In this document: in pieces, positions 1 to 64,000 of the stretch
Numbering within the stretch: position 1 is the stretch's first letter
Layout of the letters: the number at the start of each line of letters is the position of its first letter
Assembly: GCA_027482685.1 (NCBI GenBank)
Contig: JAIXVU010000003.1
Location: forward strand, 38,065 to 102,064
Reading direction: 5' to 3'
Origin: a bacterium
GTDB lineage: Bacteria; Patescibacteriota; Minisyncoccia; Phycocordibacterales; UBA5272
Length of the DNA: 64,000 bases
The notes under the pieces: generated by a model
What the model was told of the DNA's origin: nothing
The model's input: the letters and a program-made list of their open reading frames with translations, nothing else
Databases searched by the model: none
Made by a program: the position numbers and the translations under genes

Positions 1-90
1 TAGCCAAGACAATTTTCTTAGTTGTATTGATTTAGTTTCAAGAATTTTTAGTCGAATTTTTAACTAATTACTAATAACCATTAACCAACC

Positions 91-1473
91 ATGTTAGACA
101 TTAAAGCCCTAAAAGTTGCTCTTGAGCAACTAGAACAAGAAAAGAAAATCGCTCATGAAAAAGTCGTAGATGCGGTAGAGAAATCCTTAGCCGCGGCATA
201 CCAAAAGGAATACGGTAAGCGTGGTCAGCTCGTACGTTGCGAGATTAACTTTGATACAGGTGAGACTCACTTTGAACAAGTAAAACTTGTTGTTGATGAG
301 ACTACCGTTCGCATGCCTATAGAAGGCGAGGAAGAAGCTGTTGATGAAAAGCCTGTAGAAGGTACAGAAGGCGAGGAACTCCTCCCACGGTATAACGAAG
401 AGCGTCATATTCTTCTTTCATCTGCAAAACTACTTAAGAAAAATGCAGAACTCGGTGAAGAGATTATCTTCCCTCTTGATAACAAGGATGACTTCGGTCG
501 TATCGCAGCTCAGACTGCAAAGCAGGTTATCGTACAGAAACTTCGCGAAGCAGAACGTGAAAGTATTGTCGGCGAATTTACCGACAAAGAAGAAACTATT
601 GTCTCAGGTATTGTGCAACGTGTTGAACGTGGCACAGCATTCATCGACCTTGGGCGCACAACAGCGATACTTCCTTTCGAAGAGCAGATCCCGTCAGAGA
701 GACTTCGCCCGGGAGAGCGTATTCGCGCGTACCTCTTTTCTATTGAAGAGGGATTCCGTGGGCTCTCTATCCGTCTTTCACGCACACATCCAAAATTCTT
801 GATTGAACTATTCAAAAATGAAAGTGCAGAAATTGCTCAAGGTGTTGTAGAGATAGTCTCAGTTGCTCGTGAACCAGGTAGTCGTTCAAAGATTGCAGTA
901 AAGTCAAACGATGAACGTATCGATCCAATTGGTGCATGTGTTGGCCAGCGTGGAGTACGTGTATCTGCTATCACTGATGAACTATCGGGTGAAAAGATTG
1001 ATGTCATTGAATGGTCACCGGATGCTCGTCGTTTTATTGCAACAGCACTTTCTCCTGCAAAAGTTATCTCTATTGAACTTATTGAGGAGGATAAAAAAGC
1101 AACAGTTACTGTTTCCCCTCTTGAGCAGTCACTAGCTATCGGTAAAGGCGGGCAGAACGTTCGCCTCGCTGCGAAGCTTACTGGTTGGAAGATTGATATC
1201 GTATCAGGCGGAGAGATGATTGCAGAAGTTGCAAATGATGGCACAATAACATCACAACTAGGCATTACGGATGAAACAGTAACAGAAGAAGTCGAAGAAG
1301 TGTTAGAAGCTCTCAATGTAACAGAAGCAGATGCTCCGAAGAACTCTGAAATAGAAGCAAGTACAGAAGTTGTAGAAGTCACAGCTGAAACTACAAGTGA
1401 TGAAGTGATTACAGAAACTACTCCAGAGGTCGTTGAAGAAGTTACTGAGGGAAAATCAGAAGGCCAAAAATAA
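91..1473 (+). CDS. nusA: transcription termination/antitermination factor NusA (with acidic C-terminal tail)
   Basis: N-terminal NusA domain (MLDIKALKVALEQLEQEK), S1 and tandem KH-like regions (GKGGQNVRLA), long E/T-rich acidic tail; ATG at 91 directly after AT-rich AACCATTAACC motif. Confidence 0.9.
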   Translation: MLDIKALKVALEQLEQEKKIAHEKVVDAVEKSLAAAYQKEYGKRGQLVRCEINFDTGETHFEQVKLVVDETTVRMPIEGEEEAVDEKPVEGTEGEELLPRYNEERHILLSSAKLLKKNAELGEEIIFPLDNKDDFGRIAAQTAKQVIVQKLREAERESIVGEFTDKEETIVSGIVQRVERGTAFIDLGRTTAILPFEEQIPSERLRPGERIRAYLFSIEEGFRGLSIRLSRTHPKFLIELFKNESAEIAQGVVEIVSVAREPGSRSKIAVKSNDERIDPIGACVGQRGVRVSAITDELSGEKIDVIEWSPDARRFIATALSPAKVISIELIEEDKKATVTVSPLEQSLAIGKGGQNVRLAAKLTGWKIDIVSGGEMIAEVANDGTITSQLGITDETVTEEVEEVLEALNVTEADAPKNSEIEASTEVVEVTAETTSDEVITETTPEVVEEVTEGKSEGQK

Positions 1474-1522
1474 GTATTGCATTATACTATTAACTATTAA
1501 CCACTAACTATTGACCATTCCT

Positions 1523-2056
1523 ATGAATTTACTCCATGACATTTCTTCAGGAAAAAATACTCCTGATGTCATCACTGTTATTGTAGAAATTAACAAAGGC
1601 TCAAAGAACAAGTATGAGCTTGATAAAGAGTCAGGTCTAATTAAACTTGATCGTGTCATGCATACTTCCCAAGATTATCCTTTTGACTATGGGTTTGTTC
1701 CGCAGACTCATTGGCATGACGGTGATCCTCTTGATGTTGTGCTCATCACAACATACCCTCTTATCCCAGGTATATTACTCGATGCTCGTCCAGTTGGTGT
1801 AATGGATATGATAGATAACGGTGAGAGTGATGCGAAGATTATCGCAGTACCAGTAGATGACCCACGTTTCAAAGATGTGAAAGACCTGTCAGATGTGAAT
1901 GCTCATACAATAGAAGAGATCAAGCATTTCTTTGAGACATACAAACAGATACAAAACAAAGTTGTAACTATCCCAACTATCCGTGATGTAGCAGCAGCTA
2001 AAGAAGTTATCCTAGAATCAATTGCATTATATAAGAAAGAATTCAACAAAAATTAA
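1523..2056 (+). CDS. ppa: inorganic pyrophosphatase
   Basis: DYPFDYGFVPQT...DGDPLDVVLI signature of family I PPase; ORF track starts at TTG 1511, ATG at 1523 (MNLLHD) preferred. Confidence 0.88.
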   Translation: MNLLHDISSGKNTPDVITVIVEINKGSKNKYELDKESGLIKLDRVMHTSQDYPFDYGFVPQTHWHDGDPLDVVLITTYPLIPGILLDARPVGVMDMIDNGESDAKIIAVPVDDPRFKDVKDLSDVNAHTIEEIKHFFETYKQIQNKVVTIPTIRDVAAAKEVILESIALYKKEFNKN

Positions 2057-2100
2057 AACAATCGTATTTTCTGATATGTGCAGTAATTCAATTTCTGCAC

Positions 2101-2140
2101 TTAACCATTAACTATCAACCATTAACTATTAATCGTTCCC
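2101..2140 (+). promoter_or_regulatory. AT-rich tandem motif TTAACCATTAACTATCAACCATTAACTATTAA directly upstream of tig ATG (family I leader/promoter motif)
   Basis: same (A)ACYAWTAAC tandem motif immediately precedes ATG of nusA (61-90), ppa (1487-1520), clpP (7401-7420), rpsG (30901-30925), fusA (31966-31995), rpsS (42529-42548), rplN (44640-44678), rpsN (49231-49260) and efp (62113-62150, minus). Confidence 0.5.
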
Positions 2141-3256
2141 ATGAAAATCGAAAAGAAAAATCTCCCAAAATCAGAAGTCGAATTTACAGTAGCGCTCTCC
2201 CCAGAAGAACTTGAGGTGTATCGCAGCAAGGCTTTTACAAACATCCAAAAATCAGTCGAGATAGACGGTTTCCGTAAAGGTAATGTTCCAGAGGATATCA
2301 TCGTAAAACATTACGGTGATATGATTATCTTAGAAGAGATGGCGAATCTTGCACTCCGTGATGTATATATGAAGGCCATTGATGAACACAAGATCAACCC
2401 AGTTGCTGAACCAACAATTTCAGTTACTAAGCTTGCGAAAGGCAATCCTTTTGAAGTAACTATCACAGTCCCTGTATTACCTGAAGTAGTTATCCCTGAT
2501 TACAAGAAAGTTGCAATTGGTGCTACCAAGGACGAAGAGAAGGTAGAAGTTACCGAAAAAGATGTCGATGATGTTATCGAGGAGCTTCGCAAGGGCCGCG
2601 CTACACAACACAACCATGAACTCCCGCATGACCACGATCATTCACATGATGGACATGACCATCATGATCACGAGGGCCACGATCACGCACATGATCATGA
2701 AGTAAAAGAAGGTGAAGCAAAAGTAGAACCAGCCCTTCCCCCGCTTGATGATGATTTTGCAAAAAGTTTCGGCGACACCTTTACAACTGTTCAAGAGCTA
2801 AAGGCAAAAATTAAAGAAAATCTACAATTAGAAAAGGAGCAAAAAGCTCGCGAGAAGCGTCGTATGGCAATCATGGAGAAGTTGGTTGCAGAATCAAAAG
2901 CTGATCTACCAGATGCGTTAGTTGAAAGCGAACTTACAACAATGCTTGGACAGATGAAGGCTGATATTACAAAGTTTGGCGGAACGTGGGAGGACTATCT
3001 CGCTCACAGTAAAAAAACCGAAGATGAGATCAAGAAAGACTGGAGAAATGACGCAGTAAAGCGTTCTATGAGCCAGCTTATCCTACACAAGATTGCAGAA
3101 CATGAGAAGTTGCAAGCAACTGACGAAGAGATAGAAGTAGAGCTTGTAAGACTAATGGCGCAAATTCAAGATGCTGATGAGAATAGGGCAAAAGCTTACC
3201 TCTATCAAGCGCTTACCAACGAAAAGGTATTAAAGTTTTTGGAAGAAAGCAAATAA
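2141..3256 (+). CDS. tig: trigger factor (short form, with His-rich insertion)
   Basis: N-terminal ribosome-binding domain with GFRKGNVP motif; 371 aa (shorter than canonical ~430 aa); His/Asp-rich block HNHELPHDHDHSHDGHDHHDHEGHDHAHDHE. Confidence 0.8.
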   Translation: MKIEKKNLPKSEVEFTVALSPEELEVYRSKAFTNIQKSVEIDGFRKGNVPEDIIVKHYGDMIILEEMANLALRDVYMKAIDEHKINPVAEPTISVTKLAKGNPFEVTITVPVLPEVVIPDYKKVAIGATKDEEKVEVTEKDVDDVIEELRKGRATQHNHELPHDHDHSHDGHDHHDHEGHDHAHDHEVKEGEAKVEPALPPLDDDFAKSFGDTFTTVQELKAKIKENLQLEKEQKAREKRRMAIMEKLVAESKADLPDALVESELTTMLGQMKADITKFGGTWEDYLAHSKKTEDEIKKDWRNDAVKRSMSQLILHKIAEHEKLQATDEEIEVELVRLMAQIQDADENRAKAYLYQALTNEKVLKFLEESK

Positions 3257-3413
3257 CCGAGCTAGTATTTGGCGTACTCATTGTTGTATTTGTGAAAATA
3301 TTCTTCACTGTACAACTTAGTACACCTCATCATATTTTCACAAATACAACTTCGGATTCCATCCAAATACTAACTCTGCTGATGTAGCGTTTCTTATTGG
3401 GATACAAAGAACT

Positions 3414-3449
3414 AAAAGAGCGACGCCATAGGCGCCGCTCTTTTATTTT
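3414..3449. terminator. bidirectional Rho-independent terminator hairpin (GCGACGCC-ATAGG-CGCCGCTC) between convergent tig and yvcK-like genes
   Basis: GC-rich perfect stem flanked by A-run and T-run. Confidence 0.7.
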
Positions 3450-3482
3450 AGATATATATTAAACTTCTGCGCGAGAGATGAA

Positions 3483-4499
3483 TTAATCAGGCAAAAGAAT
3501 ACTTTCTTTTGGCGTAGAAGCATTATGAATTATTTTTTGTATGACCATGCCTAGTTTATCAGAATCATGACGGATGAAACTGCGGAGGTGCGCGATACTA
3601 TCTTTTGGATTGTAGGGTGTTATATAGTGTGAGATGAGAGATTCTGTAACCATGCGAGTATCATGTGGCGTAGTGTTTTGGGTCAGCACACCATCACCTT
3701 CTTGTAACTCATACGCTTCTACCTGCTCTTTACTTGGGGCTTCGGTATTAACTAGGATGTAGTCAGCGCTTTTACCAGTATAGTTTTCTATATCTTTAAC
3801 GTAATCTGCAACAGTCCAGTTAAGTGTATGCCCCTTCTTGTTAGTTAAGTTAGGAATATAGATAATCTTTGTACTACTTTTTGCAAAGGCTTCGCGACAT
3901 CCTGTAACAATGAGGTTAGGTAGTATAGAGCAGTAATGGTTACCAGGGCCGATGATTATGTAATCAGCCTCTATGATTGCATAAGATGCATGAGGATTAA
4001 TTGTTACTGTCTCATCAAGATAAAGTTCTTGGATGGTATTTTCCTTGAAGTTCGTCTGATTAAGAGTATCTTCACCAGTTACGTTATCGCCATTACTTAA
4101 GATTGCATGAAGTGTTGCGATACAGTCAGTTATTGGTAAGACGCGACCACGAACTTTCAGAATATCACTAGCTACTTCTACCCCTTGTGTAAATGATCCT
4201 GTTACTTTTTCTAACCCGGCGAGTAGTATATTACCGAAATTATGTCCAGATAAACCTCCATCTTGGAATCTGTATGACATTAGTTTGCGTACTATCTCTT
4301 GTTGTTCTGAAAGGGCTACGAGACATTGTCGTGCATCCCCTGGAGGAAGCACTCCTAGCTCATCTCGTAATACTCCAGTTGATCCACCATCATCTGTCAT
4401 CGCAACAATAGCGGATATCTCTATATCAGGAATATTCTTAATCCCAGTGAGAAGGGTATAACTCCCCGTTCCCCCACCAATTGTCACTACTTTTTTCAT
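3483..4499 (-). CDS. YvcK/CofD-like (UPF0052, gluconeogenesis factor family) protein
   Basis: MKKVVTIGGGTGSYTLLTGIK...DDGGSTGVLRDELGVLPPGDARQC signature; start placed at internal ATG (MKKVV). Confidence 0.75.
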   Translation of the reverse strand: MKKVVTIGGGTGSYTLLTGIKNIPDIEISAIVAMTDDGGSTGVLRDELGVLPPGDARQCLVALSEQQEIVRKLMSYRFQDGGLSGHNFGNILLAGLEKVTGSFTQGVEVASDILKVRGRVLPITDCIATLHAILSNGDNVTGEDTLNQTNFKENTIQELYLDETVTINPHASYAIIEADYIIIGPGNHYCSILPNLIVTGCREAFAKSSTKIIYIPNLTNKKGHTLNWTVADYVKDIENYTGKSADYILVNTEAPSKEQVEAYELQEGDGVLTQNTTPHDTRMVTESLISHYITPYNPKDSIAHLRSFIRHDSDKLGMVIQKIIHNASTPKESILLPD

Positions 4500-4629
4500 G
4501 TGGGTATATCCTAACATATATATCTATAATGCAAAAAATTGTAAAATCACCAAACGTTTCAATAAAAAACAATATAAAAAGCGTCATATGACGCTTTTTA
4601 TATTCTAAATTGGCAGAATATTTTAAGGG

Positions 4630-5007
4630 TTATTTCTTCCCATGCTTCACACAGTCATCACATGTGCACTTAATTGCAGCTAGAATACCTCCGATAATTG
4701 CGACATTTTTAAGCGCTGCAGTCATCTGCGTTTGGTCACCAATATTTCCATGAACAAGGATAGTTGCAAGAGCGGTAAATGCTATAAGTATCCATCCTGT
4801 TATTCTTGTTTTGTAACCATAAGCAAAAGCAAGCGCAACAGGAATCTCGATTAAAATAACTATAATAGCAGCTAATTCTGGAAATGGGACACCAAGTCCT
4901 CCAATATCAGAAACTGTTTTAGCGAAGTTTGTAAGTTTCCCAACACCAGCAAGTACGAAAAGTAATGCAATGAGCACACGAGAGACGAGAGCGTAATTGA
5001 TCTTCAT
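4630..5007 (-). CDS. DoxX family membrane protein
   Basis: small 4-TM protein, VLIALLFVLAGVGKL DoxX-like N-terminus. Confidence 0.6.
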   Translation of the reverse strand: MKINYALVSRVLIALLFVLAGVGKLTNFAKTVSDIGGLGVPFPELAAIIVILIEIPVALAFAYGYKTRITGWILIAFTALATILVHGNIGDQTQMTAALKNVAIIGGILAAIKCTCDDCVKHGKK

Positions 5008-5085
5008 ATAAAAAAGTATCTAATTAGTAATGCCTTTATAAGGTATTCTAAGTATAGCATCTAGACCCTCTGCCAACCCCTACTG

Positions 5086-5781
5086 TTACGCACAGGTATA
5101 CGCACAAGCGACAATAGCAGCTGTTTCAGCGCGTAATGTTGTTAACCCAAGCGAAAGTGCTCGTATATTATTAGTGGCGAAGATCTCAACTTCTGCTGGA
5201 CTCCACCCACCTTCAGGTCCAATGAATAGTCCTACAGACTCTTTACTTAACGTATGCACAACATCTTGTATACCGAAACCTCCCATTTGCAATACGTAGC
5301 AGATATCGTTTTTTGACTTATTTTGCAGGATTGTTTGTAAATTCTGTATTGGAAGAATAGTAACTCTATCTCCGCGACCGCATTGTTCTAACGCTTCACG
5401 TGCAATAGTTTCTAGTCGAGATAGGTTAAGATTCTTCTTTTCTGCTCGTTCGGTTATTACAGGCACAATCGTAGATATCCCAAGCTCAGTAGCCTTTTGA
5501 ACTACAAGCTCGAAAAGATCTTTCTTGATAACAGAAAGGTAAAGAGTTACGTTACGCTTAGGTATGATTGAAGGAGACTGCTTCGTGCGTATCAGATGGC
5601 ATGATGATGGACTAACAGATGATAATTGATAAGTAACGTCAGAGCCTTCTCCGTTAAAGAGAATAACAAAATCGCCTTGTGTATATCTAAACACTTTTAT
5701 CCACTGTTTAATTGTAGGAACATCATTTATAACAACATCTTCACCAAGGGGTTGTGATACATAGAAGCGATGTAATCGCAT
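5086..5781 (-). CDS. rsmE: 16S rRNA (uracil1498-N3)-methyltransferase RsmE
   Basis: MRLHRFYV start typical of RsmE; C-terminal LFIGPEGGWSPAEVE...LGLTTLRAETAAI SPOUT motif; start moved to ATG 5779-5781 (ORF track has N-terminal extension). Confidence 0.8.
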   Translation of the reverse strand: MRLHRFYVSQPLGEDVVINDVPTIKQWIKVFRYTQGDFVILFNGEGSDVTYQLSSVSPSSCHLIRTKQSPSIIPKRNVTLYLSVIKKDLFELVVQKATELGISTIVPVITERAEKKNLNLSRLETIAREALEQCGRGDRVTILPIQNLQTILQNKSKNDICYVLQMGGFGIQDVVHTLSKESVGLFIGPEGGWSPAEVEIFATNNIRALSLGLTTLRAETAAIVACAYTCA

Positions 5782-6274
5782 GTACTCTACACTACCGATT
5801 CCAAAAAGACATTGCAATATAATAGAAAAGACAATCTTTTTAAAATTAACCACCTGCTGTATTATTTGTAAAAGTTTTATAAAGGACTTATCCACAGTTA
5901 TCCACATAAGGACACTTGCATGTAAAAGACATTAGAGATACTATTAAGGACAGGGTAGATGACGTTAGTAAAAACGCTCACCCGTGCGTTAATCGGGCAA
6001 CTAGTTTACGCACCTCATCTACCACAATTGTTCTTTCCATCGTGGCCCACAAGTTTCTCATTAGGAGCCACCTAATATATGTTTCGCAGAGTTTTTATTC
6101 TCTATTTATAAGCTTTTAGGATGTGAAATCCCATGTAGCTATAACTCTCTTTTAAGAGACATCCCCTGCATTGTGTGTATGAACTATGTTCGTGCCTACA
6201 ATGCAGGGGATTTCTTATTTCCGAATATTGTCTTTTTAATATATAAGTACTAATCTAAGTTTGATAAACAAAAA

Positions 6275-6298
6275 GGGCGGACGCTTGCGCGTCCGCCC
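6275..6298 (-). terminator. Rho-independent terminator (GGGCGGACGC-ttgc-GCGTCCGCCC) downstream of membrane-protein gene
   Basis: 10-bp GC stem followed by T-run on minus strand. Confidence 0.7.
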
Positions 6299-6310
6299 CA
6301 GACCACATGG

Positions 6311-7090
6311 TTACGTGATCTTTTTCCTCGGGATCATGATGATCCCGAGTATCGCAGTTACCACTGCGACCTGGAACCCCCACCCAGCAAGCTGGTAAAG
6401 TGATTCCACTTCGAGGTACCGAATGGCAACCCAAAGGAGAATCAGGCCCACCGTCAGCTGAAGGAAGAAGTTCAGCTTCTTCCACCCGCCTGCTTTCACA
6501 AAGATCGCGGCGAGGAGGGAGAGGAGGAGGATTGCTTGCGTGCCCACCTGCCAGTTGTTCATCATCGAGAAGATGAACAGAACAGCAGAAGTGCCAATCC
6601 ACACCAAGTTCCAGTGCTTCCGTAGGAACGGAAGGGCAGTGTCTTTGCACCACGTCCACATGTCGTCTCCCTTCTTGTGGTGGATGATGGCACAGGCGAT
6701 GCCGGCGATGATCATCACAACCCCTAGATAGATGTTGCCAGAAATCAGCAACAGCATACCGAGAATCGGTAGAATCCACATCCCCCACTGAACAGGCGTC
6801 CAGTTGGGGAGGAAATTCCTTAGGCTCTTGCTCGCCCGCACCGGACTCGAATGCGCGGTGCGCGGTGCGTAACTGCCACCAGCTGGCGTAGTACGCATGC
6901 GGGGTGTGGCCACGCTCGCCCACAGTTCTTGTCCCGTCGTGGTCCAGCGGATGAACCAGTAGCAGGACAAGATCAAAGCTGGGATGAAAAACCACCCCGC
7001 TCGTGCAAAGTCTCCCAAAACGAGAGACGTCAGCGTTGCTGACAGGAAGAAGGCAGCGAATAAAAGGGAAAATTTTTGAAACTTGACCAA
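6311..7090 (-). CDS. hypothetical multi-pass membrane protein in GC-rich island
   Basis: hydrophobic N-terminus and several TM-like segments, Pro/Ser/Thr/Arg-rich linker; region visibly GC-richer than flanks; the 296-aa overlapping ORF in another frame looks like a shadow ORF. Confidence 0.55.
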   Translation of the reverse strand: MVKFQKFSLLFAAFFLSATLTSLVLGDFARAGWFFIPALILSCYWFIRWTTTGQELWASVATPRMRTTPAGGSYAPRTAHSSPVRASKSLRNFLPNWTPVQWGMWILPILGMLLLISGNIYLGVVMIIAGIACAIIHHKKGDDMWTWCKDTALPFLRKHWNLVWIGTSAVLFIFSMMNNWQVGTQAILLLSLLAAIFVKAGGWKKLNFFLQLTVGLILLWVAIRYLEVESLYQLAGWGFQVAVVTAILGIIMIPRKKIT

Positions 7091-7426
7091 GACGGCCTCC
7101 GTAAATGTTGATGATGTCGCAAGTCGTAGACTTGCGATAGCTCAATGTACAAATGTTAGGAATGTCATTACAACACCCCCAACAACTGGTACTATTATAG
7201 CATAAAAAGTATATTTTGTCAATAAATACAAGCCTTATAATATATGGTATATTTCGAGTATCTACTGAACATCAGAAACGATAGAATAACCGTTATATAT
7301 CATAGTAAAGCCTGTATTTGCATTCCATTTTTGATTTTGAAATAGTTGTTACATTAATCATCAACCCTAGTAAGCCCGAGAAAGATGTAACTTCTAGTAC
7401 CTATTAACCATTAACTATTCACTCTC

Positions 7427-8014
7427 ATGTTAATCCCTACTGTTATAGAAAAAAGCCAATTCGGCGAGCGAGCGTATGACATTTACTCACGACTTCTCAA
7501 AGAGCGTATTATCTTCCTTCATGATGAAGTTAACCAAAATACAGCATCACTTGTTGTTGCCCAACTCCTTTTCTTAGAATCTGAAGATCCAAAGAAAGAT
7601 ATCACGCTCTATATCAACTCCCCTGGCGGTAGTATCCAGGCTGGCATGGCAATTATTGATACCATGCATCATATCAAGCCTGATGTTGCAACAGTGTGTA
7701 CCGGTATGGCAGCGTCAATGGGTGCGATGATACTCTCACAAGGCGCAAAAGGTAAGCGTTATGTACTACCAAACTCAGAAGTTATGATCCACCAGCCATT
7801 AACTGGTGTCGAGGGTCAGGCATCTGATATTGAAATAACAGCAAAGCACATTCTACGCCTAAAAGATAAGCTCTATGAAATGTTAGCCGACGCAACAGGA
7901 AAATCAAAAGCACAGATAGAAAAGGATAGCGACCGCGACTACTGGATGTCATCTGATGAAGCAAAGAAGTACGGCATAGTAGATCAGATTCTCAAGCCAA
8001 AACTTTCAAAATAG
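7427..8014 (+). CDS. clpP: ATP-dependent Clp protease proteolytic subunit
   Basis: [18 protein letters not shown] and [11 protein letters not shown] active-site motifs. Confidence 0.93.
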
Positions 8015-8015
8015 T

Positions 8016-9530
8016 ATGAGCCCTATTCTTCTTGTAGAAGGAGTTATCGTTTTTGCTGTAGGTATTATAGGCGGATACATTACCCGCCAGTACGTTGCTG
8101 CATCACGTCGTCGAGGTATAGAAGTAGAGATAGAAGAAAAGCTTTTAGTTGCAAGACGTGAGGCTAATAAATTAGAAGAAGAAGCGCTTGCAAAAGTTAC
8201 CACTCTTCGTGACGAGCTTAAGAAGCAAGAAGATCGCATTCAAAAGCAAGAAGAACGCTTAGACATACGAGAGAGCGAACTTGCTAAACGTGCAACAGAA
8301 CTTGCCGAAGAGCAATCTAAAATCCGTACCTCTCTTCAAACTCTTGAACAAAAAGAACACAATATTTCCGCTCGTGAAAAAAGTGTTACTAAAGAATTAG
8401 AACAAGTAGCTAGGCTAACGGGTGATGAGGCACGTGAGATTTTACTCCGCAAAATAACGCGTGAACATGAAGAAGATTTCACTTCGCGCGCTCTCAAGCT
8501 CGCACGTGATGGTGAAGTAAAACTCGAAGAGAAAGCGCGAGATATTTTAGTGAGCAGTATTTATCGTATTGCAAATGGTCCAATTGCGCAGTTTATGACT
8601 TCCACTGTGCTTATTGATGACGAAGAGATAAAAGGAAAAGTTATAGGTAAAGAAGGTCGTAATATCAAGACCTTTGAGCGTATGTCAGGTGTTGAAGTTC
8701 TTATCGATGAAGTTCCTAACGGTATTGTGCTTTCATGTTTTGACCCTGTGAGACGTGCAATTGCAAAGAATGCACTTGAGATGCTAATCAAAGACGGCCG
8801 TATCCAACCAGTAAAGATTGAAGAGTATCTCGAGAAAGCCAAGAAAGATATCGGACTCTTTATGAAAAAGAAAGGCGAAGAAGCAGTCCTTGCATGTGGA
8901 TTACTTTCTATACCAGAGGAGCTTATTCCAATAATCGGACGACTATACTTTCGTACGAGTTACGGGCAGAATGTTCTAGATCATTCTATTGAGATGGCGC
9001 ATATTGCAGGAGTACTCGCACAAGAGCTTGGAGCGGACGTGCATGTTGCAAAGGCAGGAGCGCTATTACATGATATTGGTAAGGCGGTTGACCATGAGAT
9101 ACAAGGAACGCATGTTGAGATAGGACGGAAGATTCTCATGAAGTATGGCGTGGATGAGCGTGTGATACTTGCGATGCAAGCACATCATGAGGAATATCCG
9201 TATGAAACAATCGAATCTATATTAGTCCAAGTAGCAGATGCGATAAGCGGTGGAAGGCCGGGAGCGCGCAGAGATACAGTAGACAGGTATATTAAGCGTC
9301 TTGAGGACCTAGAAGCCCTTGCGATGTCATTTGCGGGCATTGAGCGTGTGTATGCACTACAAGCAGGCCGTGAGATACGCGTGTTCGTCTCCCCTCTACT
9401 TGTGAATGATATTGAAGCACGTAATCTGGCACGAACTATTGCCCTTCGTGTTGAGCAGGAGTTGCGTTTCCCTGGGGAAATTAAAATCCATGTGATTCGC
9501 GAAAGTCGCGTCATCGAATTTGCCCGCTAG
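8016..9530 (+). CDS. rny: ribonuclease Y
   Basis: N-terminal TM helix, coiled-coil, KH domain (KGKVIGKEGRNIK), HD domain (LLHDIGKAVDHE). Confidence 0.9.
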   Translation: MSPILLVEGVIVFAVGIIGGYITRQYVAASRRRGIEVEIEEKLLVARREANKLEEEALAKVTTLRDELKKQEDRIQKQEERLDIRESELAKRATELAEEQSKIRTSLQTLEQKEHNISAREKSVTKELEQVARLTGDEAREILLRKITREHEEDFTSRALKLARDGEVKLEEKARDILVSSIYRIANGPIAQFMTSTVLIDDEEIKGKVIGKEGRNIKTFERMSGVEVLIDEVPNGIVLSCFDPVRRAIAKNALEMLIKDGRIQPVKIEEYLEKAKKDIGLFMKKKGEEAVLACGLLSIPEELIPIIGRLYFRTSYGQNVLDHSIEMAHIAGVLAQELGADVHVAKAGALLHDIGKAVDHEIQGTHVEIGRKILMKYGVDERVILAMQAHHEEYPYETIESILVQVADAISGGRPGARRDTVDRYIKRLEDLEALAMSFAGIERVYALQAGREIRVFVSPLLVNDIEARNLARTIALRVEQELRFPGEIKIHVIRESRVIEFAR

Positions 9531-9685
9531 TAAAATATTACCCCATCTACTGCGTTACAGAAAATTTTTCTCCATGCGTCGTACTATAATGTACGCCTTA
9601 GTCGCAAAAATTTCCTGTGCCTTGTACCTGGGGTAATATTTTACTAGCGAAGTTTGGTGAGAAAAGCGAAATATATTAAATATAA

Positions 9686-9710
9686 AGAGCGGCGCCGTAG
9701 GCGCCGCTCT
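9686..9710. terminator. terminator hairpin AGAGCGGCGCC-GTAGG-CGCCGCTCT
   Basis: perfect palindrome with CCGTAGG loop, flanked by A/T runs. Confidence 0.65.
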
Positions 9711-9789
9711 TTATATTCCATGTATCAAATTTATAAAACAAAAAACCCGCCAGACTGCGCGGGTTTTCGTGCGGTCGGCGGGCAGATTA

Positions 9790-10029
9790 CTATTTCTGCA
9801 TCTGGGGAGTGGAGTAGGTTCCATCCCCAAGGTTTCTTCGAATGAAGATACGCCCTCCTTGGCCATAGACTAAATCCATCTTCCCATCTCCGTCGACATC
9901 CGTAGCTGACATTGCAGTAATATCCATGATAAATGTGCCGTTCTGGATTACTTCTTGGGTTATTTCTCGACGGCCACAAGCGGACAGCATGACGAGAACC
10001 ACCAAACCAGTGATCAGACGTTTGTTCAT
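9790..10029 (-). CDS. small lipoprotein with FG-GAP/VCBS-like repeat
   Basis: signal peptide + lipobox LSAC; DVDGDGKMDLV calcium-binding-like repeat; GC-rich; terminator hairpin AACCCGC..GCGGGTT downstream at 9744-9766. Confidence 0.5.
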   Translation of the reverse strand: MNKRLITGLVVLVMLSACGRREITQEVIQNGTFIMDITAMSATDVDGDGKMDLVYGQGGRIFIRRNLGDGTYSTPQMQK

Positions 10030-10282
10030 TTACGTTCTCCGAAGTTGGGGAGTGAGAGTTAATTAAAAATCCTATTGTATAATACACTTTTTTATATAAA
10101 ATGTCAAGGGGTATATTTTTTGACACATACCCTATTCCATTGTTGTCTGACTTGCACAAAAACCCATGCAGTATATACTTAATTACATCCTACCGTTTGC
10201 AGGTATGCATACGAGGAAATTAATAAATTTATTTTTGATGTCGTTATCCTAGGAAAATACGACATCACAAACATTCAACTCT

Positions 10283-10555
10283 ATGAATAAAGCAGCTCTC
10301 GTTGAAGCCGTACATCAAGTACTTGGTTCAACAAAGGTTCAGGCCGAAGAAGTGGTAGAAACAGTTTTTGGTTCAATTATCAAAACACTCTCAAAAGGAG
10401 ATGAAGTAGCTATCGCAGGACTCGGTAAGTTCACAGTAAAGCTTCGTAAGGCTCGTGAAGCTCGTAACCCAAAGACAGGTGAAACTGTTAAGGTTCCAGC
10501 AACTAAGGTTCCGAAGTTCTCTGCTGCAAAGGCACTCAAGGACGCAGTTAAGTAA
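10283..10555 (+). CDS. hup: DNA-binding protein HU
   Basis: MNKAALVEAV...GLGKFTVKLRKAREARNPKTGETVKVPA typical HU/IHF fold sequence; terminator hairpin at 10604-10626. Confidence 0.9.
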   Translation: MNKAALVEAVHQVLGSTKVQAEEVVETVFGSIIKTLSKGDEVAIAGLGKFTVKLRKAREARNPKTGETVKVPATKVPKFSAAKALKDAVK

Positions 10556-10994
10556 TTACGTGTCCTAGTTATATGAATATATAGCTAGTTATACAAACAA
10601 AAAACAGTACCTGTTAGGTACTGTTTTTTGTTTAGGTAGTTTATTCAATAACAATAGCACCAACATCTACTTTATTTTTTCTAAGCTCATTATCAAGAGC
10701 ATGTAGCTCTCTTTTAAGTATCTAATTTTTTCTCGCAACTTTTCAATAGTATTAAAAGTATGAGTACCAACCCCCTCTTTGTATTCATATTCCACGTTAC
10801 TAAGTTCTTAAAATCTTATTCGACTAAGCTTCTCCTTTGCAAGGTACGCTCGTGTGAGGGTATGTACTGTTTCAGGCGTGGTTTCTCCTACAAGACTTAG
10901 TCAGTGTGCGTAGGTGTGGTCGTCCCACCTCCCTTCCCTTTTGATAACTCCATCGCTAGGGTTTGGGTTAAATGGTGACATGGTAGTTTACTGG

Positions 10995-11660
10995 CTAGGC
11001 TGCTTGTCTTTGTTCCTCCATCGAAGAATCATTTGCTGCGGATGTTATCGACTTAATATGACTTTGGTAGCCATCAATAACCTTTTGGAGGCAGGATATC
11101 TTTTCCTCTTTTATACGAAGATTATTCTGTAATTCCGTATCATTGTTAATATTACGATGCTGTTTCAATGTCTGTATACCAGATAGTAAACTATTTTTAT
11201 GAGTGTATAGCCTTTCCAGACTTTCTTCTGATCCGTTTTCTGCTTCTTTTCCAAGTTTTTCATAAATAGTACGAGCACCATCAATGTCTATACTATCGGA
11301 GATTGTATCTAGATCTTCAAGTTGTTCACTAGCGGTTTCCCATTCACTCGTATCAACTCCCTCTAGCTCCAATCCTTCTTGTATTCTCTTAAAGTGCTCA
11401 GTCTTAACCTTCCCAAGTAAGGTCTTTAGACTATATACGCTGTCAGGTTTAGTAACTTCCAGCTTATCAATAAGCATAGGCAGTGCTTCTTCTAAAAATT
11501 CAAGATAGTCTGTTTCTGTGTTTGCTGTATCTACAGATAGTAAAGCGTTAGCAACTCGTTCTGCTTCCGGGCCGAGCATCCTTTTAACAGTTTCGAGTGT
11601 AAGATTTTTTGGCTCAATACTTGTAGGTTGTGGTGCTGATGATGGATTAAATGGTGGCAT
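10995..11660 (-). CDS. hypothetical acidic protein
   Basis: ORF only; probable start MPPFNPSS; a decayed partial paralog lies immediately downstream (10640-10990, minus strand). Confidence 0.45.
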   Translation of the reverse strand: MPPFNPSSAPQPTSIEPKNLTLETVKRMLGPEAERVANALLSVDTANTETDYLEFLEEALPMLIDKLEVTKPDSVYSLKTLLGKVKTEHFKRIQEGLELEGVDTSEWETASEQLEDLDTISDSIDIDGARTIYEKLGKEAENGSEESLERLYTHKNSLLSGIQTLKQHRNINNDTELQNNLRIKEEKISCLQKVIDGYQSHIKSITSAANDSSMEEQRQAA

Positions 11661-12208
11661 ATGATAAAAGTATATCATGCTCTCGTTTTAATCTTGAAAA
11701 GATAATTAACATTCACCCCTTTCCTTAAAACACTCTAGGAAATCTATCTGTGCGGCGTAAGAGAATCGGTCATTGCTTTGGTATTTTGTTTCATAACTTC
11801 GTTATTCACAAAACCCTCAAAGTTTTGACCTAATGAAAAATTGACAAAAATGAGCGGTAAAAACACTGCACCCAGTTTTTACAGCTCATTTCCGTAGACC
11901 AATTTTTCGTTCGATTCTCACACAATAATACTTGGGCATTATTGTTTTACTTCTTCAAATATAATAAAACCTGGCAAGAAGCCAGCTTTTGTTGTATCTG
12001 TGCGGCGTAAGAGACGCTTCGCTATCTCACTCGTCACTTCGTTCCTCTTTAGAAACTAACGGTTTCTAACATCCGTGCTTACACTCATTGTTTTCCTCCA
12101 CGGGAAGCTACCGTTTCCCAACCACTTTCCTGTTCGATTCTCTTACGCTGCATGAGTCAATCAAATTAAAAAAACTCTGAGAAATTTTCAGAGTTTTTTT
12201 AATTTTAG

Positions 12209-12279
12209 TGCGGCGTAAGAGAATCGAACTCTTGTCTCCTGCTTGGAAGGCAGGCATTCTACCACTAAACCAACACCGC
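12209..12279 (-). tRNA. tRNA-Gly (anticodon TCC)
   Basis: cloverleaf: acceptor GCGGTGT/ACGCCGC, anticodon loop CTTCCAA, T-arm GAGTTCGATTCTC; reverse complement of window. Confidence 0.8.
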
Positions 12280-12437
12280 TTGTAAAGACTATACTACTAT
12301 ATTTTGAAAATAATTTCTAGTATAAATGAAGTGATGAGGATTATAACCGACCAAGTTTATAATTTATGGCATGAAACAAATAATTCAAGTATTGGTATTA
12401 GTGCTATTAATAATGATTTTTAAGTAAATACAAAATG

Positions 12438-12627
12438 TGCAGGGAATTTCTCCCACAAATCTTCTTTCGCCGCCGCTCAAAAAGTTCGCGGGCCGCTCCT
12501 CGTCCTCTCGCGTGCTCGCTCGGTAGTACTGCGGACTTTCGAATCCCTACGCACATGAAGCAGTTCATGTGCTGCAGTCCGACAAATACTGAAAAAGGCA
12601 ATCAAGGATTGCCTTTTTCAGTATTTG
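12438..12627. repeat. tRNA-associated ~170-190 bp non-coding element, copy A (adjacent to tRNA-Pro 3' end)
   Basis: shares ~75% identity over ~130 bp with copy B (13975-14161): ...AATTTCTCCYACAAATCTT...AAAAGTTCGCRGGCCGCTCCTC...GGACTTTCGAATCC...CGCACATGAAGCAGYTCATGTGCT; begins with direct copy of tRNA 3' end and ends in hairpin containing inverted copy of acceptor stem. Confidence 0.6.
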
Positions 12628-12700
12628 TCGGAGTGCAGGGATTCGAACCCTGAGTCTTTGGTACCCAAAACCAAAATGTTAGCCGTTACACCACACTCCG
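12628..12700 (-). tRNA. tRNA-Pro (anticodon TGG)
   Basis: acceptor CGGAGTG/CACTCCG, anticodon loop TTTGGGT, T-arm GGGTTCGAATCCC. Confidence 0.8.
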
Positions 12701-12817
12701 TAATTGTTAACACACTTTAAAGCATCGTAGTTCTTACAGCAGTTACTTTGCTTTAAATGTTACCTCATACTATCATGTTTTTAAAAAAATGCATGTATGT
12801 AAAAGCAACAGACTCCC

Positions 12818-13207
12818 CTACTCCATATGAATATTAGGAATTATCTTTACCCTCCCCTCTTCCCTCTCTGTATCTAGGTATACACAAGCTAGATCGATTT
12901 GGAACTTTCCGTTAGCATATTTTTTATGATGATTAAGATATGTTTCAACACTTATTACAATTTTTCTCCATTTATCGCTAGTTAGATTATCCTCTGGTCG
13001 TATCGTAAGACTATCTAAACCATCAAATCCTCTAACTTTTATAGTTTTAACTTCAACAAATCGTATGATTGTGTCTTTTTCGGCAATAATGTCTAGTTCT
13101 CCGTACTTTGTAGCGTAATTTGTATCAATAATGGAAAAACCCTGTTTCATAAGAAACGTTCTAGCTAATTTCTCACCTATTTTACCGATCTCGTTATGTT
13201 CTGCCAT
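12818..13207 (-). CDS. yraN: YraN/UPF0102 family endonuclease (PD-(D/E)xK fold)
   Basis: GEKLARTFLMKQGFSIIDTNYATKYGELDIIAEKDTIIRFVEVKT matches YraN family core. Confidence 0.75.
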   Translation of the reverse strand: MAEHNEIGKIGEKLARTFLMKQGFSIIDTNYATKYGELDIIAEKDTIIRFVEVKTIKVRGFDGLDSLTIRPEDNLTSDKWRKIVISVETYLNHHKKYANGKFQIDLACVYLDTEREEGRVKIIPNIHME

Positions 13208-13627
13208 AATTATACACTATTTTTATAACGTTTCACGTGAAACGAATGTCCTATTGTCTTTTCTGTGTCTATAAGCGAATCCCCATAATAGCCTTATAGA
13301 ATAGCTGTTTTTAGTTAATATAGGAAATAACGGACTAAAATAATTGACTTTTGGAGTGTCTCTTATACCCACTACCCACAGGGTTATCCCCATTTCTGTC
13401 TATTAAGACTTTTACCACAATCTGCATCTGTAATATTGATAAAAGGAACCAAGAGGATCATGTCTATGAACAGTGTAGCCCTATTACTTCTCAATGTAAA
13501 ATCGTTGTGTTAGAATAGGGGACAATGCGGTGTTGGTTTAGTGGCCTTAGCCCGACCAATAGTCGTCAGGCGTACACGTTTGTATATATATTAGGACCAT
13601 ACATATTAACGTTACTCTATAATAATT

Positions 13628-13698
13628 TGCGGTGTTGGTTTAGTGGTAGAACACGTCCTTGCCAAGGATGAGACAGGAGTTCGATTCTCCTACGCCGC
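13628..13698 (+). tRNA. tRNA-Gly (anticodon GCC)
   Basis: GCGGTGTTGGTTTAGTGGTAGAACACGTCCTTGCCAAGGATGAGACAGGAGTTCGATTCTCCTACGCCGCA cloverleaf. Confidence 0.85.
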
Positions 13699-13974
13699 AC
13701 TAAAGTAAACCAAATTGATTGAGATAGCGAAGCGTCTCCCTGGCCTCACTACTCGTTTCTTGTGAAACAGGGGGTTCTGCCAGGATATTTGGTCACCAAA
13801 CATATGTTTTTATTTCATGAATACATTACATAAAAACATTGTTTCGCGACCCCGGGAAAAGCCGACAAGCACTCGCTCTGCTCGTCTTATATACCGGTTT
13901 TTCGTTCGAATCCTGACGAAAGTAGCTTTTGCTACTTTCTGCGGAATCACAAAAACTCCTCATTTTATTCGTCG

Positions 13975-14161
13975 TTTTTGTGCGTCCGCCAGGAATTTCT
14001 CCTACAAATCTTTTCTAGCCGTCGCTCGAAAAGTTCGCAGGCCGCTCCTCATTGTTTTGCTTGCTAGCAAAACATATTCCGGACTTTCGAATCCTGGCCG
14101 CACATGAAGCAGCTCATGTGCTCGGAAGCACAAAAATAAGCTCGTTTCACTTGTTATTTTG
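13975..14161. repeat. tRNA-associated non-coding element, copy B (adjacent to tRNA-Arg 3' end); a more degenerate third copy lies at ~13850-13975
   Basis: see copy A; flanked by 22-bp direct repeat TTTTGTGCKTCCGCCAGGA(A)TT that includes the tRNA-Arg 3' end. Confidence 0.6.
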
Positions 14162-14233
14162 TGCTTCCGCCAGGATTCGAACCTGGAACAACGGTTTCGA
14201 AGACCGGTATGATATCCATTTCACTACGGAAGC
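14162..14233 (-). tRNA. tRNA-Arg (anticodon TCG)
   Basis: acceptor GCTTCCG/CGGAAGC, anticodon loop CTTCGAA, T-arm CCAGGTTCGAATCCTGG. Confidence 0.7.
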
Positions 14234-14283
14234 ATTAGTTAATAGGGGATTCGCCCTACAATAGAGTTATACTATCATAAGAT

Positions 14284-15789
14284 ATGACAGAAATATATAC
14301 ACCAAAAGAAATAACAATACCAAAAGAAGTAATGATGGTCATTGCTGTGCTTCAAAATGCCAAATTCGAGGCGTTTCTTGTTGGTGGTTGTGTGCGTGAT
14401 ATCTTTATGAATGTTAAGCCAAAAGATTATGATATAACGACGAACGCCACCCCAGAAGAAATAATCGCTTTATTTCCAAAGACTTTTTATGAAAATAGCT
14501 ATGGCACTGTTGGCGTGGTGACATGTGGTGAAGATTTGGGAACTGTGTGTAGCGATGAAACAGTCAAAATAGTAGAGGTTACGCCATATCGTCTAGAAAG
14601 TATGTATTCTGATAATCGTCACCCAGATATAGTTTCATGGAGTACAAAGATAGAGGATGACCTTAAACGTCGAGATCTTACAGTAAATGCTATTGCGTAT
14701 AACCCGGTTACAGGCGAGGTGGTAGATCCGTTTCATGGGAAACAAGATATTACTGAAAAGATTATACGTGCAGTTGGGGATCCTAACATCCGTTTTGGTG
14801 AGGATGCGTTACGTCTTATGCGTGCAGTGCGACTTATGTCACAACTTGATTTTGATATTGATCCCGTTACACGTGAAAGTATTCGTAAAAACGCAGATTT
14901 ACTCAATAATGTTTCACGTGAAAGGATTCGGGAAGAGTTTATTAAGATTATAATGACAAAGTATCCAATGCGGGGGCTGGTTGTGATGAAAGAGCTTGGG
15001 TTATTGGACTCAGTTATTCCAGAACTTGAAAGGGGGATAGGGGTTATGCAGAATCAGGCACACAGATATGATGTTTGGGAACATAATTTACGAACATTAC
15101 AACATGCAGCTGATAAGGATTGGCCGTTACACGTTAGACTTTCTGCTATTTTCCATGATATTTCAAAGCCAGAAACAAGACGCTTTTCACGTGAAAAGGG
15201 GGATTATACGTTTTATGGACATGATGTTGTTGGTGGACGTGTTACACGTGAAATCATGACGCGGTTAAAGTTCCCTAAAGAGTTAATAGAAAAAGTCTCA
15301 ATGTTCGTGCGGTGGCATATGTTCTTTTCTGATACTGAACAGATTACATTATCTGCGGTGAGGCGATTAATAACCAACGTCGGTAAAGATAATATATGGG
15401 ATCTTATTGATTTACGTATCTGCGATCGTATAGGCACAGGGCGACCGAAAGAAGAACCTTATAGATTAAGGATGTATCAGTCGATGGTGGAACAGGCACT
15501 TAAAGACCCGATATCACTTAAAATGCTCAAAACTGATGGGAAACGGATCATGGACGTTACACAAGAAACGCCTGGACCAAAGATTGGGTATGTTTTGCAC
15601 GCGTTATTCGATGAAGTGCTTGAAAATCCTGAAAAAAATACTGTGGAATACCTTGATGAGCGTGCGGTGTTTCTCATGAAACTCTCAATTGACGAACTAC
15701 AAGCTCTCGGAGAAGCTGGAAAAGAGGAAATGGAGACAAAAAATGAAGAGCAGGTGAAGGATATCCGTAAACAGTTCAAGGTAAAATAG
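14284..15789 (+). CDS. cca: CCA-adding tRNA nucleotidyltransferase with HD domain
   Basis: AFLVGGCVRDIFMNVKPKDYDITT polymerase-beta head; HD domain (IFHDISKPE...GHDVVGG). Confidence 0.85.
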   Translation: MTEIYTPKEITIPKEVMMVIAVLQNAKFEAFLVGGCVRDIFMNVKPKDYDITTNATPEEIIALFPKTFYENSYGTVGVVTCGEDLGTVCSDETVKIVEVTPYRLESMYSDNRHPDIVSWSTKIEDDLKRRDLTVNAIAYNPVTGEVVDPFHGKQDITEKIIRAVGDPNIRFGEDALRLMRAVRLMSQLDFDIDPVTRESIRKNADLLNNVSRERIREEFIKIIMTKYPMRGLVVMKELGLLDSVIPELERGIGVMQNQAHRYDVWEHNLRTLQHAADKDWPLHVRLSAIFHDISKPETRRFSREKGDYTFYGHDVVGGRVTREIMTRLKFPKELIEKVSMFVRWHMFFSDTEQITLSAVRRLITNVGKDNIWDLIDLRICDRIGTGRPKEEPYRLRMYQSMVEQALKDPISLKMLKTDGKRIMDVTQETPGPKIGYVLHALFDEVLENPEKNTVEYLDERAVFLMKLSIDELQALGEAGKEEMETKNEEQVKDIRKQFKVK

Positions 15790-15946
15790 TAGTACTGAGA
15801 AATAAGGCTTTTATACAATGTCCTTTATAAAAGACATTGTAAAATATAGAATTTCACTTTTGTCCTTTATGAAGGACAAAAGTGAATAACCGTGTGAATT
15901 AGGTGTACACCTTTTTTCGCGCGCTCCGCTGTATACTGTAGACCTT

Positions 15947-17866
15947 ATGTCCATGTACTCCGTTACCAAAGAACTTCCATCTGTTGAAATTCTCAAAATT
16001 TTTGAAGATTTGGAACTTCATCCGCTTACTGCACAATTGCTACACCAGCGTGGCATAAAGTCAAAAGATGAAGCTAAACGATTCCTTAATCCATCATATG
16101 AAGAAGATATTAAAGATCCGTTTGAAATTCATGGTATGAAAGTTGCGGTTACAAGAATTGTAGATGCAATGAAACAAGGGGAGACGATAGCAATATATAG
16201 TGATTATGACTGTGATGGGATACCAGGCGGTGTACTACTGCGTACATTTTTCCAAGATATTGGATATCCACACATACTGATGTACGTGCCACATCGGCAT
16301 AACGAAGGCTATGGACTCCATAACCACGCGATTGATGCGCTTAAAGAGAAGGGGGTGACACTTATCATTACCGTTGACTTGGCGATTACAAATATTGAAG
16401 AGGTTGCATATGCGAAATCAGCTGGAGTGGACATCATTGTGACAGACCATCACCTGCCAATAACAAAAGAGATAGCAAAAAATATAAGGCAAAAAGCAAA
16501 AAAAGGGGATGGGGTGCACGACACCGTAGGTGTCGTGCAGGTGGTGCCAGATGCGGTTGCGGTGATAAATAGCAAACAAGATATATGCACGTATCATGAC
16601 GATATGTTGTGTGGATGTGCAGTTGCATGGAAACTTTCTTGCGCGCTTTTGTCAGCACTTCGTGATGAACAAAAAGCACAAGAAAGTTTCCATGCAGTTA
16701 CAAGTAAAAAGTTACACGTGAAAAGTAAAATACAGAACGCAGACAGTGAAGAATATAAAAAAGTTTTACATACTGTTGCAGAATTAAAACCAGGCTATGA
16801 AAAATGGTTGCTTGACCTTGTAGGTATATCGACTATCGCGGATATGGTGCCACTTGTAAAGGAGAATCGAGCACTTGTATATTTTGGTCTTAAGGTCCTT
16901 CGTCAGACTAAGCGTCATGGTCTACAGCATATCTTTCGCAACCAAGGTGTGGCACTACAACATATAACAGAGGATGATATTGCTTTTACGATTGCACCGC
17001 GCATTAATGCAGCATCTCGCATGGGGGATCCGATACAAGCGCATCATATGCTCTTTGAAAAAAACAGCATACAAGCACAGAAGTATGTAGAGGATTTAGA
17101 AATCCTTAATACAGAACGTAAAGCCGGAGTAAAAGATATTCTTTCTACAATTTCATTTGATCATGCGGTGTACCAAAATGATGTGATCGTTGTTGGAGAT
17201 ATGTCATGGGGACCAGGGATACTCGGGTTAATTGCGCAGAATATTATTGATGAGACAGGGAAGCCAACTTTTGTATGGGGACAAGGGGAGGACAAAAATA
17301 CCGTGAAAGGGTCTTGTCGCTCACGAGGGGATATATCTGTGGTTGAACTTATGGCACGCACACAAGAATCATTCCCTGGTGTCATCACTCATGCTGGAGG
17401 ACATGAGCAGGCGGGAGGTTTTTCTTGTGCTGTTACTAGAATAGGTGAGTTATCTTATGCGCTTAATCAATCGCGTAGTCATGTGATACAGAAAGAGGTG
17501 GTGTCAGAAGATTTGGTAGCGCATGCACACCTCACGCTTTTTGATGTTGATTATACGACGTATCAAGCTATTGAGGTTCTTGCGCCGTTTGGTGTAGGTA
17601 ATCCAAAACCACTCTTTGCGTTTAGTAATGTCAGGCCTTCATCTGTGAGATGGTTTGGTAAAAAAGGTGAGCATTTAGAAATAGTGTACCCTAGGCAGTC
17701 CGCTACCGGAGGTACTGTCTCGGGTGAAGTGAAGTCGATAATGTTTTTTGCACCAAAAGAATTAGAGGAAAAAGCAAAACGTGAACATACGCTCCTTGCA
17801 CATTTTGAAAAGTCAGTGTTTAGAGGAAAGGTAGAACTACGGTTACGTATTAGAGAAATCATCTAG
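15947..17866 (+). CDS. recJ: single-stranded-DNA-specific exonuclease RecJ
   Basis: DHH motifs (IYSDYDCDGIPGG, IIVTDHHLP), DHHA1-like GGHEQAGG. Confidence 0.85.
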   Translation: MSMYSVTKELPSVEILKIFEDLELHPLTAQLLHQRGIKSKDEAKRFLNPSYEEDIKDPFEIHGMKVAVTRIVDAMKQGETIAIYSDYDCDGIPGGVLLRTFFQDIGYPHILMYVPHRHNEGYGLHNHAIDALKEKGVTLIITVDLAITNIEEVAYAKSAGVDIIVTDHHLPITKEIAKNIRQKAKKGDGVHDTVGVVQVVPDAVAVINSKQDICTYHDDMLCGCAVAWKLSCALLSALRDEQKAQESFHAVTSKKLHVKSKIQNADSEEYKKVLHTVAELKPGYEKWLLDLVGISTIADMVPLVKENRALVYFGLKVLRQTKRHGLQHIFRNQGVALQHITEDDIAFTIAPRINAASRMGDPIQAHHMLFEKNSIQAQKYVEDLEILNTERKAGVKDILSTISFDHAVYQNDVIVVGDMSWGPGILGLIAQNIIDETGKPTFVWGQGEDKNTVKGSCRSRGDISVVELMARTQESFPGVITHAGGHEQAGGFSCAVTRIGELSYALNQSRSHVIQKEVVSEDLVAHAHLTLFDVDYTTYQAIEVLAPFGVGNPKPLFAFSNVRPSSVRWFGKKGEHLEIVYPRQSATGGTVSGEVKSIMFFAPKELEEKAKREHTLLAHFEKSVFRGKVELRLRIREII

Positions 17867-17957
17867 CGTGTACAATATAGATGAAGACAGCACCTGAGTC
17901 AGGTAGCACAAAAAGAAAAAGCGGTGCCGTCAGGCACCGCCTCCATCGCCCTTTGTG

Positions 17958-18374
17958 TCACTTCAGGCAGATCTTGAGGTTTGCAGCAACTCTTTTTATT
18001 ACCTCATCCGTATCCCACCTGAAGAGACTGATGAGAAGCCCTCCTAGTATTGGCGCCCCAAGAAAGTAGGCTCCATAGAGTGATTCAGTCACTGAGAGAT
18101 GTGTTATCACCCTGCTCTTGAACTCCTCACTTGCCTCCTTAGAGATGGGTTCATGGCGTGCTACGAACTCTCTGAATCCGTGGGGGATAGTAGTCTTGGT
18201 CACTTGCCCCTTCATGGGAGTGAGCTCAGGGCAGAGCAGTTGTCGTGCCACCGTATCGTTTGCAGACACCGCCATGCGCGGCGACTGTTCGGCCGCCTTG
18301 ACTTCCGTGATGGAGGTGAAGAGGACGAGCAGGAAGATGATCGCACCCTCTAGGATTCGGCGAGAGCCTCTCAT
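17958..18374 (-). CDS. hypothetical secreted/membrane protein (GC-rich)
   Basis: N-terminal signal/TM (AIIFLLVLFTSITEVKA), C-terminal hydrophobic segment; terminator hairpin GCGGTGCC-GTCAG-GCACCGC at 17921-17940. Confidence 0.45.
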   Translation of the reverse strand: MRGSRRILEGAIIFLLVLFTSITEVKAAEQSPRMAVSANDTVARQLLCPELTPMKGQVTKTTIPHGFREFVARHEPISKEASEEFKSRVITHLSVTESLYGAYFLGAPILGGLLISLFRWDTDEVIKRVAANLKICLK

Positions 18375-18583
18375 TTTTTCTCCTTCGAAAAAGGTTGGTG
18401 GATGAAACCGCGAAAAGAGCAGCTCATATCATATAACAAATTTATTATTCTGTCAACTTTTATGAAGTATGATTATGTGTAGTGTAGATTTTAAACAGAT
18501 ACTCATTTTTGAGAACGGTAACATGGTTATAATTATGAATTTATTATTAGATTCAAAATCTGTCCGAGTGTTACACTCGGTAG

Positions 18584-19135
18584 ATGGAACTAGAGATACA
18601 ATACAGAGTGAGTACGAGAGCGAAGCGGTTGCGGGTGGCGGTACATCATGATGGAAGAGTGGTGGTGACGAAGCCACAAAAGATGAGTGTAAAAATTGCA
18701 GAGCAATTTTTACACAACAAGTACAGATGGATAGAAGAGAAAGTTGCATACTTCATAAAGAGGAAGGAGCGAGTATTACGAGAAACACCGCAGGTGTTTC
18801 TCGTGGGAACATACGAAGAGTACAAAGAGCAAGCGAGAGCGCTCGTGCATGCGAGATTGCAACATTATAATGAGATGTACAATTTCACCTATCATGCGGT
18901 TGCAATACGTAATCAGAAATCCAGGTGGGGTAGTTGCTCAAAGAAGGGGAACTTGAATTTTAGTTACAAACTCGCACTACTCCCACCACATCTTGCTGAC
19001 TATATTATTGTGCATGAGCTCTGTCATCTCAGGGAGTTTAATCACTCGGCACAATTTTGGCAGTTGGTAGCGTATGCGATACCAGAATATAAAAAGATGA
19101 GGAAGGAGTTAAGAGGGATAGCGCTTAGGAATTAG
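18584..19135 (+). CDS. YgjP/DUF45-family zinc metallopeptidase (M48-like)
   Basis: HELCHLREFNHSAQFWQLV HExxH motif typical of DUF45. Confidence 0.7.
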   Translation: MELEIQYRVSTRAKRLRVAVHHDGRVVVTKPQKMSVKIAEQFLHNKYRWIEEKVAYFIKRKERVLRETPQVFLVGTYEEYKEQARALVHARLQHYNEMYNFTYHAVAIRNQKSRWGSCSKKGNLNFSYKLALLPPHLADYIIVHELCHLREFNHSAQFWQLVAYAIPEYKKMRKELRGIALRN

Positions 19136-19194
19136 TTTAATGGTTAATAGTTAATAGTGGGGATACATGAAGGGGCGCCGTAGGCGCCCCTTAT

Positions 19195-19806
19195 CTATAT
19201 TCTACGAAATGTTAGGTTGATACGAAGTGACTGGACTTTCTTGCTCTTCGGTAACTGGTGTTTCCAATATTTTTGCGTTTGACCACGCATGACAAGAAGC
19301 GATCCATGCTCTAGTTGTACAGAAATAGTCTCTTTAGTTGTTGTATGTCTAAAATCAAAACGTCTTTCTGCTCCGAAACTAACTGACGCGATAGATCTTC
19401 CATCTCCAATGCTTTCTTTATCAGTATGCCAGCCCATACCTTGAGTACCGTCATCGTATATATTCACAAGGCATGAATTATATGTGTCACCTGTTAGTTG
19501 CTCTACAGTATTTTTGATAGCTAGTAATTCCTTAGTCCATGTACGAGGTGTTTTGATTGTTCCTGAGTATGAGTAGGTGATACCAGTGTCTCCATACCAT
19601 GCAACTCTCCGTGACATTGTGATTAGCTTACCGTATAAGAACACTTCTTCATGTTCTCCTTTGATAGTACTAAGGAGCTTCTCTAAATAAACATCAGAGG
19701 TTGCTCTATCATACATACTTCCATAATAGATAACATCTCCATCATGTGCGAGGATTGTACGTGGGAGAATATTTTCATCTATCTTGAAAAATGATTGTAT
19801 GCTCAT
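19195..19806 (-). CDS. alkB: alpha-ketoglutarate-dependent dioxygenase AlkB (DNA alkylation repair)
   Basis: NIYDDGTQGMGWHTDKE...SFGAERRF...LRINLTFR 2OG-Fe(II) oxygenase motifs. Confidence 0.8.
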   Translation of the reverse strand: MSIQSFFKIDENILPRTILAHDGDVIYYGSMYDRATSDVYLEKLLSTIKGEHEEVFLYGKLITMSRRVAWYGDTGITYSYSGTIKTPRTWTKELLAIKNTVEQLTGDTYNSCLVNIYDDGTQGMGWHTDKESIGDGRSIASVSFGAERRFDFRHTTTKETISVQLEHGSLLVMRGQTQKYWKHQLPKSKKVQSLRINLTFRRI

Positions 19807-19862
19807 GGTTTTTAGGAGTTTATTTACTATAGCATAGTTTATCCACAGTGGTTCTATTGTAC

Positions 19863-19878
19863 TAGAACAAATGTTCTA
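19863..19878. promoter_or_regulatory. putative LexA operator (Cheo-box-like palindrome TAGAAC-AAAT-GTTCTA) in alkB/lexA divergent promoter region
   Basis: perfect GAAC-N4-GTTC palindrome 15 nt upstream of lexA ATG; adjacent TTATCCACA (DnaA-box-like) at ~19841. Confidence 0.55.
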
Positions 19879-19892
19879 GTACAATATATCTC

Positions 19893-20456
19893 ATGAAAGA
19901 CGAACAATTATTATCAACATTCTTCCAAGAGAACAAGCGTATGCCAACGTATGAAGAGATGAAAGACCTCTTCGGAGTTGCCTCTAAGAATACTGTTGCC
20001 TATCGCGTGAACAAATTAGTCGAGAGCGGGTTCTTGCACAAAGATGGCAACAAACTCTCTCTCGCGCAGACTGGATACGTGATGCGATTAGGAACAGTAC
20101 AAGCCGGATTTCCAACTCAAGCAGATGAAAGTGTTGACGTAGAGCTCATGTCACTCGATGACTATCTTATAGAAAAGAAAAGCTCAACATATATGTTAGA
20201 AGTGATGGGCGAATCGATGAAGGATGCAGGAATACTAGAAGGGGATCTCGTCATCGTAGAACGTGGACGGACGCCACGAAGGGGAGATATAGTGCTTGCA
20301 CTCGTTGATCATGAGTACACGCTTAAGTATCTAGAGACAGAAAAAGGAAAGCCTGTACTCGTACCCGCAAATAAAACATTCAAAAAAATCTACCCGAATC
20401 CGAATACTCTAAAAATAGAAGCAGTCTTAAAAGCAGTCATTAGAAAATATCGATAA
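19893..20456 (+). CDS. lexA: LexA repressor
   Basis: N-terminal wHTH, C-terminal S24 peptidase (GESMKDAGILEGDLVIV..., catalytic Ser/Lys region). Confidence 0.85.
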   Translation: MKDEQLLSTFFQENKRMPTYEEMKDLFGVASKNTVAYRVNKLVESGFLHKDGNKLSLAQTGYVMRLGTVQAGFPTQADESVDVELMSLDDYLIEKKSSTYMLEVMGESMKDAGILEGDLVIVERGRTPRRGDIVLALVDHEYTLKYLETEKGKPVLVPANKTFKKIYPNPNTLKIEAVLKAVIRKYR

Positions 20457-20635
20457 CATTAATTATAAAAAATATACTAACAATATCCATGAAATCATAC
20501 ATCATATACAAGTTCTCAAAAGTCCCAGAAGTATCTCCGCTTAAGAAGTGGATGTACATTAGTCGCGTCGGAGACTACACCTCGAGCATCCTCTCATAAT
20601 TATTAGAAACTACTCAGTATCTACACAACATCACC

Positions 20636-21070
20636 ATGAAATCATCACGCGCTATCATTCGTATCAATCTCTTCAAGAAGCAGAATCCTCACATCACCTA
20701 TAATAAACGTATGTATGCAATCATTCGTCGTTACACACCTGACGTTGTTGAAAGTGGAGTGAATGAATGTCTCGCTGATATCACAGGGCTACGAACATTC
20801 TTCAAAATGAGTTATAAGGAACTTGCTCAGACGATGCTCGATGAGATAGCACGTGAACTTGGGGTTCCGTTTGCAATGCGGGTTGGCAATGAAGAGGAGT
20901 TCGTGGCGCTTCAGGTGAAATCTAAACGAGCAAAGAAACTACAAAGTATTTCAACATACAAGGAAATGAATACTCTATTTCAGAGCCCTTCTATTTCTAC
21001 AAGGAAAATAACTATACACAAAACAAAGAAACAAGCACTCAACATCCCATTCTTGGGTAAAGTGAGATAG
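20636..21070 (+). pseudogene. truncated paralog of Y-family DNA polymerase (dinB fragment lacking N-terminal catalytic DxD region)
   Basis: RRYTPDVVESGVNECLADITGL aligns with RRYADDVEEYSIDECFADLTGL of downstream dinB; no MDxDAFF start, C-terminus unrelated. Confidence 0.55.
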
Positions 21071-21109
21071 CTCTGCATTATCTTGTTCCTCATATGACCT
21101 CTATCTACC

Positions 21110-22354
21110 ATGGAACACAACCCTCTTTGTAATAAAGTACTCCTTCACATGGACGGGGATGCATTTTTCGTTGGAGTAGAACAAGCGAAAAATCCATCAC
21201 TCCGTGGGCTACCTGTCGTAACAGGGGAGGAGCGTGGGATAGCAACAGCAATGTCATATGAAGCCAAAGCTCTCGGTATCGTACGTGGTACACCGATTCA
21301 CAAAATCAAGAAAGAGTACCCACAGGTTATAGTCTTACCAGGAGACTATAAATCATATGCAATATATTCAAAGCAAATGTTTGATATCGTTCGTAGATAC
21401 GCTGATGATGTAGAAGAGTATAGTATAGATGAATGCTTCGCTGATCTCACTGGACTAGAAAAGGTACTTAAGATGACACCGCTTGAAATAGCTACATGTA
21501 TCAAGCGTGAGGTATATGATGAGTTAGGAATATCAGTATCTATAGGAATAGCTCCGACAAAAGTCCTTACCAAAGTTGCATCCAACTGGGTAAAACCTAA
21601 CGGACTTACTGTTATAGATATACACACTATTACACAATTTCTAGCGCATAAGCCTATCGAGAAAATATGGGGTATAGGAAGTAGAACAGCAGGAGCATTA
21701 CAAAAGCTCGGTGTGAGTACCGCTCTTGAGTTCATCAGAAAGGATATACCATGGGTACAAGAACATCTATCCAAACCCTACCAAGTAATCTGGAAAGAAC
21801 TGCAAGGTATCTCTATCATGCACATAGACCCAAACCCCAAGACGGACTATTCATCTATACAGAAGACTCGGACATTTTATCCGCCAACCAATGATATATC
21901 TTTTCTAGTATCACAACTTTCTAAACATCTAGAAGAAGCATGTGCTAAAGCCAGGCATTATAACTTAACTCCGAAAAAGGTATCACTCTTCCTGAAAACC
22001 CAGCAGTTTACGTATATGCATGCATGTATCGTTTTGCCTCACCCGACAAGCATTCCGGAAAGTATCCTCTCATGCATAGAAGATGAATTCAGGGGAATGT
22101 ATAAAAAAGGGACACTCTATCGAGCAACTGGGATAACATTGCATGAGCTATCTAAGGAAGCACCAAAGCAGATGGACTTGTTCGGAGAAAGTGAAAGAGC
22201 AACTAAGTTTGAAGAGATACACAAACATCTAGACACTCTAGAGAATAAACTTGGTAAAAAAGTCGTACACCTAGGCTCTACGCAAGCTGCTCTTACTAGA
22301 AAAGTGCAAGGAACTGATAGTGAGGATATGGACAGACATTTACTATTTCTTTAA
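21110..22354 (+). CDS. dinB: DNA polymerase IV (Y-family translesion polymerase)
   Basis: LHMDGDAFFVGVE, SIDECFADLTGL, SVSIGIAPTKVLTKVAS motifs. Confidence 0.85.
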   Translation: MEHNPLCNKVLLHMDGDAFFVGVEQAKNPSLRGLPVVTGEERGIATAMSYEAKALGIVRGTPIHKIKKEYPQVIVLPGDYKSYAIYSKQMFDIVRRYADDVEEYSIDECFADLTGLEKVLKMTPLEIATCIKREVYDELGISVSIGIAPTKVLTKVASNWVKPNGLTVIDIHTITQFLAHKPIEKIWGIGSRTAGALQKLGVSTALEFIRKDIPWVQEHLSKPYQVIWKELQGISIMHIDPNPKTDYSSIQKTRTFYPPTNDISFLVSQLSKHLEEACAKARHYNLTPKKVSLFLKTQQFTYMHACIVLPHPTSIPESILSCIEDEFRGMYKKGTLYRATGITLHELSKEAPKQMDLFGESERATKFEEIHKHLDTLENKLGKKVVHLGSTQAALTRKVQGTDSEDMDRHLLFL

Positions 22355-22390
22355 ACTATCGCAAAATAAGTGAGTGGTATACTATCTCGT

Positions 22391-22939
22391 ATGAAAATTA
22401 CTATTTACACTGACGGATCAAGTAGAGGAAATCCTGGACCTGGGGGGTGGGGTGCGATTCTTTTAGTAGAAAGTAATAAGCAGAACGCACATGGTGAGAC
22501 TACTAATAGTGATATAACACACGATGAAGTTATTGAACTTGGTGGTCGCGAAGAGATGACAACGAATAACCGCATGGAACTATCTGGAGCGCTATTTGGA
22601 TTACGTGAGATAGAAGGCAAAGGAGTGAAGTATGTGGAAGTCTGCACTGATAGTCAGTATGTAAAGAAAGGAATGACGGAATGGATTGATGGGTGGATCA
22701 AACGCGGATGGAAAGGCTCGACTAAACAGCCAGTACTTAACCAAGACCTTTGGCAAGCGCTCAAAGATGAAGAAGATAGACTAAAGGCACACGGAGTACA
22801 CGTAACATGGAAGTACGTCCCAGGTCATGCCGGAGTGGTTATGAATGAACGAGCAGATGTAATAGCAACGTCCGCTGCTCTTGCAAGTAACTTGCAATTA
22901 TATCGTGGGCCGAAGAACGACTACCCGGCTCTCTTTTAG
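22391..22939 (+). CDS. rnhA: ribonuclease HI
   Basis: MKITIYTDGSSRGNPGPGGWG...TNNRMEL...CTDSQYV...ERADVIA catalytic DEDD residues context; start at internal ATG. Confidence 0.85.
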   Translation: MKITIYTDGSSRGNPGPGGWGAILLVESNKQNAHGETTNSDITHDEVIELGGREEMTTNNRMELSGALFGLREIEGKGVKYVEVCTDSQYVKKGMTEWIDGWIKRGWKGSTKQPVLNQDLWQALKDEEDRLKAHGVHVTWKYVPGHAGVVMNERADVIATSAALASNLQLYRGPKNDYPALF

Positions 22940-23016
22940 TATCATCTCATACTCTAAGCTCTGGTTGGAGGAATGTGCTTTTGTGTGTTAGTGTTGTGCT
23001 ATTACGAGGTTAGACC

Positions 23017-23172
23017 ATGAAGATACATATCTATACAGTTATCGGAGTTCTCGCAACGTTACTTGGTATCACATTCGGGTATACAAGTAGGTATGTAAGC
23101 GAGGGGATTGTGATAGCTCTTCTCATTGCGTGTATACAAGTAGTCTTGATTGGTATCCACTATTTTTTGTAA
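23017..23172 (+). CDS. possible small 2-TM membrane protein (51 aa)
   Basis: unlisted short ORF MKIHIYTVIGVLATLLGITFGY...; hydrophobic; upstream of comEC. Confidence 0.25.
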   Translation: MKIHIYTVIGVLATLLGITFGYTSRYVSEGIVIALLIACIQVVLIGIHYFL

Positions 23173-24602
23173 CAAGAAAAAATCCATCACCTCAACCATC
23201 ATCAGATGTCTCTACAATGCATGATGAAGAAAAGAATTCACAAAGTAGACGTTCGATTCTTCTTGTTCCATTACTTATCTTTTCTCTTGGTATCGCACTC
23301 GGTGCTTTACGTGTACAGATGAGTGCAGAGAAAGTAGCATATCTATGTAAATCAGCGTGTACGTTTACTGCTACGATAGTAAGCTCTCCTGAGAGTAAGG
23401 ATGAGTATCAGACATTTGTCATTCGACCAGAAGATAGAGATGAGAGTACACACGACATACTTGTGCGTGTACCGCTTTATCCACGGTACGATGTTGGTTC
23501 AACGATTAGCATTACCGGTATAGTACGTGAGCCAACAAAGATACTTCCTCATAACGGAGGACAAGCATTTGACTATGCATCATACCTTGCAACGAAGAGT
23601 ATAGGAAGTGTTGTATATTATCCGCGTATAGAGATACTAGACGGTGATGCACATGATGTACCTTCACTCCTAATCAGATGGAAAGACGATCTTGTGTCGC
23701 GTATCAATATGTATGTTGGACAGCCAGCATCATCGCTTGCAAGTGGGATGTTATTCGGAGCATCATCCCTTACCAAAGAACTACAACAAACATTTCGTGT
23801 CGCGGGGCTATCACACATCATCGTACTCTCTGGATTTAATATCGCAATTGTCATCTCGTCTATTTTATTTGTATTCGCATTTTTACCGCTTGTGCTTAGA
23901 GTTATACTTGCGTCATTTTCGGTGATACTTTTTGTCATTATGGTAGGTGCAGAGCCAAGCGTGGTACGAGCGACACTCATGGTATTTGTATCACTTGTTG
24001 CATTACTTCTTGGACGAACGTATGTCTCTCGTCAAGCGCTCATGTTGTCGCTTTTTGCTATTGTCATGTACTCACCTGAGTCGTTACTTCATGATGTATC
24101 GCTTCATCTCTCATTTCTTGCAACTGCCGGTATTGTGTACATGACGGATATATTTGATGAACTATTTACTAAGGTACACAGTCAGTTAATTCGTAGCACA
24201 CTTGCTACAACACTCGCGGCATACATTGCAACCACTCCGTATATCATGCACACGTTTGGAATGTTTTCTCTCTACTCGCTTATAAGCAACGTGCTTGTTG
24301 TGCCGCTTGTTCCACTTGCGATGCTTTTGTCTTTTACAGTTGTTGTTTTGTCTTATATTGGAGAGACTCTTGCATATATAGTTGGGTATCTTAACACACT
24401 ATTAATAGATATCATGATATTTGTCGCAAAGGGTATCGCATGGTTACCATATTCATCACTTACCATATCAATTTCTTATCTCGGAATGATATCTATGTAT
24501 ATTGTAATCATTATTATTGTAGCGTTTCTCACTAGAAAAAAGATTGATGAAACAGTGGTTACAAAAGAAGGAGTAGTAATAAGTGGCATAATGAAGTATT
24601 AG
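23130..24602 (+). CDS. comEC: ComEC/Rec2 competence protein, N-terminal OB + membrane channel part
   Basis: LSHIIVLSGFNIAIV competence-domain motif, many TM helices; true start uncertain (possibly ATG ~23217). Confidence 0.7.
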   Translation: MYTSSLDWYPLFFVTRKNPSPQPSSDVSTMHDEEKNSQSRRSILLVPLLIFSLGIALGALRVQMSAEKVAYLCKSACTFTATIVSSPESKDEYQTFVIRPEDRDESTHDILVRVPLYPRYDVGSTISITGIVREPTKILPHNGGQAFDYASYLATKSIGSVVYYPRIEILDGDAHDVPSLLIRWKDDLVSRINMYVGQPASSLASGMLFGASSLTKELQQTFRVAGLSHIIVLSGFNIAIVISSILFVFAFLPLVLRVILASFSVILFVIMVGAEPSVVRATLMVFVSLVALLLGRTYVSRQALMLSLFAIVMYSPESLLHDVSLHLSFLATAGIVYMTDIFDELFTKVHSQLIRSTLATTLAAYIATTPYIMHTFGMFSLYSLISNVLVVPLVPLAMLLSFTVVVLSYIGETLAYIVGYLNTLLIDIMIFVAKGIAWLPYSSLTISISYLGMISMYIVIIIIVAFLTRKKIDETVVTKEGVVISGIMKY

Positions 24603-24677
24603 GTATGAGAAATACATGTAGTGCGCACCTCATTACGTTTCATGTAAAAAGTTTTCTATTAAATGACGATGCTTGGA

Positions 24678-25247
24678 TTATAACTTCTTTGCGATAGCTT
24701 TGTATGCAAAGAACATCACAATAAGTCCGATACATAGTGATACTGCGGTAAATGAGGTGAGTGTAATATTTTTTCCAAAGTAGTACCCAAGTGATGTGAT
24801 ACCTATCGCCCAGATGGTGGAAGCAAGCAAGAAGATAACAGATGTGATTTTTGTTTTTGTATTAGCAAGACCTGCAACTATCGGAATGAATGCTTTTATA
24901 GATGGAACAAGTTTGCCAATGAATATATACCATAGGCCACGACGAGTAAATGTCGCATGAAGTGCAGAGTGGACTTTCGTGAAGGTTGTTTCATCCATCA
25001 TCAATATTTTACGAGCAAACGGCTTGTCATATTTTTTTACTAACATAAATGTAATGATGTTACCGATGGCATTACCAAGAGCTCCTGCGATAATGGTCGG
25101 AATAAAAAGTAATGATCCAGTCGATACGAAGTATCCTGCAATAAGATACAGTAACTGCGATGATGGGAAGTTCGCAACACCATTACTTATCATGAGTAAA
25201 AAAATTCCAATGTAAGAAAATGAAGTGATGAAGTTAGAGAGGTCCAT
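24678..25247 (-). CDS. DedA/TVP38-family membrane protein
   Basis: IGIFLLMISNGVANFPSSQLLYLIAGYF DedA-like motif; encoded on opposite strand between the two comEC parts. Confidence 0.6.
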   Translation of the reverse strand: MDLSNFITSFSYIGIFLLMISNGVANFPSSQLLYLIAGYFVSTGSLLFIPTIIAGALGNAIGNIITFMLVKKYDKPFARKILMMDETTFTKVHSALHATFTRRGLWYIFIGKLVPSIKAFIPIVAGLANTKTKITSVIFLLASTIWAIGITSLGYYFGKNITLTSFTAVSLCIGLIVMFFAYKAIAKKL

Positions 25248-25319
25248 AGAAAGAAATTGATGATGATAGATGGTCTAAGTATATAGTGTTGAAGATAGAG
25301 ATGCTACTAACGAATACAT

Positions 25320-26270
25320 GTGGGAACAAGATGCAAAGTGACATCAAAAGTGATAGGATTCCAGATTATGAAAGCAAGACGAAACATGGTTCTAGAGTTT
25401 AGAGAAATCATGAAAGAGTATGGACGTGTTATTGCCGTCTCTGTATCACTTTGTCTTCTTATTGCTCTATGTATTTATGTAGCGTTACATACGTCTACAC
25501 GAGAGTTGCGTATTTCATTTCTTGATGTTGGTCAGGGAGACGCGATACTCATACAGACGCCAAGCGGTAAAGACATGCTCATTGATGGTGGAGGAACTGA
25601 TGTAGTGCTCGAGAGGTTATCAGAGCAAGTATCATTTTTTGATCACACTCTTGATGTGATTGTTGCAACACATCCAGATGCTGATCATGTGACAGGGCTG
25701 ATTCCTGTTTTGAAAAAATACGAAGTTAAAAAAGTTATCATGTCTCCTCGAGATGGTGACACGGGAATATTTGCAGACCTCGATAAACATATTGATGGAG
25801 AGAAGACCGAGGTGCATGTGGCACGAACGGGAGACATGATAGATTTTGGTGACGGAGTAACTGCGTGGATTTTATTTCCACCAACTAACTACGATGTGCG
25901 AAGTGAAGATACAAATGATGCATCAGTAAGTATGTTGGTAACATATGGCGAGCATACTTTTTTATTAACTGGTGATCTACCGACAGTATATGAAGGCAAG
26001 CTCATCAGCAGAGAGTTACCGCGTAACATCACTGTCTACAAAGCTGGGCATCATGGGAGCAAGTACAGTAGCGGTGATCAACTGCTCTCGTATACTCGTC
26101 CGGAGTACGCGGTGATAAGCGCAGGCAAAGATAACAAGTACGGACATCCGAACCCTGAAGCGCTCGAGAGATTACAAAAATATGCAAAAGAGATTCTCTC
26201 AACTATTGATAGAGGAACGATTACATTTATAAGTGATGGAAGAGTATTAGAAGTAGAAACAAGTAAGTAG
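25320..26270 (+). CDS. ComEC-type metallo-beta-lactamase domain protein (C-terminal part of ComEC encoded separately)
   Basis: ISFLDVGQGDAILIQTP...IDGG, HPDADH, GHHGS MBL motifs; N-terminal TM. Confidence 0.7.
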   Translation: MGTRCKVTSKVIGFQIMKARRNMVLEFREIMKEYGRVIAVSVSLCLLIALCIYVALHTSTRELRISFLDVGQGDAILIQTPSGKDMLIDGGGTDVVLERLSEQVSFFDHTLDVIVATHPDADHVTGLIPVLKKYEVKKVIMSPRDGDTGIFADLDKHIDGEKTEVHVARTGDMIDFGDGVTAWILFPPTNYDVRSEDTNDASVSMLVTYGEHTFLLTGDLPTVYEGKLISRELPRNITVYKAGHHGSKYSSGDQLLSYTRPEYAVISAGKDNKYGHPNPEALERLQKYAKEILSTIDRGTITFISDGRVLEVETSK

Positions 26271-26292
26271 ACAAGATGCGAACCAGTTGCAA

Positions 26293-26877
26293 TTACTTAG
26301 GAATTCCAAAATATACAAGAAGGTTCTTTTTACCAGAAATAGCGAGAGCGATAGAGCGCATACATCCATCATCTATGTCACCTTTCATTTTTCTTTTTAA
26401 TCTTTTTCTACCTTGGGTGCCAGTATCAGTTTTAAAAACAATCGGGTAAAGATATTTTTCTCCTTGTTCCAAGTGTTTAGAAATTTTTAAAATTCCTGGA
26501 ATTGCATGCTTCGGTCGTTTGCTTAGAAATTTTGATTTTCTAGCGAAAGCTTTTTTAACACGCTCTGCTGTTTCTGATAGTGATCCATTAGTCCACCTTA
26601 GTGGAAGCTCTCCAGCTTTAGACCATACACCAAGCTCGATGGGGTTCATCTCTGCCAGAAACCAATTACTATTGTTGTAAGAATTTCTTCGTTTCAACCA
26701 GTCAGGGCTAATATGCTTATCAATCTCATCGTTCTTTAGAGGAATTACACTCTTTTTCGCTTTGGTAAGTTTAGACTCAAAATCTTGTTCAATGTTTATC
26801 TTTGGAAAGGTTGTATTTTTACCGCGTTTCATCTTAGCGATTCTGTCTGAAATTACAAATATTCTTTTAACTTCCAA
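26293..26877 (-). CDS. hypothetical basic protein
   Basis: ORF only, no recognisable motif. Confidence 0.35.
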   Translation of the reverse strand: MEVKRIFVISDRIAKMKRGKNTTFPKINIEQDFESKLTKAKKSVIPLKNDEIDKHISPDWLKRRNSYNNSNWFLAEMNPIELGVWSKAGELPLRWTNGSLSETAERVKKAFARKSKFLSKRPKHAIPGILKISKHLEQGEKYLYPIVFKTDTGTQGRKRLKRKMKGDIDDGCMRSIALAISGKKNLLVYFGIPK

Positions 26878-26940
26878 AGCTTATGTGTGCAATTTATTCA
26901 AAAGCGCGATTCCGAAGGAATCACGCTTTTGATATCTGGA

Positions 26941-27144
26941 TTAGAGTTTAATCTGAAGATGTAGACCACGTTTCATGCAGCTAGTGCAGATCTTCACTCT
27001 CGGACCATTAGGGATACGTGCCCACTGGAGGTTAGGGTAGACACGACGATCGCCTGCTGGGTTGAACTTGGTAGCACGAACAGAGTTGCTATACTTTCCA
27101 ACAACTTTCGAGCCTTTATCGCAGAGTGGACATGTTTTTGCCAT
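26941..27144 (-). CDS. rpmB: 50S ribosomal protein L28
   Basis: MAKTCPLCDKGSKVVGKYSNSVRATK..PNLQ...CTSCMKRG pattern of bL28. Confidence 0.75.
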   Translation of the reverse strand: MAKTCPLCDKGSKVVGKYSNSVRATKFNPAGDRRVYPNLQWARIPNGPRVKICTSCMKRGLHLQIKL

Positions 27145-27348
27145 AGGGGTAGATAATTAGGATTTAGGGACTAGGCGGGTAGGACTTTTTCAAGAACTGT
27201 TAGCTTTGTCGAATGTGTGTAATCTTAACACCTTTTCTATGTTTTTGCAAACTTTTAAGCAGGCAGGATAGAGGTAGGCGTAAATGTTTAATGATTTCTA
27301 GCCCCTAGTCTCTAAATATCTAACCCCTAGTTATGGTATTATAGTTTC

Positions 27349-27966
27349 ATGCTAGAAAATGCAAGCGTTTTACAGACCGCGTTTCCAATAATTGTTGCGC
27401 TTTTTTCTATTATTCTCCATGAGATAGCTCACGGCTATGCTGCGTATGTACAAGGGGATAAAACTGCATACTATGCAGGAAGACTAACACTTAACCCAGT
27501 CCCTCATATTGATATGATTGGATCTGTTATCGTACCGTTGGTTGCGTTTTTCACGGCTGGGACATTTTTCGGTTGGGCAAAGCCTGTTCCGTATAACATA
27601 CACGTGATACGGACTCGACTTGGAGAGGTGTTTGTTGCGGCAGCAGGAGTGCTCACTAATCTCCTCCTTGCTGTTGTGGCACTGGTAGCAATAAAAATTT
27701 TAGCACTACAAGGAGCACTCACACAGCCTCTACTTGAAGCGTTGTTCACGATACTTTCTATCAATATCTCACTGGCTGTCTTTAATCTCATCCCTATCCC
27801 ACCGTTTGATGGAATGGCTATATTACAAGGGATTTTTCCAAGACTTAAAATGAAAACCACAGCATTTTTCAATCCGGTGTATCTTATCGGTGCGATACTT
27901 ATTGCATCTGTCCTTTATTCTCAAATCATGCCGTATATACGAGCGGGAGTTATGGCGTTGTTATAA
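27349..27966 (+). CDS. site-2-protease-like (M50B) membrane metalloprotease
   Basis: HEIAHGY HExxH in TM helix, multiple TM segments. Confidence 0.65.
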   Translation: MLENASVLQTAFPIIVALFSIILHEIAHGYAAYVQGDKTAYYAGRLTLNPVPHIDMIGSVIVPLVAFFTAGTFFGWAKPVPYNIHVIRTRLGEVFVAAAGVLTNLLLAVVALVAIKILALQGALTQPLLEALFTILSINISLAVFNLIPIPPFDGMAILQGIFPRLKMKTTAFFNPVYLIGAILIASVLYSQIMPYIRAGVMALL

Positions 27967-28075
27967 AAGTCATAAAAATTTTTACAATAAACTTGTCCAC
28001 ATTTTGTCTCCTTGTTGTCTTTTATTATTGTCCTTTTAGGTATACACTACGTATGTAGTTATTTCAGCAGTATTT

Positions 28076-28645
28076 TTGTATACACTAATGAAAAAGTCCT
28101 CTCAAGTAAAATCACAAACACAAGGGGTAAAAGTTCCTGTTAAACGAATTAGTACAACAAGGGCTTCTTCTGCTAACACCGTTGCTAAAAGAACTGTGTC
28201 TGCAAAAAAAACCCTTGCAAGAAAACCTTCCCATACCTCTCCTCTTAAAATAGCAACCTCTGGTGTAAAAAAACTAGGTAAACGTGCATTGAAAAGTATC
28301 TTACTTTCTCCAACTACAGAATCAGCTGTTAAGGTTTTTACAGTAACTCTGCTTCTTGCTGGACTTTTCTATGGAGGATATTCAGTAGCAAGCACTAAGT
28401 TTGGTGGTGATGTTGTGATATCAAAGTCTGAGATACTTGCACGTGTCGGAAGAGTTACCAATCTTCCAGAAGGTAAGCCTGAGGCAATTGTCCGCGTACA
28501 AGATCCGGAGTCGCTTAAGAAACAAAATCCATTTTACTCAAATGTTAGCGAGGGGGATTATATTGTCATGTATCCAACACTTGCCATAGTATATAGTCTC
28601 AAAAACGATAGAATTGTTTCATTAAAAAAAATAAAGACAGAGTAA
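28076..28645 (+). CDS. hypothetical Lys-rich protein with one TM helix
   Basis: ORF only; basic N-terminus, TM (VFTVTLLLAGLFYGGY). Confidence 0.35.
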   Translation: MYTLMKKSSQVKSQTQGVKVPVKRISTTRASSANTVAKRTVSAKKTLARKPSHTSPLKIATSGVKKLGKRALKSILLSPTTESAVKVFTVTLLLAGLFYGGYSVASTKFGGDVVISKSEILARVGRVTNLPEGKPEAIVRVQDPESLKKQNPFYSNVSEGDYIVMYPTLAIVYSLKNDRIVSLKKIKTE

Positions 28646-28801
28646 AATACACTAAGAAGTATAGCTAATGGGATATAGGGTTTTCCATAGTTACACTATA
28701 GACACTTACGAGATACCTGAAAAAAGCACGCACTGAACTTGCATAATAGTGCCTCATTTGGTAGGATGTGTCTACTATTCTATATTTTCAGTTCGATATT
28801 T

Positions 28802-29236
28802 ATGCCAACCATTAGTCAACTTATTAAGAAGCCTCGCGCAAAAGTGATTCGTAAGTCACGCTCTATAGCTATGACGCGAGGATTCAATGCTATTCAGAAT
28901 AAGCCTAATTTTTATGATTCGCCATTTAAGCGTGGTGTATGTATCAAGGTAACAACAACAACCCCAAAGAAGCCTAACTCTGCGCTTCGAAAGATTGCTC
29001 GTGTTCGCCTTACTAACGGTATGGAAGTAACAGCATACATTCCTGGTGAAGGGCACAAGCTACAAGAGCACTCAGTGGTAGTACTTCGTGGCGGACGTGT
29101 GAAGGATCTAGCAGGAGTACGTTACCATATCGTTCGCGGACGCATGGATGCAACACCAGTTGATAAGCGCCGACAGGGACGATCTCTCTATGGAGCAAAG
29201 CGACCTAAGGCAGGAGCAGCAGCACCTAAGAAGTAA
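28802..29236 (+). CDS. rpsL: 30S ribosomal protein S12 (with ~13-aa insertion and basic C-terminal extension)
   Basis: [10 protein letters not shown]...[31 protein letters not shown]...[20 protein letters not shown]. Confidence 0.93.
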
Positions 29237-29375
29237 TCTATTTGTTTACCTGCTTTGCTTAAAGAGCGACCTCTTCGGGGTGGCTCTTTAAATTTGTAAA
29301 TATATCAACATGTTTCAATTTGTTCACAAAAAACTTGCAATTTTAGAGAGAGATACTTAAAGGTGTGTTTTAAAA

Positions 29376-30686
29376 ATGATAAATATGCCGCCATTTAAAC
29401 AAGATCCAACAAACTCATCTCAAACAAATCAAGAGCCATACAGTAAAGCTAATGAAAAACTCGTTCCAGAAGGTCATCAATTTGAAAATCTTAGGAAGAC
29501 TCCAGAAGGTCTACTGTACTCATTATTACCTGACTATCATCCCGTCATTGAGCTAATAGCCAAAAATACAAAAATTACCGAGTCGCAAGCTCGAACTTTT
29601 TTTGAAATTGTTAGAGCGAGAGATGATGTCTATGAATATACCCACCGTAACGAATTCGATTTTGATAACGATGACGATACTTACAAGCACGCTAATTGTC
29701 CACGGAGAGGAAGTGGATTTATTGGTAAGTCGTCTAATTCTATTTCGGGTAAAACAGTGAATGAGAGAATCGACTCTGCAATAGATGAGGAGTGGTCTAG
29801 ACATTACAGGATTAATAGAGATAGAACAGGGGAGCTCAAGGGTTCATTTGATTATCTAAGTAATAATATTTCGAAGAGTTTTTCTGATGCCTTTGAAGCT
29901 GTCTTTGACAATGAGAAAGGGGAGCTTATTTTGGTCGATAAAGGTGATTCCTATGAGTTCAGTTTTAAAGATAAATTAGTAGAAGTTTGTGTCTACGCTG
30001 ATGGAGAGGCTAAGGTTATGGTCGGAAAAGAAGGAGAGAATATTAGTGTGCTATTCAATTATAGTTATACTGGCTATAGTATTCTTAAAAAAGGCGAGTA
30101 TACTTCAAATGACGTTTTTTATTTGGAAACACTCTACAAATCCTTTGAAAGTGCAGTGAGAAACCTCTCAGCAAGTGATAGTCGTCATAATGACTTACGA
30201 AATACTCGAAATTTTGGTTTAGGTCATAAATCTGATATGTTTTTTGAATTGATGGAAGGCGCTAAAGATGAGGAGGATTACTACGCTCGTCAAGAATCGG
30301 TAAAACTATTAGAGTTATTTGGTCTGAGATTTGATAATCATTTTAGAAGTAAGTTAAGGAAAATAAGACTTACTATGCGTGACCTGCGTAGAACTGGTCT
30401 TGATAATTTTGATGCAATTGATTCGAAGGATTTGTTTGCATCAGAAGAACTCACTTCTTTCTTCGAAGAGAATAAAAAATTGACCGAAGGTTTTGAGTTT
30501 GATGTTGTTATTCTAAATAAGCAAGAACAATCCGTTGTCAAGATGGTGCAAATTTTACAAACGAATACGAACAGAAACTCATCTCGATATAACAAACCAG
30601 ATGATGAAATGGGGATCGTTTACATGACAGAAGAAGAATTTAACAAATTTGCTGAATACACAAGGACAAATTATTTAAAAGCATAG
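29376..30686 (+). CDS. hypothetical 436-aa D/E/N/K-rich protein inserted between rpsL and rpsG
   Basis: ORF only; no recognisable domain; AT-rich; preceded by terminator-like hairpin after rpsL and followed by hairpin GAAACAAAAGC-tt-TGCTTTTGTTTC at 30862-30890. Confidence 0.45.
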   Translation: MINMPPFKQDPTNSSQTNQEPYSKANEKLVPEGHQFENLRKTPEGLLYSLLPDYHPVIELIAKNTKITESQARTFFEIVRARDDVYEYTHRNEFDFDNDDDTYKHANCPRRGSGFIGKSSNSISGKTVNERIDSAIDEEWSRHYRINRDRTGELKGSFDYLSNNISKSFSDAFEAVFDNEKGELILVDKGDSYEFSFKDKLVEVCVYADGEAKVMVGKEGENISVLFNYSYTGYSILKKGEYTSNDVFYLETLYKSFESAVRNLSASDSRHNDLRNTRNFGLGHKSDMFFELMEGAKDEEDYYARQESVKLLELFGLRFDNHFRSKLRKIRLTMRDLRRTGLDNFDAIDSKDLFASEELTSFFEENKKLTEGFEFDVVILNKQEQSVVKMVQILQTNTNRNSSRYNKPDDEMGIVYMTEEEFNKFAEYTRTNYLKA

Positions 30687-30929
30687 TACATACAGTGCAT
30701 ACAAAATTCATCCGAGGGTCGCGTTTTGCTATTTATAGTATTTTATTGTAGTATAGAAAACACTCGTTTAGAGTAACGAAAGCGCTACCTTATTAAACAT
30801 TTCACGGAGTACCATAGCTTTCTGGGAACGAACGTGAGACAAACTAGTAATTAGTTAATAATTAATAGTCGAAACAAAAGCTTTGCTTTTGTTTCCCAAA
30901 AACCATTAACCATTAACCGTTAATCAAAA

Positions 30930-31400
30930 ATGCGAAGAAAAGTTAAAAATCGAAATATAGTAGGACCAGACGGAAAGTACAACTCTGTAAAGGTTGGAAA
31001 GTTTATTAACTATGTGATGATTGGAGGTAAGAAGTCAATTGCGCAGGATATTGTGTATGGTGCCTTTGATGTAATTAAAGAAAAGATGAAAGTTGAAGAC
31101 CCTCTTGAAATCTTCAATCAAGCACTTAATAACGCAGGGCCTCTTACGGAAGTTCGCTCACGCCGTATCGGAGGCGCTAACTACCAAGTGCCACGTGAAG
31201 TACGTGAAGAGAGGCGCTTCATGCTCGCACTTCGCTGGATACTAGAAGCTGCAAATAACAAGAAGGGTAAGGCAATGCGCCTTAAGCTCGCGGATGAACT
31301 CATGGCAGCTGCAAATAACGAAGGTAGTGCTGTGAAGAAGAAAGAAGATACTCACAGAATGGCAGAAGCAAACAAGGCATTTGCACACTTTGCATGGTAA
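30930..31400 (+). CDS. rpsG: 30S ribosomal protein S7
   Basis: [39 protein letters not shown] typical uS7. Confidence 0.93.
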
Positions 31401-31525
31401 TCTTGTTTCTATAAAGAAAATTTTTAATCCATGCATTGTACTTGTAGTACATCGTGGTCTTAAAAATTTCTTTGCCTTTCATTTTATCTAAAATGAGAAA
31501 AATAGATAAAACTAGAATTCAAATA

Positions 31526-31556
31526 CAAAGAGCGATACCGTAGGTATCGCTCTTTG
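31526..31556. terminator. perfect palindromic terminator CAAAGAGCGATACC-GTAGG-TATCGCTCTTTG
   Basis: 31-nt perfect palindrome with CCGTAGG centre after rpsG. Confidence 0.65.
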
Positions 31557-31645
31557 TATTTAAGCTCGTAACTACCTGTAATTGCCTAGTAGTCATTGGG
31601 GGTGTATGATATGGAGGTGTTAAACAACGTATAAGGGGAATCCTT

Positions 31646-31876
31646 ATGAAAATCGCAGTTTGGGTACTTTCTACGGTGCTTGCTATCTCGCTTGCTGCCA
31701 ATATCTTGCAGGCCTACGGGTATGTGAGATTCGGTAAAGCGGTGACATGCACCCAAAGAGGGCAACCACTAGTGCGTGGCACAGGCCACATGGTGTATAC
31801 AATATTGAGGAAGTCGTCCTTGTTATTGCAAATGGCCATGTGGCCTTTAGTATGTCGTATTACTGCACTTCCTTAG
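31646..31876 (+). CDS. possible small secreted Cys-containing peptide (76 aa)
   Basis: signal-peptide-like N-terminus (VWVLSTVLAISLAANILQA); unusually has a canonical AAGGGG Shine-Dalgarno 8 nt upstream; followed by hairpin 31932-31962. Confidence 0.35.
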   Translation: MKIAVWVLSTVLAISLAANILQAYGYVRFGKAVTCTQRGQPLVRGTGHMVYTILRKSSLLLQMAMWPLVCRITALP

Positions 31877-32003
31877 TCATTTTTTTTATGATAGTATTGT
31901 AACTACTGCACAAGCGGTTTTTTATTTTCTATTGATGCGTTTTGCGAAGCAAAACGCATCAAATAAACCATTAACTATTAACCATTAACTATCAATTATC
32001 ACC

Positions 32004-34148
32004 ATGGCTCGCGACTATCCACTAAATAAAACACGTAACTTTGGAGTTATTGCTCATATCGACGCTGGTAAAACAACTACTACCGAGCGTATTCTGTTCT
32101 ATACTGGTGTATCACACAAAATTGGTGAAGTGCACGATGGAGCAACCGTGATGGACTGGATGGAGCAAGAGCGTGAACGTGGTATTACTATTACATCAGC
32201 TGCAACAACGGCGTTCTGGAGTCCTACTTACATGCCAGCAAATGATGTTTCCAAGAAATGTCGTTTCAACATTATTGATACCCCTGGACACATCGACTTT
32301 ACTATTGAAGTGAAGCGATCACTTCGTGTGCTTGACGGTGCTGTTGTTGTTTTCGATGGAGTGGCAGGTGTTGAGCCACAGTCAGAAACTAACTGGAGAT
32401 ATGCATCTGATGCGATGGTGCCACGTATCTGCTACATCAACAAGCTTGATCGTATGGGTGCTAATTATGACAAAAGCTTCAACTCTATTATTGACAGACT
32501 TTCAAAGAAAGCTGTTCGTATGCACATGCCGATAGGAGAAGAAGAAAATTTTGATGGTATTATCGACCTGCTTACTATGAAGGAGGTTAAGTTTACAGGT
32601 GATAAAGGTAAGGATGTTTCATTTACAGAAATCCCTGCTGAGCTACTGGAGGAAGCGAAGAAGCGTCGTGCAGAAATGATAGAAAAAATCGTCGAGACTG
32701 ACGAGAACCTCATGACAGCCTATCTAGAAGGTAGAGAATTCTCTGTTGATGAACTTAAAGTAGCTATTCGTAAAGCAACTATTGCAAATGAACTTTTCCC
32801 TGTGTTCTGTGGATCATCACTTAAGAATCGTGGAGTACAACTCGTGCTAGACGCGGTAGTTGATTACCTACCATCACCTCTTGATATTGCGGCCCCTAAG
32901 GGAATCGATCCTACTACAGGAGATACTATTGAAGTAGAGGTGTCAGACACTGCGCCGTTTGCAGCACTTGCATTTAAGTCTATGGCAGACCCGTTCGTTG
33001 GGCAGCTTACATTCTTCCGAGTGTACTCAGGAACTCTTGAAGCTGGAAGTTATATCTATAACTCGACCAAAGACAAGAAAGAGCGTGTATCTCGTATCCT
33101 TCGTATGCATGCAAATGAACGAGAAGAAGTAAAAACCGTATACGCTGGAGAAATTGCAGCAGCCGTTGGACTCAAGGATACTATTACCTCAGATACTATG
33201 TGTAGCGAGGATAAGCCAATTGTACTTGAAAAAATTGTCGTTCCAGAACCTGTTATCTCAATGCGTGTAGAGCCGAAAACAAAAGCTGATCAAGAAAAGA
33301 TGGGTATTGCGCTTTCTAAGCTTGCAATCGAAGATCCAACATTTCGTGTGACGTCTGATGAAGAAACACTCGAAACAATTATCTCAGGAATGGGTGAACT
33401 ACACCTCGATATTATTGTTGATCGTATGAAGCGTGAGTTTAACGTAGAGGCAAACACAGGCAAGCCACAAGTTGCATACAAAGAAACAATACAGGGAAGT
33501 GCGTCAGGTGAAGGAAAGTATATCAAGCAGTCAGGAGGTCGTGGGCAGTATGGTCACGTGAAGATTAATATCAAACCGATTGATTATAGTATTAAAGATG
33601 AAGATTTACCAAAAGCAGTAAAGCGCTATGACAGTTTTGAGTTCATCAATTCCATTAAAGGTGGAGCAATCCCTCAGGAGTATGTACCAGCTGTAGAAAA
33701 AGGACTTCGTGAGTCTATGGACCGTGGAACACTTGCGGGCTTTAAGATGGTAGATGTATCATGTGAGGTGTATGACGGATCATTCCACGAAGTGGACTCA
33801 TCAGAAATCGCCTTTAAGCTAGCAGCAGGGATGGCGCTTGCTGATGCTGTTTCAAAAGCAAAGCCAGTAATTCTTGAGCCAATCATGAAAGTAGAGATAG
33901 TTACACCGGATAAGTTCTACGGGGATATCACAGGAAACATTTCTTCTAAGCGTGGACAGATAGAAGGGATGGGTGATAGAGGACAGGATAAAGTAGTGAA
34001 TGCTATGGTGCCACTATCTGAAATGTTCGGGTATGTTAACTCACTTCGTTCGATGACAGAAGGGCGAGCAAGCTTCACGATGGAGTTCGGAAGATATGAT
34101 GTTGTTCCTCAGAACATTGCGAAAGATATCGCAGAGAACAAAAAGTAA
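32004..34148 (+). CDS. fusA: elongation factor G
   Basis: [28 protein letters not shown] GTPase motifs; full-length 714 aa. Confidence 0.95.
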
Positions 34149-34464
34149 TAAATCGCGAATCTACTTTGTCGAGCGCATGTTTTTGTCAGTCGCCGTAGGT
34201 CTACTACGTCTTCCTCCAAAAACATGCGCTCTTCGCGTATCTTCATTGATGTATTATTTTTTATAAATTCTGAGGGAATTAGTATAAATGGAAATACAAT
34301 AAACGACGCCTACGGCGTCGTTTATTGTATGTATAGTATATCCACAGAACGTAAAGTTGACTTTACGTACGCACTCTATATACTATGTTAAGTGTGCTTT
34401 ACATTTGAAAAAGCACCTCATGAATACATTTACTAAGATACTAAAAATAACTAAAGATATTATT

Positions 34465-35520
34465 ATGAAAAAAATTATAGGAGTCAGCATACTTGTAACA
34501 TCACTTACACTTATGAATGCAAGTGCTATGAATGACATGAATTATGGTTCGCAAAAAGAAAAGAAGAATGAGTACAAGAAGTTTGAAAAGCATGAGAGTA
34601 ACTCACAAGGACTTGGAAAATTTACCTCTTCAGTAATGAAGCGAACAAAGGATAACGCTGGAGGAATGAGACTTATGTCACAAGATGTTGTGACTAATGT
34701 CGTACGAACACCAGGTCTCTCCACTCTTGGAGCAGCGGTACAGGCAGCAGGTCTTGTAGACACACTTAAAGGAACTGGGCCATTCACAGTATTTGCTCCA
34801 ACAAATCGTGCATTTAACGCACTTCCAGCAGGAACAGTTGCTAACCTTCTCAAGCCAGAGAACAAGAAACAGCTTACTGATATCTTGACCTATCACGTAG
34901 TTCCTGGAATCTACACTTCAGATGATATTAAAGATGGTATGACATTAACAACGGTTCAAGGGGCAACACTTCTCTTTACAATACGAAACGGACAAGTCTT
35001 TATTAATGGCAAAGCAACCGTAGTCGCACCAGATGTTATTACTTCAAATGGAGTGATTCATGTGATCGGTAGTGTACTTCTCCCACCTGCACAACCAGTT
35101 GCACAGGCACCTGCGAAGGATATTATTGATACCGCCGTATCAGTGCCAGCATTTTCTACTCTTGTAACAGCCGTACAGACAGCTGGTCTTGTAGATACAT
35201 TAAAGGGAACAGGCCCATTCACGGTATTTGCTCCAGACAATGCAGCGTTTAATGCACTTCCTGAAGGAACTGTCGCTAACCTTCTCAAACCAGAGAACAA
35301 GGCAACTCTTACAGGTATTCTCACGTACCACGTTGTACCTGGTCTTCTTAAGGCATCTGATCTAAAAAATGGTCAAGTACTTACCACGGTAGCAGGTAAA
35401 ACTCTTACTGTCACCATAGCAAACGGTCAAGTATTGATAAACGGTATACGTGTTGCAACTCCAGATGTATTGACATCAAACGGCGTTGTTCATGGTATAG
35501 CTGGTGTACTTCTCCCGTAG
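34465..35520 (+). CDS. secreted protein with two tandem fasciclin (FAS1) domains
   Basis: signal peptide MKKIIGVSILVTSLTLMNASA; duplicated TVFAPTNRAFNALP..TVANLL..LTYHVVPG FAS1 motifs (internal ~400-bp DNA repeat). Confidence 0.75.
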   Translation: MKKIIGVSILVTSLTLMNASAMNDMNYGSQKEKKNEYKKFEKHESNSQGLGKFTSSVMKRTKDNAGGMRLMSQDVVTNVVRTPGLSTLGAAVQAAGLVDTLKGTGPFTVFAPTNRAFNALPAGTVANLLKPENKKQLTDILTYHVVPGIYTSDDIKDGMTLTTVQGATLLFTIRNGQVFINGKATVVAPDVITSNGVIHVIGSVLLPPAQPVAQAPAKDIIDTAVSVPAFSTLVTAVQTAGLVDTLKGTGPFTVFAPDNAAFNALPEGTVANLLKPENKATLTGILTYHVVPGLLKASDLKNGQVLTTVAGKTLTVTIANGQVLINGIRVATPDVLTSNGVVHGIAGVLLP

Positions 35521-35634
35521 TTATTCGCGTTGTGTATAAAGTATGTACCCATAAAAGTATAGAAAGCTATACTTTTGTGGGTATTATACTGTATATACTA
35601 TACATGAATATTATTTAAGACAGCACTATTAAAT

Positions 35635-35832
35635 ATGAACAATGATGTAATGCACTTACGGCAAAAAAAAGGATGGACACAAGAAGAACTAGCTCAAAGA
35701 GTTCATGTCAGCAGGCAGACCATTATTTCTGTAGAAAAAGGGAATTATATTCCTAGTTTACTACTAGCACTTCATTTAGCAGAAGAGTTTGGTGTTTCGG
35801 TGGAAAAGCTTTTTTGGGTTAAAAAAAAGTAG
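35635..35832 (+). CDS. XRE-family helix-turn-helix transcriptional regulator (YozG-like)
   Basis: LRQKKGWTQEELAQRVHVSRQTIISVEKG HTH_XRE. Confidence 0.7.
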   Translation: MNNDVMHLRQKKGWTQEELAQRVHVSRQTIISVEKGNYIPSLLLALHLAEEFGVSVEKLFWVKKK

Positions 35833-35874
35833 TATAATAATATACACGATTTACGTGTTACTACTATTTAGCAT

Positions 35875-36240
35875 ATGCAAAAGACATTTTATGCAGAGGT
35901 TACTCTTTTAACATTACTTAGTACTGTTTTGCTTTTCTTGCTTAACCCTTTTGACATGATGATGCAAATCATGCTCTCAGTAGGAGTTGTAGCGCTATTA
36001 GTGATTTTATATATTACAAAGTTTATTATTATTTGGCGTGAAAAAGATCAAGATGAGCGTGATGCAAGCCATAGATTTTATTCCTCGTGGGTATCTTACG
36101 CTGTAACTTCGGTATTGTTATTTGTCGGTATTGTTGTGGAAGGTCTATCAGGGAATGTTAATACATGGCTTATTATTGCGTTTTCTGGATTACTTATTTC
36201 TAAGTTATGCGCACTTGTTTATTTGAGGATATATAAATAG
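35875..36240 (+). CDS. small multi-TM membrane protein (commonly paired with XRE regulator)
   Basis: 3-4 hydrophobic helices, ORF only. Confidence 0.45.
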   Translation: MQKTFYAEVTLLTLLSTVLLFLLNPFDMMMQIMLSVGVVALLVILYITKFIIIWREKDQDERDASHRFYSSWVSYAVTSVLLFVGIVVEGLSGNVNTWLIIAFSGLLISKLCALVYLRIYK

Positions 36241-36302
36241 TCGTAGGCATCTGTTGATAACACATGAGGTGTATATAAGTACTTTTAGTATACTAAAGCA
36301 TA

Positions 36303-37466
36303 ATGAAAAATCTAGTTCGTATACTTTTCCCCTTAGCCCTAGTTATATATGTTAATGCTGTGTACGCTCAAATGCCGGTCACAACATCATCTGATCAGGT
36401 CCAGATAATAAGACCACAAGAGGTTTCTTCTATCATTGTTGCCGATGTTAGCCTGACTGATGTTACATTCAAACGAGAATCTGATAACAAGATTACAGGT
36501 AGTTTCTCTCTCGTAAGCGAAATGGGAAAGCAAAATGATATAGTTTACGGAATGCATGTTATTGACGGTATGGGTAATATCGTAGATGCGTCCTCTCTAG
36601 GTAAAGTTGCAACTATACGTGAAGGGGAGATAGTCCGACGCAACTTTTCATACTCTATTCCTCCATATATATCAGGGGATAACCTTTCATTTGATCTCGT
36701 CGCAGAGACTACTGGAGGACTTCCTCTCGGGTCGCAAAAGCTACTACAAAATGTTTCCATCCCAGGAGTAGCTTCACTCCTTACATGTACAAATAAAAAT
36801 AGACAAGAGATATCTTGTGTTTCTACTATAGATACAACCCTTGTTATCGGGTATCATGTAGCATCTCCGCTTGGAAAAAACATCGTAAATAAAGAGCTTC
36901 CAGTACGAAAAAATACACCAACACCTCTCCCGGTTACATCAATTCCACCAGGAAGATATTACGTAGACGTTTTTACAAAAGATGGTAACGGCCATGCTCT
37001 TGCTTCATTTGTGGTACAAGGCTCATACGGAAATATTTTGAATACATCTATTTCTGAACTATCAGAAGGTAAGATTCTTGTAATTACAACGGTAAATGCT
37101 TCTCCTTCAAAAGGCATACAAGTTAAAAATACCATCACAGATGACAGCGGTAGAATGTGTACATCTGATCAGGTTGATGCAAGTACTTTTTTTGCAAGAC
37201 AAGAATTTCTGACTGATTGTAGGAAAGGTGCTGTTATTACCACCCTCCTCTCATCATCTGGGGTAGTGTTAAGTAGCTCTACTAATCCTTTCGATATACA
37301 GCGATATGTACAGCAATCTACAACTTCCCCATTAATTACTGAAAAAAATACAACATCTTTACGGCCTTCGCCATATCAACAGATTGCCATAGGCTTGTTT
37401 GTTGGTATTATTGCTGTAACATTCTTTTCTTTTATGAGACGTGTACGTGTGAAAGAATCATTATAA
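36303..37466 (+). CDS. hypothetical cell-surface protein (signal peptide + C-terminal TM anchor)
   Basis: N-terminal signal (LFPLALVIYVNAVYAQ), C-terminal IAIGLFVGIIAVTFFSFMRRVRVKE anchor. Confidence 0.45.
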   Translation: MKNLVRILFPLALVIYVNAVYAQMPVTTSSDQVQIIRPQEVSSIIVADVSLTDVTFKRESDNKITGSFSLVSEMGKQNDIVYGMHVIDGMGNIVDASSLGKVATIREGEIVRRNFSYSIPPYISGDNLSFDLVAETTGGLPLGSQKLLQNVSIPGVASLLTCTNKNRQEISCVSTIDTTLVIGYHVASPLGKNIVNKELPVRKNTPTPLPVTSIPPGRYYVDVFTKDGNGHALASFVVQGSYGNILNTSISELSEGKILVITTVNASPSKGIQVKNTITDDSGRMCTSDQVDASTFFARQEFLTDCRKGAVITTLLSSSGVVLSSSTNPFDIQRYVQQSTTSPLITEKNTTSLRPSPYQQIAIGLFVGIIAVTFFSFMRRVRVKESL

Positions 37467-37479
37467 GATATTTTTATAT

Positions 37480-38124
37480 ATGACACATACTTACTATAGA
37501 TATATTCGACGAAACAACTTAATTGCACTTGTGATTGCATATACGGTATTTTCACTCTTATCTTTTTCACATGCGCAAGCGCTTACTCAGTATACTTACC
37601 TCATCTCTCCGTCAAGTGGTGAATTTGCTTGGACATGTAGAACAACGTCCAATCCGGACAGATCTTCATATCTTCCTGGGCAAACTGCAACCATAGTCGT
37701 GAGTGGCTCAATTATGTATGATGCAGGAGCTCCAACATCAGGTACCGGCAACTGTCTTGTATATCTTTTTAATAATACAAGTAATACTGGACCAGCATTT
37801 GATACAGAAGCAACTTCATATGGATCAACAATGATAGCAAATACTGGAACTTTCCCAGCATCTGGCCCTATATCTCGTACATTTAGTGGTAGTTATTCGT
37901 TTACTGTGCCTGCAAGCATGTCTCCTGGATCACATACTGTACGTTTTCTTACAACTGCAGTAGGTGGAACTGTAGGTGGAGGGTCGGCTTCAGGTGTTCC
38001 TTCCGTCACAAATCCGCTCTCTTTTACAGTAACGTCTCCAGTACCACCTCCAACCGTAATACTTTTTTTCTCATTCGGGCAAATCCTCAATCTCTTTACT
38101 GAAAAGCTTTTTGCAAGTTCTTAG
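37480..38124 (+). CDS. hypothetical secreted Ser/Thr/Gly-rich protein
   Basis: signal peptide ending SHAQA; low-complexity S/T/G-rich body. Confidence 0.4.
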   Translation: MTHTYYRYIRRNNLIALVIAYTVFSLLSFSHAQALTQYTYLISPSSGEFAWTCRTTSNPDRSSYLPGQTATIVVSGSIMYDAGAPTSGTGNCLVYLFNNTSNTGPAFDTEATSYGSTMIANTGTFPASGPISRTFSGSYSFTVPASMSPGSHTVRFLTTAVGGTVGGGSASGVPSVTNPLSFTVTSPVPPPTVILFFSFGQILNLFTEKLFASS

Positions 38125-38348
38125 TATTTACTTTGCATAATACAAATGTTACATATCATAGTGCTTGCGAATATTGTATCTGTGTGATATGATTGCAGGA
38201 CTGACTTAGCATCTACTGTTCTTGCTTGGCTAAGTAGTGCAATTATTATTCGTGTTATATTAGTTTCTCTTTATTATATTTAATAGTCCAATACCCCTAT
38301 AACATTTTGTTTACAAAATGTACGGGCGGCAAGACCCAACAAAAACAT

Positions 38349-39545
38349 ATGGCAGCAGAAAACTTCGATCGTTCAAAACCACACGTAAACGTAGGAACCA
38401 TTGGTCACGTTGACCACGGAAAGACCACTCTTACAGCGGGTATCCTTAACGTACTTCACCTAAAAGATCAGTCTATCAAGACAAAAGGTGTTGATGATAT
38501 TGATAAGGCACCAGAAGAAAAAGCTCGTGGTATTACTATTTCTCTTTCTCACTCAGAGTACTGGACAGATGCTCGTCACTATGCACACATCGATGCTCCA
38601 GGGCACGCTGACTATATTAAGAACATGATTACAGGTGCCGCACAGATGGACGGTGCTATCCTCGTGGTAGCTGCAACTGATGGTCCTATGCCACAAACAC
38701 GTGAACACATCCTCCTAGCCAAGCAGGTGGGTGTACCTCGTATCGTGGTTTTCCTTAACAAGTGCGATATGGTTGAAGATCAGGAAATGATTGAACTTGT
38801 TGAAGAAGAAATCCGTGAACTCCTTACAAAGCAAGGATTTGATGGTGCTAATACACCTATCATCCGTGGCTCAGGACTCAAGGCATCAGTCGCGACTGAT
38901 ATTAACGATCCATGGGCGCAGAAGATTGTTGAGCTCATGAACGCACTTGATACCTATATTCCAGTACCAGAACGTGATACTGCAAAGCCATTCCTTATGC
39001 CAGTAGAAGATATCTTCACTATCGAAGGACGTGGAACTGTAGTAACAGGACGTATCGAGCGTGGAGTACTTAAGCTTAACGAAGAAATCGAAATCGTTGG
39101 TCTTAAAGATACAGTAAAGACAGTGGTAACTGGTATTGAGATGTTTAATAAGTCTCTTCCAGAAGGACAGGCGGGAGATAACGCAGGTATTCTTATCCGT
39201 GGTATTAAGAAGGAAGATATTCTCCGTGGACAAGTTCTTGCAAAGCCGGGATCTGTAAAGCCACACACAGATTTCGAATGTGAGGTATACATCCTTAAGA
39301 AAGAAGAAGGTGGACGACACACTCCTTTCCTTAATGGTTACAAGCCACAGTTCTACGTACGCACGACTGACGTAACTGGAGAAGTAACACTCCCAGCTGG
39401 AACAGAAATGGTTATGCCAGGGGACACTATGAAGTTCACAGTTAAGCTTCTCGCTCCAATCGCTCTTGAGGAACAGGGACGTTTCGCTATCCGTGAAGGA
39501 GGCAAGACAGTTGGTGCGGGTGTCGTAACAAAGATAATCGCCTAG
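38349..39545 (+). CDS. tuf: elongation factor Tu
   Basis: [24 protein letters not shown] motifs; start at [16 protein letters not shown]. Confidence 0.95.
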
Positions 39546-39586
39546 ATCTAAGTGTTCTTTCGAAAGAAAGAACGTAATTACCAAGC

Positions 39587-39943
39587 ATGACAGCAGTTGC
39601 AACAAAAAAAGCTAGTAAAACGCCGAAAGTAGCAGAAGTGCAAAAGCTTCGCATTCGCGTTAGAGCATATGAGAGTAAAGTCTTAGATGCATCTGTTAAG
39701 CAGATAATCGATACAGCAAGACGCTTTGAAGCTACAATTCTTGGCCCTATCCCTCTCCCAACAGAGATCAAGAAATATACTGTTAACCGCGCATCGTTCG
39801 TGTATAAGGATGCTCGTGAGCAGTTTGAGATGCGTGTACATAAGCGTTTAGTTGACATCATCAACCCACAACCTAAGCTAATTGAAGCCCTCACTAATCT
39901 ATCACTTCCGTCAGGGGTTGATATTGATGTGAAAATGGCGTAG
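39587..39943 (+). CDS. rpsJ: 30S ribosomal protein S10 (N-terminal extension)
   Basis: KLRIRVRAYESKVLDASVKQIIDTARRFEATILGPIPLP; palindrome GTTCTTTCGAAAGAAAGAAC in tuf-rpsJ spacer. Confidence 0.9.
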   Translation: MTAVATKKASKTPKVAEVQKLRIRVRAYESKVLDASVKQIIDTARRFEATILGPIPLPTEIKKYTVNRASFVYKDAREQFEMRVHKRLVDIINPQPKLIEALTNLSLPSGVDIDVKMA

Positions 39944-39988
39944 TATACAAGGTCAAATCACGAATCCGAAAAACCTTCAACAATCAGT

Positions 39989-40591
39989 ATGAAATTCACA
40001 CTCGCAACAAAGCAACATATGACAGAATTCTTTTCCGAAGATGGGAAAGTTCACCCTGCAACAATTCTAAAAGCAACACCACTTACCGTGACTGCTATTA
40101 AGAGTGTGGCAACTGACGGCTATGATGCTATTCAGGTAGGGAGTGGAGAGCAGAAAAAAGAACGTGTTTCAAAGGCTGTTCTTGGACATCTTAAAGGTTC
40201 TGCATATAAGGTTGTGAAAGAGTTTCGTACTCCAGGTGGAGACCTATCAGCTGGAGCAACGATAGCATGTGATATTTTCTCTAAAGGAGATGTTGTAACA
40301 GTATCAAGTATTTCAAAAGGAAAAGGTTTCCAGGGAGGTATGAAGCGTCATGGTATGCACGGAGGATGGCATCAGCATGGTCAGAAGCACTCAATGCGTG
40401 AAGTTGGTTCTATCGGTTCTACAGGCCAGCAGCGTGTTAACAAAGGTAAGCGTATGCCAGGAAGAATGGGTAGTGATCGCATTACACTTAAGAATGTAAC
40501 TATTCTTGACGTAGATGTTACTAATGGGATTCTTCTTGTTAAAGGAGCAGTCGCCGGTAAGCGTGGCACAGTAGTTGAAATAAAGGGGTAA
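39989..40591 (+). CDS. rplC: 50S ribosomal protein L3
   Basis: position after rpsJ; GKGFQGGMKRHG motif. Confidence 0.9.
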   Translation: MKFTLATKQHMTEFFSEDGKVHPATILKATPLTVTAIKSVATDGYDAIQVGSGEQKKERVSKAVLGHLKGSAYKVVKEFRTPGGDLSAGATIACDIFSKGDVVTVSSISKGKGFQGGMKRHGMHGGWHQHGQKHSMREVGSIGSTGQQRVNKGKRMPGRMGSDRITLKNVTILDVDVTNGILLVKGAVAGKRGTVVEIKG

Positions 40592-40601
40592 TAATACAAG
40601 T

Positions 40602-41279
40602 ATGCAAGTAAACGTCTATACAATTGAAGGGAAAGTTAGTAAGAAGCTCGATGTTCCAGAGGTTATCTTTGGTGCGGAGTGGAATGCTGATCTTGTTGCA
40701 CAAGTTGTTAACTCACAAGCGTCTAATCGCCGCGCGGGTACAGCTCACACTAAGAATCGTGCTGAGGTTCGTGGTTCACACAAGAAGCCATGGAATCAAA
40801 AAGGTTCTGGTCGCGCTCGTCACGGTTCTGCTCAGTCTCCATTATGGAAGGGAGGAGGAGTAACATTTGGTCCACGCAACGAAAAGAATTATAAGAAAAC
40901 CATTCCTCGTGGTATGAAGGTTGCTGCTCTTTACTCACTTCTATCTGCTAAGCTTGCAGCTGGAAAGGTGATATTTGTTGATACTATTCCTGCACAAACT
41001 GGCAAGACAAAAGATGCCGATATTTCAATGAAAGGTCTCACAACAATAGAGGGATTCAAGACACTTTGCTATAAGAAACCTAACAACGTCTATATGACCG
41101 TGAGTAAAGGTGATGATATAACTAAGCGCGCATTCCGTAACCTGCCATATATGACACTTCATACTATGGATGATCTTAATCCGCTTGATATCGCTAATTC
41201 ACGTTACTTAGTTATAGCAAATCCAGAAGACACAATTGCCTATCTAACTTCTAAGCAAAAGACTGCAAAGGCAAAATAG
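40602..41279 (+). CDS. rplD: 50S ribosomal protein L4
   Basis: KKPWNQKGSGRARHGS motif, gene order. Confidence 0.9.
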   Translation: MQVNVYTIEGKVSKKLDVPEVIFGAEWNADLVAQVVNSQASNRRAGTAHTKNRAEVRGSHKKPWNQKGSGRARHGSAQSPLWKGGGVTFGPRNEKNYKKTIPRGMKVAALYSLLSAKLAAGKVIFVDTIPAQTGKTKDADISMKGLTTIEGFKTLCYKKPNNVYMTVSKGDDITKRAFRNLPYMTLHTMDDLNPLDIANSRYLVIANPEDTIAYLTSKQKTAKAK

Positions 41280-41298
41280 TATAAGTAATTAACAGTAT

Positions 41299-41616
41299 AT
41301 GGCAACAAAGAAAACAACAATCGAAAAGAAAGACGATAAGGCTATAACTTCAAAAGTTATACTAGTTCCTCGTATTACAGAAAAAGCTTCAGCTCAATCA
41401 GTTGCTAATGCATATACATTTGTCGTTGCATCAAATGCTACTAAGCACTCAGTTATCGCAGAGATCAAGCGTGAGTACAAGGTTACACCACGAGCTGTTA
41501 ATATCACTAATATTCAGTCACAAGCTGTTTTTGTTCGTGGACGTTTTGGAACAAAAGCGGGAATGAAAAAAGCAATTGTGTTCTTGAAGAAAGGCGACAC
41601 CATCACTCTTGCATAG
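41299..41616 (+). CDS. rplW: 50S ribosomal protein L23
   Basis: size, gene order, ITEKA..N.YTF pattern. Confidence 0.85.
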   Translation: MATKKTTIEKKDDKAITSKVILVPRITEKASAQSVANAYTFVVASNATKHSVIAEIKREYKVTPRAVNITNIQSQAVFVRGRFGTKAGMKKAIVFLKKGDTITLA

Positions 41617-41637
41617 TATCTCAGTAACGAATTATTT

Positions 41638-42477
41638 ATGAAAACATACAAACCAACAACTCCATCACGTCGTAAGATGTCCACGGTAACCTACCGCGGA
41701 GTTCTCACAACGAATGATCCATATAAGCCCCTCACAAAAGGTTTCCGTCGTGGTTCAGGGCGAAACGCGTATGGTCGCATCACTTCTCAGCATAGGGGAG
41801 GAGGGCACAAGCGTTCATATCGTGAGATTGATTTTAAGTACAACAAACTAGATATCCCTGCAAAGATTCAGACTATCGAGTATGATCCTAACCGATCAGG
41901 ATTCATCGCGCTTGCTGCATACAAGGACGGAGCAAAGACATATGTTCTTGTCCCTAAGTCTGTAAAAGTAGGAGATACATTTATTGTTTCAGAAAAAGCT
42001 GATCTTCTCACTGGTAATCGTGTGATGCTCAAGAATATTCCAGTTGGTACATTTGTGTATAATATTGAGGTCAAGCCTCGTGCGGGAGCTAAGCTTGTAC
42101 GTTCAGCAGGAACATTCGCACAAGTTGTTGCGCATGACAACGGATTCACTTCCCTCAAACTTCCTTCAACAGAAGTTCGTAAAGTAGTAGATCAGTGTTT
42201 TGCATCTATTGGTGAAGTTTCAAATGATGAGTACAGACTACGTAATATTGGTAAAGCTGGTCGTTCACGCCACTTGGGTATTAGACCTAAGACTCGTGCG
42301 ATGGCTCGTAACCCAGTTGACCACCCATACGGAGGAGGAGAAGGAGCGCAGCCTCGTGGAACACGTCGTCCAAAGACCAAGCAAGGTAAGACAACAGGTG
42401 GACACAAGACTCGTGCACCTAAGAAATATTCTAACGTACATATTGTTTCTCGTCGTGTAGTTCGAAAGAAAAAGTAA
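41638..42477 (+). CDS. rplB: 50S ribosomal protein L2
   Basis: GRNAYGRITSQHRGGGHKR, VDHPYGGGEG motifs. Confidence 0.95.
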   Translation: MKTYKPTTPSRRKMSTVTYRGVLTTNDPYKPLTKGFRRGSGRNAYGRITSQHRGGGHKRSYREIDFKYNKLDIPAKIQTIEYDPNRSGFIALAAYKDGAKTYVLVPKSVKVGDTFIVSEKADLLTGNRVMLKNIPVGTFVYNIEVKPRAGAKLVRSAGTFAQVVAHDNGFTSLKLPSTEVRKVVDQCFASIGEVSNDEYRLRNIGKAGRSRHLGIRPKTRAMARNPVDHPYGGGEGAQPRGTRRPKTKQGKTTGGHKTRAPKKYSNVHIVSRRVVRKKK

Positions 42478-42548
42478 TATAAAGTAAATCTCTAAAAAGT
42501 CTTTACTTTCAATAAAAATCTGATATAATTAAGCCCTATTAACCAACC

Positions 42549-42893
42549 ATGACACGATCACTTCACAAAGGTCCATACGTAGACGAACGAGTACTCAAGA
42601 AAGTTCTCGGCAAGCGCCCTGAAACAACTGGGGTTATTAAGACTTGGATCCGTCGTTCTGATATTTCTCCTGAGATGGTGGGTTTTACATTTGGTGTGTA
42701 TAACGGTAAGACTCATATTGAAGTTCTTGTAACAGAAGATATGGTTGGGCATAAGCTTGGTGAGTTTTCTCCAACACGTAAGTTTATCCGTCACGGAGGT
42801 AAGATGCAAAAGGAAATAGATCAGAAGAAGAAAGAAGCAGAAATAACTCAAGCTAAGGCTGCTAAGGCAACAACAGACACTAAGAAGAAATAA
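42549..42893 (+). CDS. rpsS: 30S ribosomal protein S19 (Lys-rich C-terminal extension)
   Basis: [19 protein letters not shown]...GKTHIEV...[11 protein letters not shown]. Confidence 0.92.
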
Positions 42894-42907
42894 TGTAACA
42901 ATTTTGT

Positions 42908-43255
42908 ATGAAAGCATCTCTTAAAAATTATCGCCAAGCACCTCGTAAAGTTCGTCTCATCACGACACTGGTTCAAGGTAAGTCAGCAGTACAAGCACAA
43001 GCTATTTTGTCTCACCTTATTAAGCGTGGAGCACTACCTATCAAGAAACTTCTTGATTCTGCTATTGCAAATGCCGGCGTACCAGCAGATACACTTATCG
43101 TAAAGTCAGCTCGTGTAGACAAGGGGGTTGTTATGAAGCGCTGGATGCCACGAGCAATGGGTCGCGCTTTCCCAATTCATAAGCATACAAGTAAGGTTGT
43201 GATTGAACTAGCAACTAAAGAAACAAACCTTACAACTAACGTTTCAGCTAAATAA
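42908..43255 (+). CDS. rplV: 50S ribosomal protein L22
   Basis: gene order, APRKVRLI motif. Confidence 0.88.
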   Translation: MKASLKNYRQAPRKVRLITTLVQGKSAVQAQAILSHLIKRGALPIKKLLDSAIANAGVPADTLIVKSARVDKGVVMKRWMPRAMGRAFPIHKHTSKVVIELATKETNLTTNVSAK

Positions 43256-43259
43256 TTAT

Positions 43260-43931
43260 ATGACACACGTAGTACACCCATATGCACATAGACTTGGAAT
43301 CATCCGTGACTGGAAGTCACGCTGGTTCGGTAAGAAAGTAAATTATGTTGACCATCTTCGTGCGGATGTTCTAGTTCGCGCTTGGATGACTAAGCGTCTA
43401 CGTGGTATGTATCTTTCACTTATTGAGATTGAAAGAAGTGAGAAGCAATATCGTATTATGATTCATACATCACGTCCTGGTATGATAATCGGTCGTGGAG
43501 GAGATGGTATCGAGAAGCTCCGCGCAGCACTTAAGAAAGAAATGCATCGCCTCAAGATAACTGTTCCACAAGATGTTAAACTTGATATCATCGAAGTCAA
43601 TAACCCAGAGGCAGATGCAGCAATTGTTGCTGCAATGGTAGCTGAAGGTATTGAGAAGCGCCTTCCGTTCCGTAGAGTTCTCAAGACTACTATTGAGAAA
43701 GTTATGGCTAACCGCGATGTACAAGGTGCGCGTATCTCAGTATCAGGTCGTCTAGGAGGAGCCGAAATGGCACGCCGTGAACAGATTAAGCGTGGAGGTA
43801 TTCCACTACAGACACTTCGTGCAGATATAGATTTTGCACGTGATAAAGCTCACATGACATATGGAGTTATTGGTATCAAGGTATGGATTTACCGTGGTAT
43901 GAAGTTTGATAAGAAAGAAGGTACTAAATAA
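43260..43931 (+). CDS. rpsC: 30S ribosomal protein S3
   Basis: MTHVVHPYAHRLGIIRDWKSRWF, KH domain GIEKLR. Confidence 0.93.
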   Translation: MTHVVHPYAHRLGIIRDWKSRWFGKKVNYVDHLRADVLVRAWMTKRLRGMYLSLIEIERSEKQYRIMIHTSRPGMIIGRGGDGIEKLRAALKKEMHRLKITVPQDVKLDIIEVNNPEADAAIVAAMVAEGIEKRLPFRRVLKTTIEKVMANRDVQGARISVSGRLGGAEMARREQIKRGGIPLQTLRADIDFARDKAHMTYGVIGIKVWIYRGMKFDKKEGTK

Positions 43932-43946
43932 TATAACTGAACTGAT

Positions 43947-44366
43947 ATGCTATTCCCTAAAAAAGTAAAACACCGAAAGTGGCAGACAGGAAGACTCTCT
44001 GAAGAGAAGCTTGCTCGTCCTGAGACACGTGGTATCGAAGTATCATTTGGTTCTTTCGGACTTAAGGCAGAGACCCCATCTCGTATTGCTGCTAATCAGA
44101 TAGAAGCTGCTCGTCGTGCTATGACTCGCCACGCTGGTAAGACTGCAAAGGTGTGGATTCGTATTTTCCCAGATCGTCCTGTTACACAAAAAGCAGCTGA
44201 AGTTCCTATGGGTAAGGGTAAAGGAGATCCAGATCGCTATGTATTTGAAGTTCGTCCAGGACGAGTACTCTTTGAGATAGACGGGGTAAGTGAGCAAGTT
44301 GCTCGTGAAGCACTTCGTAAAGCTGGATGTAAATTACCAGTTAAGACTAGAGTAGTAACTCGTTAA
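43947..44366 (+). CDS. rplP: 50S ribosomal protein L16
   Basis: MLFPKKVKHRKWQTGR start typical of uL16. Confidence 0.93.
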   Translation: MLFPKKVKHRKWQTGRLSEEKLARPETRGIEVSFGSFGLKAETPSRIAANQIEAARRAMTRHAGKTAKVWIRIFPDRPVTQKAAEVPMGKGKGDPDRYVFEVRPGRVLFEIDGVSEQVAREALRKAGCKLPVKTRVVTR

Positions 44367-44376
44367 TTATATTGTT

Positions 44377-44628
44377 ATGAATACATCAATTAAAACAAAA
44401 AAGCAGTTGTCAGGAAAAGTAGTTTCTGACAAAATGGATAAAACAGTAGTAGTGAACACTGTTCGCTATATCGCGCACAAGAAATACGGCAAGTATTTCA
44501 AGGTAGATAAGCGTTACAAAGCTCACGATGAGAATAATGAATACAAAGTAGGGGACATTGTTACCATTGAAGAATGTCGTCCGCTTTCAAAAGACAAGAA
44601 CTTCACTGTTATTAGTAAAAAGGCGTAA
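44377..44628 (+). CDS. rpsQ: 30S ribosomal protein S17 (immediately after L16; no L29 gene between)
   Basis: GKVVSDKMDKTVVV...KYFKVDKRYKAHDE...GDIVTIEECRPLSK. Confidence 0.88.
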   Translation: MNTSIKTKKQLSGKVVSDKMDKTVVVNTVRYIAHKKYGKYFKVDKRYKAHDENNEYKVGDIVTIEECRPLSKDKNFTVISKKA

Positions 44629-44681
44629 TAGCACTTTTGCATCAACTAATAACTAATTACTAACAACTAACTACAACACCT

Positions 44682-45062
44682 ATGATACAAGCAGGCACAA
44701 ATGTAAAAATAACAGATAACTCAGGCGGAAAATTCGGCCGTGTTTTCAAAGTGCTTGGTGGCAGTAAGCGTCGTTATGCATCACTTTGCGATATGGTGGT
44801 GCTTTCAGTTAAGGTTGCAGAACCTCGTAAGCAGACTAAGAAGAAAGATATTGTATACGGTGTAGTAGTTCGTACCACTAAGCAAGTACGTCGTTCTGAT
44901 GGATCATATATCTCATTTGATGATAATGCAGTTGTTATTGTAGATAAGACTAAGAAAGAACCGAAAGCAGGACGTGTGTTCGGGCCTATCCCACGTGAAC
45001 TTTCACAGTCAGGAGTTGATGGGTTTAAGAAAATTGCATCTCTTGCACCTGAGATAATTTAA
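44682..45062 (+). CDS. rplN: 50S ribosomal protein L14
   Basis: MIQAGTNVKITDNSGGK start typical of uL14. Confidence 0.93.
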   Translation: MIQAGTNVKITDNSGGKFGRVFKVLGGSKRRYASLCDMVVLSVKVAEPRKQTKKKDIVYGVVVRTTKQVRRSDGSYISFDDNAVVIVDKTKKEPKAGRVFGPIPRELSQSGVDGFKKIASLAPEII

Positions 45063-45072
45063 TTTTATATAT

Positions 45073-45357
45073 ATGCACGTAAAAAAAGGCGACAAAGTAA
45101 TAGTAATTGCAGGTAAGGAGAAGGGGAAGACTGGAGAGATTTCTTCTGTAATAAGAACAACTAACCGTGTTGTTATAGAAGGTCTTAACAAAATGAAGAA
45201 GCATATCAAGGCTCCAAAAGCAGGAGAGAAAGGTGGGGTCGTTGAGATTTCAATGTCAATCCACGCATCAAACGTAAAGCTCGCTGACAAGAAAGCAAAA
45301 ACAGAAGTCAAACCTAAACCAGCTGCAAAAAAGAAAACTGCAAAGAAAGCTGAGTAA
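45073..45357 (+). CDS. rplX: 50S ribosomal protein L24
   Basis: MHVKKGDKVIVIAGKEKGKTGEI KOW motif; terminator hairpin at 45370-45397. Confidence 0.9.
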   Translation: MHVKKGDKVIVIAGKEKGKTGEISSVIRTTNRVVIEGLNKMKKHIKAPKAGEKGGVVEISMSIHASNVKLADKKAKTEVKPKPAAKKKTAKKAE

Positions 45358-45552
45358 TAATACTAATAAAAAGAACCGCTCGTAAGAGCGGTTCTTTAAT
45401 TATTTATACCCACCAATATAGTACAAATGCTCTAAAAAATAGCCTAGATATATCTTTTCTTTTATAGTAATTCCTTGTACTATTGTTGTAGGTGCATAAC
45501 CTGCATATTTCTGTTCATTTTTGTATAACTCTCTCACGAAGAAAGGTTTGCT

Positions 45553-46050
45553 ATGGATATCAAAGGTGGAACAAATCATCCCCCAATGTATCTCCGAAAT
45601 GCTCTTATGGCGGTTGATCGGGCTATCCTTGGGCTAGCTCGTAACGACTGCTATCAAGAGGGGAGGTGCTTCGAAGGGGTTCTACGTCTTCTTGCGGATA
45701 GCGATACGCTTCTAGCAGAACTTGATAGCGAAGAGAGATATCAAAAAGTTGTGGTTAAAGATGCTATCCTTCGTGCATTCCGAGCACTTCACAGAGACCA
45801 GGATCTTGTACCACGACGTGTACGGAATTTCTTAAGGAGAGAAATTGCGGCATTTGTCTGTGAAAGATTTACAAATGCACGTGATAGAGAAGTACACCCC
45901 GAGCTCTTGGCCATCCTCACCGAACTATCCTTAGACAAGCATGCACCAAGAAAATTTATTTCCCCTCCAGAAATTCATACACGTCGCAAGGATGACCTGA
46001 TTAGATTCCTTAAAGAAATGAAAGAAGCTCTCAAGCTACAGCTTACGTAA
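45553..46050 (+). CDS. hypothetical Arg-rich protein inserted between rplX and rplE (GC-richer than neighbours)
   Basis: ORF only; no recognisable motif; bounded by terminator upstream and non-coding spacer downstream. Confidence 0.4.
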   Translation: MDIKGGTNHPPMYLRNALMAVDRAILGLARNDCYQEGRCFEGVLRLLADSDTLLAELDSEERYQKVVVKDAILRAFRALHRDQDLVPRRVRNFLRREIAAFVCERFTNARDREVHPELLAILTELSLDKHAPRKFISPPEIHTRRKDDLIRFLKEMKEALKLQLT

Positions 46051-46287
46051 AAGGCATTCTGCTATGAGCTGTTCGCATATAGCTTTTGTTTCTGAGCCTC
46101 GCACCATGCGGGGCTTTCTTATGTATTGAAAGCGAAATGTAGTGCTTCCAAAATTGCTATACATGTGGTAGAGTGTAGTTCTATTATCAGATAACGCGTA
46201 GCAGTATCTGCACGCACGATAAGCGACGTATAACGTTTCCTAGAACTTTATGTTCGAAGAAGCCAATCGTGCTTACAAACAATATAT

Positions 46288-46842
46288 ATGGCACAAGCAT
46301 TTAAGAGTGTAAAAGAAAAAGAAAAGGCATCATTTGATGTCCTTTCAAAGGAATTTGGTTTCAAGAATATAATGGCGGCACCTCATCTTACAAAGGTGAC
46401 AGTATCTGTTGCTACAGGTTCAGCTATGAAAAAAGACCGCAAGCGTAACGAGCTTGTGATGGATAGACTCGCTAAGATTACAGGACAGAAGCCAACACTT
46501 AGAAAGGCTAAGATGTCAGTTGCGTCATTCAAGACCCGTGAAGGGGACGAAATCGGAGTAGCGGTAACACTTCGCGGAGCTCGTATGTATGGGTTTCTTG
46601 ATAAGGTGTTTAATGTGTCACTTCCTCGTACAAAGGACTTCCGTGGACTTAACCGTACATCGGTTGACGCTATTGGTAATATGACCTTTGGTATTAAGGA
46701 GCATACAATCTTCCCAGAAATTCATGATGAAGAGCTAAAAGATGTTTTTGGAATGGCCATCACCATGGTAACCACAGCAAAGACAAAAGAAGTTGCTACT
46801 AGATTCTTCGAACTACTCGAAGTTCCTTTCAAAAAGGCATAA
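46288..46842 (+). CDS. rplE: 50S ribosomal protein L5
   Basis: typical uL5 central region (GVAVTLRGARMYGFLDK). Confidence 0.9.
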   Translation: MAQAFKSVKEKEKASFDVLSKEFGFKNIMAAPHLTKVTVSVATGSAMKKDRKRNELVMDRLAKITGQKPTLRKAKMSVASFKTREGDEIGVAVTLRGARMYGFLDKVFNVSLPRTKDFRGLNRTSVDAIGNMTFGIKEHTIFPEIHDEELKDVFGMAITMVTTAKTKEVATRFFELLEVPFKKA

Positions 46843-47118
46843 ATTGTTTATCTGCTTTGTTAAGAGAAGTTTCTCTCAGCCAGTGTACAATGGGTACGTT
46901 TCTACCGAAAACTTTCTTTCTTCACATAGCTAAAATAATTTTTGATCTTTTTGATTAAGAAGCTATATTTTCCTTTGTTCTATTGAAGTTTCAATTAGGG
47001 TAATAAAAAGAGGATGTCGCAAACATCCTCTTTTTATTTGTCATTTCTACATGAAGTAGGGAGTTTTGAAGACAGGCAACACTTGACAAGTTTATATAAA
47101 TACTGTAGGATAGGGCCC

Positions 47119-48504
47119 ATGAAAACAGGAATTAAAAACATCGTCATCGGGCTTAGTTTTTTGGGTATTTTTACTAGTTTTAGTGGTTTTGCACAAGCGG
47201 GGTATTTTAATACAACCCCAATTGAGCAGTGTGATGTTGTTATTGTAAGTAACCTATCTTTTGGTTCACGCAATCAAGATGTTCTTACTCTACAGCAGTT
47301 TCTAGCTCGCGCTGGGTACCTTCACGCTACTCCTAATGGGTACTTTGGGCATGGTACCAGATCTGCTGTACAGGCTTTTCAAGCTGACAACTACATTCGT
47401 CAGACAGGAACAGTGGGAGCTGAAACCCGTAATGCTCTAAATGAAAGACTTTGCGATGCACGGGTATCACGCTACTCATTTAACGATGATTACTATGATT
47501 ATGCGTCTGGGGTAACATATGTTGATGGATATGATCCATATGTAACTGTCGTATCTCCTACTCCTCAAATACCAGCCGTGTATGCAACTCCACAGGCAAA
47601 TATAGCAACTCGTAATACAAATGTCTCAGTTGCTACAAACAGAACTGCAGACATTACAAGTGGTTCAGTTGTCTCTCCTCTTGTTGCTTCTACTCAAACA
47701 AATTTTGGCAACCTTCCTTCTCCTGCTAGTGTTGATAGAACATCTATTGTCTTTAATCCAAGTATTGGTTATACAACTGTCATTACTCCAAAGGTGCAGT
47801 CATTAACTATCCTTACTCCGCTTTCATATACTGTATACAATGAAGGTGATACTGTGTCTCTCACATGGAGAACACAAGGACTATCACAAACACAGTTTGT
47901 AGTGCTTCTTGAAAATAAGAATACTCGTCAGAGTCGTACAGTTGCCGTTACATCTTCGATGAATGCCTCGTTTACTCTTACTAAGGATCTTCTTGATGCT
48001 GTATGTAATGGACCATGTGATGCTAATGCTCAAGCAGCATTTGGTATCGTTATTACTACTCCTGTTACTGATCTTGCGGGTACTGTAACGACTTTCAGAT
48101 CAACCCTTTCACCTATTGCAATTAAGCGTCCTTTTGCAGGGACTGGTATTGGGGCAGTATCTCTTAGTATTAAGAATCCTGTTGCTTCAAATGAAGTAGT
48201 TAAACTTTTCCTTAACTTACCTGGTATTAGTAATGTTGATGCGTATACTAACTATTCATTTAAGATTCGCGCAACATGTATTCCTGGTGTACAAGTGAGA
48301 CTAGGTGGCGTTGAATGTGGTCAAGACTTTATAATTCCAATCGGCGCTGTTTACTTCCAAAATCAAATTCCTGTAGCAATTAATAATACAACATGGTTCA
48401 GACAAGACGTTGCGTTTACCCTTACTGTTATAAATGCTCAGGGGCAAGTAGTGGGACAAGCAGAAACAAAGACTACAGTAAACGGCGCACCGTTTAGTTG
48501 GTAG
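47119..48504 (+). CDS. secreted protein with peptidoglycan-binding (PG_binding_1-like) domain and long Thr/Ser/Val-rich region
   Basis: signal peptide (IVIGLSFLGIFTSFSGFAQA); LTLQQFLARAGYL...GYFGHGTRSAVQAFQ...GTVGAETRNAL motif; terminator hairpin at 48524-48552. Confidence 0.55.
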   Translation: MKTGIKNIVIGLSFLGIFTSFSGFAQAGYFNTTPIEQCDVVIVSNLSFGSRNQDVLTLQQFLARAGYLHATPNGYFGHGTRSAVQAFQADNYIRQTGTVGAETRNALNERLCDARVSRYSFNDDYYDYASGVTYVDGYDPYVTVVSPTPQIPAVYATPQANIATRNTNVSVATNRTADITSGSVVSPLVASTQTNFGNLPSPASVDRTSIVFNPSIGYTTVITPKVQSLTILTPLSYTVYNEGDTVSLTWRTQGLSQTQFVVLLENKNTRQSRTVAVTSSMNASFTLTKDLLDAVCNGPCDANAQAAFGIVITTPVTDLAGTVTTFRSTLSPIAIKRPFAGTGIGAVSLSIKNPVASNEVVKLFLNLPGISNVDAYTNYSFKIRATCIPGVQVRLGGVECGQDFIIPIGAVYFQNQIPVAINNTTWFRQDVAFTLTVINAQGQVVGQAETKTTVNGAPFSW

Positions 48505-48565
48505 TAGATAATCTGTGATATAAAAAAACGACGCGCATCCGCGTCGTTTTTTTATTGATATAGGT

Positions 48566-49003
48566 TTATGCAAGTGCTGTTTTAACAAGAAACATAACTG
48601 CCGTTACCGCACCAACTAGTAACGTTCCCCAAAGGATATCAACGATGACAATAGACCAAGGATATTCTTTGAATACTGCGAGATTGGTGAAGTCATAAAA
48701 TGCATATAGTACAAATCCCAGAAGCGCACCGTATAGAAATGCATTTAACGTCGTAGATGCACGAGATAGTGCAAAGACCCATATACCAAGTATTCCGACG
48801 ATATACACAAGGGGAATTGCGGGAAGGTAAGGCACAAGCGATCCTTCGACTATGTTTGCATGCGCTTTTAATCCGTCTAAGTAGAACGTTTTTGCGATTT
48901 TGGCTAGCCAGACATAGTCAAGAACAGTAAAAGTAATAATACCTGCAAGCGATGTGAGTATAATTGATATCATATATGTAAAGTGTAGCATACAAAGTAA
49001 CAT
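48566..49003 (-). CDS. DUF2177-like small membrane protein
   Basis: 4 TM segments; ORF only; start possibly at internal ATG (MISIIL). Confidence 0.45.
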   Translation of the reverse strand: MLLCMLHFTYMISIILTSLAGIITFTVLDYVWLAKIAKTFYLDGLKAHANIVEGSLVPYLPAIPLVYIVGILGIWVFALSRASTTLNAFLYGALLGFVLYAFYDFTNLAVFKEYPWSIVIVDILWGTLLVGAVTAVMFLVKTALA

Positions 49004-49271
49004 AGTTCTGATTGTAGCTGTGAACGGTATGTCTTTTTTTGATGAAGATAAGTGAGATGCTAAAAGTGTGCAGTTCTTGTTATTTCTTATATTTTATGGT
49101 ATAGTTAATAAGCTTTCTGTAATCCGTGTATCTCCGTAAGTATTAGAGACTTCTCTATTATTTACGTTCATATCACGCTGATATTCAGAGAGTTAGTACT
49201 TATGTAGGAGTATTGCAGTTTTGCATTTCCTTAATTACTAATTACCAATTACTAATTACAGTATAAATCGA

Positions 49272-49457
49272 ATGGCAAAAACATCAGTTATTGCGCGAGC
49301 AAACAAAAAGCCAAAATTCTCGTCACGAATAGTTAACCGATGCTTCAAGTGTGGTCGAAAGCACGGGTTCATGCGAGATTTCGGTCTTTGTCGTATCTGT
49401 TTTCGTGAACTCGCAAACGAGGGAATGATTCCAGGGGTGACAAAGTCATCATGGTAG
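49272..49457 (+). CDS. rpsN: 30S ribosomal protein S14 (zinc-binding type Z)
   Basis: [25 protein letters not shown] CxxC...CxxC. Confidence 0.92.
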
Positions 49458-49492
49458 TTCTTCTTTAAGAGAAACTTCATACATAGAAATAT

Positions 49493-49876
49493 ATGGATCA
49501 AATAGCAAACATGTTAATTGCGATTAAAAACGCTGGTCTTGTAAAAAAGACAAGTTTAGTAATCCCTTCATCAAAGATGAAAGTCGCAATTCTCACACTT
49601 CTTAAAGCAGAAGGATACATCAAGACATTCCATGTTACAGAAGGTGTTAAGCTAACTGTAGAGATTGTTCTTGAGTACAAAAAAGATACACCACGTGTAC
49701 AGGGAGTCACTCGTGTATCAAAGCAGTCAAAGCGTGTTTATACAGGAGTGAAAGATATTTCATCTGTAAAATATGGTCACGGTATGGCAGTTCTTTCAAC
49801 ACCAAAAGGTATCTTAACTGATAAGCAAGCACGCAAGGAGCTTGTTGGTGGAGAATTATTATTCACAATTTGGTAA
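49493..49876 (+). CDS. rpsH: 30S ribosomal protein S8
   Basis: MDQIANMLIAIKNA start typical of uS8. Confidence 0.92.
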   Translation: MDQIANMLIAIKNAGLVKKTSLVIPSSKMKVAILTLLKAEGYIKTFHVTEGVKLTVEIVLEYKKDTPRVQGVTRVSKQSKRVYTGVKDISSVKYGHGMAVLSTPKGILTDKQARKELVGGELLFTIW

Positions 49877-49882
49877 AAACGT

Positions 49883-50416
49883 ATGAGCAGAATAGGAAAA
49901 CAACAAATAACAATTCCAGCAGGTGTCACGGTAACGTTTGATGCCCATGCTGTACGTGTCAAAGGACCAAAGGGAGAAATCATGCGACCTGTTCGTAATG
50001 AAATCGCTTTCACACAAGAAAACGGTATCATAACAGCAGAGCCTCGCCGTAACGATAAGTTCTCAAGGTCACTCTGGGGGACATATATGTCTCATATTAG
50101 TAATATGATTACAGGTGTAGTTACTCCATTTGAGAAGAAGCTTCTTGTAGAAGGGGTCGGATATAAGTGGGATGTTAAAGGCGCTGACCTCAACCTCTCT
50201 CTTGGGTTCTCTCATCCTGTAGTAATGCAAATCCCACAAGGACTCACTGTCGTTGCGGAGAAGAGTGCACTTACAATTACAGGTATTGATAAAGAGTTAG
50301 TCGGCCTCTTTGCAATGAAGGTACGTCAAATGAAGAAACCTGAACCTTACAAAGGTAAGGGAATTCGTTACAGTACTGAAACTATTCGTCGTAAGCAAGG
50401 TAAGAAATCTGCCTAA
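49883..50416 (+). CDS. rplF: 50S ribosomal protein L6
   Basis: [15 protein letters not shown] start typical of uL6. Confidence 0.92.
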
Positions 50417-50442
50417 GTCTCTTGCACTTTTGTAAAAAATAT

Positions 50443-50793
50443 ATGAAAACAAATATCAAAACAGAAAAGAGGGCTCGTCTCCACAAAAAGATTCGTACAC
50501 GCGTATCAGGGACAGAAGCTCGCCCGAGACTTGCAGTATTTCGTTCTAACCGTTATATGTACGCACAACTTATCGATGATGTACGTGGACTAACTCTCGC
50601 ATCAGCGTCAGATATTGCTCTCACAGATAAGATGACAAAAGTTGAACGTGCAAAGAAGGTTGGAGCAACGCTTGCAACAGAAGCAAAGAAGAAAAATATT
50701 ACCTCAGTCGTATTTGACCGAGGCGGGTTCTCGTACCGTGGTCGAGTACAAGCACTAGCAGATGGTGCTCGTGAGGCTGGTCTTAACTTCTAA
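50443..50793 (+). CDS. rplR: 50S ribosomal protein L18
   Basis: gene order; [18 protein letters not shown] motif; start at internal ATG. Confidence 0.88.
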
Positions 50794-50798
50794 CTATT

Positions 50799-51497
50799 AT
50801 GTCAGAACCAATTATCGAAAATACAACTACTGAAGAAGTAGTCAAAACAGCAGAAACTCCTACAACGGTAGAGACAGGTAATGTTGCTGTAGCAGCTGAG
50901 CCAGAAGCTCGTCCAGTTCGTGGTGCTCGTGGTGGCCAAAACAACCGAGGAGGAAAGGGTGGTGCTCGTGGCGGACGTCCAGCACGCCCACCTCGTGAGA
51001 AGCCAGAGTTTGATAGTAAGACTATCAGTATCCGTCGTGTGACTCGTGTGGTTTCAGGTGGACGACGCTTCACTCTTTCTGTAGCACTCGTCGCTGGAGA
51101 TAGAAATGGTCGTATCGGACTAGGAACAGGAAAGGCACTCGATACTCAAGTAGCAATTGAAAAAGCTCTTAAGGCAGCAAAGCGTAATATGATTCATATT
51201 AAGCTCACGAAGACCAAGTCTCTTCCTCATGATATCGACGCGAAGTTCAAGTCAGCTCAAGTCATGATCATGCCTAATAAGGGTCGTGGTCTCATTGCTG
51301 GATCGTCAGCGCGTACAATACTTGCTCTTGCAGGGCTAAGTAATGTAACAGCGAAGTTCTATTCTGGAACAAAGAATAAACTTAATAACGCTCGCGCGAC
51401 AATGAAGGCTCTTGAGCAGATTGCGTACGCTCATAACGAGGCGCCTGTTGCAAAGGTTGCAATGCAAGATGCCCCTGTAATTACTGAAACTAACTAA
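50799..51497 (+). CDS. rpsE: 30S ribosomal protein S5 with ~65-aa RGG-rich N-terminal extension
   Basis: ISIRRVTRVVSGGRRF uS5 dsRBD start preceded by RGARGGQNNRGGKGGARGGRPARPP. Confidence 0.9.
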   Translation: MSEPIIENTTTEEVVKTAETPTTVETGNVAVAAEPEARPVRGARGGQNNRGGKGGARGGRPARPPREKPEFDSKTISIRRVTRVVSGGRRFTLSVALVAGDRNGRIGLGTGKALDTQVAIEKALKAAKRNMIHIKLTKTKSLPHDIDAKFKSAQVMIMPNKGRGLIAGSSARTILALAGLSNVTAKFYSGTKNKLNNARATMKALEQIAYAHNEAPVAKVAMQDAPVITETN

Positions 51498-51503
51498 ACG
51501 ACT

Positions 51504-52061
51504 ATGCAAATACATGAAATCAAGCGCGTACATGCGCTCAAAAAATCAAAACTTGTAGGTCGTGGTGGTAAGCGTGGTAAGACTGCAGGTAAAGGAGGTA
51601 AAGGTCAGACAGCACGTGCTGGTCACCGAGTGCGTCCTGCGATGCGTGATATTATCAAGAAGCTTCCAAAGTTGAGAGGTCATGGTAAGAACCGCGCAAA
51701 GTCAGTGTTTGATCGCGGACCAGAGGCAGTTGTTAACCTAAACGTTCTTAATGTCTTTGCAAAGGGTGATGTTGTTACACCAACTGCGCTTATTGCAAAA
51801 GGTCTCATTAAAGAAGTGATGGGTAAGACTCCAAAGGTTAAGATTCTCGGAACTGGAGACATTACAGCTGCTCTTTCATTTGAAGGGTGTGATGTATCAG
51901 CTACTGCAAAGGAGAAGATTGAGAAAGCGGGTGGCACAGTTACACAAACTGAAAAGCCAAAGACTCAGTCTCCTGAACTTCTAGCGAAGATTCAAGCAAA
52001 GCGTGATGCAAAGCTTACAAAAGCATCTAACAAAGGTGGTGCGAAGAAGGGGAAGAAGTAA
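51504..52061 (+). CDS. rplO: 50S ribosomal protein L15 (basic C-terminal extension); directly follows S5, no L30 gene
   Basis: KRGKTAGKGGKGQTARAGH motif. Confidence 0.9.
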   Translation: MQIHEIKRVHALKKSKLVGRGGKRGKTAGKGGKGQTARAGHRVRPAMRDIIKKLPKLRGHGKNRAKSVFDRGPEAVVNLNVLNVFAKGDVVTPTALIAKGLIKEVMGKTPKVKILGTGDITAALSFEGCDVSATAKEKIEKAGGTVTQTEKPKTQSPELLAKIQAKRDAKLTKASNKGGAKKGKK

Positions 52062-52124
52062 AAACTAATTACTAGTTTTTAGTAATTAGTTACTAGTGAA
52101 ATACTAAAAACAAGTTACAAAATA

Positions 52125-52156
52125 CAAAGAGCGACGCTGACAGGCGTCGCTCTTTG
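52125..52156. terminator. terminator palindrome CAAAGAGCGACGC-TGACAG-GCGTCGCTCTTTG
   Basis: 13-bp perfect stem after rplO; preceded by AACTAATTACTAG-ttttt-AGTAATTAGTT palindrome. Confidence 0.65.
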
Positions 52157-52170
52157 TTATACTCATATAC

Positions 52171-52773
52171 ATGTATTCTCTTACCAAAGACGAGCTACAA
52201 TTTTTAAAGAAACTTACTACTCCGATCAAAATCCAAGACTATCTTGATAGTATAGATTTCAATTACGAGAAGAACGGCGAGACCTGTATGTCCCCACGCC
52301 GCGTAATAAAAGAGGGTAAGGCACATTGTATAGAAGGGGCGTTGCTTGCAGCTCTTGCTCTTATGGTTAACGGTGAGCGACCACTACTTCTTAATTTGAA
52401 AGTAAGACATGATGATTATGATCATGTTGTAGCACTCTATAAATGTAACGGATATTGGGGGGCAATCAGTAAGACCGCACACTCAGTCTTGCGCTTTCGC
52501 GATCCGGTATACAAGAGTGTGCGAGAACTTGCAATGTCATATTTTCACGAGTATTTTTTGGTAAGTGGTGGTGAAAAAACCATGCTTGGGTATTCAAAGC
52601 CTATTAATCTTAAAAGATACGGAACAAGTTGGATAACAGAAGAGAAAGATCTTTGGACTATCGCAGAGAAGATATTTGATGCACCGATTACAAAAGTGAT
52701 TCCAAAGGGAAATGAAAAGTATATTAAGCCTGCGACAGAACTTGAACGGAAAGCCTCGGACATAAAAAGCTAA
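52171..52773 (+). CDS. putative transglutaminase-like/papain-fold cysteine peptidase-type protein
   Basis: GKAHCIEGALLAALALMVNG ... DYDHVVALYKCNGYWGAISK resembles Cys...His...Asp core of transglutaminase-like superfamily (eye alignment only). Confidence 0.35.
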   Translation: MYSLTKDELQFLKKLTTPIKIQDYLDSIDFNYEKNGETCMSPRRVIKEGKAHCIEGALLAALALMVNGERPLLLNLKVRHDDYDHVVALYKCNGYWGAISKTAHSVLRFRDPVYKSVRELAMSYFHEYFLVSGGEKTMLGYSKPINLKRYGTSWITEEKDLWTIAEKIFDAPITKVIPKGNEKYIKPATELERKASDIKS

Positions 52774-52793
52774 TAAGGTTATATACTACATAC

Positions 52794-53579
52794 ATGTATT
52801 TTGAATCTAGTAAAAATAACAATAGTCCAATAATTTGTAACGTGCCTCATTCCGGGACTCTGATACCAGCAGAATATGAATCTGATTTTATTCTACAGGA
52901 GGACGATTTAGAGCAAGAGATTTTGTATATGGCGGATAATTATACTGACGAGCTATACAAGGAATTATTAAATATTTCAAGTTATGTACAATCTACCGTT
53001 AGTAGAATTTTGGTTGATATAGAACGATTTGAAGATGAAGAGGATGAGCCAATGTCAAAAGTCGGCATGTCAGCTTTTTACACAATGACAAGTGAAGGTG
53101 AGCTGCTCAGAACCATTACAGATGAAAGGAGGATTGAGCTTGAGAAAATATATAAAAATTATCATGACACTTTCACTGATTTAGTTACTGTTGCGCTTTC
53201 TAATTATGATACGGCTATTATTGTAGACTGTCATTCGTTTGCATCCATCCCTAGAATATACGAAAGCGATAAAGATGGAGACCGTCCAGATATTTGTATT
53301 GGGGTAGATGAGTACCATACACCAAAAGAGTTAGTAGAAAGGCTCCAAACTAACTTTGGAGAACTCGGATATAGTGTAAAAGTTAACAGTCCTTTTGCAG
53401 GGAGTATTGTACCTGCTCTATATTATCAAAAAGATATAAGAGTGATTTCAGTGATGATTGAAGTCAATAGAAAACTCTATATAGATGAACTAACATTTCA
53501 AAAATCAAAAAATTTTTCTGAAGTCTCAAGGGCTATTTCTCGAGCGGTTATAAAAAGTTTGAACGAGTTTATAAAATAA
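52794..53579 (+). CDS. N-formylglutamate amidohydrolase (FGase) family protein
   Basis: ICNVPHSGTLIP ... IIVDCHSF signature motifs of PF05013 family. Confidence 0.55.
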   Translation: MYFESSKNNNSPIICNVPHSGTLIPAEYESDFILQEDDLEQEILYMADNYTDELYKELLNISSYVQSTVSRILVDIERFEDEEDEPMSKVGMSAFYTMTSEGELLRTITDERRIELEKIYKNYHDTFTDLVTVALSNYDTAIIVDCHSFASIPRIYESDKDGDRPDICIGVDEYHTPKELVERLQTNFGELGYSVKVNSPFAGSIVPALYYQKDIRVISVMIEVNRKLYIDELTFQKSKNFSEVSRAISRAVIKSLNEFIK

Positions 53580-53580
53580 T

Positions 53581-54043
53581 ATGGGACAAGAACAGCTATC
53601 GGGTCCAGAAAAAATATTTACGAGTGTATCCCCAAAAGAATTTATCAATCAAAGAGATAGATTGCGAGAAGATTTGTTTGCATTTCTTACCCCGCTCACA
53701 GAAGAAGATTATGTAGCAAAAAAGACAAAGTTGTTTTTATCACAGGATTTACAATCAGGTTTCGGTGTTAATCCAGATGGAGAGCTTATATCTGTATTTG
53801 CTTTAGAAAAACAAAGAGGAAGGCTTCTTGTTGCTGAGGCAAGAAATCAGGGGGGCTAAATATTTAAGTTGCATGGGTGACTATTTACTAGAGCTATATT
53901 CTGAGTTTGATTTTTCCCCAGTAGAAATTTTGAAATGGGATAACAGGTTTACCCCTAAAAATTGGAATTATGAGAGATTTGGAGCTCCAAATATTTATGA
54001 AATGAGATTAAAAAATCCTTATGCGGATAAATTTGAGGGGTAA
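53581..54043 (+). pseudogene. hypothetical gene split by frameshift in a G6 homopolymer tract (two overlapping ORFs 53581-53859 and 53828-54043)
   Basis: frame 1 ends ...NQGG* at CAGGGGGGCTAA (G-run 53850-53855); deleting one G fuses to frame 2 (AKYLSCMGDYLL...) giving a ~154-aa product. Confidence 0.5.
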
Positions 54044-54111
54044 TTTACGCGTGAATTAATTCATGTACGATAGGTGAAAAGTTCTAAAAATCGTGCTATA
54101 CTAGGGGGATT

Positions 54112-55377
54112 ATGAATACATTTAAGGCTATTTTTACTGACAAGACGCTACGTAACCGTATTTTCTTCGTTATTGGTATTTTATTACTTACTCGTGTACT
54201 TTCTTCTATTCCAATTCCTGGAATAGATATTTCTAACCTCGGAGCATTCTTACAAAATAACAGTTTCTTCGGGCTACTTAACCTGCTTTCTGGAGGAGGA
54301 ATTGCATCATTCTCTATCGTGATGCTCGGAGTTGGTCCATATATTACAGCGTCTATCATCATGCAGCTCATGACAGTACTTTCTCCTTCACTTAAGGAAA
54401 TGTATCAAGAATCAGGGGATGCTGGTCGTCGGAAGTTCGTACAGTATGGACGCCTACTATCGCTACCGTTTGCTATCCTTCAAGGGTATGCACTCCTTGT
54501 ACTTCTCTCTCGTCAAAATGTTATTCCAGAATTATCTCTTGAGCAGATGGTGTTTAACCTAACCATCATTACAGCAGGAACGATGCTTATGATGTGGCTA
54601 GGAGAGCAGATCAACGAGCGTGGTATCGGTAACGGTGTGTCGCTCATTATATTTGCTGGTATCGTAGCACTCCTTCCTCAGACACTTGGACAATTCTTCG
54701 TAACATTTGATGTGTCACAGATTCCACTTGTTGTCGGAATATTCGTATTATCACTTATTGTTACTGCAGGTATCGTGTATGTTACAGAGGCAGAACGTCC
54801 AATCCCTGTAACGTATGCTCGTCAGACACGACTAGGACAAGCTCCTGCCCTTGGGGGTCCAACAACATACCTCCCACTACGACTAAACCAAGCTGGAGTT
54901 GTGCCTATTATCTTCGCAGTATCAATCCTTCTTTTCCCACAGTTAATAGGACAGCTGTTTGCAACATCATCAAATGACTTACTTCGTAGTCTTGCTAGTA
55001 GTATGAATGAAATACTTGCTAACCAGTGGATATATGGAGCAATTTATTTCTTCCTTGTTGTAACATTTACGTATTTCTATACAGCGGTGATGTTTGACCC
55101 AGAGAAGACAGCGGATAACCTACAGAAAAATGGCGCATTTATCCCGGGTCACAGACCAGGAGGAGCAACGGCAGAATACATCGGATATGTGCTTGCACGT
55201 GTGACTCTCATTGGTGCTATTTTCCTTGGATCCGTTGCAGTGTTGCCGATTATCGTACAAGGTATAACAGGGATTAGCGCGATTCAAATCGGAGGAACAT
55301 CACTTTTGATTGCGGTGTCAGTGATACTGGATGTAATTAAGAAGATTGACGCTCAACTCTCCATGCGTGAGTATTAG
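54112..55377 (+). CDS. secY: preprotein translocase subunit SecY
   Basis: 10 TM architecture, GIMPYITASIIMQL-like motif (GVGPYITASIIMQLM). Confidence 0.93.
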   Translation: MNTFKAIFTDKTLRNRIFFVIGILLLTRVLSSIPIPGIDISNLGAFLQNNSFFGLLNLLSGGGIASFSIVMLGVGPYITASIIMQLMTVLSPSLKEMYQESGDAGRRKFVQYGRLLSLPFAILQGYALLVLLSRQNVIPELSLEQMVFNLTIITAGTMLMMWLGEQINERGIGNGVSLIIFAGIVALLPQTLGQFFVTFDVSQIPLVVGIFVLSLIVTAGIVYVTEAERPIPVTYARQTRLGQAPALGGPTTYLPLRLNQAGVVPIIFAVSILLFPQLIGQLFATSSNDLLRSLASSMNEILANQWIYGAIYFFLVVTFTYFYTAVMFDPEKTADNLQKNGAFIPGHRPGGATAEYIGYVLARVTLIGAIFLGSVAVLPIIVQGITGISAIQIGGTSLLIAVSVILDVIKKIDAQLSMREY

Positions 55378-55733
55378 TCATAAAAGATTTCATCTACTGT
55401 GTTAAAAAAGTTTTTGCTCCCGCAATGTACGTCAAAGTACATCTTGGTTGCAAAAACTTTTTTGCCTTGTATCTAAAACCTTTTCTGATCAATACCATAA
55501 AAATTACTTCAGTCCACTCTTATCCAGCGGAAGTTTTTTTGAGGAAGAAGTACTAAAACGTACGGTGGCCTACAAAAACTTCCGCTCTTCGTGTATCTAA
55601 AGCAATTTTTATACTATTCCGGAGACCCATGCCTCATATTTCATCAAATATCTTCACGTAGTAATACAAATAGAAAAGCATAGCTCTGATAATTCTTTAG
55701 AGCGGTACTTGTAGTGTATGGTATTATATATCT

Positions 55734-56339
55734 ATGGATACAGCGAATAAACAGTTTTTTATCATTATCGGTCGTTCTGGTGCCGGTAAGGGTACACAAG
55801 CTGAACTACTTAAGAAATATCTAGAAGATAAAGGGCATGAGAAAGTGGTGCACACAACTACCGGCGGAGGATTCAGAGAACTCATAGAACGTGATAACTA
55901 TGCAGCGCGATTATCAAAAGAGCTCACTAATAATGGCGTACTTAATCCAGAGTTTCTCGCTATCTGGAACTGGTCTAATATTTTCATAAACACATTAACT
56001 GGAAATGAAACTGTTATATTAGACGGTGCGCCGCGCAGATTGGTAGAAGTAACAGCACTTCATAGTGCGCTTAGTTTCTTTCAATATCACCACCCTATTG
56101 TTATCTATCTTGATGCACCAGAATCAGAGTCTCTCACCCGACTGAAAGAGCGCGGACGAGTGGATGACCAGAATGAAGAGGGGACGAAGCTCAGAATGAA
56201 ATGGTTTGATGAAGATGTGTTACCAGTTGTTGACTATTACTCACGTGATCCACACTATAGATTCATTCACGTAAACGGGCTCAAATCCCCAGAAGAGGTT
56301 CATCAAGAGTTAGTTGAAAAACTTTCACAACTAGGTTAG
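55734..56339 (+). CDS. adk: adenylate kinase (short form, no zinc lid)
   Basis: IIIGRSGAGKGTQAELL P-loop, LDGAPRR motif. Confidence 0.8.
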   Translation: MDTANKQFFIIIGRSGAGKGTQAELLKKYLEDKGHEKVVHTTTGGGFRELIERDNYAARLSKELTNNGVLNPEFLAIWNWSNIFINTLTGNETVILDGAPRRLVEVTALHSALSFFQYHHPIVIYLDAPESESLTRLKERGRVDDQNEEGTKLRMKWFDEDVLPVVDYYSRDPHYRFIHVNGLKSPEEVHQELVEKLSQLG

Positions 56340-56387
56340 TATTAGTTTTTTCTAAAACCTAACCCCTAATCTCTAAACCCTAGTCTT

Positions 56388-57158
56388 ATGAAATATAATA
56401 TCAAACTTAAAAACGAAGCCGACATCAAGATACTGCGTGAAAGTGGTAAGCGACTTGCTCGTGTTCTACAAGCGGTTGCTAAAGAAGTAAAACCTGGTGT
56501 AACAACAGGATATTTGAATGATTTTGTATATAAGATGATAACTGATATGGGGGATGAGCCTGCATTCCTTAACTACAAACCATTCGGAGCAGCATATCCA
56601 TATCCAGGAAGTATTTGTATCTCAGTTAACGATGAAGTTGTACATGGTATAGGAGGAGACAGGGTGCTACAGGAGGGGGATATTGTAGGACTAGATGGTG
56701 GAGTAAAACATAAAGGCATGATATCAGATAGTGCAATCACTGTAGCAGTTGGGAAGATTAGTGAAGAGGATGCAGAATTAATGCGGGTGACCAAGGAAGC
56801 TCTCATGGCAGGTATTCACGCTGCAGTTGCAGGAAATTACGTTAATGATATTTCAAAAGCAATTGAGAAATCTATTCCAAAAAAATACGGCGTTGTAAAA
56901 ATACTCTCAGGGCATGGGGTAGGGTACAAAGTTCACGAAGAACCATACGTTCCTAATTTTGACGACGGAGTGAAGGGTCCTAAGCTTGTGCCAGGACTCG
57001 TGCTTGCAATTGAGCCAATGGTTAATCTTGGAACTGATGAAGTGTATCTCGCAGACGATGGGTACACATTTATCACCAAGGATAACAAAAAGTCAGCTCA
57101 TTTTGAACATAGTATTCTTATTACAGATAGTAAACCAGAGATTCTAACAATCATATAA
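56388..57158 (+). CDS. map: type I methionine aminopeptidase
   Basis: VVHGIGGDRVLQEGDIVGLD, HGVGYKVHEEP, metal-binding D/H/E pattern. Confidence 0.88.
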   Translation: MKYNIKLKNEADIKILRESGKRLARVLQAVAKEVKPGVTTGYLNDFVYKMITDMGDEPAFLNYKPFGAAYPYPGSICISVNDEVVHGIGGDRVLQEGDIVGLDGGVKHKGMISDSAITVAVGKISEEDAELMRVTKEALMAGIHAAVAGNYVNDISKAIEKSIPKKYGVVKILSGHGVGYKVHEEPYVPNFDDGVKGPKLVPGLVLAIEPMVNLGTDEVYLADDGYTFITKDNKKSAHFEHSILITDSKPEILTII

Positions 57159-57204
57159 TTTCTCCACTAGTTCATCATCCTTATTGCCTATATACTAGGT
57201 ACAT

Positions 57205-59931
57205 ATGAATTCTACATTTAGTACCCCCGAAGAAGAGATAGCATTTTTACGTAGTCAAATATCTACAAAGATAGAAAAGTCAAAAGGTTTTGAGGGGCGA
57301 TTTAATGAAACTGATCACGCGCGCGAAGTTATTCGTGATTATAAAGAGACGAAGCTTGAACAAGTTATTCCTGTTGCTTCCCAGATCACAGAAGGTGAGA
57401 AGCATCGCTTGCTTGAGTGGCTCGCGCCCAAGGATACTGATCAGCAAGTGAGCATGCTATCACAGATTGCTGCAGAGAAAGGACTCAAAAATGCTTTTTC
57501 TGTTGCGGAGAATTTAAATGATCCACAGGTAGAAGACGATTTTGATAGATTTCTCGTACAGTATCTCATCTCAGGTCATGAGTTTAAGAATGATCTTTCA
57601 AAAGATGAATGGAAAGCGCTACATATGAAGCTCTTTGAAGTGATACTTCCAACCGCTCTTGAGGGTCAGGTCAAACAAGCAAAAGAGATGATGGCTCTTA
57701 TGGAACAGTGGTATGCGTCCATGCAAGCACTCGCTAGTGATGCGTCTAACAAGGAGAAAAATTATTATTCTCTTGAGCTAAGTGTTTCTAACAATACTAC
57801 CGTGACGTCATTTTATTGTGCGGTGCATGTGGACTATGCAGCGTTATTTGAAAAAGTTGTACTTGGAGTATTCCCAACTGCAAAAGTTATAGAGCAAAAA
57901 GAAGATTATAATATATTCCATAATCACGCTATAACAGCAGCATCATATGCTGTACCATCTACCCATCCATCGCTTCCGATTACAACATACAACGAAGTAG
58001 AGGGCGACCCGATGGCGCTCATCATTTCATCATTTATTAAAATAGCAAAGGATAAGGAAGGTCTCGCACTTCAGATACTTATCCGTCCATCAGGTGATGT
58101 GTTTGCCCGTAAATACGGTGAGATGTTAGAAGACCTTCGTAAAGGTGAGACATTTAAGCGTGTTGTTGATAAACAAAGCTTTGTTAAAGAGGCATTCTTT
58201 CAAATAGGGGAAGCGCTCTTTTCTAGTCCAAAAAAAGATGACGATACTGCACATAAAGAGGAAAAGAAAACTACGTTTATGGACGAAAACGCTACAAAGT
58301 TCGTCCAAGAGAAATTATCTAAGACTATCCTTGAGGCCAATATCAGAATAGTGGCATCTGCTGAGTCGTTACCAAGAGTGCAAAAGATACGAGATGACTT
58401 AGAAGCATCGTTTGCACAATTTACTAAAGTCCACGGTAATAGCATCACCTGGAAAGAGGTAGAAGGGAATAAACAAAAGGCACTACTTCACCGTTTCTCA
58501 TATCGTCTCTGGAATGATGATGAGAGTTACCCGCTTAACGTCGCAGAACTTGCTTCTCTCTTCCATTTCCCAATGTTATCTAAGGATGTTGCGAACGTGA
58601 AAGAGCAGACATATACTAAGAGCCCAGCGCCTATCGACCTCTCGCCAAACGGTATTTTACTTGGTGTTAATACTACTCGTGGGGAGGCAACAGAGATACA
58701 CTATGATAGAGAGGATCGTGTGCGTCATATGTATGTTATCGGACAGACAGGAACTGGTAAGACAGTGCTCTTGAAGAATATGATTGTCCAAGATATCAAA
58801 AATGGTGACGGTTGTTGTTTCATCGATCCGCATGGTAGCGATATTGAAGATATTTTGGCAAATATTCCACCAGAACGTGCCGGAGATGTTATCTATTTTG
58901 ACCCGTCATATATGCCACGACCGATGGGGCTTAATATGCTTGAGTATGATAGAACTAAACCTGAAACAAAAACGTTTGTTGTTAACGAGCTCTTGGGTAT
59001 TTTTGATAAGTTATTTGATATGAAGACCTCCGGCGGTCCAGGGTTTGAGCAATACTTCCGTAACGCAACACTTCTTGTGATGGAGCACCCAGAATCGGGT
59101 AATACACTCCTTGAGATTGCCCGTATTTTTTCTGATAAAGATTTTAGAGACTATAAGTTATCAAAATGTAAGAATCCTCTCATCCTACAATTCTGGCAAA
59201 ATGCTGAGAAGACATCAGGTGATCAAGGTCTACAAAATTGGACACAGTATGTTAACAGTAAGTTCGATGTCTTTCTCTCAAATGATATTATGCGTCCAGT
59301 TATCGCACAGGAGCGTAGTGCGTTTAACTTCCGAGAGATTATGGATACTAAGAAAATACTTTTAGTTAATCTTGCGAAAGGGCGGTTGGGAGATAAGAAC
59401 GCAGAGCTACTCGGCCTCATCATTGTTGGTAAGTTTTCTCAAGCCGCACTTTCTCGTGTTGATCAGCCGGATGTTAGCAAGCGACCAGACTTCTATCTCT
59501 ACATAGATGAGTTCCAGAATGTTACAACACCAGCAATTGCAAGCATTTTATCAGAAGCACGTAAGTACCGACTTTCCCTTAACATTGCGCACCAGTACAT
59601 CTCGCAGTTAACAGAGGATATTAAAGGTGCTGTGTTTGGTAACGTTGGATCTATGGCAGTATTTCGTATATCGCCAGAGGATGCGCAGTACCTTGAGTCT
59701 AAGTTCGCTCCGACATTTACAGCATCAGATATTATGAAAATAGAGAATAGACATGCGTATCTAAGCCTCCTTGCCAATGGTACCCCGAGGAAACCTTTTG
59801 ATATTGACGTGCTCCCACCACCAAAAGGAGAGATTGCGCGTATCAGTCAGCTTAAGGAGTTAAGTTATCTTACTTATGGTCGCCCAGCAGATGAGGTGAA
59901 CGAAGAAATCATGAGAAAGTATAATATGTAG
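57205..59931 (+). CDS. large soluble protein: ~480-aa unknown N-terminal region + HerA/TraD/VirD4-like (DUF87-type) P-loop ATPase domain
   Basis: Walker A YVIGQTGTGKTVLLKNMI, Walker B FYLYIDEFQNV, CFIDPHGSD; no N-terminal TM helices. Confidence 0.6.
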   Translation: MNSTFSTPEEEIAFLRSQISTKIEKSKGFEGRFNETDHAREVIRDYKETKLEQVIPVASQITEGEKHRLLEWLAPKDTDQQVSMLSQIAAEKGLKNAFSVAENLNDPQVEDDFDRFLVQYLISGHEFKNDLSKDEWKALHMKLFEVILPTALEGQVKQAKEMMALMEQWYASMQALASDASNKEKNYYSLELSVSNNTTVTSFYCAVHVDYAALFEKVVLGVFPTAKVIEQKEDYNIFHNHAITAASYAVPSTHPSLPITTYNEVEGDPMALIISSFIKIAKDKEGLALQILIRPSGDVFARKYGEMLEDLRKGETFKRVVDKQSFVKEAFFQIGEALFSSPKKDDDTAHKEEKKTTFMDENATKFVQEKLSKTILEANIRIVASAESLPRVQKIRDDLEASFAQFTKVHGNSITWKEVEGNKQKALLHRFSYRLWNDDESYPLNVAELASLFHFPMLSKDVANVKEQTYTKSPAPIDLSPNGILLGVNTTRGEATEIHYDREDRVRHMYVIGQTGTGKTVLLKNMIVQDIKNGDGCCFIDPHGSDIEDILANIPPERAGDVIYFDPSYMPRPMGLNMLEYDRTKPETKTFVVNELLGIFDKLFDMKTSGGPGFEQYFRNATLLVMEHPESGNTLLEIARIFSDKDFRDYKLSKCKNPLILQFWQNAEKTSGDQGLQNWTQYVNSKFDVFLSNDIMRPVIAQERSAFNFREIMDTKKILLVNLAKGRLGDKNAELLGLIIVGKFSQAALSRVDQPDVSKRPDFYLYIDEFQNVTTPAIASILSEARKYRLSLNIAHQYISQLTEDIKGAVFGNVGSMAVFRISPEDAQYLESKFAPTFTASDIMKIENRHAYLSLLANGTPRKPFDIDVLPPPKGEIARISQLKELSYLTYGRPADEVNEEIMRKYNM

Positions 59932-60125
59932 TAACTATTAGTGATATGTATTTAGACTTGATAATTTTTATTCTTACGATATGCGTGTACCTTCCAATAG
60001 CGGGGGTACTTCTTTACGCATGGCATAAATTTGGATACAAAGAGCATGCAGTAGATATTGCGCGCAGAATATTTCTCGGAGGGTCTGCCATCTTGTTCTT
60101 TTTTATGTTATTTATGTAATCATGT

Positions 60126-60662
60126 ATGCCGGTATATCCTTTTTTAAAAGATGGAGAAGAAATAGTTGCTGTAGCTCGTAAACATTGGATAGTATATGTT
60201 AAGCAAGCATTACTTCATTTGTATGGATGTGCTGTATGTATAGCGCTTGCAGTATTTCTTATCTCTAGAAAAGGATCTACAGTTACTCCAGTGGAAGGTA
60301 TTACACCAGTTGCGCTTATTCTTATAGCATTTGTTATTCTTTTCTGGTCTAGTTTTTTTTATTTTTGGACGAAGAATTATTTTGATGTATGGTATATCAC
60401 AACTTCACATATTGTTGCAGTAAATCAAAAGAATATATTCGAGAGAGAAGAGTCGTTTATGGAGCTTACCAAAATACAAGATGTGTCTTTTGAAAAAGAG
60501 GGAATTATTGCAACATACTTTGGGTATGGAAAACTGCAGGTTCAAACAGCCGGGTCTATTCAAGAATTTGCTATCGACTACATAAGTAATGTAGAAACTG
60601 TTGCTCACCGTATCATGGACTTACGTGATAACGCACAAGGGAAAAATAACATCTCGCTATAA
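60126..60662 (+). CDS. bacterial PH-domain (bPH_2/YdbS-like) membrane protein
   Basis: two N-terminal TM helices followed by DVWYITTSHIVAVNQ...KLQVQTAG bPH_2-like segment. Confidence 0.5.
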   Translation: MPVYPFLKDGEEIVAVARKHWIVYVKQALLHLYGCAVCIALAVFLISRKGSTVTPVEGITPVALILIAFVILFWSSFFYFWTKNYFDVWYITTSHIVAVNQKNIFEREESFMELTKIQDVSFEKEGIIATYFGYGKLQVQTAGSIQEFAIDYISNVETVAHRIMDLRDNAQGKNNISL

Positions 60663-60726
60663 TTTAAAACGAGGCTTTTTAGAGCCACTTGCTTACACAA
60701 TTATATGGGTATATACTTTTTAGCAT

Positions 60727-61170
60727 ATGCCACAAGAAAATATAAGAAATAGACAAGAGGAAGCACCTTCGGCGGATGAATCACAAATAGCTGGCTACAA
60801 AGATGCTGCAAATGTCGAAAGGCTAAATGTAAAGTTTGAAGGGATGCCGGAAGAACAAGAATTGAATGAAGCTATAATTAATGTTAGTGACTATCTTAAA
60901 AAGTCTCAAGATATTCTTGCAGAAATAAAAAGAATTAAGTCTAACATTCTTGAATTTGGTACGGTAGAAATCGGAAGTGAAGATTTTAATCATATTGTAG
61001 AATCTTTGAGAGTCGCAGGTGCGACTCATGGTGATGAAACAAAACTAGCAAAAAGATTAGTCAGTGGTGACGTGGATAGTTCATTAGAAGCGGAATATAC
61101 TGGACATGTAAAATCTCATGAAGATCATCTCATTAGACTGCAAACAAACTTAAAAAATTTGAAAAAGTAA
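60727..61170 (+). CDS. hypothetical acidic coiled-coil protein
   Basis: ORF only. Confidence 0.35.
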   Translation: MPQENIRNRQEEAPSADESQIAGYKDAANVERLNVKFEGMPEEQELNEAIINVSDYLKKSQDILAEIKRIKSNILEFGTVEIGSEDFNHIVESLRVAGATHGDETKLAKRLVSGDVDSSLEAEYTGHVKSHEDHLIRLQTNLKNLKK

Positions 61171-61488
61171 AACTCTAAGCATGTCAGTAGCCAAACTTAT
61201 ACATTTAAAATCCAATTACAATAGATTCAAATAAATGTAGAGAAGTGGTGCAGAAAAATGGGGGCGAGAACGCTAGTAAAGAATTCTTCGTGAAGAAAAA
61301 AGCGGATCGACATTTAAGAAATATGAAGATTATAAGCATGCGACACACGAAGAAAGAGGTGGAATAGCTCTGGAGAATGATACCATAGCTGAAATTTTGA
61401 AGCTAATTTGTTATGATTAGCTCAACTTCGCGGTAAAGAACCGCAAGATATTGCAGGTAAATCTGAGGATGTTTAAGTTATAAAAAAT

Positions 61489-61516
61489 AAAAGATGATAC
61501 ATATGTATCATCTTTT
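61489..61516. terminator. terminator palindrome AAAAGATGATACATATGTATCATCTTTT downstream of efp
   Basis: perfect 12-bp stem with flanking A/T runs. Confidence 0.6.
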
Positions 61517-61530
61517 ATTTTTACCTATAT

Positions 61531-62112
61531 TTATTTTGTGCGTTCCACGTACTCGCCAGTTTCAGTGTTCACGATAATTTTTTCACCAGCTTCTATGAAA
61601 AGGGGGGTTGTAACCTGTGCTCCTGTTTCAAGGGTTACTAACTTACCTCCACCGCTTGCGGTATTGCCTTTGATTGCAGGAGGCGCTTCTTTTACTTCAA
61701 ATGTCATCTTAATTGGAAGTGTTACACCGATAAACTTCTCCTCGTCATCTAATGTGAATATTTTTACATCAACGAGAGTATTTTCTTTTAAGTATTTTGT
61801 TTGGTCACCGAGAATTTCACCGCTTATCTCAAATCTCTTTGCACGGTCTTTTGGATCGCAGAACCAGTACTCACCTTTATTAGCAAACAGGAACATTGCT
61901 TCACGTCGTGATATCTCTGCTTCTTCTGCAGTATCAGATGCATGAAATGTTCCTGGAACAACTTTTCCATTAAGCATATTACGCATACGGACTTGGTTCT
62001 GCGGTTTACGTTTTTGTGTACGAGCTACATGAGACTCGAGAATCTCAAAAGGGACATCGTCAACTAGTATAAACTTTCGTGGTTTAATTTCATCATAATC
62101 AAGTGTTGCCAT
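61531..62112 (-). CDS. efp: elongation factor P family protein (divergent N-terminal loop)
   Basis: C-terminal GNTASGGGKLVTLETGAQVTTPLFIEAGEKIIVNTETGEYVERTK strongly EF-P-like; the canonical KPGKG loop is replaced by TQKRKPQNQ. Confidence 0.75.
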   Translation of the reverse strand: MATLDYDEIKPRKFILVDDVPFEILESHVARTQKRKPQNQVRMRNMLNGKVVPGTFHASDTAEEAEISRREAMFLFANKGEYWFCDPKDRAKRFEISGEILGDQTKYLKENTLVDVKIFTLDDEEKFIGVTLPIKMTFEVKEAPPAIKGNTASGGGKLVTLETGAQVTTPLFIEAGEKIIVNTETGEYVERTK

Positions 62113-62374
62113 AGAGATAGTAATTAGTTATTGATAATTAGTTATTCGTAAATGCAGTGTGCAAAAAAATAACATCAAGTTACAGAATTGTAACAAAAAA
62201 GACTCAATTTTTCAATCTCTCTCTATATATATAGAACGGATGAGAGAATATATTTGTAAATAAGAAGCAGGTATAAAGTTAAGAATAATCTCAAAAGGGA
62301 TTCTATATAAATTGACGCATTAAATATATTATTGTAGTGTATATCTACTAGTAGTTCTTTTTTGGAGAAATCAA

Positions 62375-62878
62375 ATGAACAAAGTGAACGAAAATCATGC
62401 TGCTGATTGGAGTCGTGAGCACATCATCGACTGGAATCCTGGTAAAAAACTAGTCAGGAGCATCCGTGACTATCAATCGGCAAAAGGACTCTTCAAGACA
62501 GTCAAACGTAAATGGGCTGTACTGCGTCACCGTTTCTGGTCAGCGGTGTCGGGCGCTGATATTCCGCTTAACTCCAGACTTGGCGGCGGGTTCCTTCTCG
62601 GACATGCAACAGGGGTTGTCATCCACCCTGATTGCAAGATCGGAAAGAACTGCCTCGTACAATCTTGTGTCACCATCGGAGTTAACGGCTCCGAGGATGG
62701 ACTTCCCACTATCGGTGACAACGTTGAAATTGGAACGGGGGCAAAAATCTTGGGAGGGGTAACTATTGGAGATGGGGCGCGAATCGGCGCAAATGCAGTT
62801 GTGCTCCAGGATGTGCCTCCGGGGTATACGGCTGTTGGCGTACCAGCCCGCCTCATGCCACCAAAAGAAAAAAAGTAA
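62375..62878 (+). CDS. hexapeptide-repeat O-acetyltransferase (serine acetyltransferase-like)
   Basis: [37 protein letters not shown]...[31 protein letters not shown] left-handed beta-helix repeats; GC-rich. Confidence 0.7.
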
Positions 62879-62998
62879 GACCCTGAAAAGCGGATGAACA
62901 TCCGCTTTTTTATTTGACTAATATAATTTTATATTTTAGTGTACTAAAAGGTCCTTGGACGGATGTATCAAGGAATGTGTACATAACCAGGAGTTGTC

Positions 62999-63727
62999 AT
63001 GAATGATCCGTTCTTCTCATTTGATAAGGTGTATATCATTAACCTCAAGGAAAGAAATGATAGAAGGGAGGAGATTGAAGCGCAATTACGACGCATTGGA
63101 ACGAGTCTTGACTCCCCGAAAATCACTCTCTTTGAAGCAATTAAACCCAATTCAAAAGAAGGTTTTTCCACCATTGGAGCAAGAGGTTGTTTTTTGAGTC
63201 ATCTTGGAGTTCTCACTGATGCGAGTCGGCAAGGGTATCAGTCTATTCTCATCCTTGAAGATGATGTAGACTTTATACCAAACTTTACGATTCACGCAAC
63301 AGGGGTATTCTCAGAACTTCAGACAAAAAAGTGGTCTCTTTTCTACGGAGGGTACAGACTATTCGGTGGTTTGGGAATGGATACCTCGGAAATACTCTTT
63401 GATACCCCGCCAGATATTAGCATTGAGCTTGCACATTTTGTTGCATTTAATGGTCAAGCAATTAGCGAGACTGTGACGTATCTTGAGGCAATGCTTCGCA
63501 GGTCTCCAGGTAGCCCAGACGGCGGGCCGATGCACGTTGATGGAGCGTATAACTGGTTTCGGGTTAGTCATCCGAATCGATACACCTTCATTAGCACAAT
63601 GCAGCTAGGCGTCCAGAGGAGTTCGAGAACCGATATTCATGAGTTGAATTGGGTTGACAAAACAATGGGGGTGCGCAGAGTTATTTCGTGGTTGAGAAAA
63701 ATCAAAAACCATTTGAGATTCATATAA
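62999..63727 (+). CDS. glycosyltransferase family 25 (LPS/LOS-type) protein
   Basis: FDKVYIINLKERNDRREEIEAQLRRIG...FEAI start typical of GT25 (Lic2B/LgtB-like); GC-rich. Confidence 0.6.
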   Translation: MNDPFFSFDKVYIINLKERNDRREEIEAQLRRIGTSLDSPKITLFEAIKPNSKEGFSTIGARGCFLSHLGVLTDASRQGYQSILILEDDVDFIPNFTIHATGVFSELQTKKWSLFYGGYRLFGGLGMDTSEILFDTPPDISIELAHFVAFNGQAISETVTYLEAMLRRSPGSPDGGPMHVDGAYNWFRVSHPNRYTFISTMQLGVQRSSRTDIHELNWVDKTMGVRRVISWLRKIKNHLRFI

Positions 63728-64000
63728 CCGGGTCAGAGTAACAAAAAACTTCCCACAATTCGATACAGATGCCACAAGCGAAGTTCACACTTCGCTTGTT
63801 TCTTTATATGTTAGATATATAGCTAATGAACTGTCGGTTCATTATTTTTTCTTGCGAGATACACAGCATAGTCAGATTCTGAGATTCCAAAGATATTCAT
63901 CTTTTGAATATGCTCACGCAATTCATTCTGAAGCGATTCACGTAAACTAACCTCAGCGTTCGCAAAATCTGACTCGAGCTTTTGTCGTTTACTGCAAAGT

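Follow-up and report, generated by a model that had tools for sequence, protein, structure and literature searches.

Organization of the rplO–secY region

In the spc operon rplO and secY are normally adjacent, and rplO directly adjoins secY in locus L097, whose SecY is 81% identical to the one studied here. In the window (the whole 64-kb stretch of DNA that was analyzed), the ORF listing and the sequence placed 2,050 nt between the two genes, and this interval was occupied by three genes transcribed in the same direction (genes 1, 2, and 3; Table 1), the third being broken at a run of six G residues (G6). Pfam searches verified both borders: the rplO product matched Ribosomal_L27A (1.3e-14, residues 77–147), it showed 83–88% identity to the corresponding proteins of relatives, and its C-terminus was extended by approximately 40 Lys-rich amino acids. 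The SecY proteins of the closest relatives were 82–84% identical. The insert of about 2 kb, with the coordinates assigned to it in the initial annotation, was thus borne out by the ORFs and the Pfam borders. That annotation had also described a terminator at 52125–52156 (matched by a perfect hairpin), a transglutaminase-like cysteine peptidase (which proved to be of the vasohibin type), a member of the N-formylglutamate amidohydrolase family (recovered by profile, fold, and motifs), and a third gene with a homopolymer frameshift (a +1 G in G6, the same in two further assemblies); the evidence that upholds each of these is given below.

Table 1. Features of the rplO–secY region (positions refer to the window).
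Feature	Position	Strand	Remarks
rplO (uL15)	51504–52061	+	185 aa; upstream border of the insert
Hairpin after rplO	52124–52157	+	Terminator-like, weak U tail on the + strand
TATACT box (-10-like) before gene 1	52158–52163	+	7 nt 5' of ATG
Gene 1, CPR-C4-family cysteine protease (vasohibin/transglutaminase-like fold)	52171–52773	+	200 aa, apparently intact
FGase–gene 3 cargo segment	52754–54084	+	No DNA counterpart in L093/L095 (blastn)
TATACT box before gene 2	52782–52787	+	6 nt 5' of ATG
Gene 2, FGase-family (PF05013) zinc-amidohydrolase-fold protein	52794–53579	+	261 aa, intact
Gene 3, divergent GNAT-fold gene (phrog_2563; predicted fold)	53581–54043	+	ORFs 53581–53859 and 53828–54043, overlapping frames
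G6 run with +1 G insertion	53850–53855	+	Breaks gene 3; 0-frame stop at 53857–53859
Promoter-like site for secY	54074–54102	+	GTGAAA-17-TG-TATACT
secY	54112–55377	+	Pfam SecY 3.9e-101; downstream border of the insert

The region was compared by blastn with loci L093 and L095, which have a CPR-C4 gene and lack the FGase. Homology to these loci ended at 52753–52754 and restarted at 54084–54087, delimiting a segment that carries genes 2 and 3, with its 5' edge about 20 nt before the stop codon of gene 1 and its 3' edge 28 nt before the secY ATG. The GC content of this cargo segment was 0.34–0.35, as against 0.42–0.45 in the flanking genes. Its surroundings yielded no convincing target-site duplications or terminal inverted repeats, the repeats present being short and at chance level, and no second copy of the FGase gene or of gene 3 was found elsewhere in the 64-kb window. 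Further unrelated insertions were present in the same spc cluster.

Transcription signals

The hairpin that follows rplO is formed by 14–15 bp with 100% complementarity (-26.3 kcal/mol, z = -6.99). Homologous hairpins were found in L093, L095, and L222, the one in L095 containing a compensatory change. Gene 1, gene 2, and secY were each preceded by their own TATACT box, located 6–10 nt before the ATG, and the -10 part of the secY site was conserved in all relatives examined. The arrangement TATACT-N6-10-ATG occurred 13 times against 4.5 expected, a number reached in none of 100 shuffles; the ATG belonged to an ORF of at least 80 aa in 10 of these 13 matches and was the first start codon of that ORF in eight. 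Judged from these sequence signals, the operon of this clade is interrupted between rplO and secY, and the hairpin together with the -10-like boxes indicates that the inserted genes are probably transcribed on their own and not with the ribosomal operon.

Gene 1 codes for a CPR-C4 protease

The gene 1 product aligned over nearly its whole length with the crystallized CPR-C4 protein (PDB 7OB6/7PJO; phmmer against 7OB6_A, E 4.5e-57, query residues 4–198 of 200), a homolog for which protease activity on a casein substrate has been reported. Both proteins share the Cys-His-Leu(carbonyl) triad (C53, H85, and L107 in gene 1) and a nearby Ser (S100), and the first Asp of the CPR-C4 Zn site appears from the alignment to be Asn in gene 1. 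A match with Pfam DUF553 covered the N-terminal half only and scored just above the cut-off (20.7 bits against 20.5, E 2.9e-4). The copies located before secY in relatives were 70–82% identical to gene 1.

The gene neighborhoods of the family gave no functional clue in the CPR-C4 paper, and the same outcome was obtained here: in the other 80 genomes examined the gene was located at unrelated sites, within 6 kb none of these 80 CPR-C4 loci contained an FGase gene, gene 3, rplO, or secY, and no conserved partner emerged from these 80 loci, the commonest neighbor being present in 11 of them. The position between rplO and secY that the gene occupies in this lineage does not appear in that paper.

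Gene 2 codes for an FGase-family amidohydrolase outside histidine catabolism

The gene 2 product matched PF05013 along almost the entire profile (3.1e-45; 155.4 bits against a cut-off of 28.9; profile positions 1–218 of 219). Its predicted structure (AF2, pLDDT 94) matched 2Q7S in Foldseek (E 4.8e-18, TM 0.80), with a TM of 0.72 to 2ODF. The protein contains the VPHSG...P and DCHS sequences, it keeps the H-x-G, D-x-E-R, D-C-H-S, and E-x-N-R motifs of the N-formylglutamate amidohydrolase family, and all 31 family-invariant residues are present, including H19, D75, E77, R78, D145, H147, and E223.

Gene 2 was considered as an ortholog of HutG and rejected as such, its score with TIGR02017 being 66 bits against an equivalog cut-off of 278.75. 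No histidine-utilization genes neighbor gene 2, which is surrounded by the CPR-C4 gene, gene 3, and secY; elsewhere, related FGase genes pair with a GNAT-fold gene in phage-like contigs and CPR genomes, and their neighbors include DsbB, RecG, and phage methylases. Since the HutG score is far below the cut-off and the contexts are not those of histidine catabolism, N-formylglutamate from that pathway is an unlikely substrate. The subfamily to which gene 2 belongs is routinely mis-annotated as a histidine-catabolism enzyme. Its fold is close to those of phage poly-gamma-glutamate hydrolase and Amidase_3 cell-wall amidases. Scanning viral contigs with gene 2 alone yielded no close relatives, and more distant FGase genes adjoined T4SS genes or HTH/ImmA genes.

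Gene 3 is related to GNAT-fold domains of phages

Gene 3 starts 1 nt past the stop codon of gene 2. When one G was removed from the G6 run, a 153-aa product was restored that aligned end to end with intact homologs of 152–158 aa (n = 47) at approximately 70% identity. The predicted structure of this repaired product (AF2, pLDDT 82) had only GNATs as top PDB matches (TM 0.53–0.57), and all 15 structural matches at E<=1e-3 were GNATs (TM 0.42–0.57). In BFVD it matched phage polyvalent proteins with a TM of 0.72–0.80, phage proteins annotated as N-acetyltransferases also occurred there, and comparison with PHROGs assigned it to phrog_2563 (2.4e-15). On the basis of these models, the repaired gene 3 product is predicted to be a GNAT-fold protein.

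It differs from canonical GNATs in that GNAT HMMs do not detect it. Neither gene 3 nor 33 of its homologs matched any Pfam model, including those for canonical GNATs, and sequence or profile searches of NCBIfam and PDB gave no match for gene 3. An hhalign comparison with one canonical GNAT was weak (29% probability) and in the correct register. Within the pyrophosphate-binding loop of motif A (Q/R-x-x-G-x-G/A) only R79-G80 is conserved, and the loop is about three residues shorter than in the aligned canonical GNAT.

Homologs of gene 3, which is itself a solo gene, were found as domains of large phage proteins: with Phage_Mu_F (P0169, P0176, P0219, P0228, P0242, and P0256), Phage_portal (P0177, P0201, and P0228), ART-PolyVal (P0221 and P0230), LPD22 (P0273 and P0298), and also Phage_min_cap2. 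In 148 Streptomyces phages the domain is annotated as acetyltransferase, and in Microbacterium phages it lies inside a minor capsid protein. This distribution resembles that of the GNATs of polyvalent proteins, which neighbor ART domains and also exist as solo versions (Iyer et al., 2017; PMC5512222); the gene-3 domain likewise occurs both in giant MuF, portal, ART-PolyVal, and LPD22 proteins and on its own. The likeness is to polyvalent GNATs in general, of which two families are named in that work, and in its text the terms "amidohydrolase", "FGase", and "formylglutamate" do not occur.

The FGase gene and gene 3 constitute a mobile pair

Genes for the FGase and for the gene-3 protein abutted or overlapped in three unrelated CPR contexts, and the pair was also present on viral contigs of 220–370 kb. 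Three gene arrangements were observed, a convergent one among them, and in locus L150 a canonical GNAT gene lay between the two. The FGase gene adjoined solo gene 3 in nine of 14 evaluable metagenome loci and in three of 17 viral-contig loci; for fused forms of the domain this occurred once in 35. No fusion of the FGase with gene 3 was found among representatives of 350–520 aa, which were MuF fusions or unannotated instead. Pairing was not obligatory: many solo gene-3 genes had no FGase gene beside them, and FGases at 43% identity were encoded without gene 3.

The FGase and gene 3 were the only families common to the 15 pair loci compared. A third conserved gene was not found in these 15 loci, nor was a shared transporter or pathway gene, and outside this lineage no pair locus contained CPR-C4. 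On the viral contigs, the pair had conflict-type neighbors such as DNA methylases, S-AdoMet lyase, GmrSD_N-HNH, and GIY-YIG. These results indicated that the FGase gene and gene 3 form a self-contained mobile two-gene module. Searching the literature for FGase in connection with GNATs, phages, or gene neighborhoods returned nothing relevant. The link between an FGase and a GNAT-fold protein, for which no description was found, provides a testable pairing for phrog_2563, now labeled "unknown function", and likewise for the FGase subfamily of gene 2.

The slot between CPR-C4 and secY receives different cargo in relatives

Among close relatives, the interval between the CPR-C4 gene and secY was empty or held either a 232-aa unknown gene or a methyltransferase pair. 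The order in L095/L096 and L228 was rplO-(86 aa)-CPR-C4-secY, L093/L094 had the extra 232-aa gene in the slot, and L227 contained a methyltransferase gene on the minus strand and a UCP032817-like gene, plus a duplicated 3' fragment of CPR-C4. In L222, which represents a sister lineage, the order was CPR-C4-FGase-secY, gene 3 being deleted. Gene 3 has been lost twice independently, by frameshift here and by deletion in L222, and the FGase gene is intact in both cases.

Between the window and L222, FGase identity was only 66%. The junction before gene 2, which includes the TATACT box, has a homologous counterpart in L222, so a single insertion of the FGase gene shared by the two lineages may be the origin of both. 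Together, these comparisons make it probable that the insert consists of two evolutionary layers and is not one three-gene system. In a small Paceibacteria-like lineage, the CPR-C4 gene would have acquired its place between rplO and secY, and the FGase–gene 3 module would have entered the gap that separates CPR-C4 from secY. Accessory cargo has repeatedly landed in this slot downstream of CPR-C4.

Possible functions of the FGase–gene 3 pair

We tentatively propose that the two proteins form a writer/eraser pair of the conflict type, which is in the course of losing its acyltransferase. According to this proposal, the gene-3 domain would be an acyl-transfer effector comparable to those that phages load onto MuF or portal proteins for injection into cells, and the FGase would be the matching amide hydrolase, removing or pre-empting the modification. 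As such a toxin/antidote-like module decayed, the harmful writer would be lost first.

Enzymatic toxin-antidote pairs are known, as in DarT-DarG and Tre1-Tri1, and GNAT toxins occur in the toxin-antitoxin systems TacT/AtaT/KacT. The FGase–gene 3 pair resembles all of these in being a two-gene, mobile, self-contained module, with the putative antidote gene usually first and overlapping the second, and with the putative toxin lost first. It departs from them in several respects. Its antidote would be an FGase-fold hydrolase, whereas the known ones are a macrodomain or an RHH/DUF1778 binder. In TacAT, AtaRT, and KacAT the toxin matches the Acetyltransf Pfam model and an RHH/DUF1778 antitoxin lies upstream; gene 3 has no Acetyltransf match and the gene upstream is that of the FGase. 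Against a toxin-antitoxin reading also stand the convergent arrangements, which are atypical for toxin-antitoxin operons, and the absence of a matching PADLOC model: in PADLOC-DB 2.0, genes 1 and 3 had no match and gene 2 only a spurious one (0.015).

A wider form of the proposal, which we regard as doubtful, is that the FGase and the phrog_2563 domain make up an undescribed writer/eraser module of phages and ultra-small CPR bacteria, in which MuF, portal, or polyvalent proteins of the virion would carry the acyltransferase domain into cells and the FGase-fold amidohydrolase would undo the acylation. An FGase left without its partner, the situation here and in L222, would then be kept as an immunity enzyme against such injected effectors.

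A rather unlikely alternative to the conflict-type pair is that the two enzymes catalyze consecutive steps of a metabolic or surface-modification route and are not antagonists. The amidohydrolase would take an N-acyl or gamma-glutamyl group off an amine, which the GNAT-fold enzyme would acylate anew, and in this way phages would alter a molecule of the host or the virus. Combinations of a deacylase with an acyltransferase are common in the pathways of the cell envelope and of thiol cofactors, and the closeness of the FGase fold to poly-gamma-glutamate hydrolase and cell-wall amidases is in line with it, as are the canonical GNAT gene between the two genes of L150 and the convergent arrangements, which fit independently regulated enzymes. 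However, the gene-3 domain occurs mostly without the FGase, as a virion-associated effector domain, and the pair loci share neither a transporter nor a further pathway gene. Moreover, the FGase gene stayed intact in two lineages after the loss of gene 3, which is unexpected if both enzymes only work together. For the conflict-type writer/eraser pair, this repeated loss of the acyltransferase with retention of the hydrolase gives a direction for toxicity-and-rescue work.

State of gene 3

At the site corresponding to G6, the intact homologs read CAA GGG GCG or CAA GGT GCG, so the break in gene 3 is a +1 G insertion. Beyond the frameshift no decay was apparent: in deviations at conserved columns, gene 3 of the window ranked 16 of 33, and this relaxed-constraint test led us to reject the view that it is an old pseudogene. 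Since the gene shows no further decay, it could still be expressed via slippage.

It is conceivable, if improbable, that gene 3 is no pseudogene and that G6 is a recoding or phase-variation site giving low or switchable amounts of full-length protein; the mechanism would be slippage in transcription, a reversible slipped-strand mutation, or a +1 slip of the ribosome on G GGG GG. If tRNA-Gly slipped by +1 on GGG-G, the exact family sequence N-Q-G-A-K-Y-L would result. Outside the frameshift, the gene is conserved to the same degree as its intact homologs, three assemblies agree on G6, and throttled expression would be sensible for a toxic enzyme. Against this, the intact homologs are uninterrupted and contain no G run at the site, so G6 is not a conserved recoding signal. 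In programmed +1 sites of the prfB type the slippery site is conserved and a stop or hungry codon occupies the A site; gene 3 has neither: its A-site codon is neither a stop nor a rare codon, and the stop lies two codons after the slip codon. In addition, G6 is short for phase variation, and the sister lineage simply deleted the gene.

It is quite improbable that the frameshift arose in sequencing or assembly and that the organism has an intact gene 3. Artefacts in the length of homopolymers are known, and the lack of other decay would agree with one. Nevertheless, the frameshifted DNA was 100% identical over 3.5–7 kb in the Logan assemblies of SRR16126875 and SRR16126878, two runs that may share one study and hence a systematic error, and the deposited 123-kb NCBI contig likewise codes for a truncated gene 3 product of 92 aa.

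The three genes do not form a tagging system

The initial annotation had likened the insert to peptide-modification or tagging neighborhoods and suggested that its place in the ribosomal superoperon would couple its expression to the translation machinery; at face value, this pointed to a new ribosome-coupled protein-tagging system. Amidoligase neighborhoods reportedly combine transglutaminase-like peptidases with FGase-type amidohydrolases. The three genes are on one strand with short spacers, the CPR-C4 protein is similar to vasohibins, which trim a protein C-terminus, and two lineages, those of the window and of L222, have CPR-C4 together with the FGase at this site. On the other side, the defining component of such neighborhoods, an ATP-grasp or GS-like ligase, is missing from the insert, and other genomes show no linkage of the peptidase with the amidohydrolase: none of the 80 other CPR-C4 loci contained the FGase gene or gene 3, no pair locus outside the lineage contained CPR-C4, the CPR-C4 genes of relatives have other cargo or none, and the FGase has its conserved partner in gene 3, to which the initial annotation had assigned no family. 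The trio is accordingly not conserved as a unit across genomes. The annotation had named its occurrence in a single genome as evidence against the proposed system, and this is nearly what was found, the complete set of CPR-C4, FGase, and gene 3 being seen only in this genome among the loci compared and L222 keeping CPR-C4 and the FGase. Coupling to the translation machinery is unlikely as well, given the hairpin after rplO, the -10-like box of each unit, and the other unrelated insertions in the spc cluster. A single tagging system made up of the three genes and tied to the ribosomal superoperon is thus highly improbable and largely refuted.

As one part of the tentative scheme proposed above, gene 1 might act independently of its neighbors, as a vasohibin-like peptidase on an acidic substrate. 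CPR-C4 is the only structurally characterized CPR-specific protease family, and in one lineage it has a conserved site, directly before secY at the break of the spc operon.

Identity of the genes inserted between rplO and secY

The initial annotation had described an insert of three genes separating rplO from secY, the third of them broken at a homopolymer, and the ORF list and the raw sequence bear out these coordinates. Its assignment of a transglutaminase-like cysteine-peptidase fold to gene 1 and of the FGase family to gene 2 also proved right. The identity of the three genes is established, and each belongs to an already known family.

Features of the insert and of the surrounding ribosomal gene cluster (window positions)
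Feature	Position	Strand	Remarks
165-aa gene	45553-46050		Between rplX and rplE; no Pfam match
PG_binding_1 protein gene, 496 aa	47014-48504		Between rplE and rpsH
DUF2177 membrane protein gene	48566-49003	-	Between rplE and rpsH
rpsE	50799-51497		N-terminal low-complexity (Gly/Arg/Pro-rich) extension, ~65 aa
rplO	51504-52061	+	Pfam; upstream border of insert; Lys-rich C-terminal extension, ~40 aa
Perfect hairpin	52124-52157		Fold -26.3 kcal/mol, z = -7.0
Gene 1 (CPR-C4 family)	52171-52773	+	ORF list, raw sequence
Gene 2 (FGase)	52794-53579	+	ORF list, raw sequence
Gene 3, two frames	53581-53859 and 53828-54043	+	ORF list, raw sequence
G6 run breaking gene 3	53850-53855	+	One G too many
secY	Starts 54112	+	Pfam; downstream border of insert
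secY-adk spacer	55378-55733		~350 nt, non-coding
908-aa gene	57205-59931		Directly after map; TrwB/TraG-type coupling-protein signatures (DUF8128, precomputed annotation)

Gene 1 matched the crystallised CPR-C4 protease (7OB6) over its full length (E 4.5e-57), retaining the Cys-His-Leu(carbonyl) triad (C53, H85 and L107) as well as S100. Gene 2 gave a full-length match to PF05013 (3e-45), and its predicted structure (pLDDT 94) was closest to the FGase structures 2Q7S (TM 0.80) and 2ODF. All 31 residues invariant among 35 aligned FGase homologues are kept in gene 2, and its score lies far under the HutG equivalog cut-off. FGases at 43% identity were also found without gene 3, beside T4SS genes or HTH/ImmA genes.

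Removal of one G from the G6 run allows gene 3 to be read through as a 153-aa protein, which aligns end to end with homologues of 152-158 aa at ~70% identity. Since intact homologues have GGG GCG or GGT GCG at this site, the window copy bears a +1 G insertion. Logan assemblies of two further runs carry the frameshifted sequence at 100% identity, and the 92-aa truncated product is also recorded from a 123-kb NCBI contig. Frameshift apart, conservation of the gene is on a par with that of intact homologues (rank 16 of 33), which argues for a frameshift that is recent or bypassed in part.

Gene 3 encodes a GNAT-fold domain found in phage proteins

The repaired gene 3 product had no sequence match in Pfam, NCBIfam, PADLOC or PDB, and matched phrog_2563 (2.4e-15), a family labelled as of unknown function. 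When an AlphaFold model built from 33 homologues (pLDDT 82) was compared with PDB, GNAT acetyltransferases were the only matches (E ~2e-4, TM 0.53-0.57); much better ones were obtained in BFVD, to domains of large polyvalent proteins of phages (TM 0.72-0.80). Profile comparison with a canonical GNAT was weak (29% probability) with the register right, the motif-A loop being shortened and only R79-G80 conserved. Cellular members of the family share an invariant Cys, C97 (motif L-S/D-C), which is replaced by His (L-D-H) in FGase-paired versions on viral contigs of 220-370 kb (L128, L139/L205 and L140); this swap suggests a catalytic or ligand-binding residue.

An exhaustive HMM search recovered 2,797 representative proteins carrying the gene 3 domain, 852 of them below 1e-10 and many of them large. 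By Pfam, it occurs in phage virion and polyvalent proteins, in fusion with Phage_Mu_F, Phage_portal, Phage_min_cap2, ART-PolyVal and LPD22. These fusions correspond to the 'polyvalent proteins' associated with virions that were described by Iyer et al. (2017; PMC5512222), who reported GNAT domains adjoining ART domains as well as solo versions. The domain is present in 154 GenBank phage records, 148 of them from Streptomyces phages, where it is mostly annotated as 'acetyltransferase' and lies in an early region shared with an Ocr-like gene; the Microbacterium phages have it inside a 'minor capsid protein'.

FGase and gene 3 form a recurrent pair independent of CPR-C4

Intact homologues of gene 3 were found in three CPR contexts unrelated to one another, one following DsbB/SecDF, one following RecG and one close to PolA; a 261-aa FGase lay directly upstream every time, and CPR-C4 was absent from all three. 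In a survey of 44 viral and 80 metagenome gene 3 loci, the FGase adjoined solo gene 3 at three of 17 viral and nine of 14 metagenome evaluable loci, and fused forms in only one of 35. Three arrangements were found: FGase followed by an overlapping gene 3, which was the commonest, gene 3 followed by FGase, and convergent genes. The adjacency persists at gene 3 identities as low as ~30%, and the contigs bearing the pair include IMG/VR contigs of 220-370 kb and others of high GC. No family besides FGase and gene 3 was present at every one of the 15 pair loci. The pair is recurrent and self-contained. We found no description of it in the literature, Iyer et al. (2017) included. At one metagenome locus (L150), a canonical GNAT gene (Acetyltransf_1, 4.6e-10; 5480-5977) lies between the gene 3 homologue and a convergent FGase.

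At least 567 CPR-C4 homologues, from Patescibacteria and DPANN archaea, were detected in a scan of GTDB species genomes. Within 6 kb of the best 80 of these loci (46-67% identity), none had rplO, secY, FGase or gene 3, and no neighbour family was common to more than 11, in agreement with the published view that gene position offers no clue to CPR-C4 function. With these 80 CPR-C4 loci lacking the pair and the three CPR contexts of the pair lacking CPR-C4, the three genes are not one unit and CPR-C4 is independent of the pair; its role would probably be a separate one, that of a specific peptidase with an acidic substrate.

The rplO-secY region in related genomes

In the closest relatives (SecY 82-84% identical), CPR-C4 alone separates rplO from secY in L095/L096 (CPR-C4 82% identical), is preceded by an 86-aa gene in L228 (72%), and is followed by a 232-aa gene in L093/L094 (81%) or by FGase (66%) in L222 (81.5%). 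In L227, CPR-C4 (70%) is followed by two minus-strand genes (methyltransferase and UCP032817-like), a duplicated CPR-C4 3' fragment and secY; in L097 (SecY 81% identical), rplO and secY are directly adjacent. By this comparison, the position of CPR-C4 before secY is a trait of the lineage, and the slot that separates the two genes is variable.

The window and L093/L095 are homologous at the DNA level up to 52753 and again from 54084. L222 has no trace of gene 3, its FGase ORF running on into the secY promoter region; gene 3 was lost, and FGase retained, in two lineages. Because the window and L222 have a common CPR-C4-FGase junction, with its TATATACT box, a single insertion is suggested, after which gene 3 would have been lost twice independently while FGase remained intact.

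The L227 fragment (3300-3419), which covers residues 159-198 at 47% identity and lies downstream of the inserted genes and immediately ahead of secY, looks like the footprint of an insertion at the CPR-C4 3' end. In L093, 19-nt inverted repeats (3051-3069 and 3876-3894, 84% complementary) flank the 232-aa cargo gene, whose product has no Pfam match.

Expression and proposed function

The window has 13 matches to TATACT-N6-10-ATG (4.5 expected; none of 100 shuffles reached 13), for example at 14268, 15932, 36289, 52158, 52782, 54097, 57191 and 60712. The ATG falls within an ORF of at least 80 aa in 10 of the 13 and is the first start codon in eight, a pattern suggesting that transcription units without a leader, or nearly so, are widespread in this organism. 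Boxes directly precede gene 1, gene 2 and secY, the last being kept in every relative compared. Together with the conserved hairpin after rplO, they indicate an operon break at the rplO-secY boundary, with independent and probably leaderless units. Gene 3 begins 1 nt past the gene 2 stop, lacks a box of its own and is therefore co-expressed with FGase.

We tentatively propose that the pair is a writer/eraser conflict module, its logic comparable to DarT-DarG: the gene 3 protein would acylate a cellular target at an amine, and FGase would hydrolyse the resulting amide. This possibility fits the commonest, FGase-first overlapping order, the mobility of the module, its conflict-type neighbours on viral contigs (DNA methylases, S-AdoMet lyase, GmrSD_N-HNH, GIY-YIG and a ClpX-like ATPase) and the loss first of gene 3, the presumed harmful gene. 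The main alternative, a sequential deacylase-acyltransferase route, seems somewhat less likely. Ribosome-coupled tagging, as first envisaged, is not borne out, given the absence of FGase and gene 3 from all 80 CPR-C4 loci, the TATACT boxes and the hairpin. Modestly new are the association of FGase with a polyvalent-type GNAT-fold domain and the cargo slot between CPR-C4 and secY.

Other features of the ribosomal cluster

Given the other insertions in the spc cluster, the ribosomal-cluster position is not special to genes 1-3. After map, usually followed by infA/rpmJ, the 908-aa TraG-like gene holds the same place in L093, L095, L097 and L222. The secY-adk spacer is a second variable slot: different small genes occupy it in the relatives L095 (137 aa), L097 (206 aa) and L227 (325 aa). 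The rpsE-rplO gap is 6 nt, leaving no rpmD (L30) gene between them. A short, AT-rich, partly palindromic motif, AACTAATTACTAGT, is present in 10 copies with up to two mismatches (1.2 expected), at 62, 30843, 44644-44664, 52063-52097 and 62116; it follows rplO in the window and lies just upstream of secY, in opposite orientation, in L093 and L095.

Follow-up and report, generated by a model that had tools for sequence, protein, structure and literature searches.

A chromosomal core ATPase of Patescibacteria that combines a VirB4-like docking domain with a VirD4/TrwB-like motor domain

A large part of bacterial diversity falls within the Patescibacteria. These bacteria rely on host cells, and a T4SS is essential in them where this has been tested. 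In one member of the group (GCA_027482685.1, contig JAIXVU010000003.1) the gene map is followed by a gene for a 908-aa ATPase rather than by ribosomal genes. What is this protein, does its gene belong at this position, and what might it do? The stretch of DNA analysed, referred to here as the window, is 64,000 nt long (64 kb), and all positions are window coordinates.

The locus downstream of map

A first-pass annotation of the window reported ORFs of 908, 178 and 147 aa on the + strand directly after map, and all three are present. Its gene list was incomplete, however, as it missed a conserved ORF of 57 aa, which we term tm57. The features of the locus are as follows.

56388..57158, + strand: map (methionine aminopeptidase), Peptidase_M24 in the gene calls
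57205..59931, + strand: ATPase gene, 908 aa, directly after map
57205..57609, + strand: ATPase residues 1-135, N-terminal helical extension derived from a formerly separate partner protein
57610..58539, + strand: ATPase residues ~136-445, DUF8128 (PF26449), VirB4 N-terminal-domain-like fold
58540..59931, + strand: ATPase residues ~446-908, P-loop NTPase domain of T4CP (VirD4/TrwB/TraD) type, as judged from sequence
58741-58764, + strand: Walker A of the ATPase, residues 513-520, GQTGTGKT
59494-59514, + strand: Walker B of the ATPase, residues 764-770, YLYIDEF
59946..60119, + strand: tm57, 57 aa, two TM helices, from the ORF and its hydrophobic segments
60126..60662, + strand: bPH_2 membrane protein, 178 aa, two TM helices and a bacterial PH domain (Pfam PF03703)
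60727..61170, + strand: acidic orphan ORF, 147 aa
61483..61522, no strand: 18-bp perfect hairpin between the + strand block and the convergent efp, a terminator-like site

The hairpin is likely a bidirectional terminator. No terminator-like site was found in the 46-nt gap between map and the ATPase gene. The start of tm57 lies 14 nt past the ATPase stop and its end 6 nt ahead of the bPH start. These short gaps, together with a gene order that is kept in 18 loci, suggest that the ATPase, tm57 and bPH genes are likely co-transcribed.

The absence of ribosomal genes after map was correctly noted in the first pass: infA, rpmJ, rpsM, rpsK, rpsD and rplQ were found neither in the window nor in 83 related loci by a search that did detect rpsL and rpsG, its positive controls. 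The ATPase gene is not a one-off intrusion into the operon: this genome has its ribosomal superoperon broken up at no fewer than five places, and placement of the gene behind map is the ancestral state in the lineage (see below).

The genes downstream of the ATPase differ in how widely they are kept. The hydrophobic segments of tm57 span residues 1-27 and 38-57. The ORF is retained in 18 related loci, including 11 genome and 6 metagenome loci from the close clade, where it directly precedes the bPH gene (median identity 49%). It has no Pfam match, and VirB3 is absent from its matches even at E <= 1. The 178-aa protein is, as first described, a PH-domain membrane protein (PF03703, E 7.6e-6, 26.5 bits, cutoff 22), with two hydrophobic helices at approximately residues 25-50 and 52-83 preceding the PH domain. 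In all close-clade loci tm57 and bPH sit between the ATPase gene and efp. Both are absent from the ATPase neighbourhood in a Paceibacteria clade of ~50% identity, in which the ATPase likewise lacks a TM helix; a role of tm57 and bPH as membrane anchors of the ATPase is therefore weakly supported. The 147-aa protein is acidic, as noted earlier (pI 5.1), and has no match in Pfam, NCBIfam or PADLOC. Relatives differ in the length of the slot between bPH and efp, and no related locus contains a homologue of this ORF, which consequently is not part of the conserved block and probably lies outside the system. The three-gene module first proposed is therefore not supported: only the ATPase is kept broadly, tm57 and bPH are confined to a single clade, and the acidic ORF stands alone.

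Domain architecture of the ATPase

The Walker A and Walker B motifs and a CFIDPHG motif (residues 538-544) were found where the first pass had placed them. In Pfam searches the C-terminal domain matched TrwB_AAD_bind (26.6 bits, cutoff 20.5) and TraG-D_C (23.4 bits, cutoff 22); the DUF87 score of 18.7 fell below the cutoff of 23.2. Among 46 diverse family members, TrwB_AAD_bind was matched by 42, TraG-D_C by 38 and DUF87 by 37, and the Walker residues, D768 E769, R786 K787 and Q797 are invariant. A profile of the family, when compared with PDB sequences, gave TrwB as the best match (E 2.9e-7) and also retrieved DotL (1.6e-5) but no VirB4 chain. Matches to more specific models fell well short of their cutoffs: 49.8 bits against 366 for the TraD model TIGR03743 (E 1.8e-13), 34.9 against 647 for TIGR03754, and 31.9 against 250 for the CD1115 family model. 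Walker A and Walker B are separated by approximately 245 residues that are predicted, with low confidence, to be largely helical, as are residues 586-700; the model of the whole protein was of low quality (pLDDT 51). By these sequence criteria the C-terminal half is a P-loop NTPase of the TraD/VirD4/TrwB type. The first-pass assignment holds for this part. HerA and DUF87 gave weak matches.

The first ~480 residues had been thought to contain no recognizable motif. Precomputed Pfam annotation, however, assigns PF26449 (DUF8128) to the exact window protein and to nearly all of its homologues, and this region has the fold of the VirB4 N-terminal docking domain. The ATPase is therefore a hybrid, with a VirB4-like docking domain joined to a VirD4/TrwB-like nucleotide-binding domain.

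Upstream of DUF8128 the window protein departs from the wider family, whose members lack the N-terminal extension and match only from residue ~140 onward. Residues 1-135 are predicted to be helical (pLDDT ~62-84). In other CPR classes a separate protein of 149-167 aa is encoded immediately before the ATPase, and its C-terminal part shows homology to this extension (BLASTP E 5e-9; phmmer E 6e-6). Since this region corresponds to a separate upstream gene elsewhere in CPR, the window ATPase is a gene fusion. The first-pass observation that it lacks a TM helix stands: in every 19-residue segment the hydrophobicity stays below that of such a helix, the highest Kyte-Doolittle mean being 1.38. Family members of ~790-860 aa from other CPR classes carry a single N-terminal TM helix.

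Distribution, conservation and alternative readings

No fewer than 594 GTDB species genomes contain a relative of the ATPase. In addition, 5,033 50%-identity clusters score E <= 1e-30, and the hits span Paceibacteria, Doudnabacteria, Uhrbacteria, Azambacteria and others. In 65 of the 74 related loci with enough flanking sequence, a map homologue on the same strand precedes the ATPase gene, and the map-adjacent position is held across 65 species-level genomes; this position is ancestral in the lineage. Identity of the ATPase to its relatives is 72% in the close clade and 50% in the far clade, compared with 76% and 58% for SecY, 84% and 54% for Map, and 58% and 33% for Adk. The ATPase is conserved about as strongly as SecY, Map and RplO, and its gene is an old, apparently vertically inherited chromosomal core gene of Patescibacteria. 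The conservation of position in related Patescibacteria agrees with one option raised at the outset, a CPR-specific machine that shares its transcript with the translation apparatus.

These observations bear on the possibility that the ATPase is a conjugative coupling protein, or another part of a mobile element integrated after map. Such an origin is suggested by its T4CP Pfam domains, by NCBI product names, [quoted passage not shown] among them, and by IMG/VR contigs that carry relatives (28-39% identity) of the C-terminal domain only, next to serine recombinase, DNA methylase, PLD nuclease and M23 peptidase genes. Yet the locus has no relaxase, integrase, T4SS genes, tRNA target or repeats, and neither in the window nor in the other loci examined was a T4SS component, relaxase or pilin gene found near the ATPase. 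The GC content of the gene equals that of the surrounding sequence, its divergence follows that of SecY and Map, its position is stable across species, and its TraD score is far under the NCBIfam cutoff. We looked both for a nearby cognate relaxase and for absence of the block from close relatives, and found neither. A mobile-element origin is largely refuted and we regard it as extremely improbable.

A defence function was also proposed, in which the protein would be an anti-phage ATPase, HerA-partnered or MADS-like, and the small downstream proteins its effectors or sensors. PADLOC returned mad8 (E 8.5e-13) and weak HerA matches, DUF87 is recognized in most of the family, and small partner genes do follow the ATPase. 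These PADLOC matches, however, span only the P-loop core, with none for the neighbouring genes; other MADS components and nuclease, SIR2 or DUF4297 partners are lacking, and outside one clade the downstream genes are not kept with the ATPase. A near-universal, syntenic, slow-evolving gene, apparently inherited vertically and conserved to the level of core genes, is the opposite of what defence islands display. We consider a defence role highly unlikely.

The gene neighbourhood in other CPR classes points in another direction. In 5 of 6 such loci the ATPase gene has housekeeping neighbours, with cysS-dnaB(-ybaB-recR) on one side and gtrA-dnaX on the other. T4CPs are DNA-dependent ATPases, as established for TrwB. 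With the core-like conservation and the missing TM helix of the window protein, this setting would suit a cytoplasmic DNA motor for replication, repair or segregation, comparable to FtsK or HerA, derived from a T4CP by exaptation and independent of secretion. The authors of PMC12102498 (Quinonero-Coronel et al. 2025) raise exaptation of T4CP homologues to another function and report that in S. epibionticum the t4cp homologue is not essential for epibiotic growth, while the T4SS is. On the other hand, most family members have an N-terminal TM helix, the N-terminal domain has the fold with which VirB4 docks on membrane components, and in one relative canonical FtsK and RecA are encoded separately close to the ATPase gene. 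Gene neighbourhood is moreover weak functional evidence in tiny, dense CPR genomes. A secretion-independent DNA motor is possible but, on balance, doubtful.

A proposed role and comparison with known systems

The reading we favour, tentatively and at somewhat less than an even chance, is that the protein is a core VirB4/VirD4-hybrid translocation ATPase of Patescibacteria, acting as a membrane motor or receptor tied to a T4SS-like apparatus. It would be a ring-forming, presumably hexameric, member of the VirB4/VirD4 (type IV secretion) superfamily. In most CPR classes one N-terminal TM helix would tether it to the membrane, and just before it lies the gene for a small acidic partner; in the Paceibacteria lineage of the window the helix appears to have been lost, the partner is fused to the N-terminus, and the gene closes the secY-adk-map operon. 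The protein may serve, on the cytoplasmic side of the membrane, as an ATP-driven motor or substrate receptor in the transport of DNA or protein, most likely within a chromosomal patescibacterial T4SS-like apparatus encoded elsewhere. Docking would involve the VirB4-like domain, much as VirB4 docks on VirB3/VirB8, with the likely co-transcribed tm57 and bPH as candidate membrane receptors in the close clade. Several observations weigh against this reading: no T4SS, relaxase or pilin genes were found close by in the loci examined, few of the T4CP homologues in PMC12102498 are near virB4, the t4cp homologue of S. epibionticum is dispensable although the T4SS there is not, and tm57 shows no sequence match to VirB3.

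More broadly, DUF8128 ATPases as a whole might be phylum-wide, essential-grade type IV-like motors with a VirB4 docking domain and a VirD4 motor, a generalization that is credible but rather unlikely. They might represent a form intermediate between the two families of T4SS ATPases that has survived, or supply the "missing" coupling protein for the T4SS that is essential to Patescibacteria; another possibility is that they drive a new housekeeping route of DNA or protein import or export that underlies the epibiotic lifestyle.

Orphan T4CP-like ATPases are encoded by nearly every Patescibacteria genome. What is new for one such family is a VirB4-type docking domain, conservation on a par with SecY or Map, a dedicated small partner that is fused in Paceibacteria, and a location within housekeeping operons. 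These findings lead to testable hypotheses on docking partner, cargo and essentiality, and the family is an informative data point for the divergence of VirB4 and VirD4. The annotation "conjugative DNA transfer family protein" is misleading for a non-mobile core gene.

According to PMC12102498, VirD4-type T4CP homologues number 5,713 in 2,918 of 3,035 Patescibacteria genomes, with only 148 of the 5,713 near virB4, and a separate canonical VirB4 is encoded near dnaA/dnaN. To judge from its domain matches, the window ATPase very probably belongs to this set, which likewise consists of VirD4-type ATPases that are near-universal in the phylum and mostly distant from virB4. With a Pfam DUF entry and NCBI names as well, calling the system "undescribed", as first suggested, goes too far. 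In the portion of that paper available to us there is no account of a VirB4-like DUF8128 domain at the N-terminus, of a fusion with the partner, of synteny with map or dnaX, or of how strongly the gene is conserved.

Among other relatives, the 178-aa protein resembles YdbS/YdbT-like bPH_2 membrane proteins in having its PF03703 domain after two TM helices. HerA/DUF87 ATPases share the FtsK-HerA superfamily P-loop with the window protein, but its N-terminal domain is VirB4-like instead of a HAS barrel and it has no NurA or defence partner. VirB4/TrwK has the same two-part plan, an alpha/beta N-terminal domain of ~300-400 aa followed by a RecA-like ATPase domain, and many VirB4 proteins are likewise soluble. 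In contrast to VirB4, the window ATPase is not recognized by sequence models of VirB4 families (TIGR00929 gives 16 bits, where the cutoff is 643; CagE_TrbE_VirB, PF03135, matches none of 46 family members), its ATPase domain is closer in sequence to VirD4, and virB3, virB6 and virB8 do not adjoin it in the neighbourhoods examined. From the T4CPs (VirD4, TrwB of R388, TraD, DotL) it differs in having ~310 residues with the VirB4-NTD fold that separate the anchor position from the nucleotide-binding domain, in lacking a TM helix and nearby relaxase or T4SS genes, in scoring far under the NCBIfam TraD cutoffs, and in being encoded by a chromosomal core gene rather than a plasmid or ICE gene. With these same T4CPs it shares a C-terminal P-loop domain that fits their profiles, and the stretch between its Walker motifs, predicted with low confidence to be largely helical, may resemble their all-alpha domain; the N-terminal TM anchor of T4CPs is present in the wider ATPase family.

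Gene block downstream of map

The gene for the ATPase lies directly behind map and is followed by three smaller ORFs, and a terminator-like hairpin stands between this block and efp.

56388-57158, + strand: map, upstream neighbour of the ATPase gene
57205-59931, + strand: ATPase gene, 908 aa
59946-60119, + strand: tm57, 57 aa, two TM helices
60126-60662, + strand: bPH gene, 178 aa, two TM helices ahead of a bPH_2 domain
60727-61170, + strand: acidic ORF, 147 aa
61483-61522: perfect 18-bp hairpin, terminator-like, between the map-ATPase block and efp
61531-62112, convergent to the + strand block: efp

The first-pass annotation had listed the 908-, 178- and 147-aa ORFs but left off tm57, which is easily overlooked because it is shorter than the usual ORF length cutoffs. 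Intergenic gaps from map through the acidic ORF are 46, 14, 6 and 64 nt in order, a spacing that suggests co-transcription. No terminator-like site is present in the gap between map and the ATPase gene; a predicted terminator-like hairpin at 59987-60009 falls within the tm57 ORF and is probably not functional as a terminator. GC content across the block (0.35-0.41) is that of the window background. The ATPase carries Walker A (GQTGTGKT) at residues 513-520 and Walker B (YLYIDEF) at residues 764-770, and a hydrophobicity scan found no segment in it sufficient for a TM helix. The bPH protein matches bPH_2 at 26.5 bits (cutoff 22). The product of the acidic ORF has a pI of 5.1 and matches no family; neither it nor tm57 has a significant Pfam match at E <= 1, and for tm57 this includes VirB3.

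Full-length ATPase homologues with 71-79% identity number in the hundreds in Paceibacterota MAGs, and in a scan with a single genome for each GTDB species at least 594 genomes encode a relative. Absence of the block from close relatives, which the first-pass annotation had considered, is not seen for the ATPase gene: of the 80 best loci, 74 have enough flank to judge by, and 65 of these 74 have a map homologue upstream in the same orientation, directly adjoining the ATPase gene in 33 of the 65. The tm57 and bPH pair is confined to the 11 closest genome loci (ATPase >= 70% identical) and seven metagenome loci, the only ones found in a metagenome scan with the bPH alignment and all of one clade; wherever present, the pair occupies the interval between the ATPase gene and efp. 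For the ~50%-identity clade (Nomurabacteria, Yonathbacteria and others), ndk follows the ATPase gene in 56 loci. The acidic ORF has no counterpart in any related genome or metagenome locus. The three-gene module originally proposed therefore does not hold, and the conserved unit is an ATPase gene ending secY-adk-map.

Median protein identity in the close clade (relatives with an ATPase ~72% identical) and the far clade (~50%-identity Paceibacteria)
ATPase: close clade 72%, far clade 50%
SecY: close clade 76%, far clade 58%
Map: close clade 84%, far clade 54%
RplO: close clade 78%, far clade 53%
Adk: close clade 58%, far clade 33%

The slow divergence of the ATPase is thus close to that of its housekeeping neighbours. 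Its synteny, composition and evolutionary rate, together with the missing partner genes, disfavour two explanations of the gene: a role in defence, as the first-pass annotation had entertained, is very improbable, and an origin in a conjugative element extremely so.

Interruptions of the ribosomal superoperon

The earlier observation that infA, rpmJ, rpsM, rpsK and rplQ do not follow map was borne out within the window. Searches by phmmer with E. coli query proteins detected none of infA, rpmJ, rpsM, rpsK, rpsD and rplQ in the window and 83 related loci; as a positive control, the same approach recovered rpsL and rpsG at E ~1e-47. This approach replaced hand-written regex motifs for infA, rpmJ, rpsM, rpsK and rpoA, which gave no matches and were too crude. 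The position of the ATPase gene within a conserved operon had been described as unusual; it is less exceptional than it seemed, since the ribosomal superoperon of this genome is broken up repeatedly by non-ribosomal genes.

29376-30686, + strand: 436-aa ORF between rpsL (28739-29236) and rpsG (30930-31400)
34357-38124, + strand: four non-ribosomal genes between fusA and tuf
47014-49003: 496-aa PG_binding_1 protein (+ strand) and DUF2177 membrane protein (- strand), upstream of rpsH
52171-54043, + strand: four genes between rplO and secY

The rpsL-rpsG junction is as a rule tight; the 436-aa ORF found there has no Pfam match. Between fusA and tuf lie, in order, a 387-aa fasciclin-domain protein and ORFs of 121, 387 and 214 aa, of which the 387- and 214-aa ORFs were scanned and have no Pfam matches. 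The rplO-secY insert consists of genes for a transglutaminase-like DUF553 protein and an N-formylglutamate amidohydrolase (FGase), together with two small ORFs; relatives, in which secY follows rplO, have no match to any of these four genes. A 74%-identity relative (loci L002/L003) has a PG_binding_1 gene in the equivalent spot, between rplE and rpsH.

Elsewhere in the window, ComEC is seemingly split into a Competence/DUF4131 membrane gene (23130-24602, + strand) and a metallo-beta-lactamase gene (25320-26270, + strand), and a - strand VTT-domain gene lies between the two. A high-GC stretch at ~6300-7100 (GC 0.51-0.63 against a background of ~0.40) has folding energy z-scores of -8.1 (+ strand) and -4.8 (- strand) and contains one membrane protein gene.

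6311-7090, - strand: 259-aa polytopic membrane protein

Neither this ORF nor the stretch gave a Pfam match, or an Rfam match above noise. The gene may have been horizontally acquired, and a 296-aa ORF overlapping it in another frame looks non-coding.

Domain structure of the ATPase

Matches to TrwB_AAD_bind and TraG-D_C above the Pfam cutoffs in the C-terminal half agree with the initial assignment to the TraD/VirD4-type P-loop NTPases; the NCBIfam TraD, VirD4-like and TrbC models match only locally, far under their cutoffs. Against solved structures, a diverse family profile best matched TrwB (E 2.9e-7) and DotL (E 1.6e-5), with no VirB4 chain among its matches, and TrwB was again the top match of the isolated C-terminal domain. 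Among 46 diverse members, TrwB_AAD_bind is matched by 42, TraG-D_C by 38, DUF87 by 37, T4SS-DNA_transf by 20 and the VirB4 N-terminal families by none. The Walker residues, D768 E769, R786 K787 and Q797 are invariant in the family, and the enzyme is presumably active. Ring assembly and an all-alpha insert are suggested by analogy and by a low-confidence full-length AlphaFold model (pLDDT 51, from 50 close homologues of 71-79% identity).

The DUF8128 region gave nothing significant in Pfam at E <= 1, and a literature search for "DUF8128" found no papers. The N-terminal ~480 aa had been described as lacking a recognisable motif, a description that the DUF8128 assignment supersedes; by sequence, DUF8128 has no relatives beyond its own family. 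Structure prediction, a check that the first-pass annotation had proposed, relates it to VirB4: an AlphaFold2 model of residues 131-500, built from a diverse alignment of 114 sequences (20-78% identity), reached pLDDT 88.4 and pTM 0.84, and TrwK/VirB4 chains took all of the top 14 places among its Foldseek matches (best E 1.3e-6). The ATPase domain contributes at most ~55 query residues to this segment, which places the likeness in the N-terminal domain of VirB4; it is a likeness of predicted structure, at ~8% sequence identity.

Relatives in other CPR classes and a possible role

When 1.84 billion cluster representatives were searched exhaustively with HMMER, 5,033 clusters matched with E <= 1e-30 and 20,031 with E <= 1e-3. 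Full-length relatives are mostly 790-860 aa, and their alignment to the window ATPase begins only at residue ~140. Named members with PF26449 (DUF8128) belong to Doudnabacteria, Uhrbacteria, Azambacteria, Taylorbacteria and "Patescibacteria group"; their annotations read [quoted passage not shown], "DUF87" or "TraM recognition domain-containing protein". The 790-860-aa members start with one hydrophobic helix that has basic residues after it and is a TM anchor; DUF8128 begins immediately behind. On IMG/VR contigs, relatives of the C-terminal domain alone have as neighbours a recombinase, a methylase, a PLD nuclease and an M23 peptidase; the motor domain thus circulates on mobile elements outside CPR too, such viral-contig neighbours being only mildly informative.

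All six loci examined from other CPR classes encode a small charged protein (122-167 aa) upstream of the ATPase, and in four of the six this protein shares homology with the window ATPase over residues ~60-120 of the latter (BLASTP E 5e-9; phmmer E 6e-6). The Paceibacteria form thus originated through fusion of this partner with the N-terminus and loss of the TM helix. Neither the N-terminal extension nor the partner proteins gave significant Pfam matches at E <= 1. Taken together, the domain matches make the window ATPase a hybrid that consists, from the N-terminus onward, of a fused partner, a VirB4-NTD-like domain and a VirD4-like motor domain. Five of the six loci also encode a conserved soluble protein of ~180-216 aa with the motif IEGVFDGQNMIGPD..YPVPANYASKSKLVEGD, located before gtrA(-dnaX) and not always first after the ATPase gene (coordinates within each locus):

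L084, 10639-11178: ~180-216-aa protein
L085, 11287-11892: ~180-216-aa protein
L086, 10708-11301: ~180-216-aa protein
L088, 10275-10889: ~180-216-aa protein
L089, 9556-10206: ~180-216-aa protein

This protein belongs to no Pfam family and did not turn up in the window or the Paceibacteria loci. In five of the six loci the ATPase gene is flanked by cysS-dnaB(-ybaB-recR) and gtrA-dnaX. Such dnaB/dnaX neighbourhoods favour the main rival explanation, a cytoplasmic DNA-handling motor, as does the report that a T4CP homologue of S. epibionticum is non-essential in epibiotic growth, other T4SS genes being essential (PMC12102498); we consider this explanation possible, if rather unlikely. Our tentative preference is for a membrane-proximal, ring-forming translocation ATPase of the core patescibacterial machinery, most plausibly working with a T4SS-like apparatus encoded elsewhere. 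In such a translocation ATPase, docking would be the task of the VirB4-like domain, and in the close clade tm57 and bPH would be candidate membrane receptors replacing the lost TM helix.

That such ATPases exist and are ubiquitous was already known. According to Quinonero-Coronel et al. 2025 (PMC12102498), 2,918 of 3,035 Patescibacteria genomes encode 5,713 VirD4-type T4CP homologues, only 148 of them near virB4, and exaptation to other functions was raised as a possibility. In one Nomurabacteria genome, a second, shorter ATPase-related ORF (locus L083, 774-2267) precedes the map-ATPase pair by ~4 kb, in keeping with the ~2 homologues per genome of that study. Wang et al. 2023 describe an essential T4SS cluster without a recognisable coupling protein (PMC10633639), and a 2025 review gives the same general picture (PMC12857230). 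Four elements are new relative to these three sources, whose available portions do not describe them: an N-terminal domain like that of VirB4, the fusion with the partner, the synteny and how strongly the ATPase is conserved.
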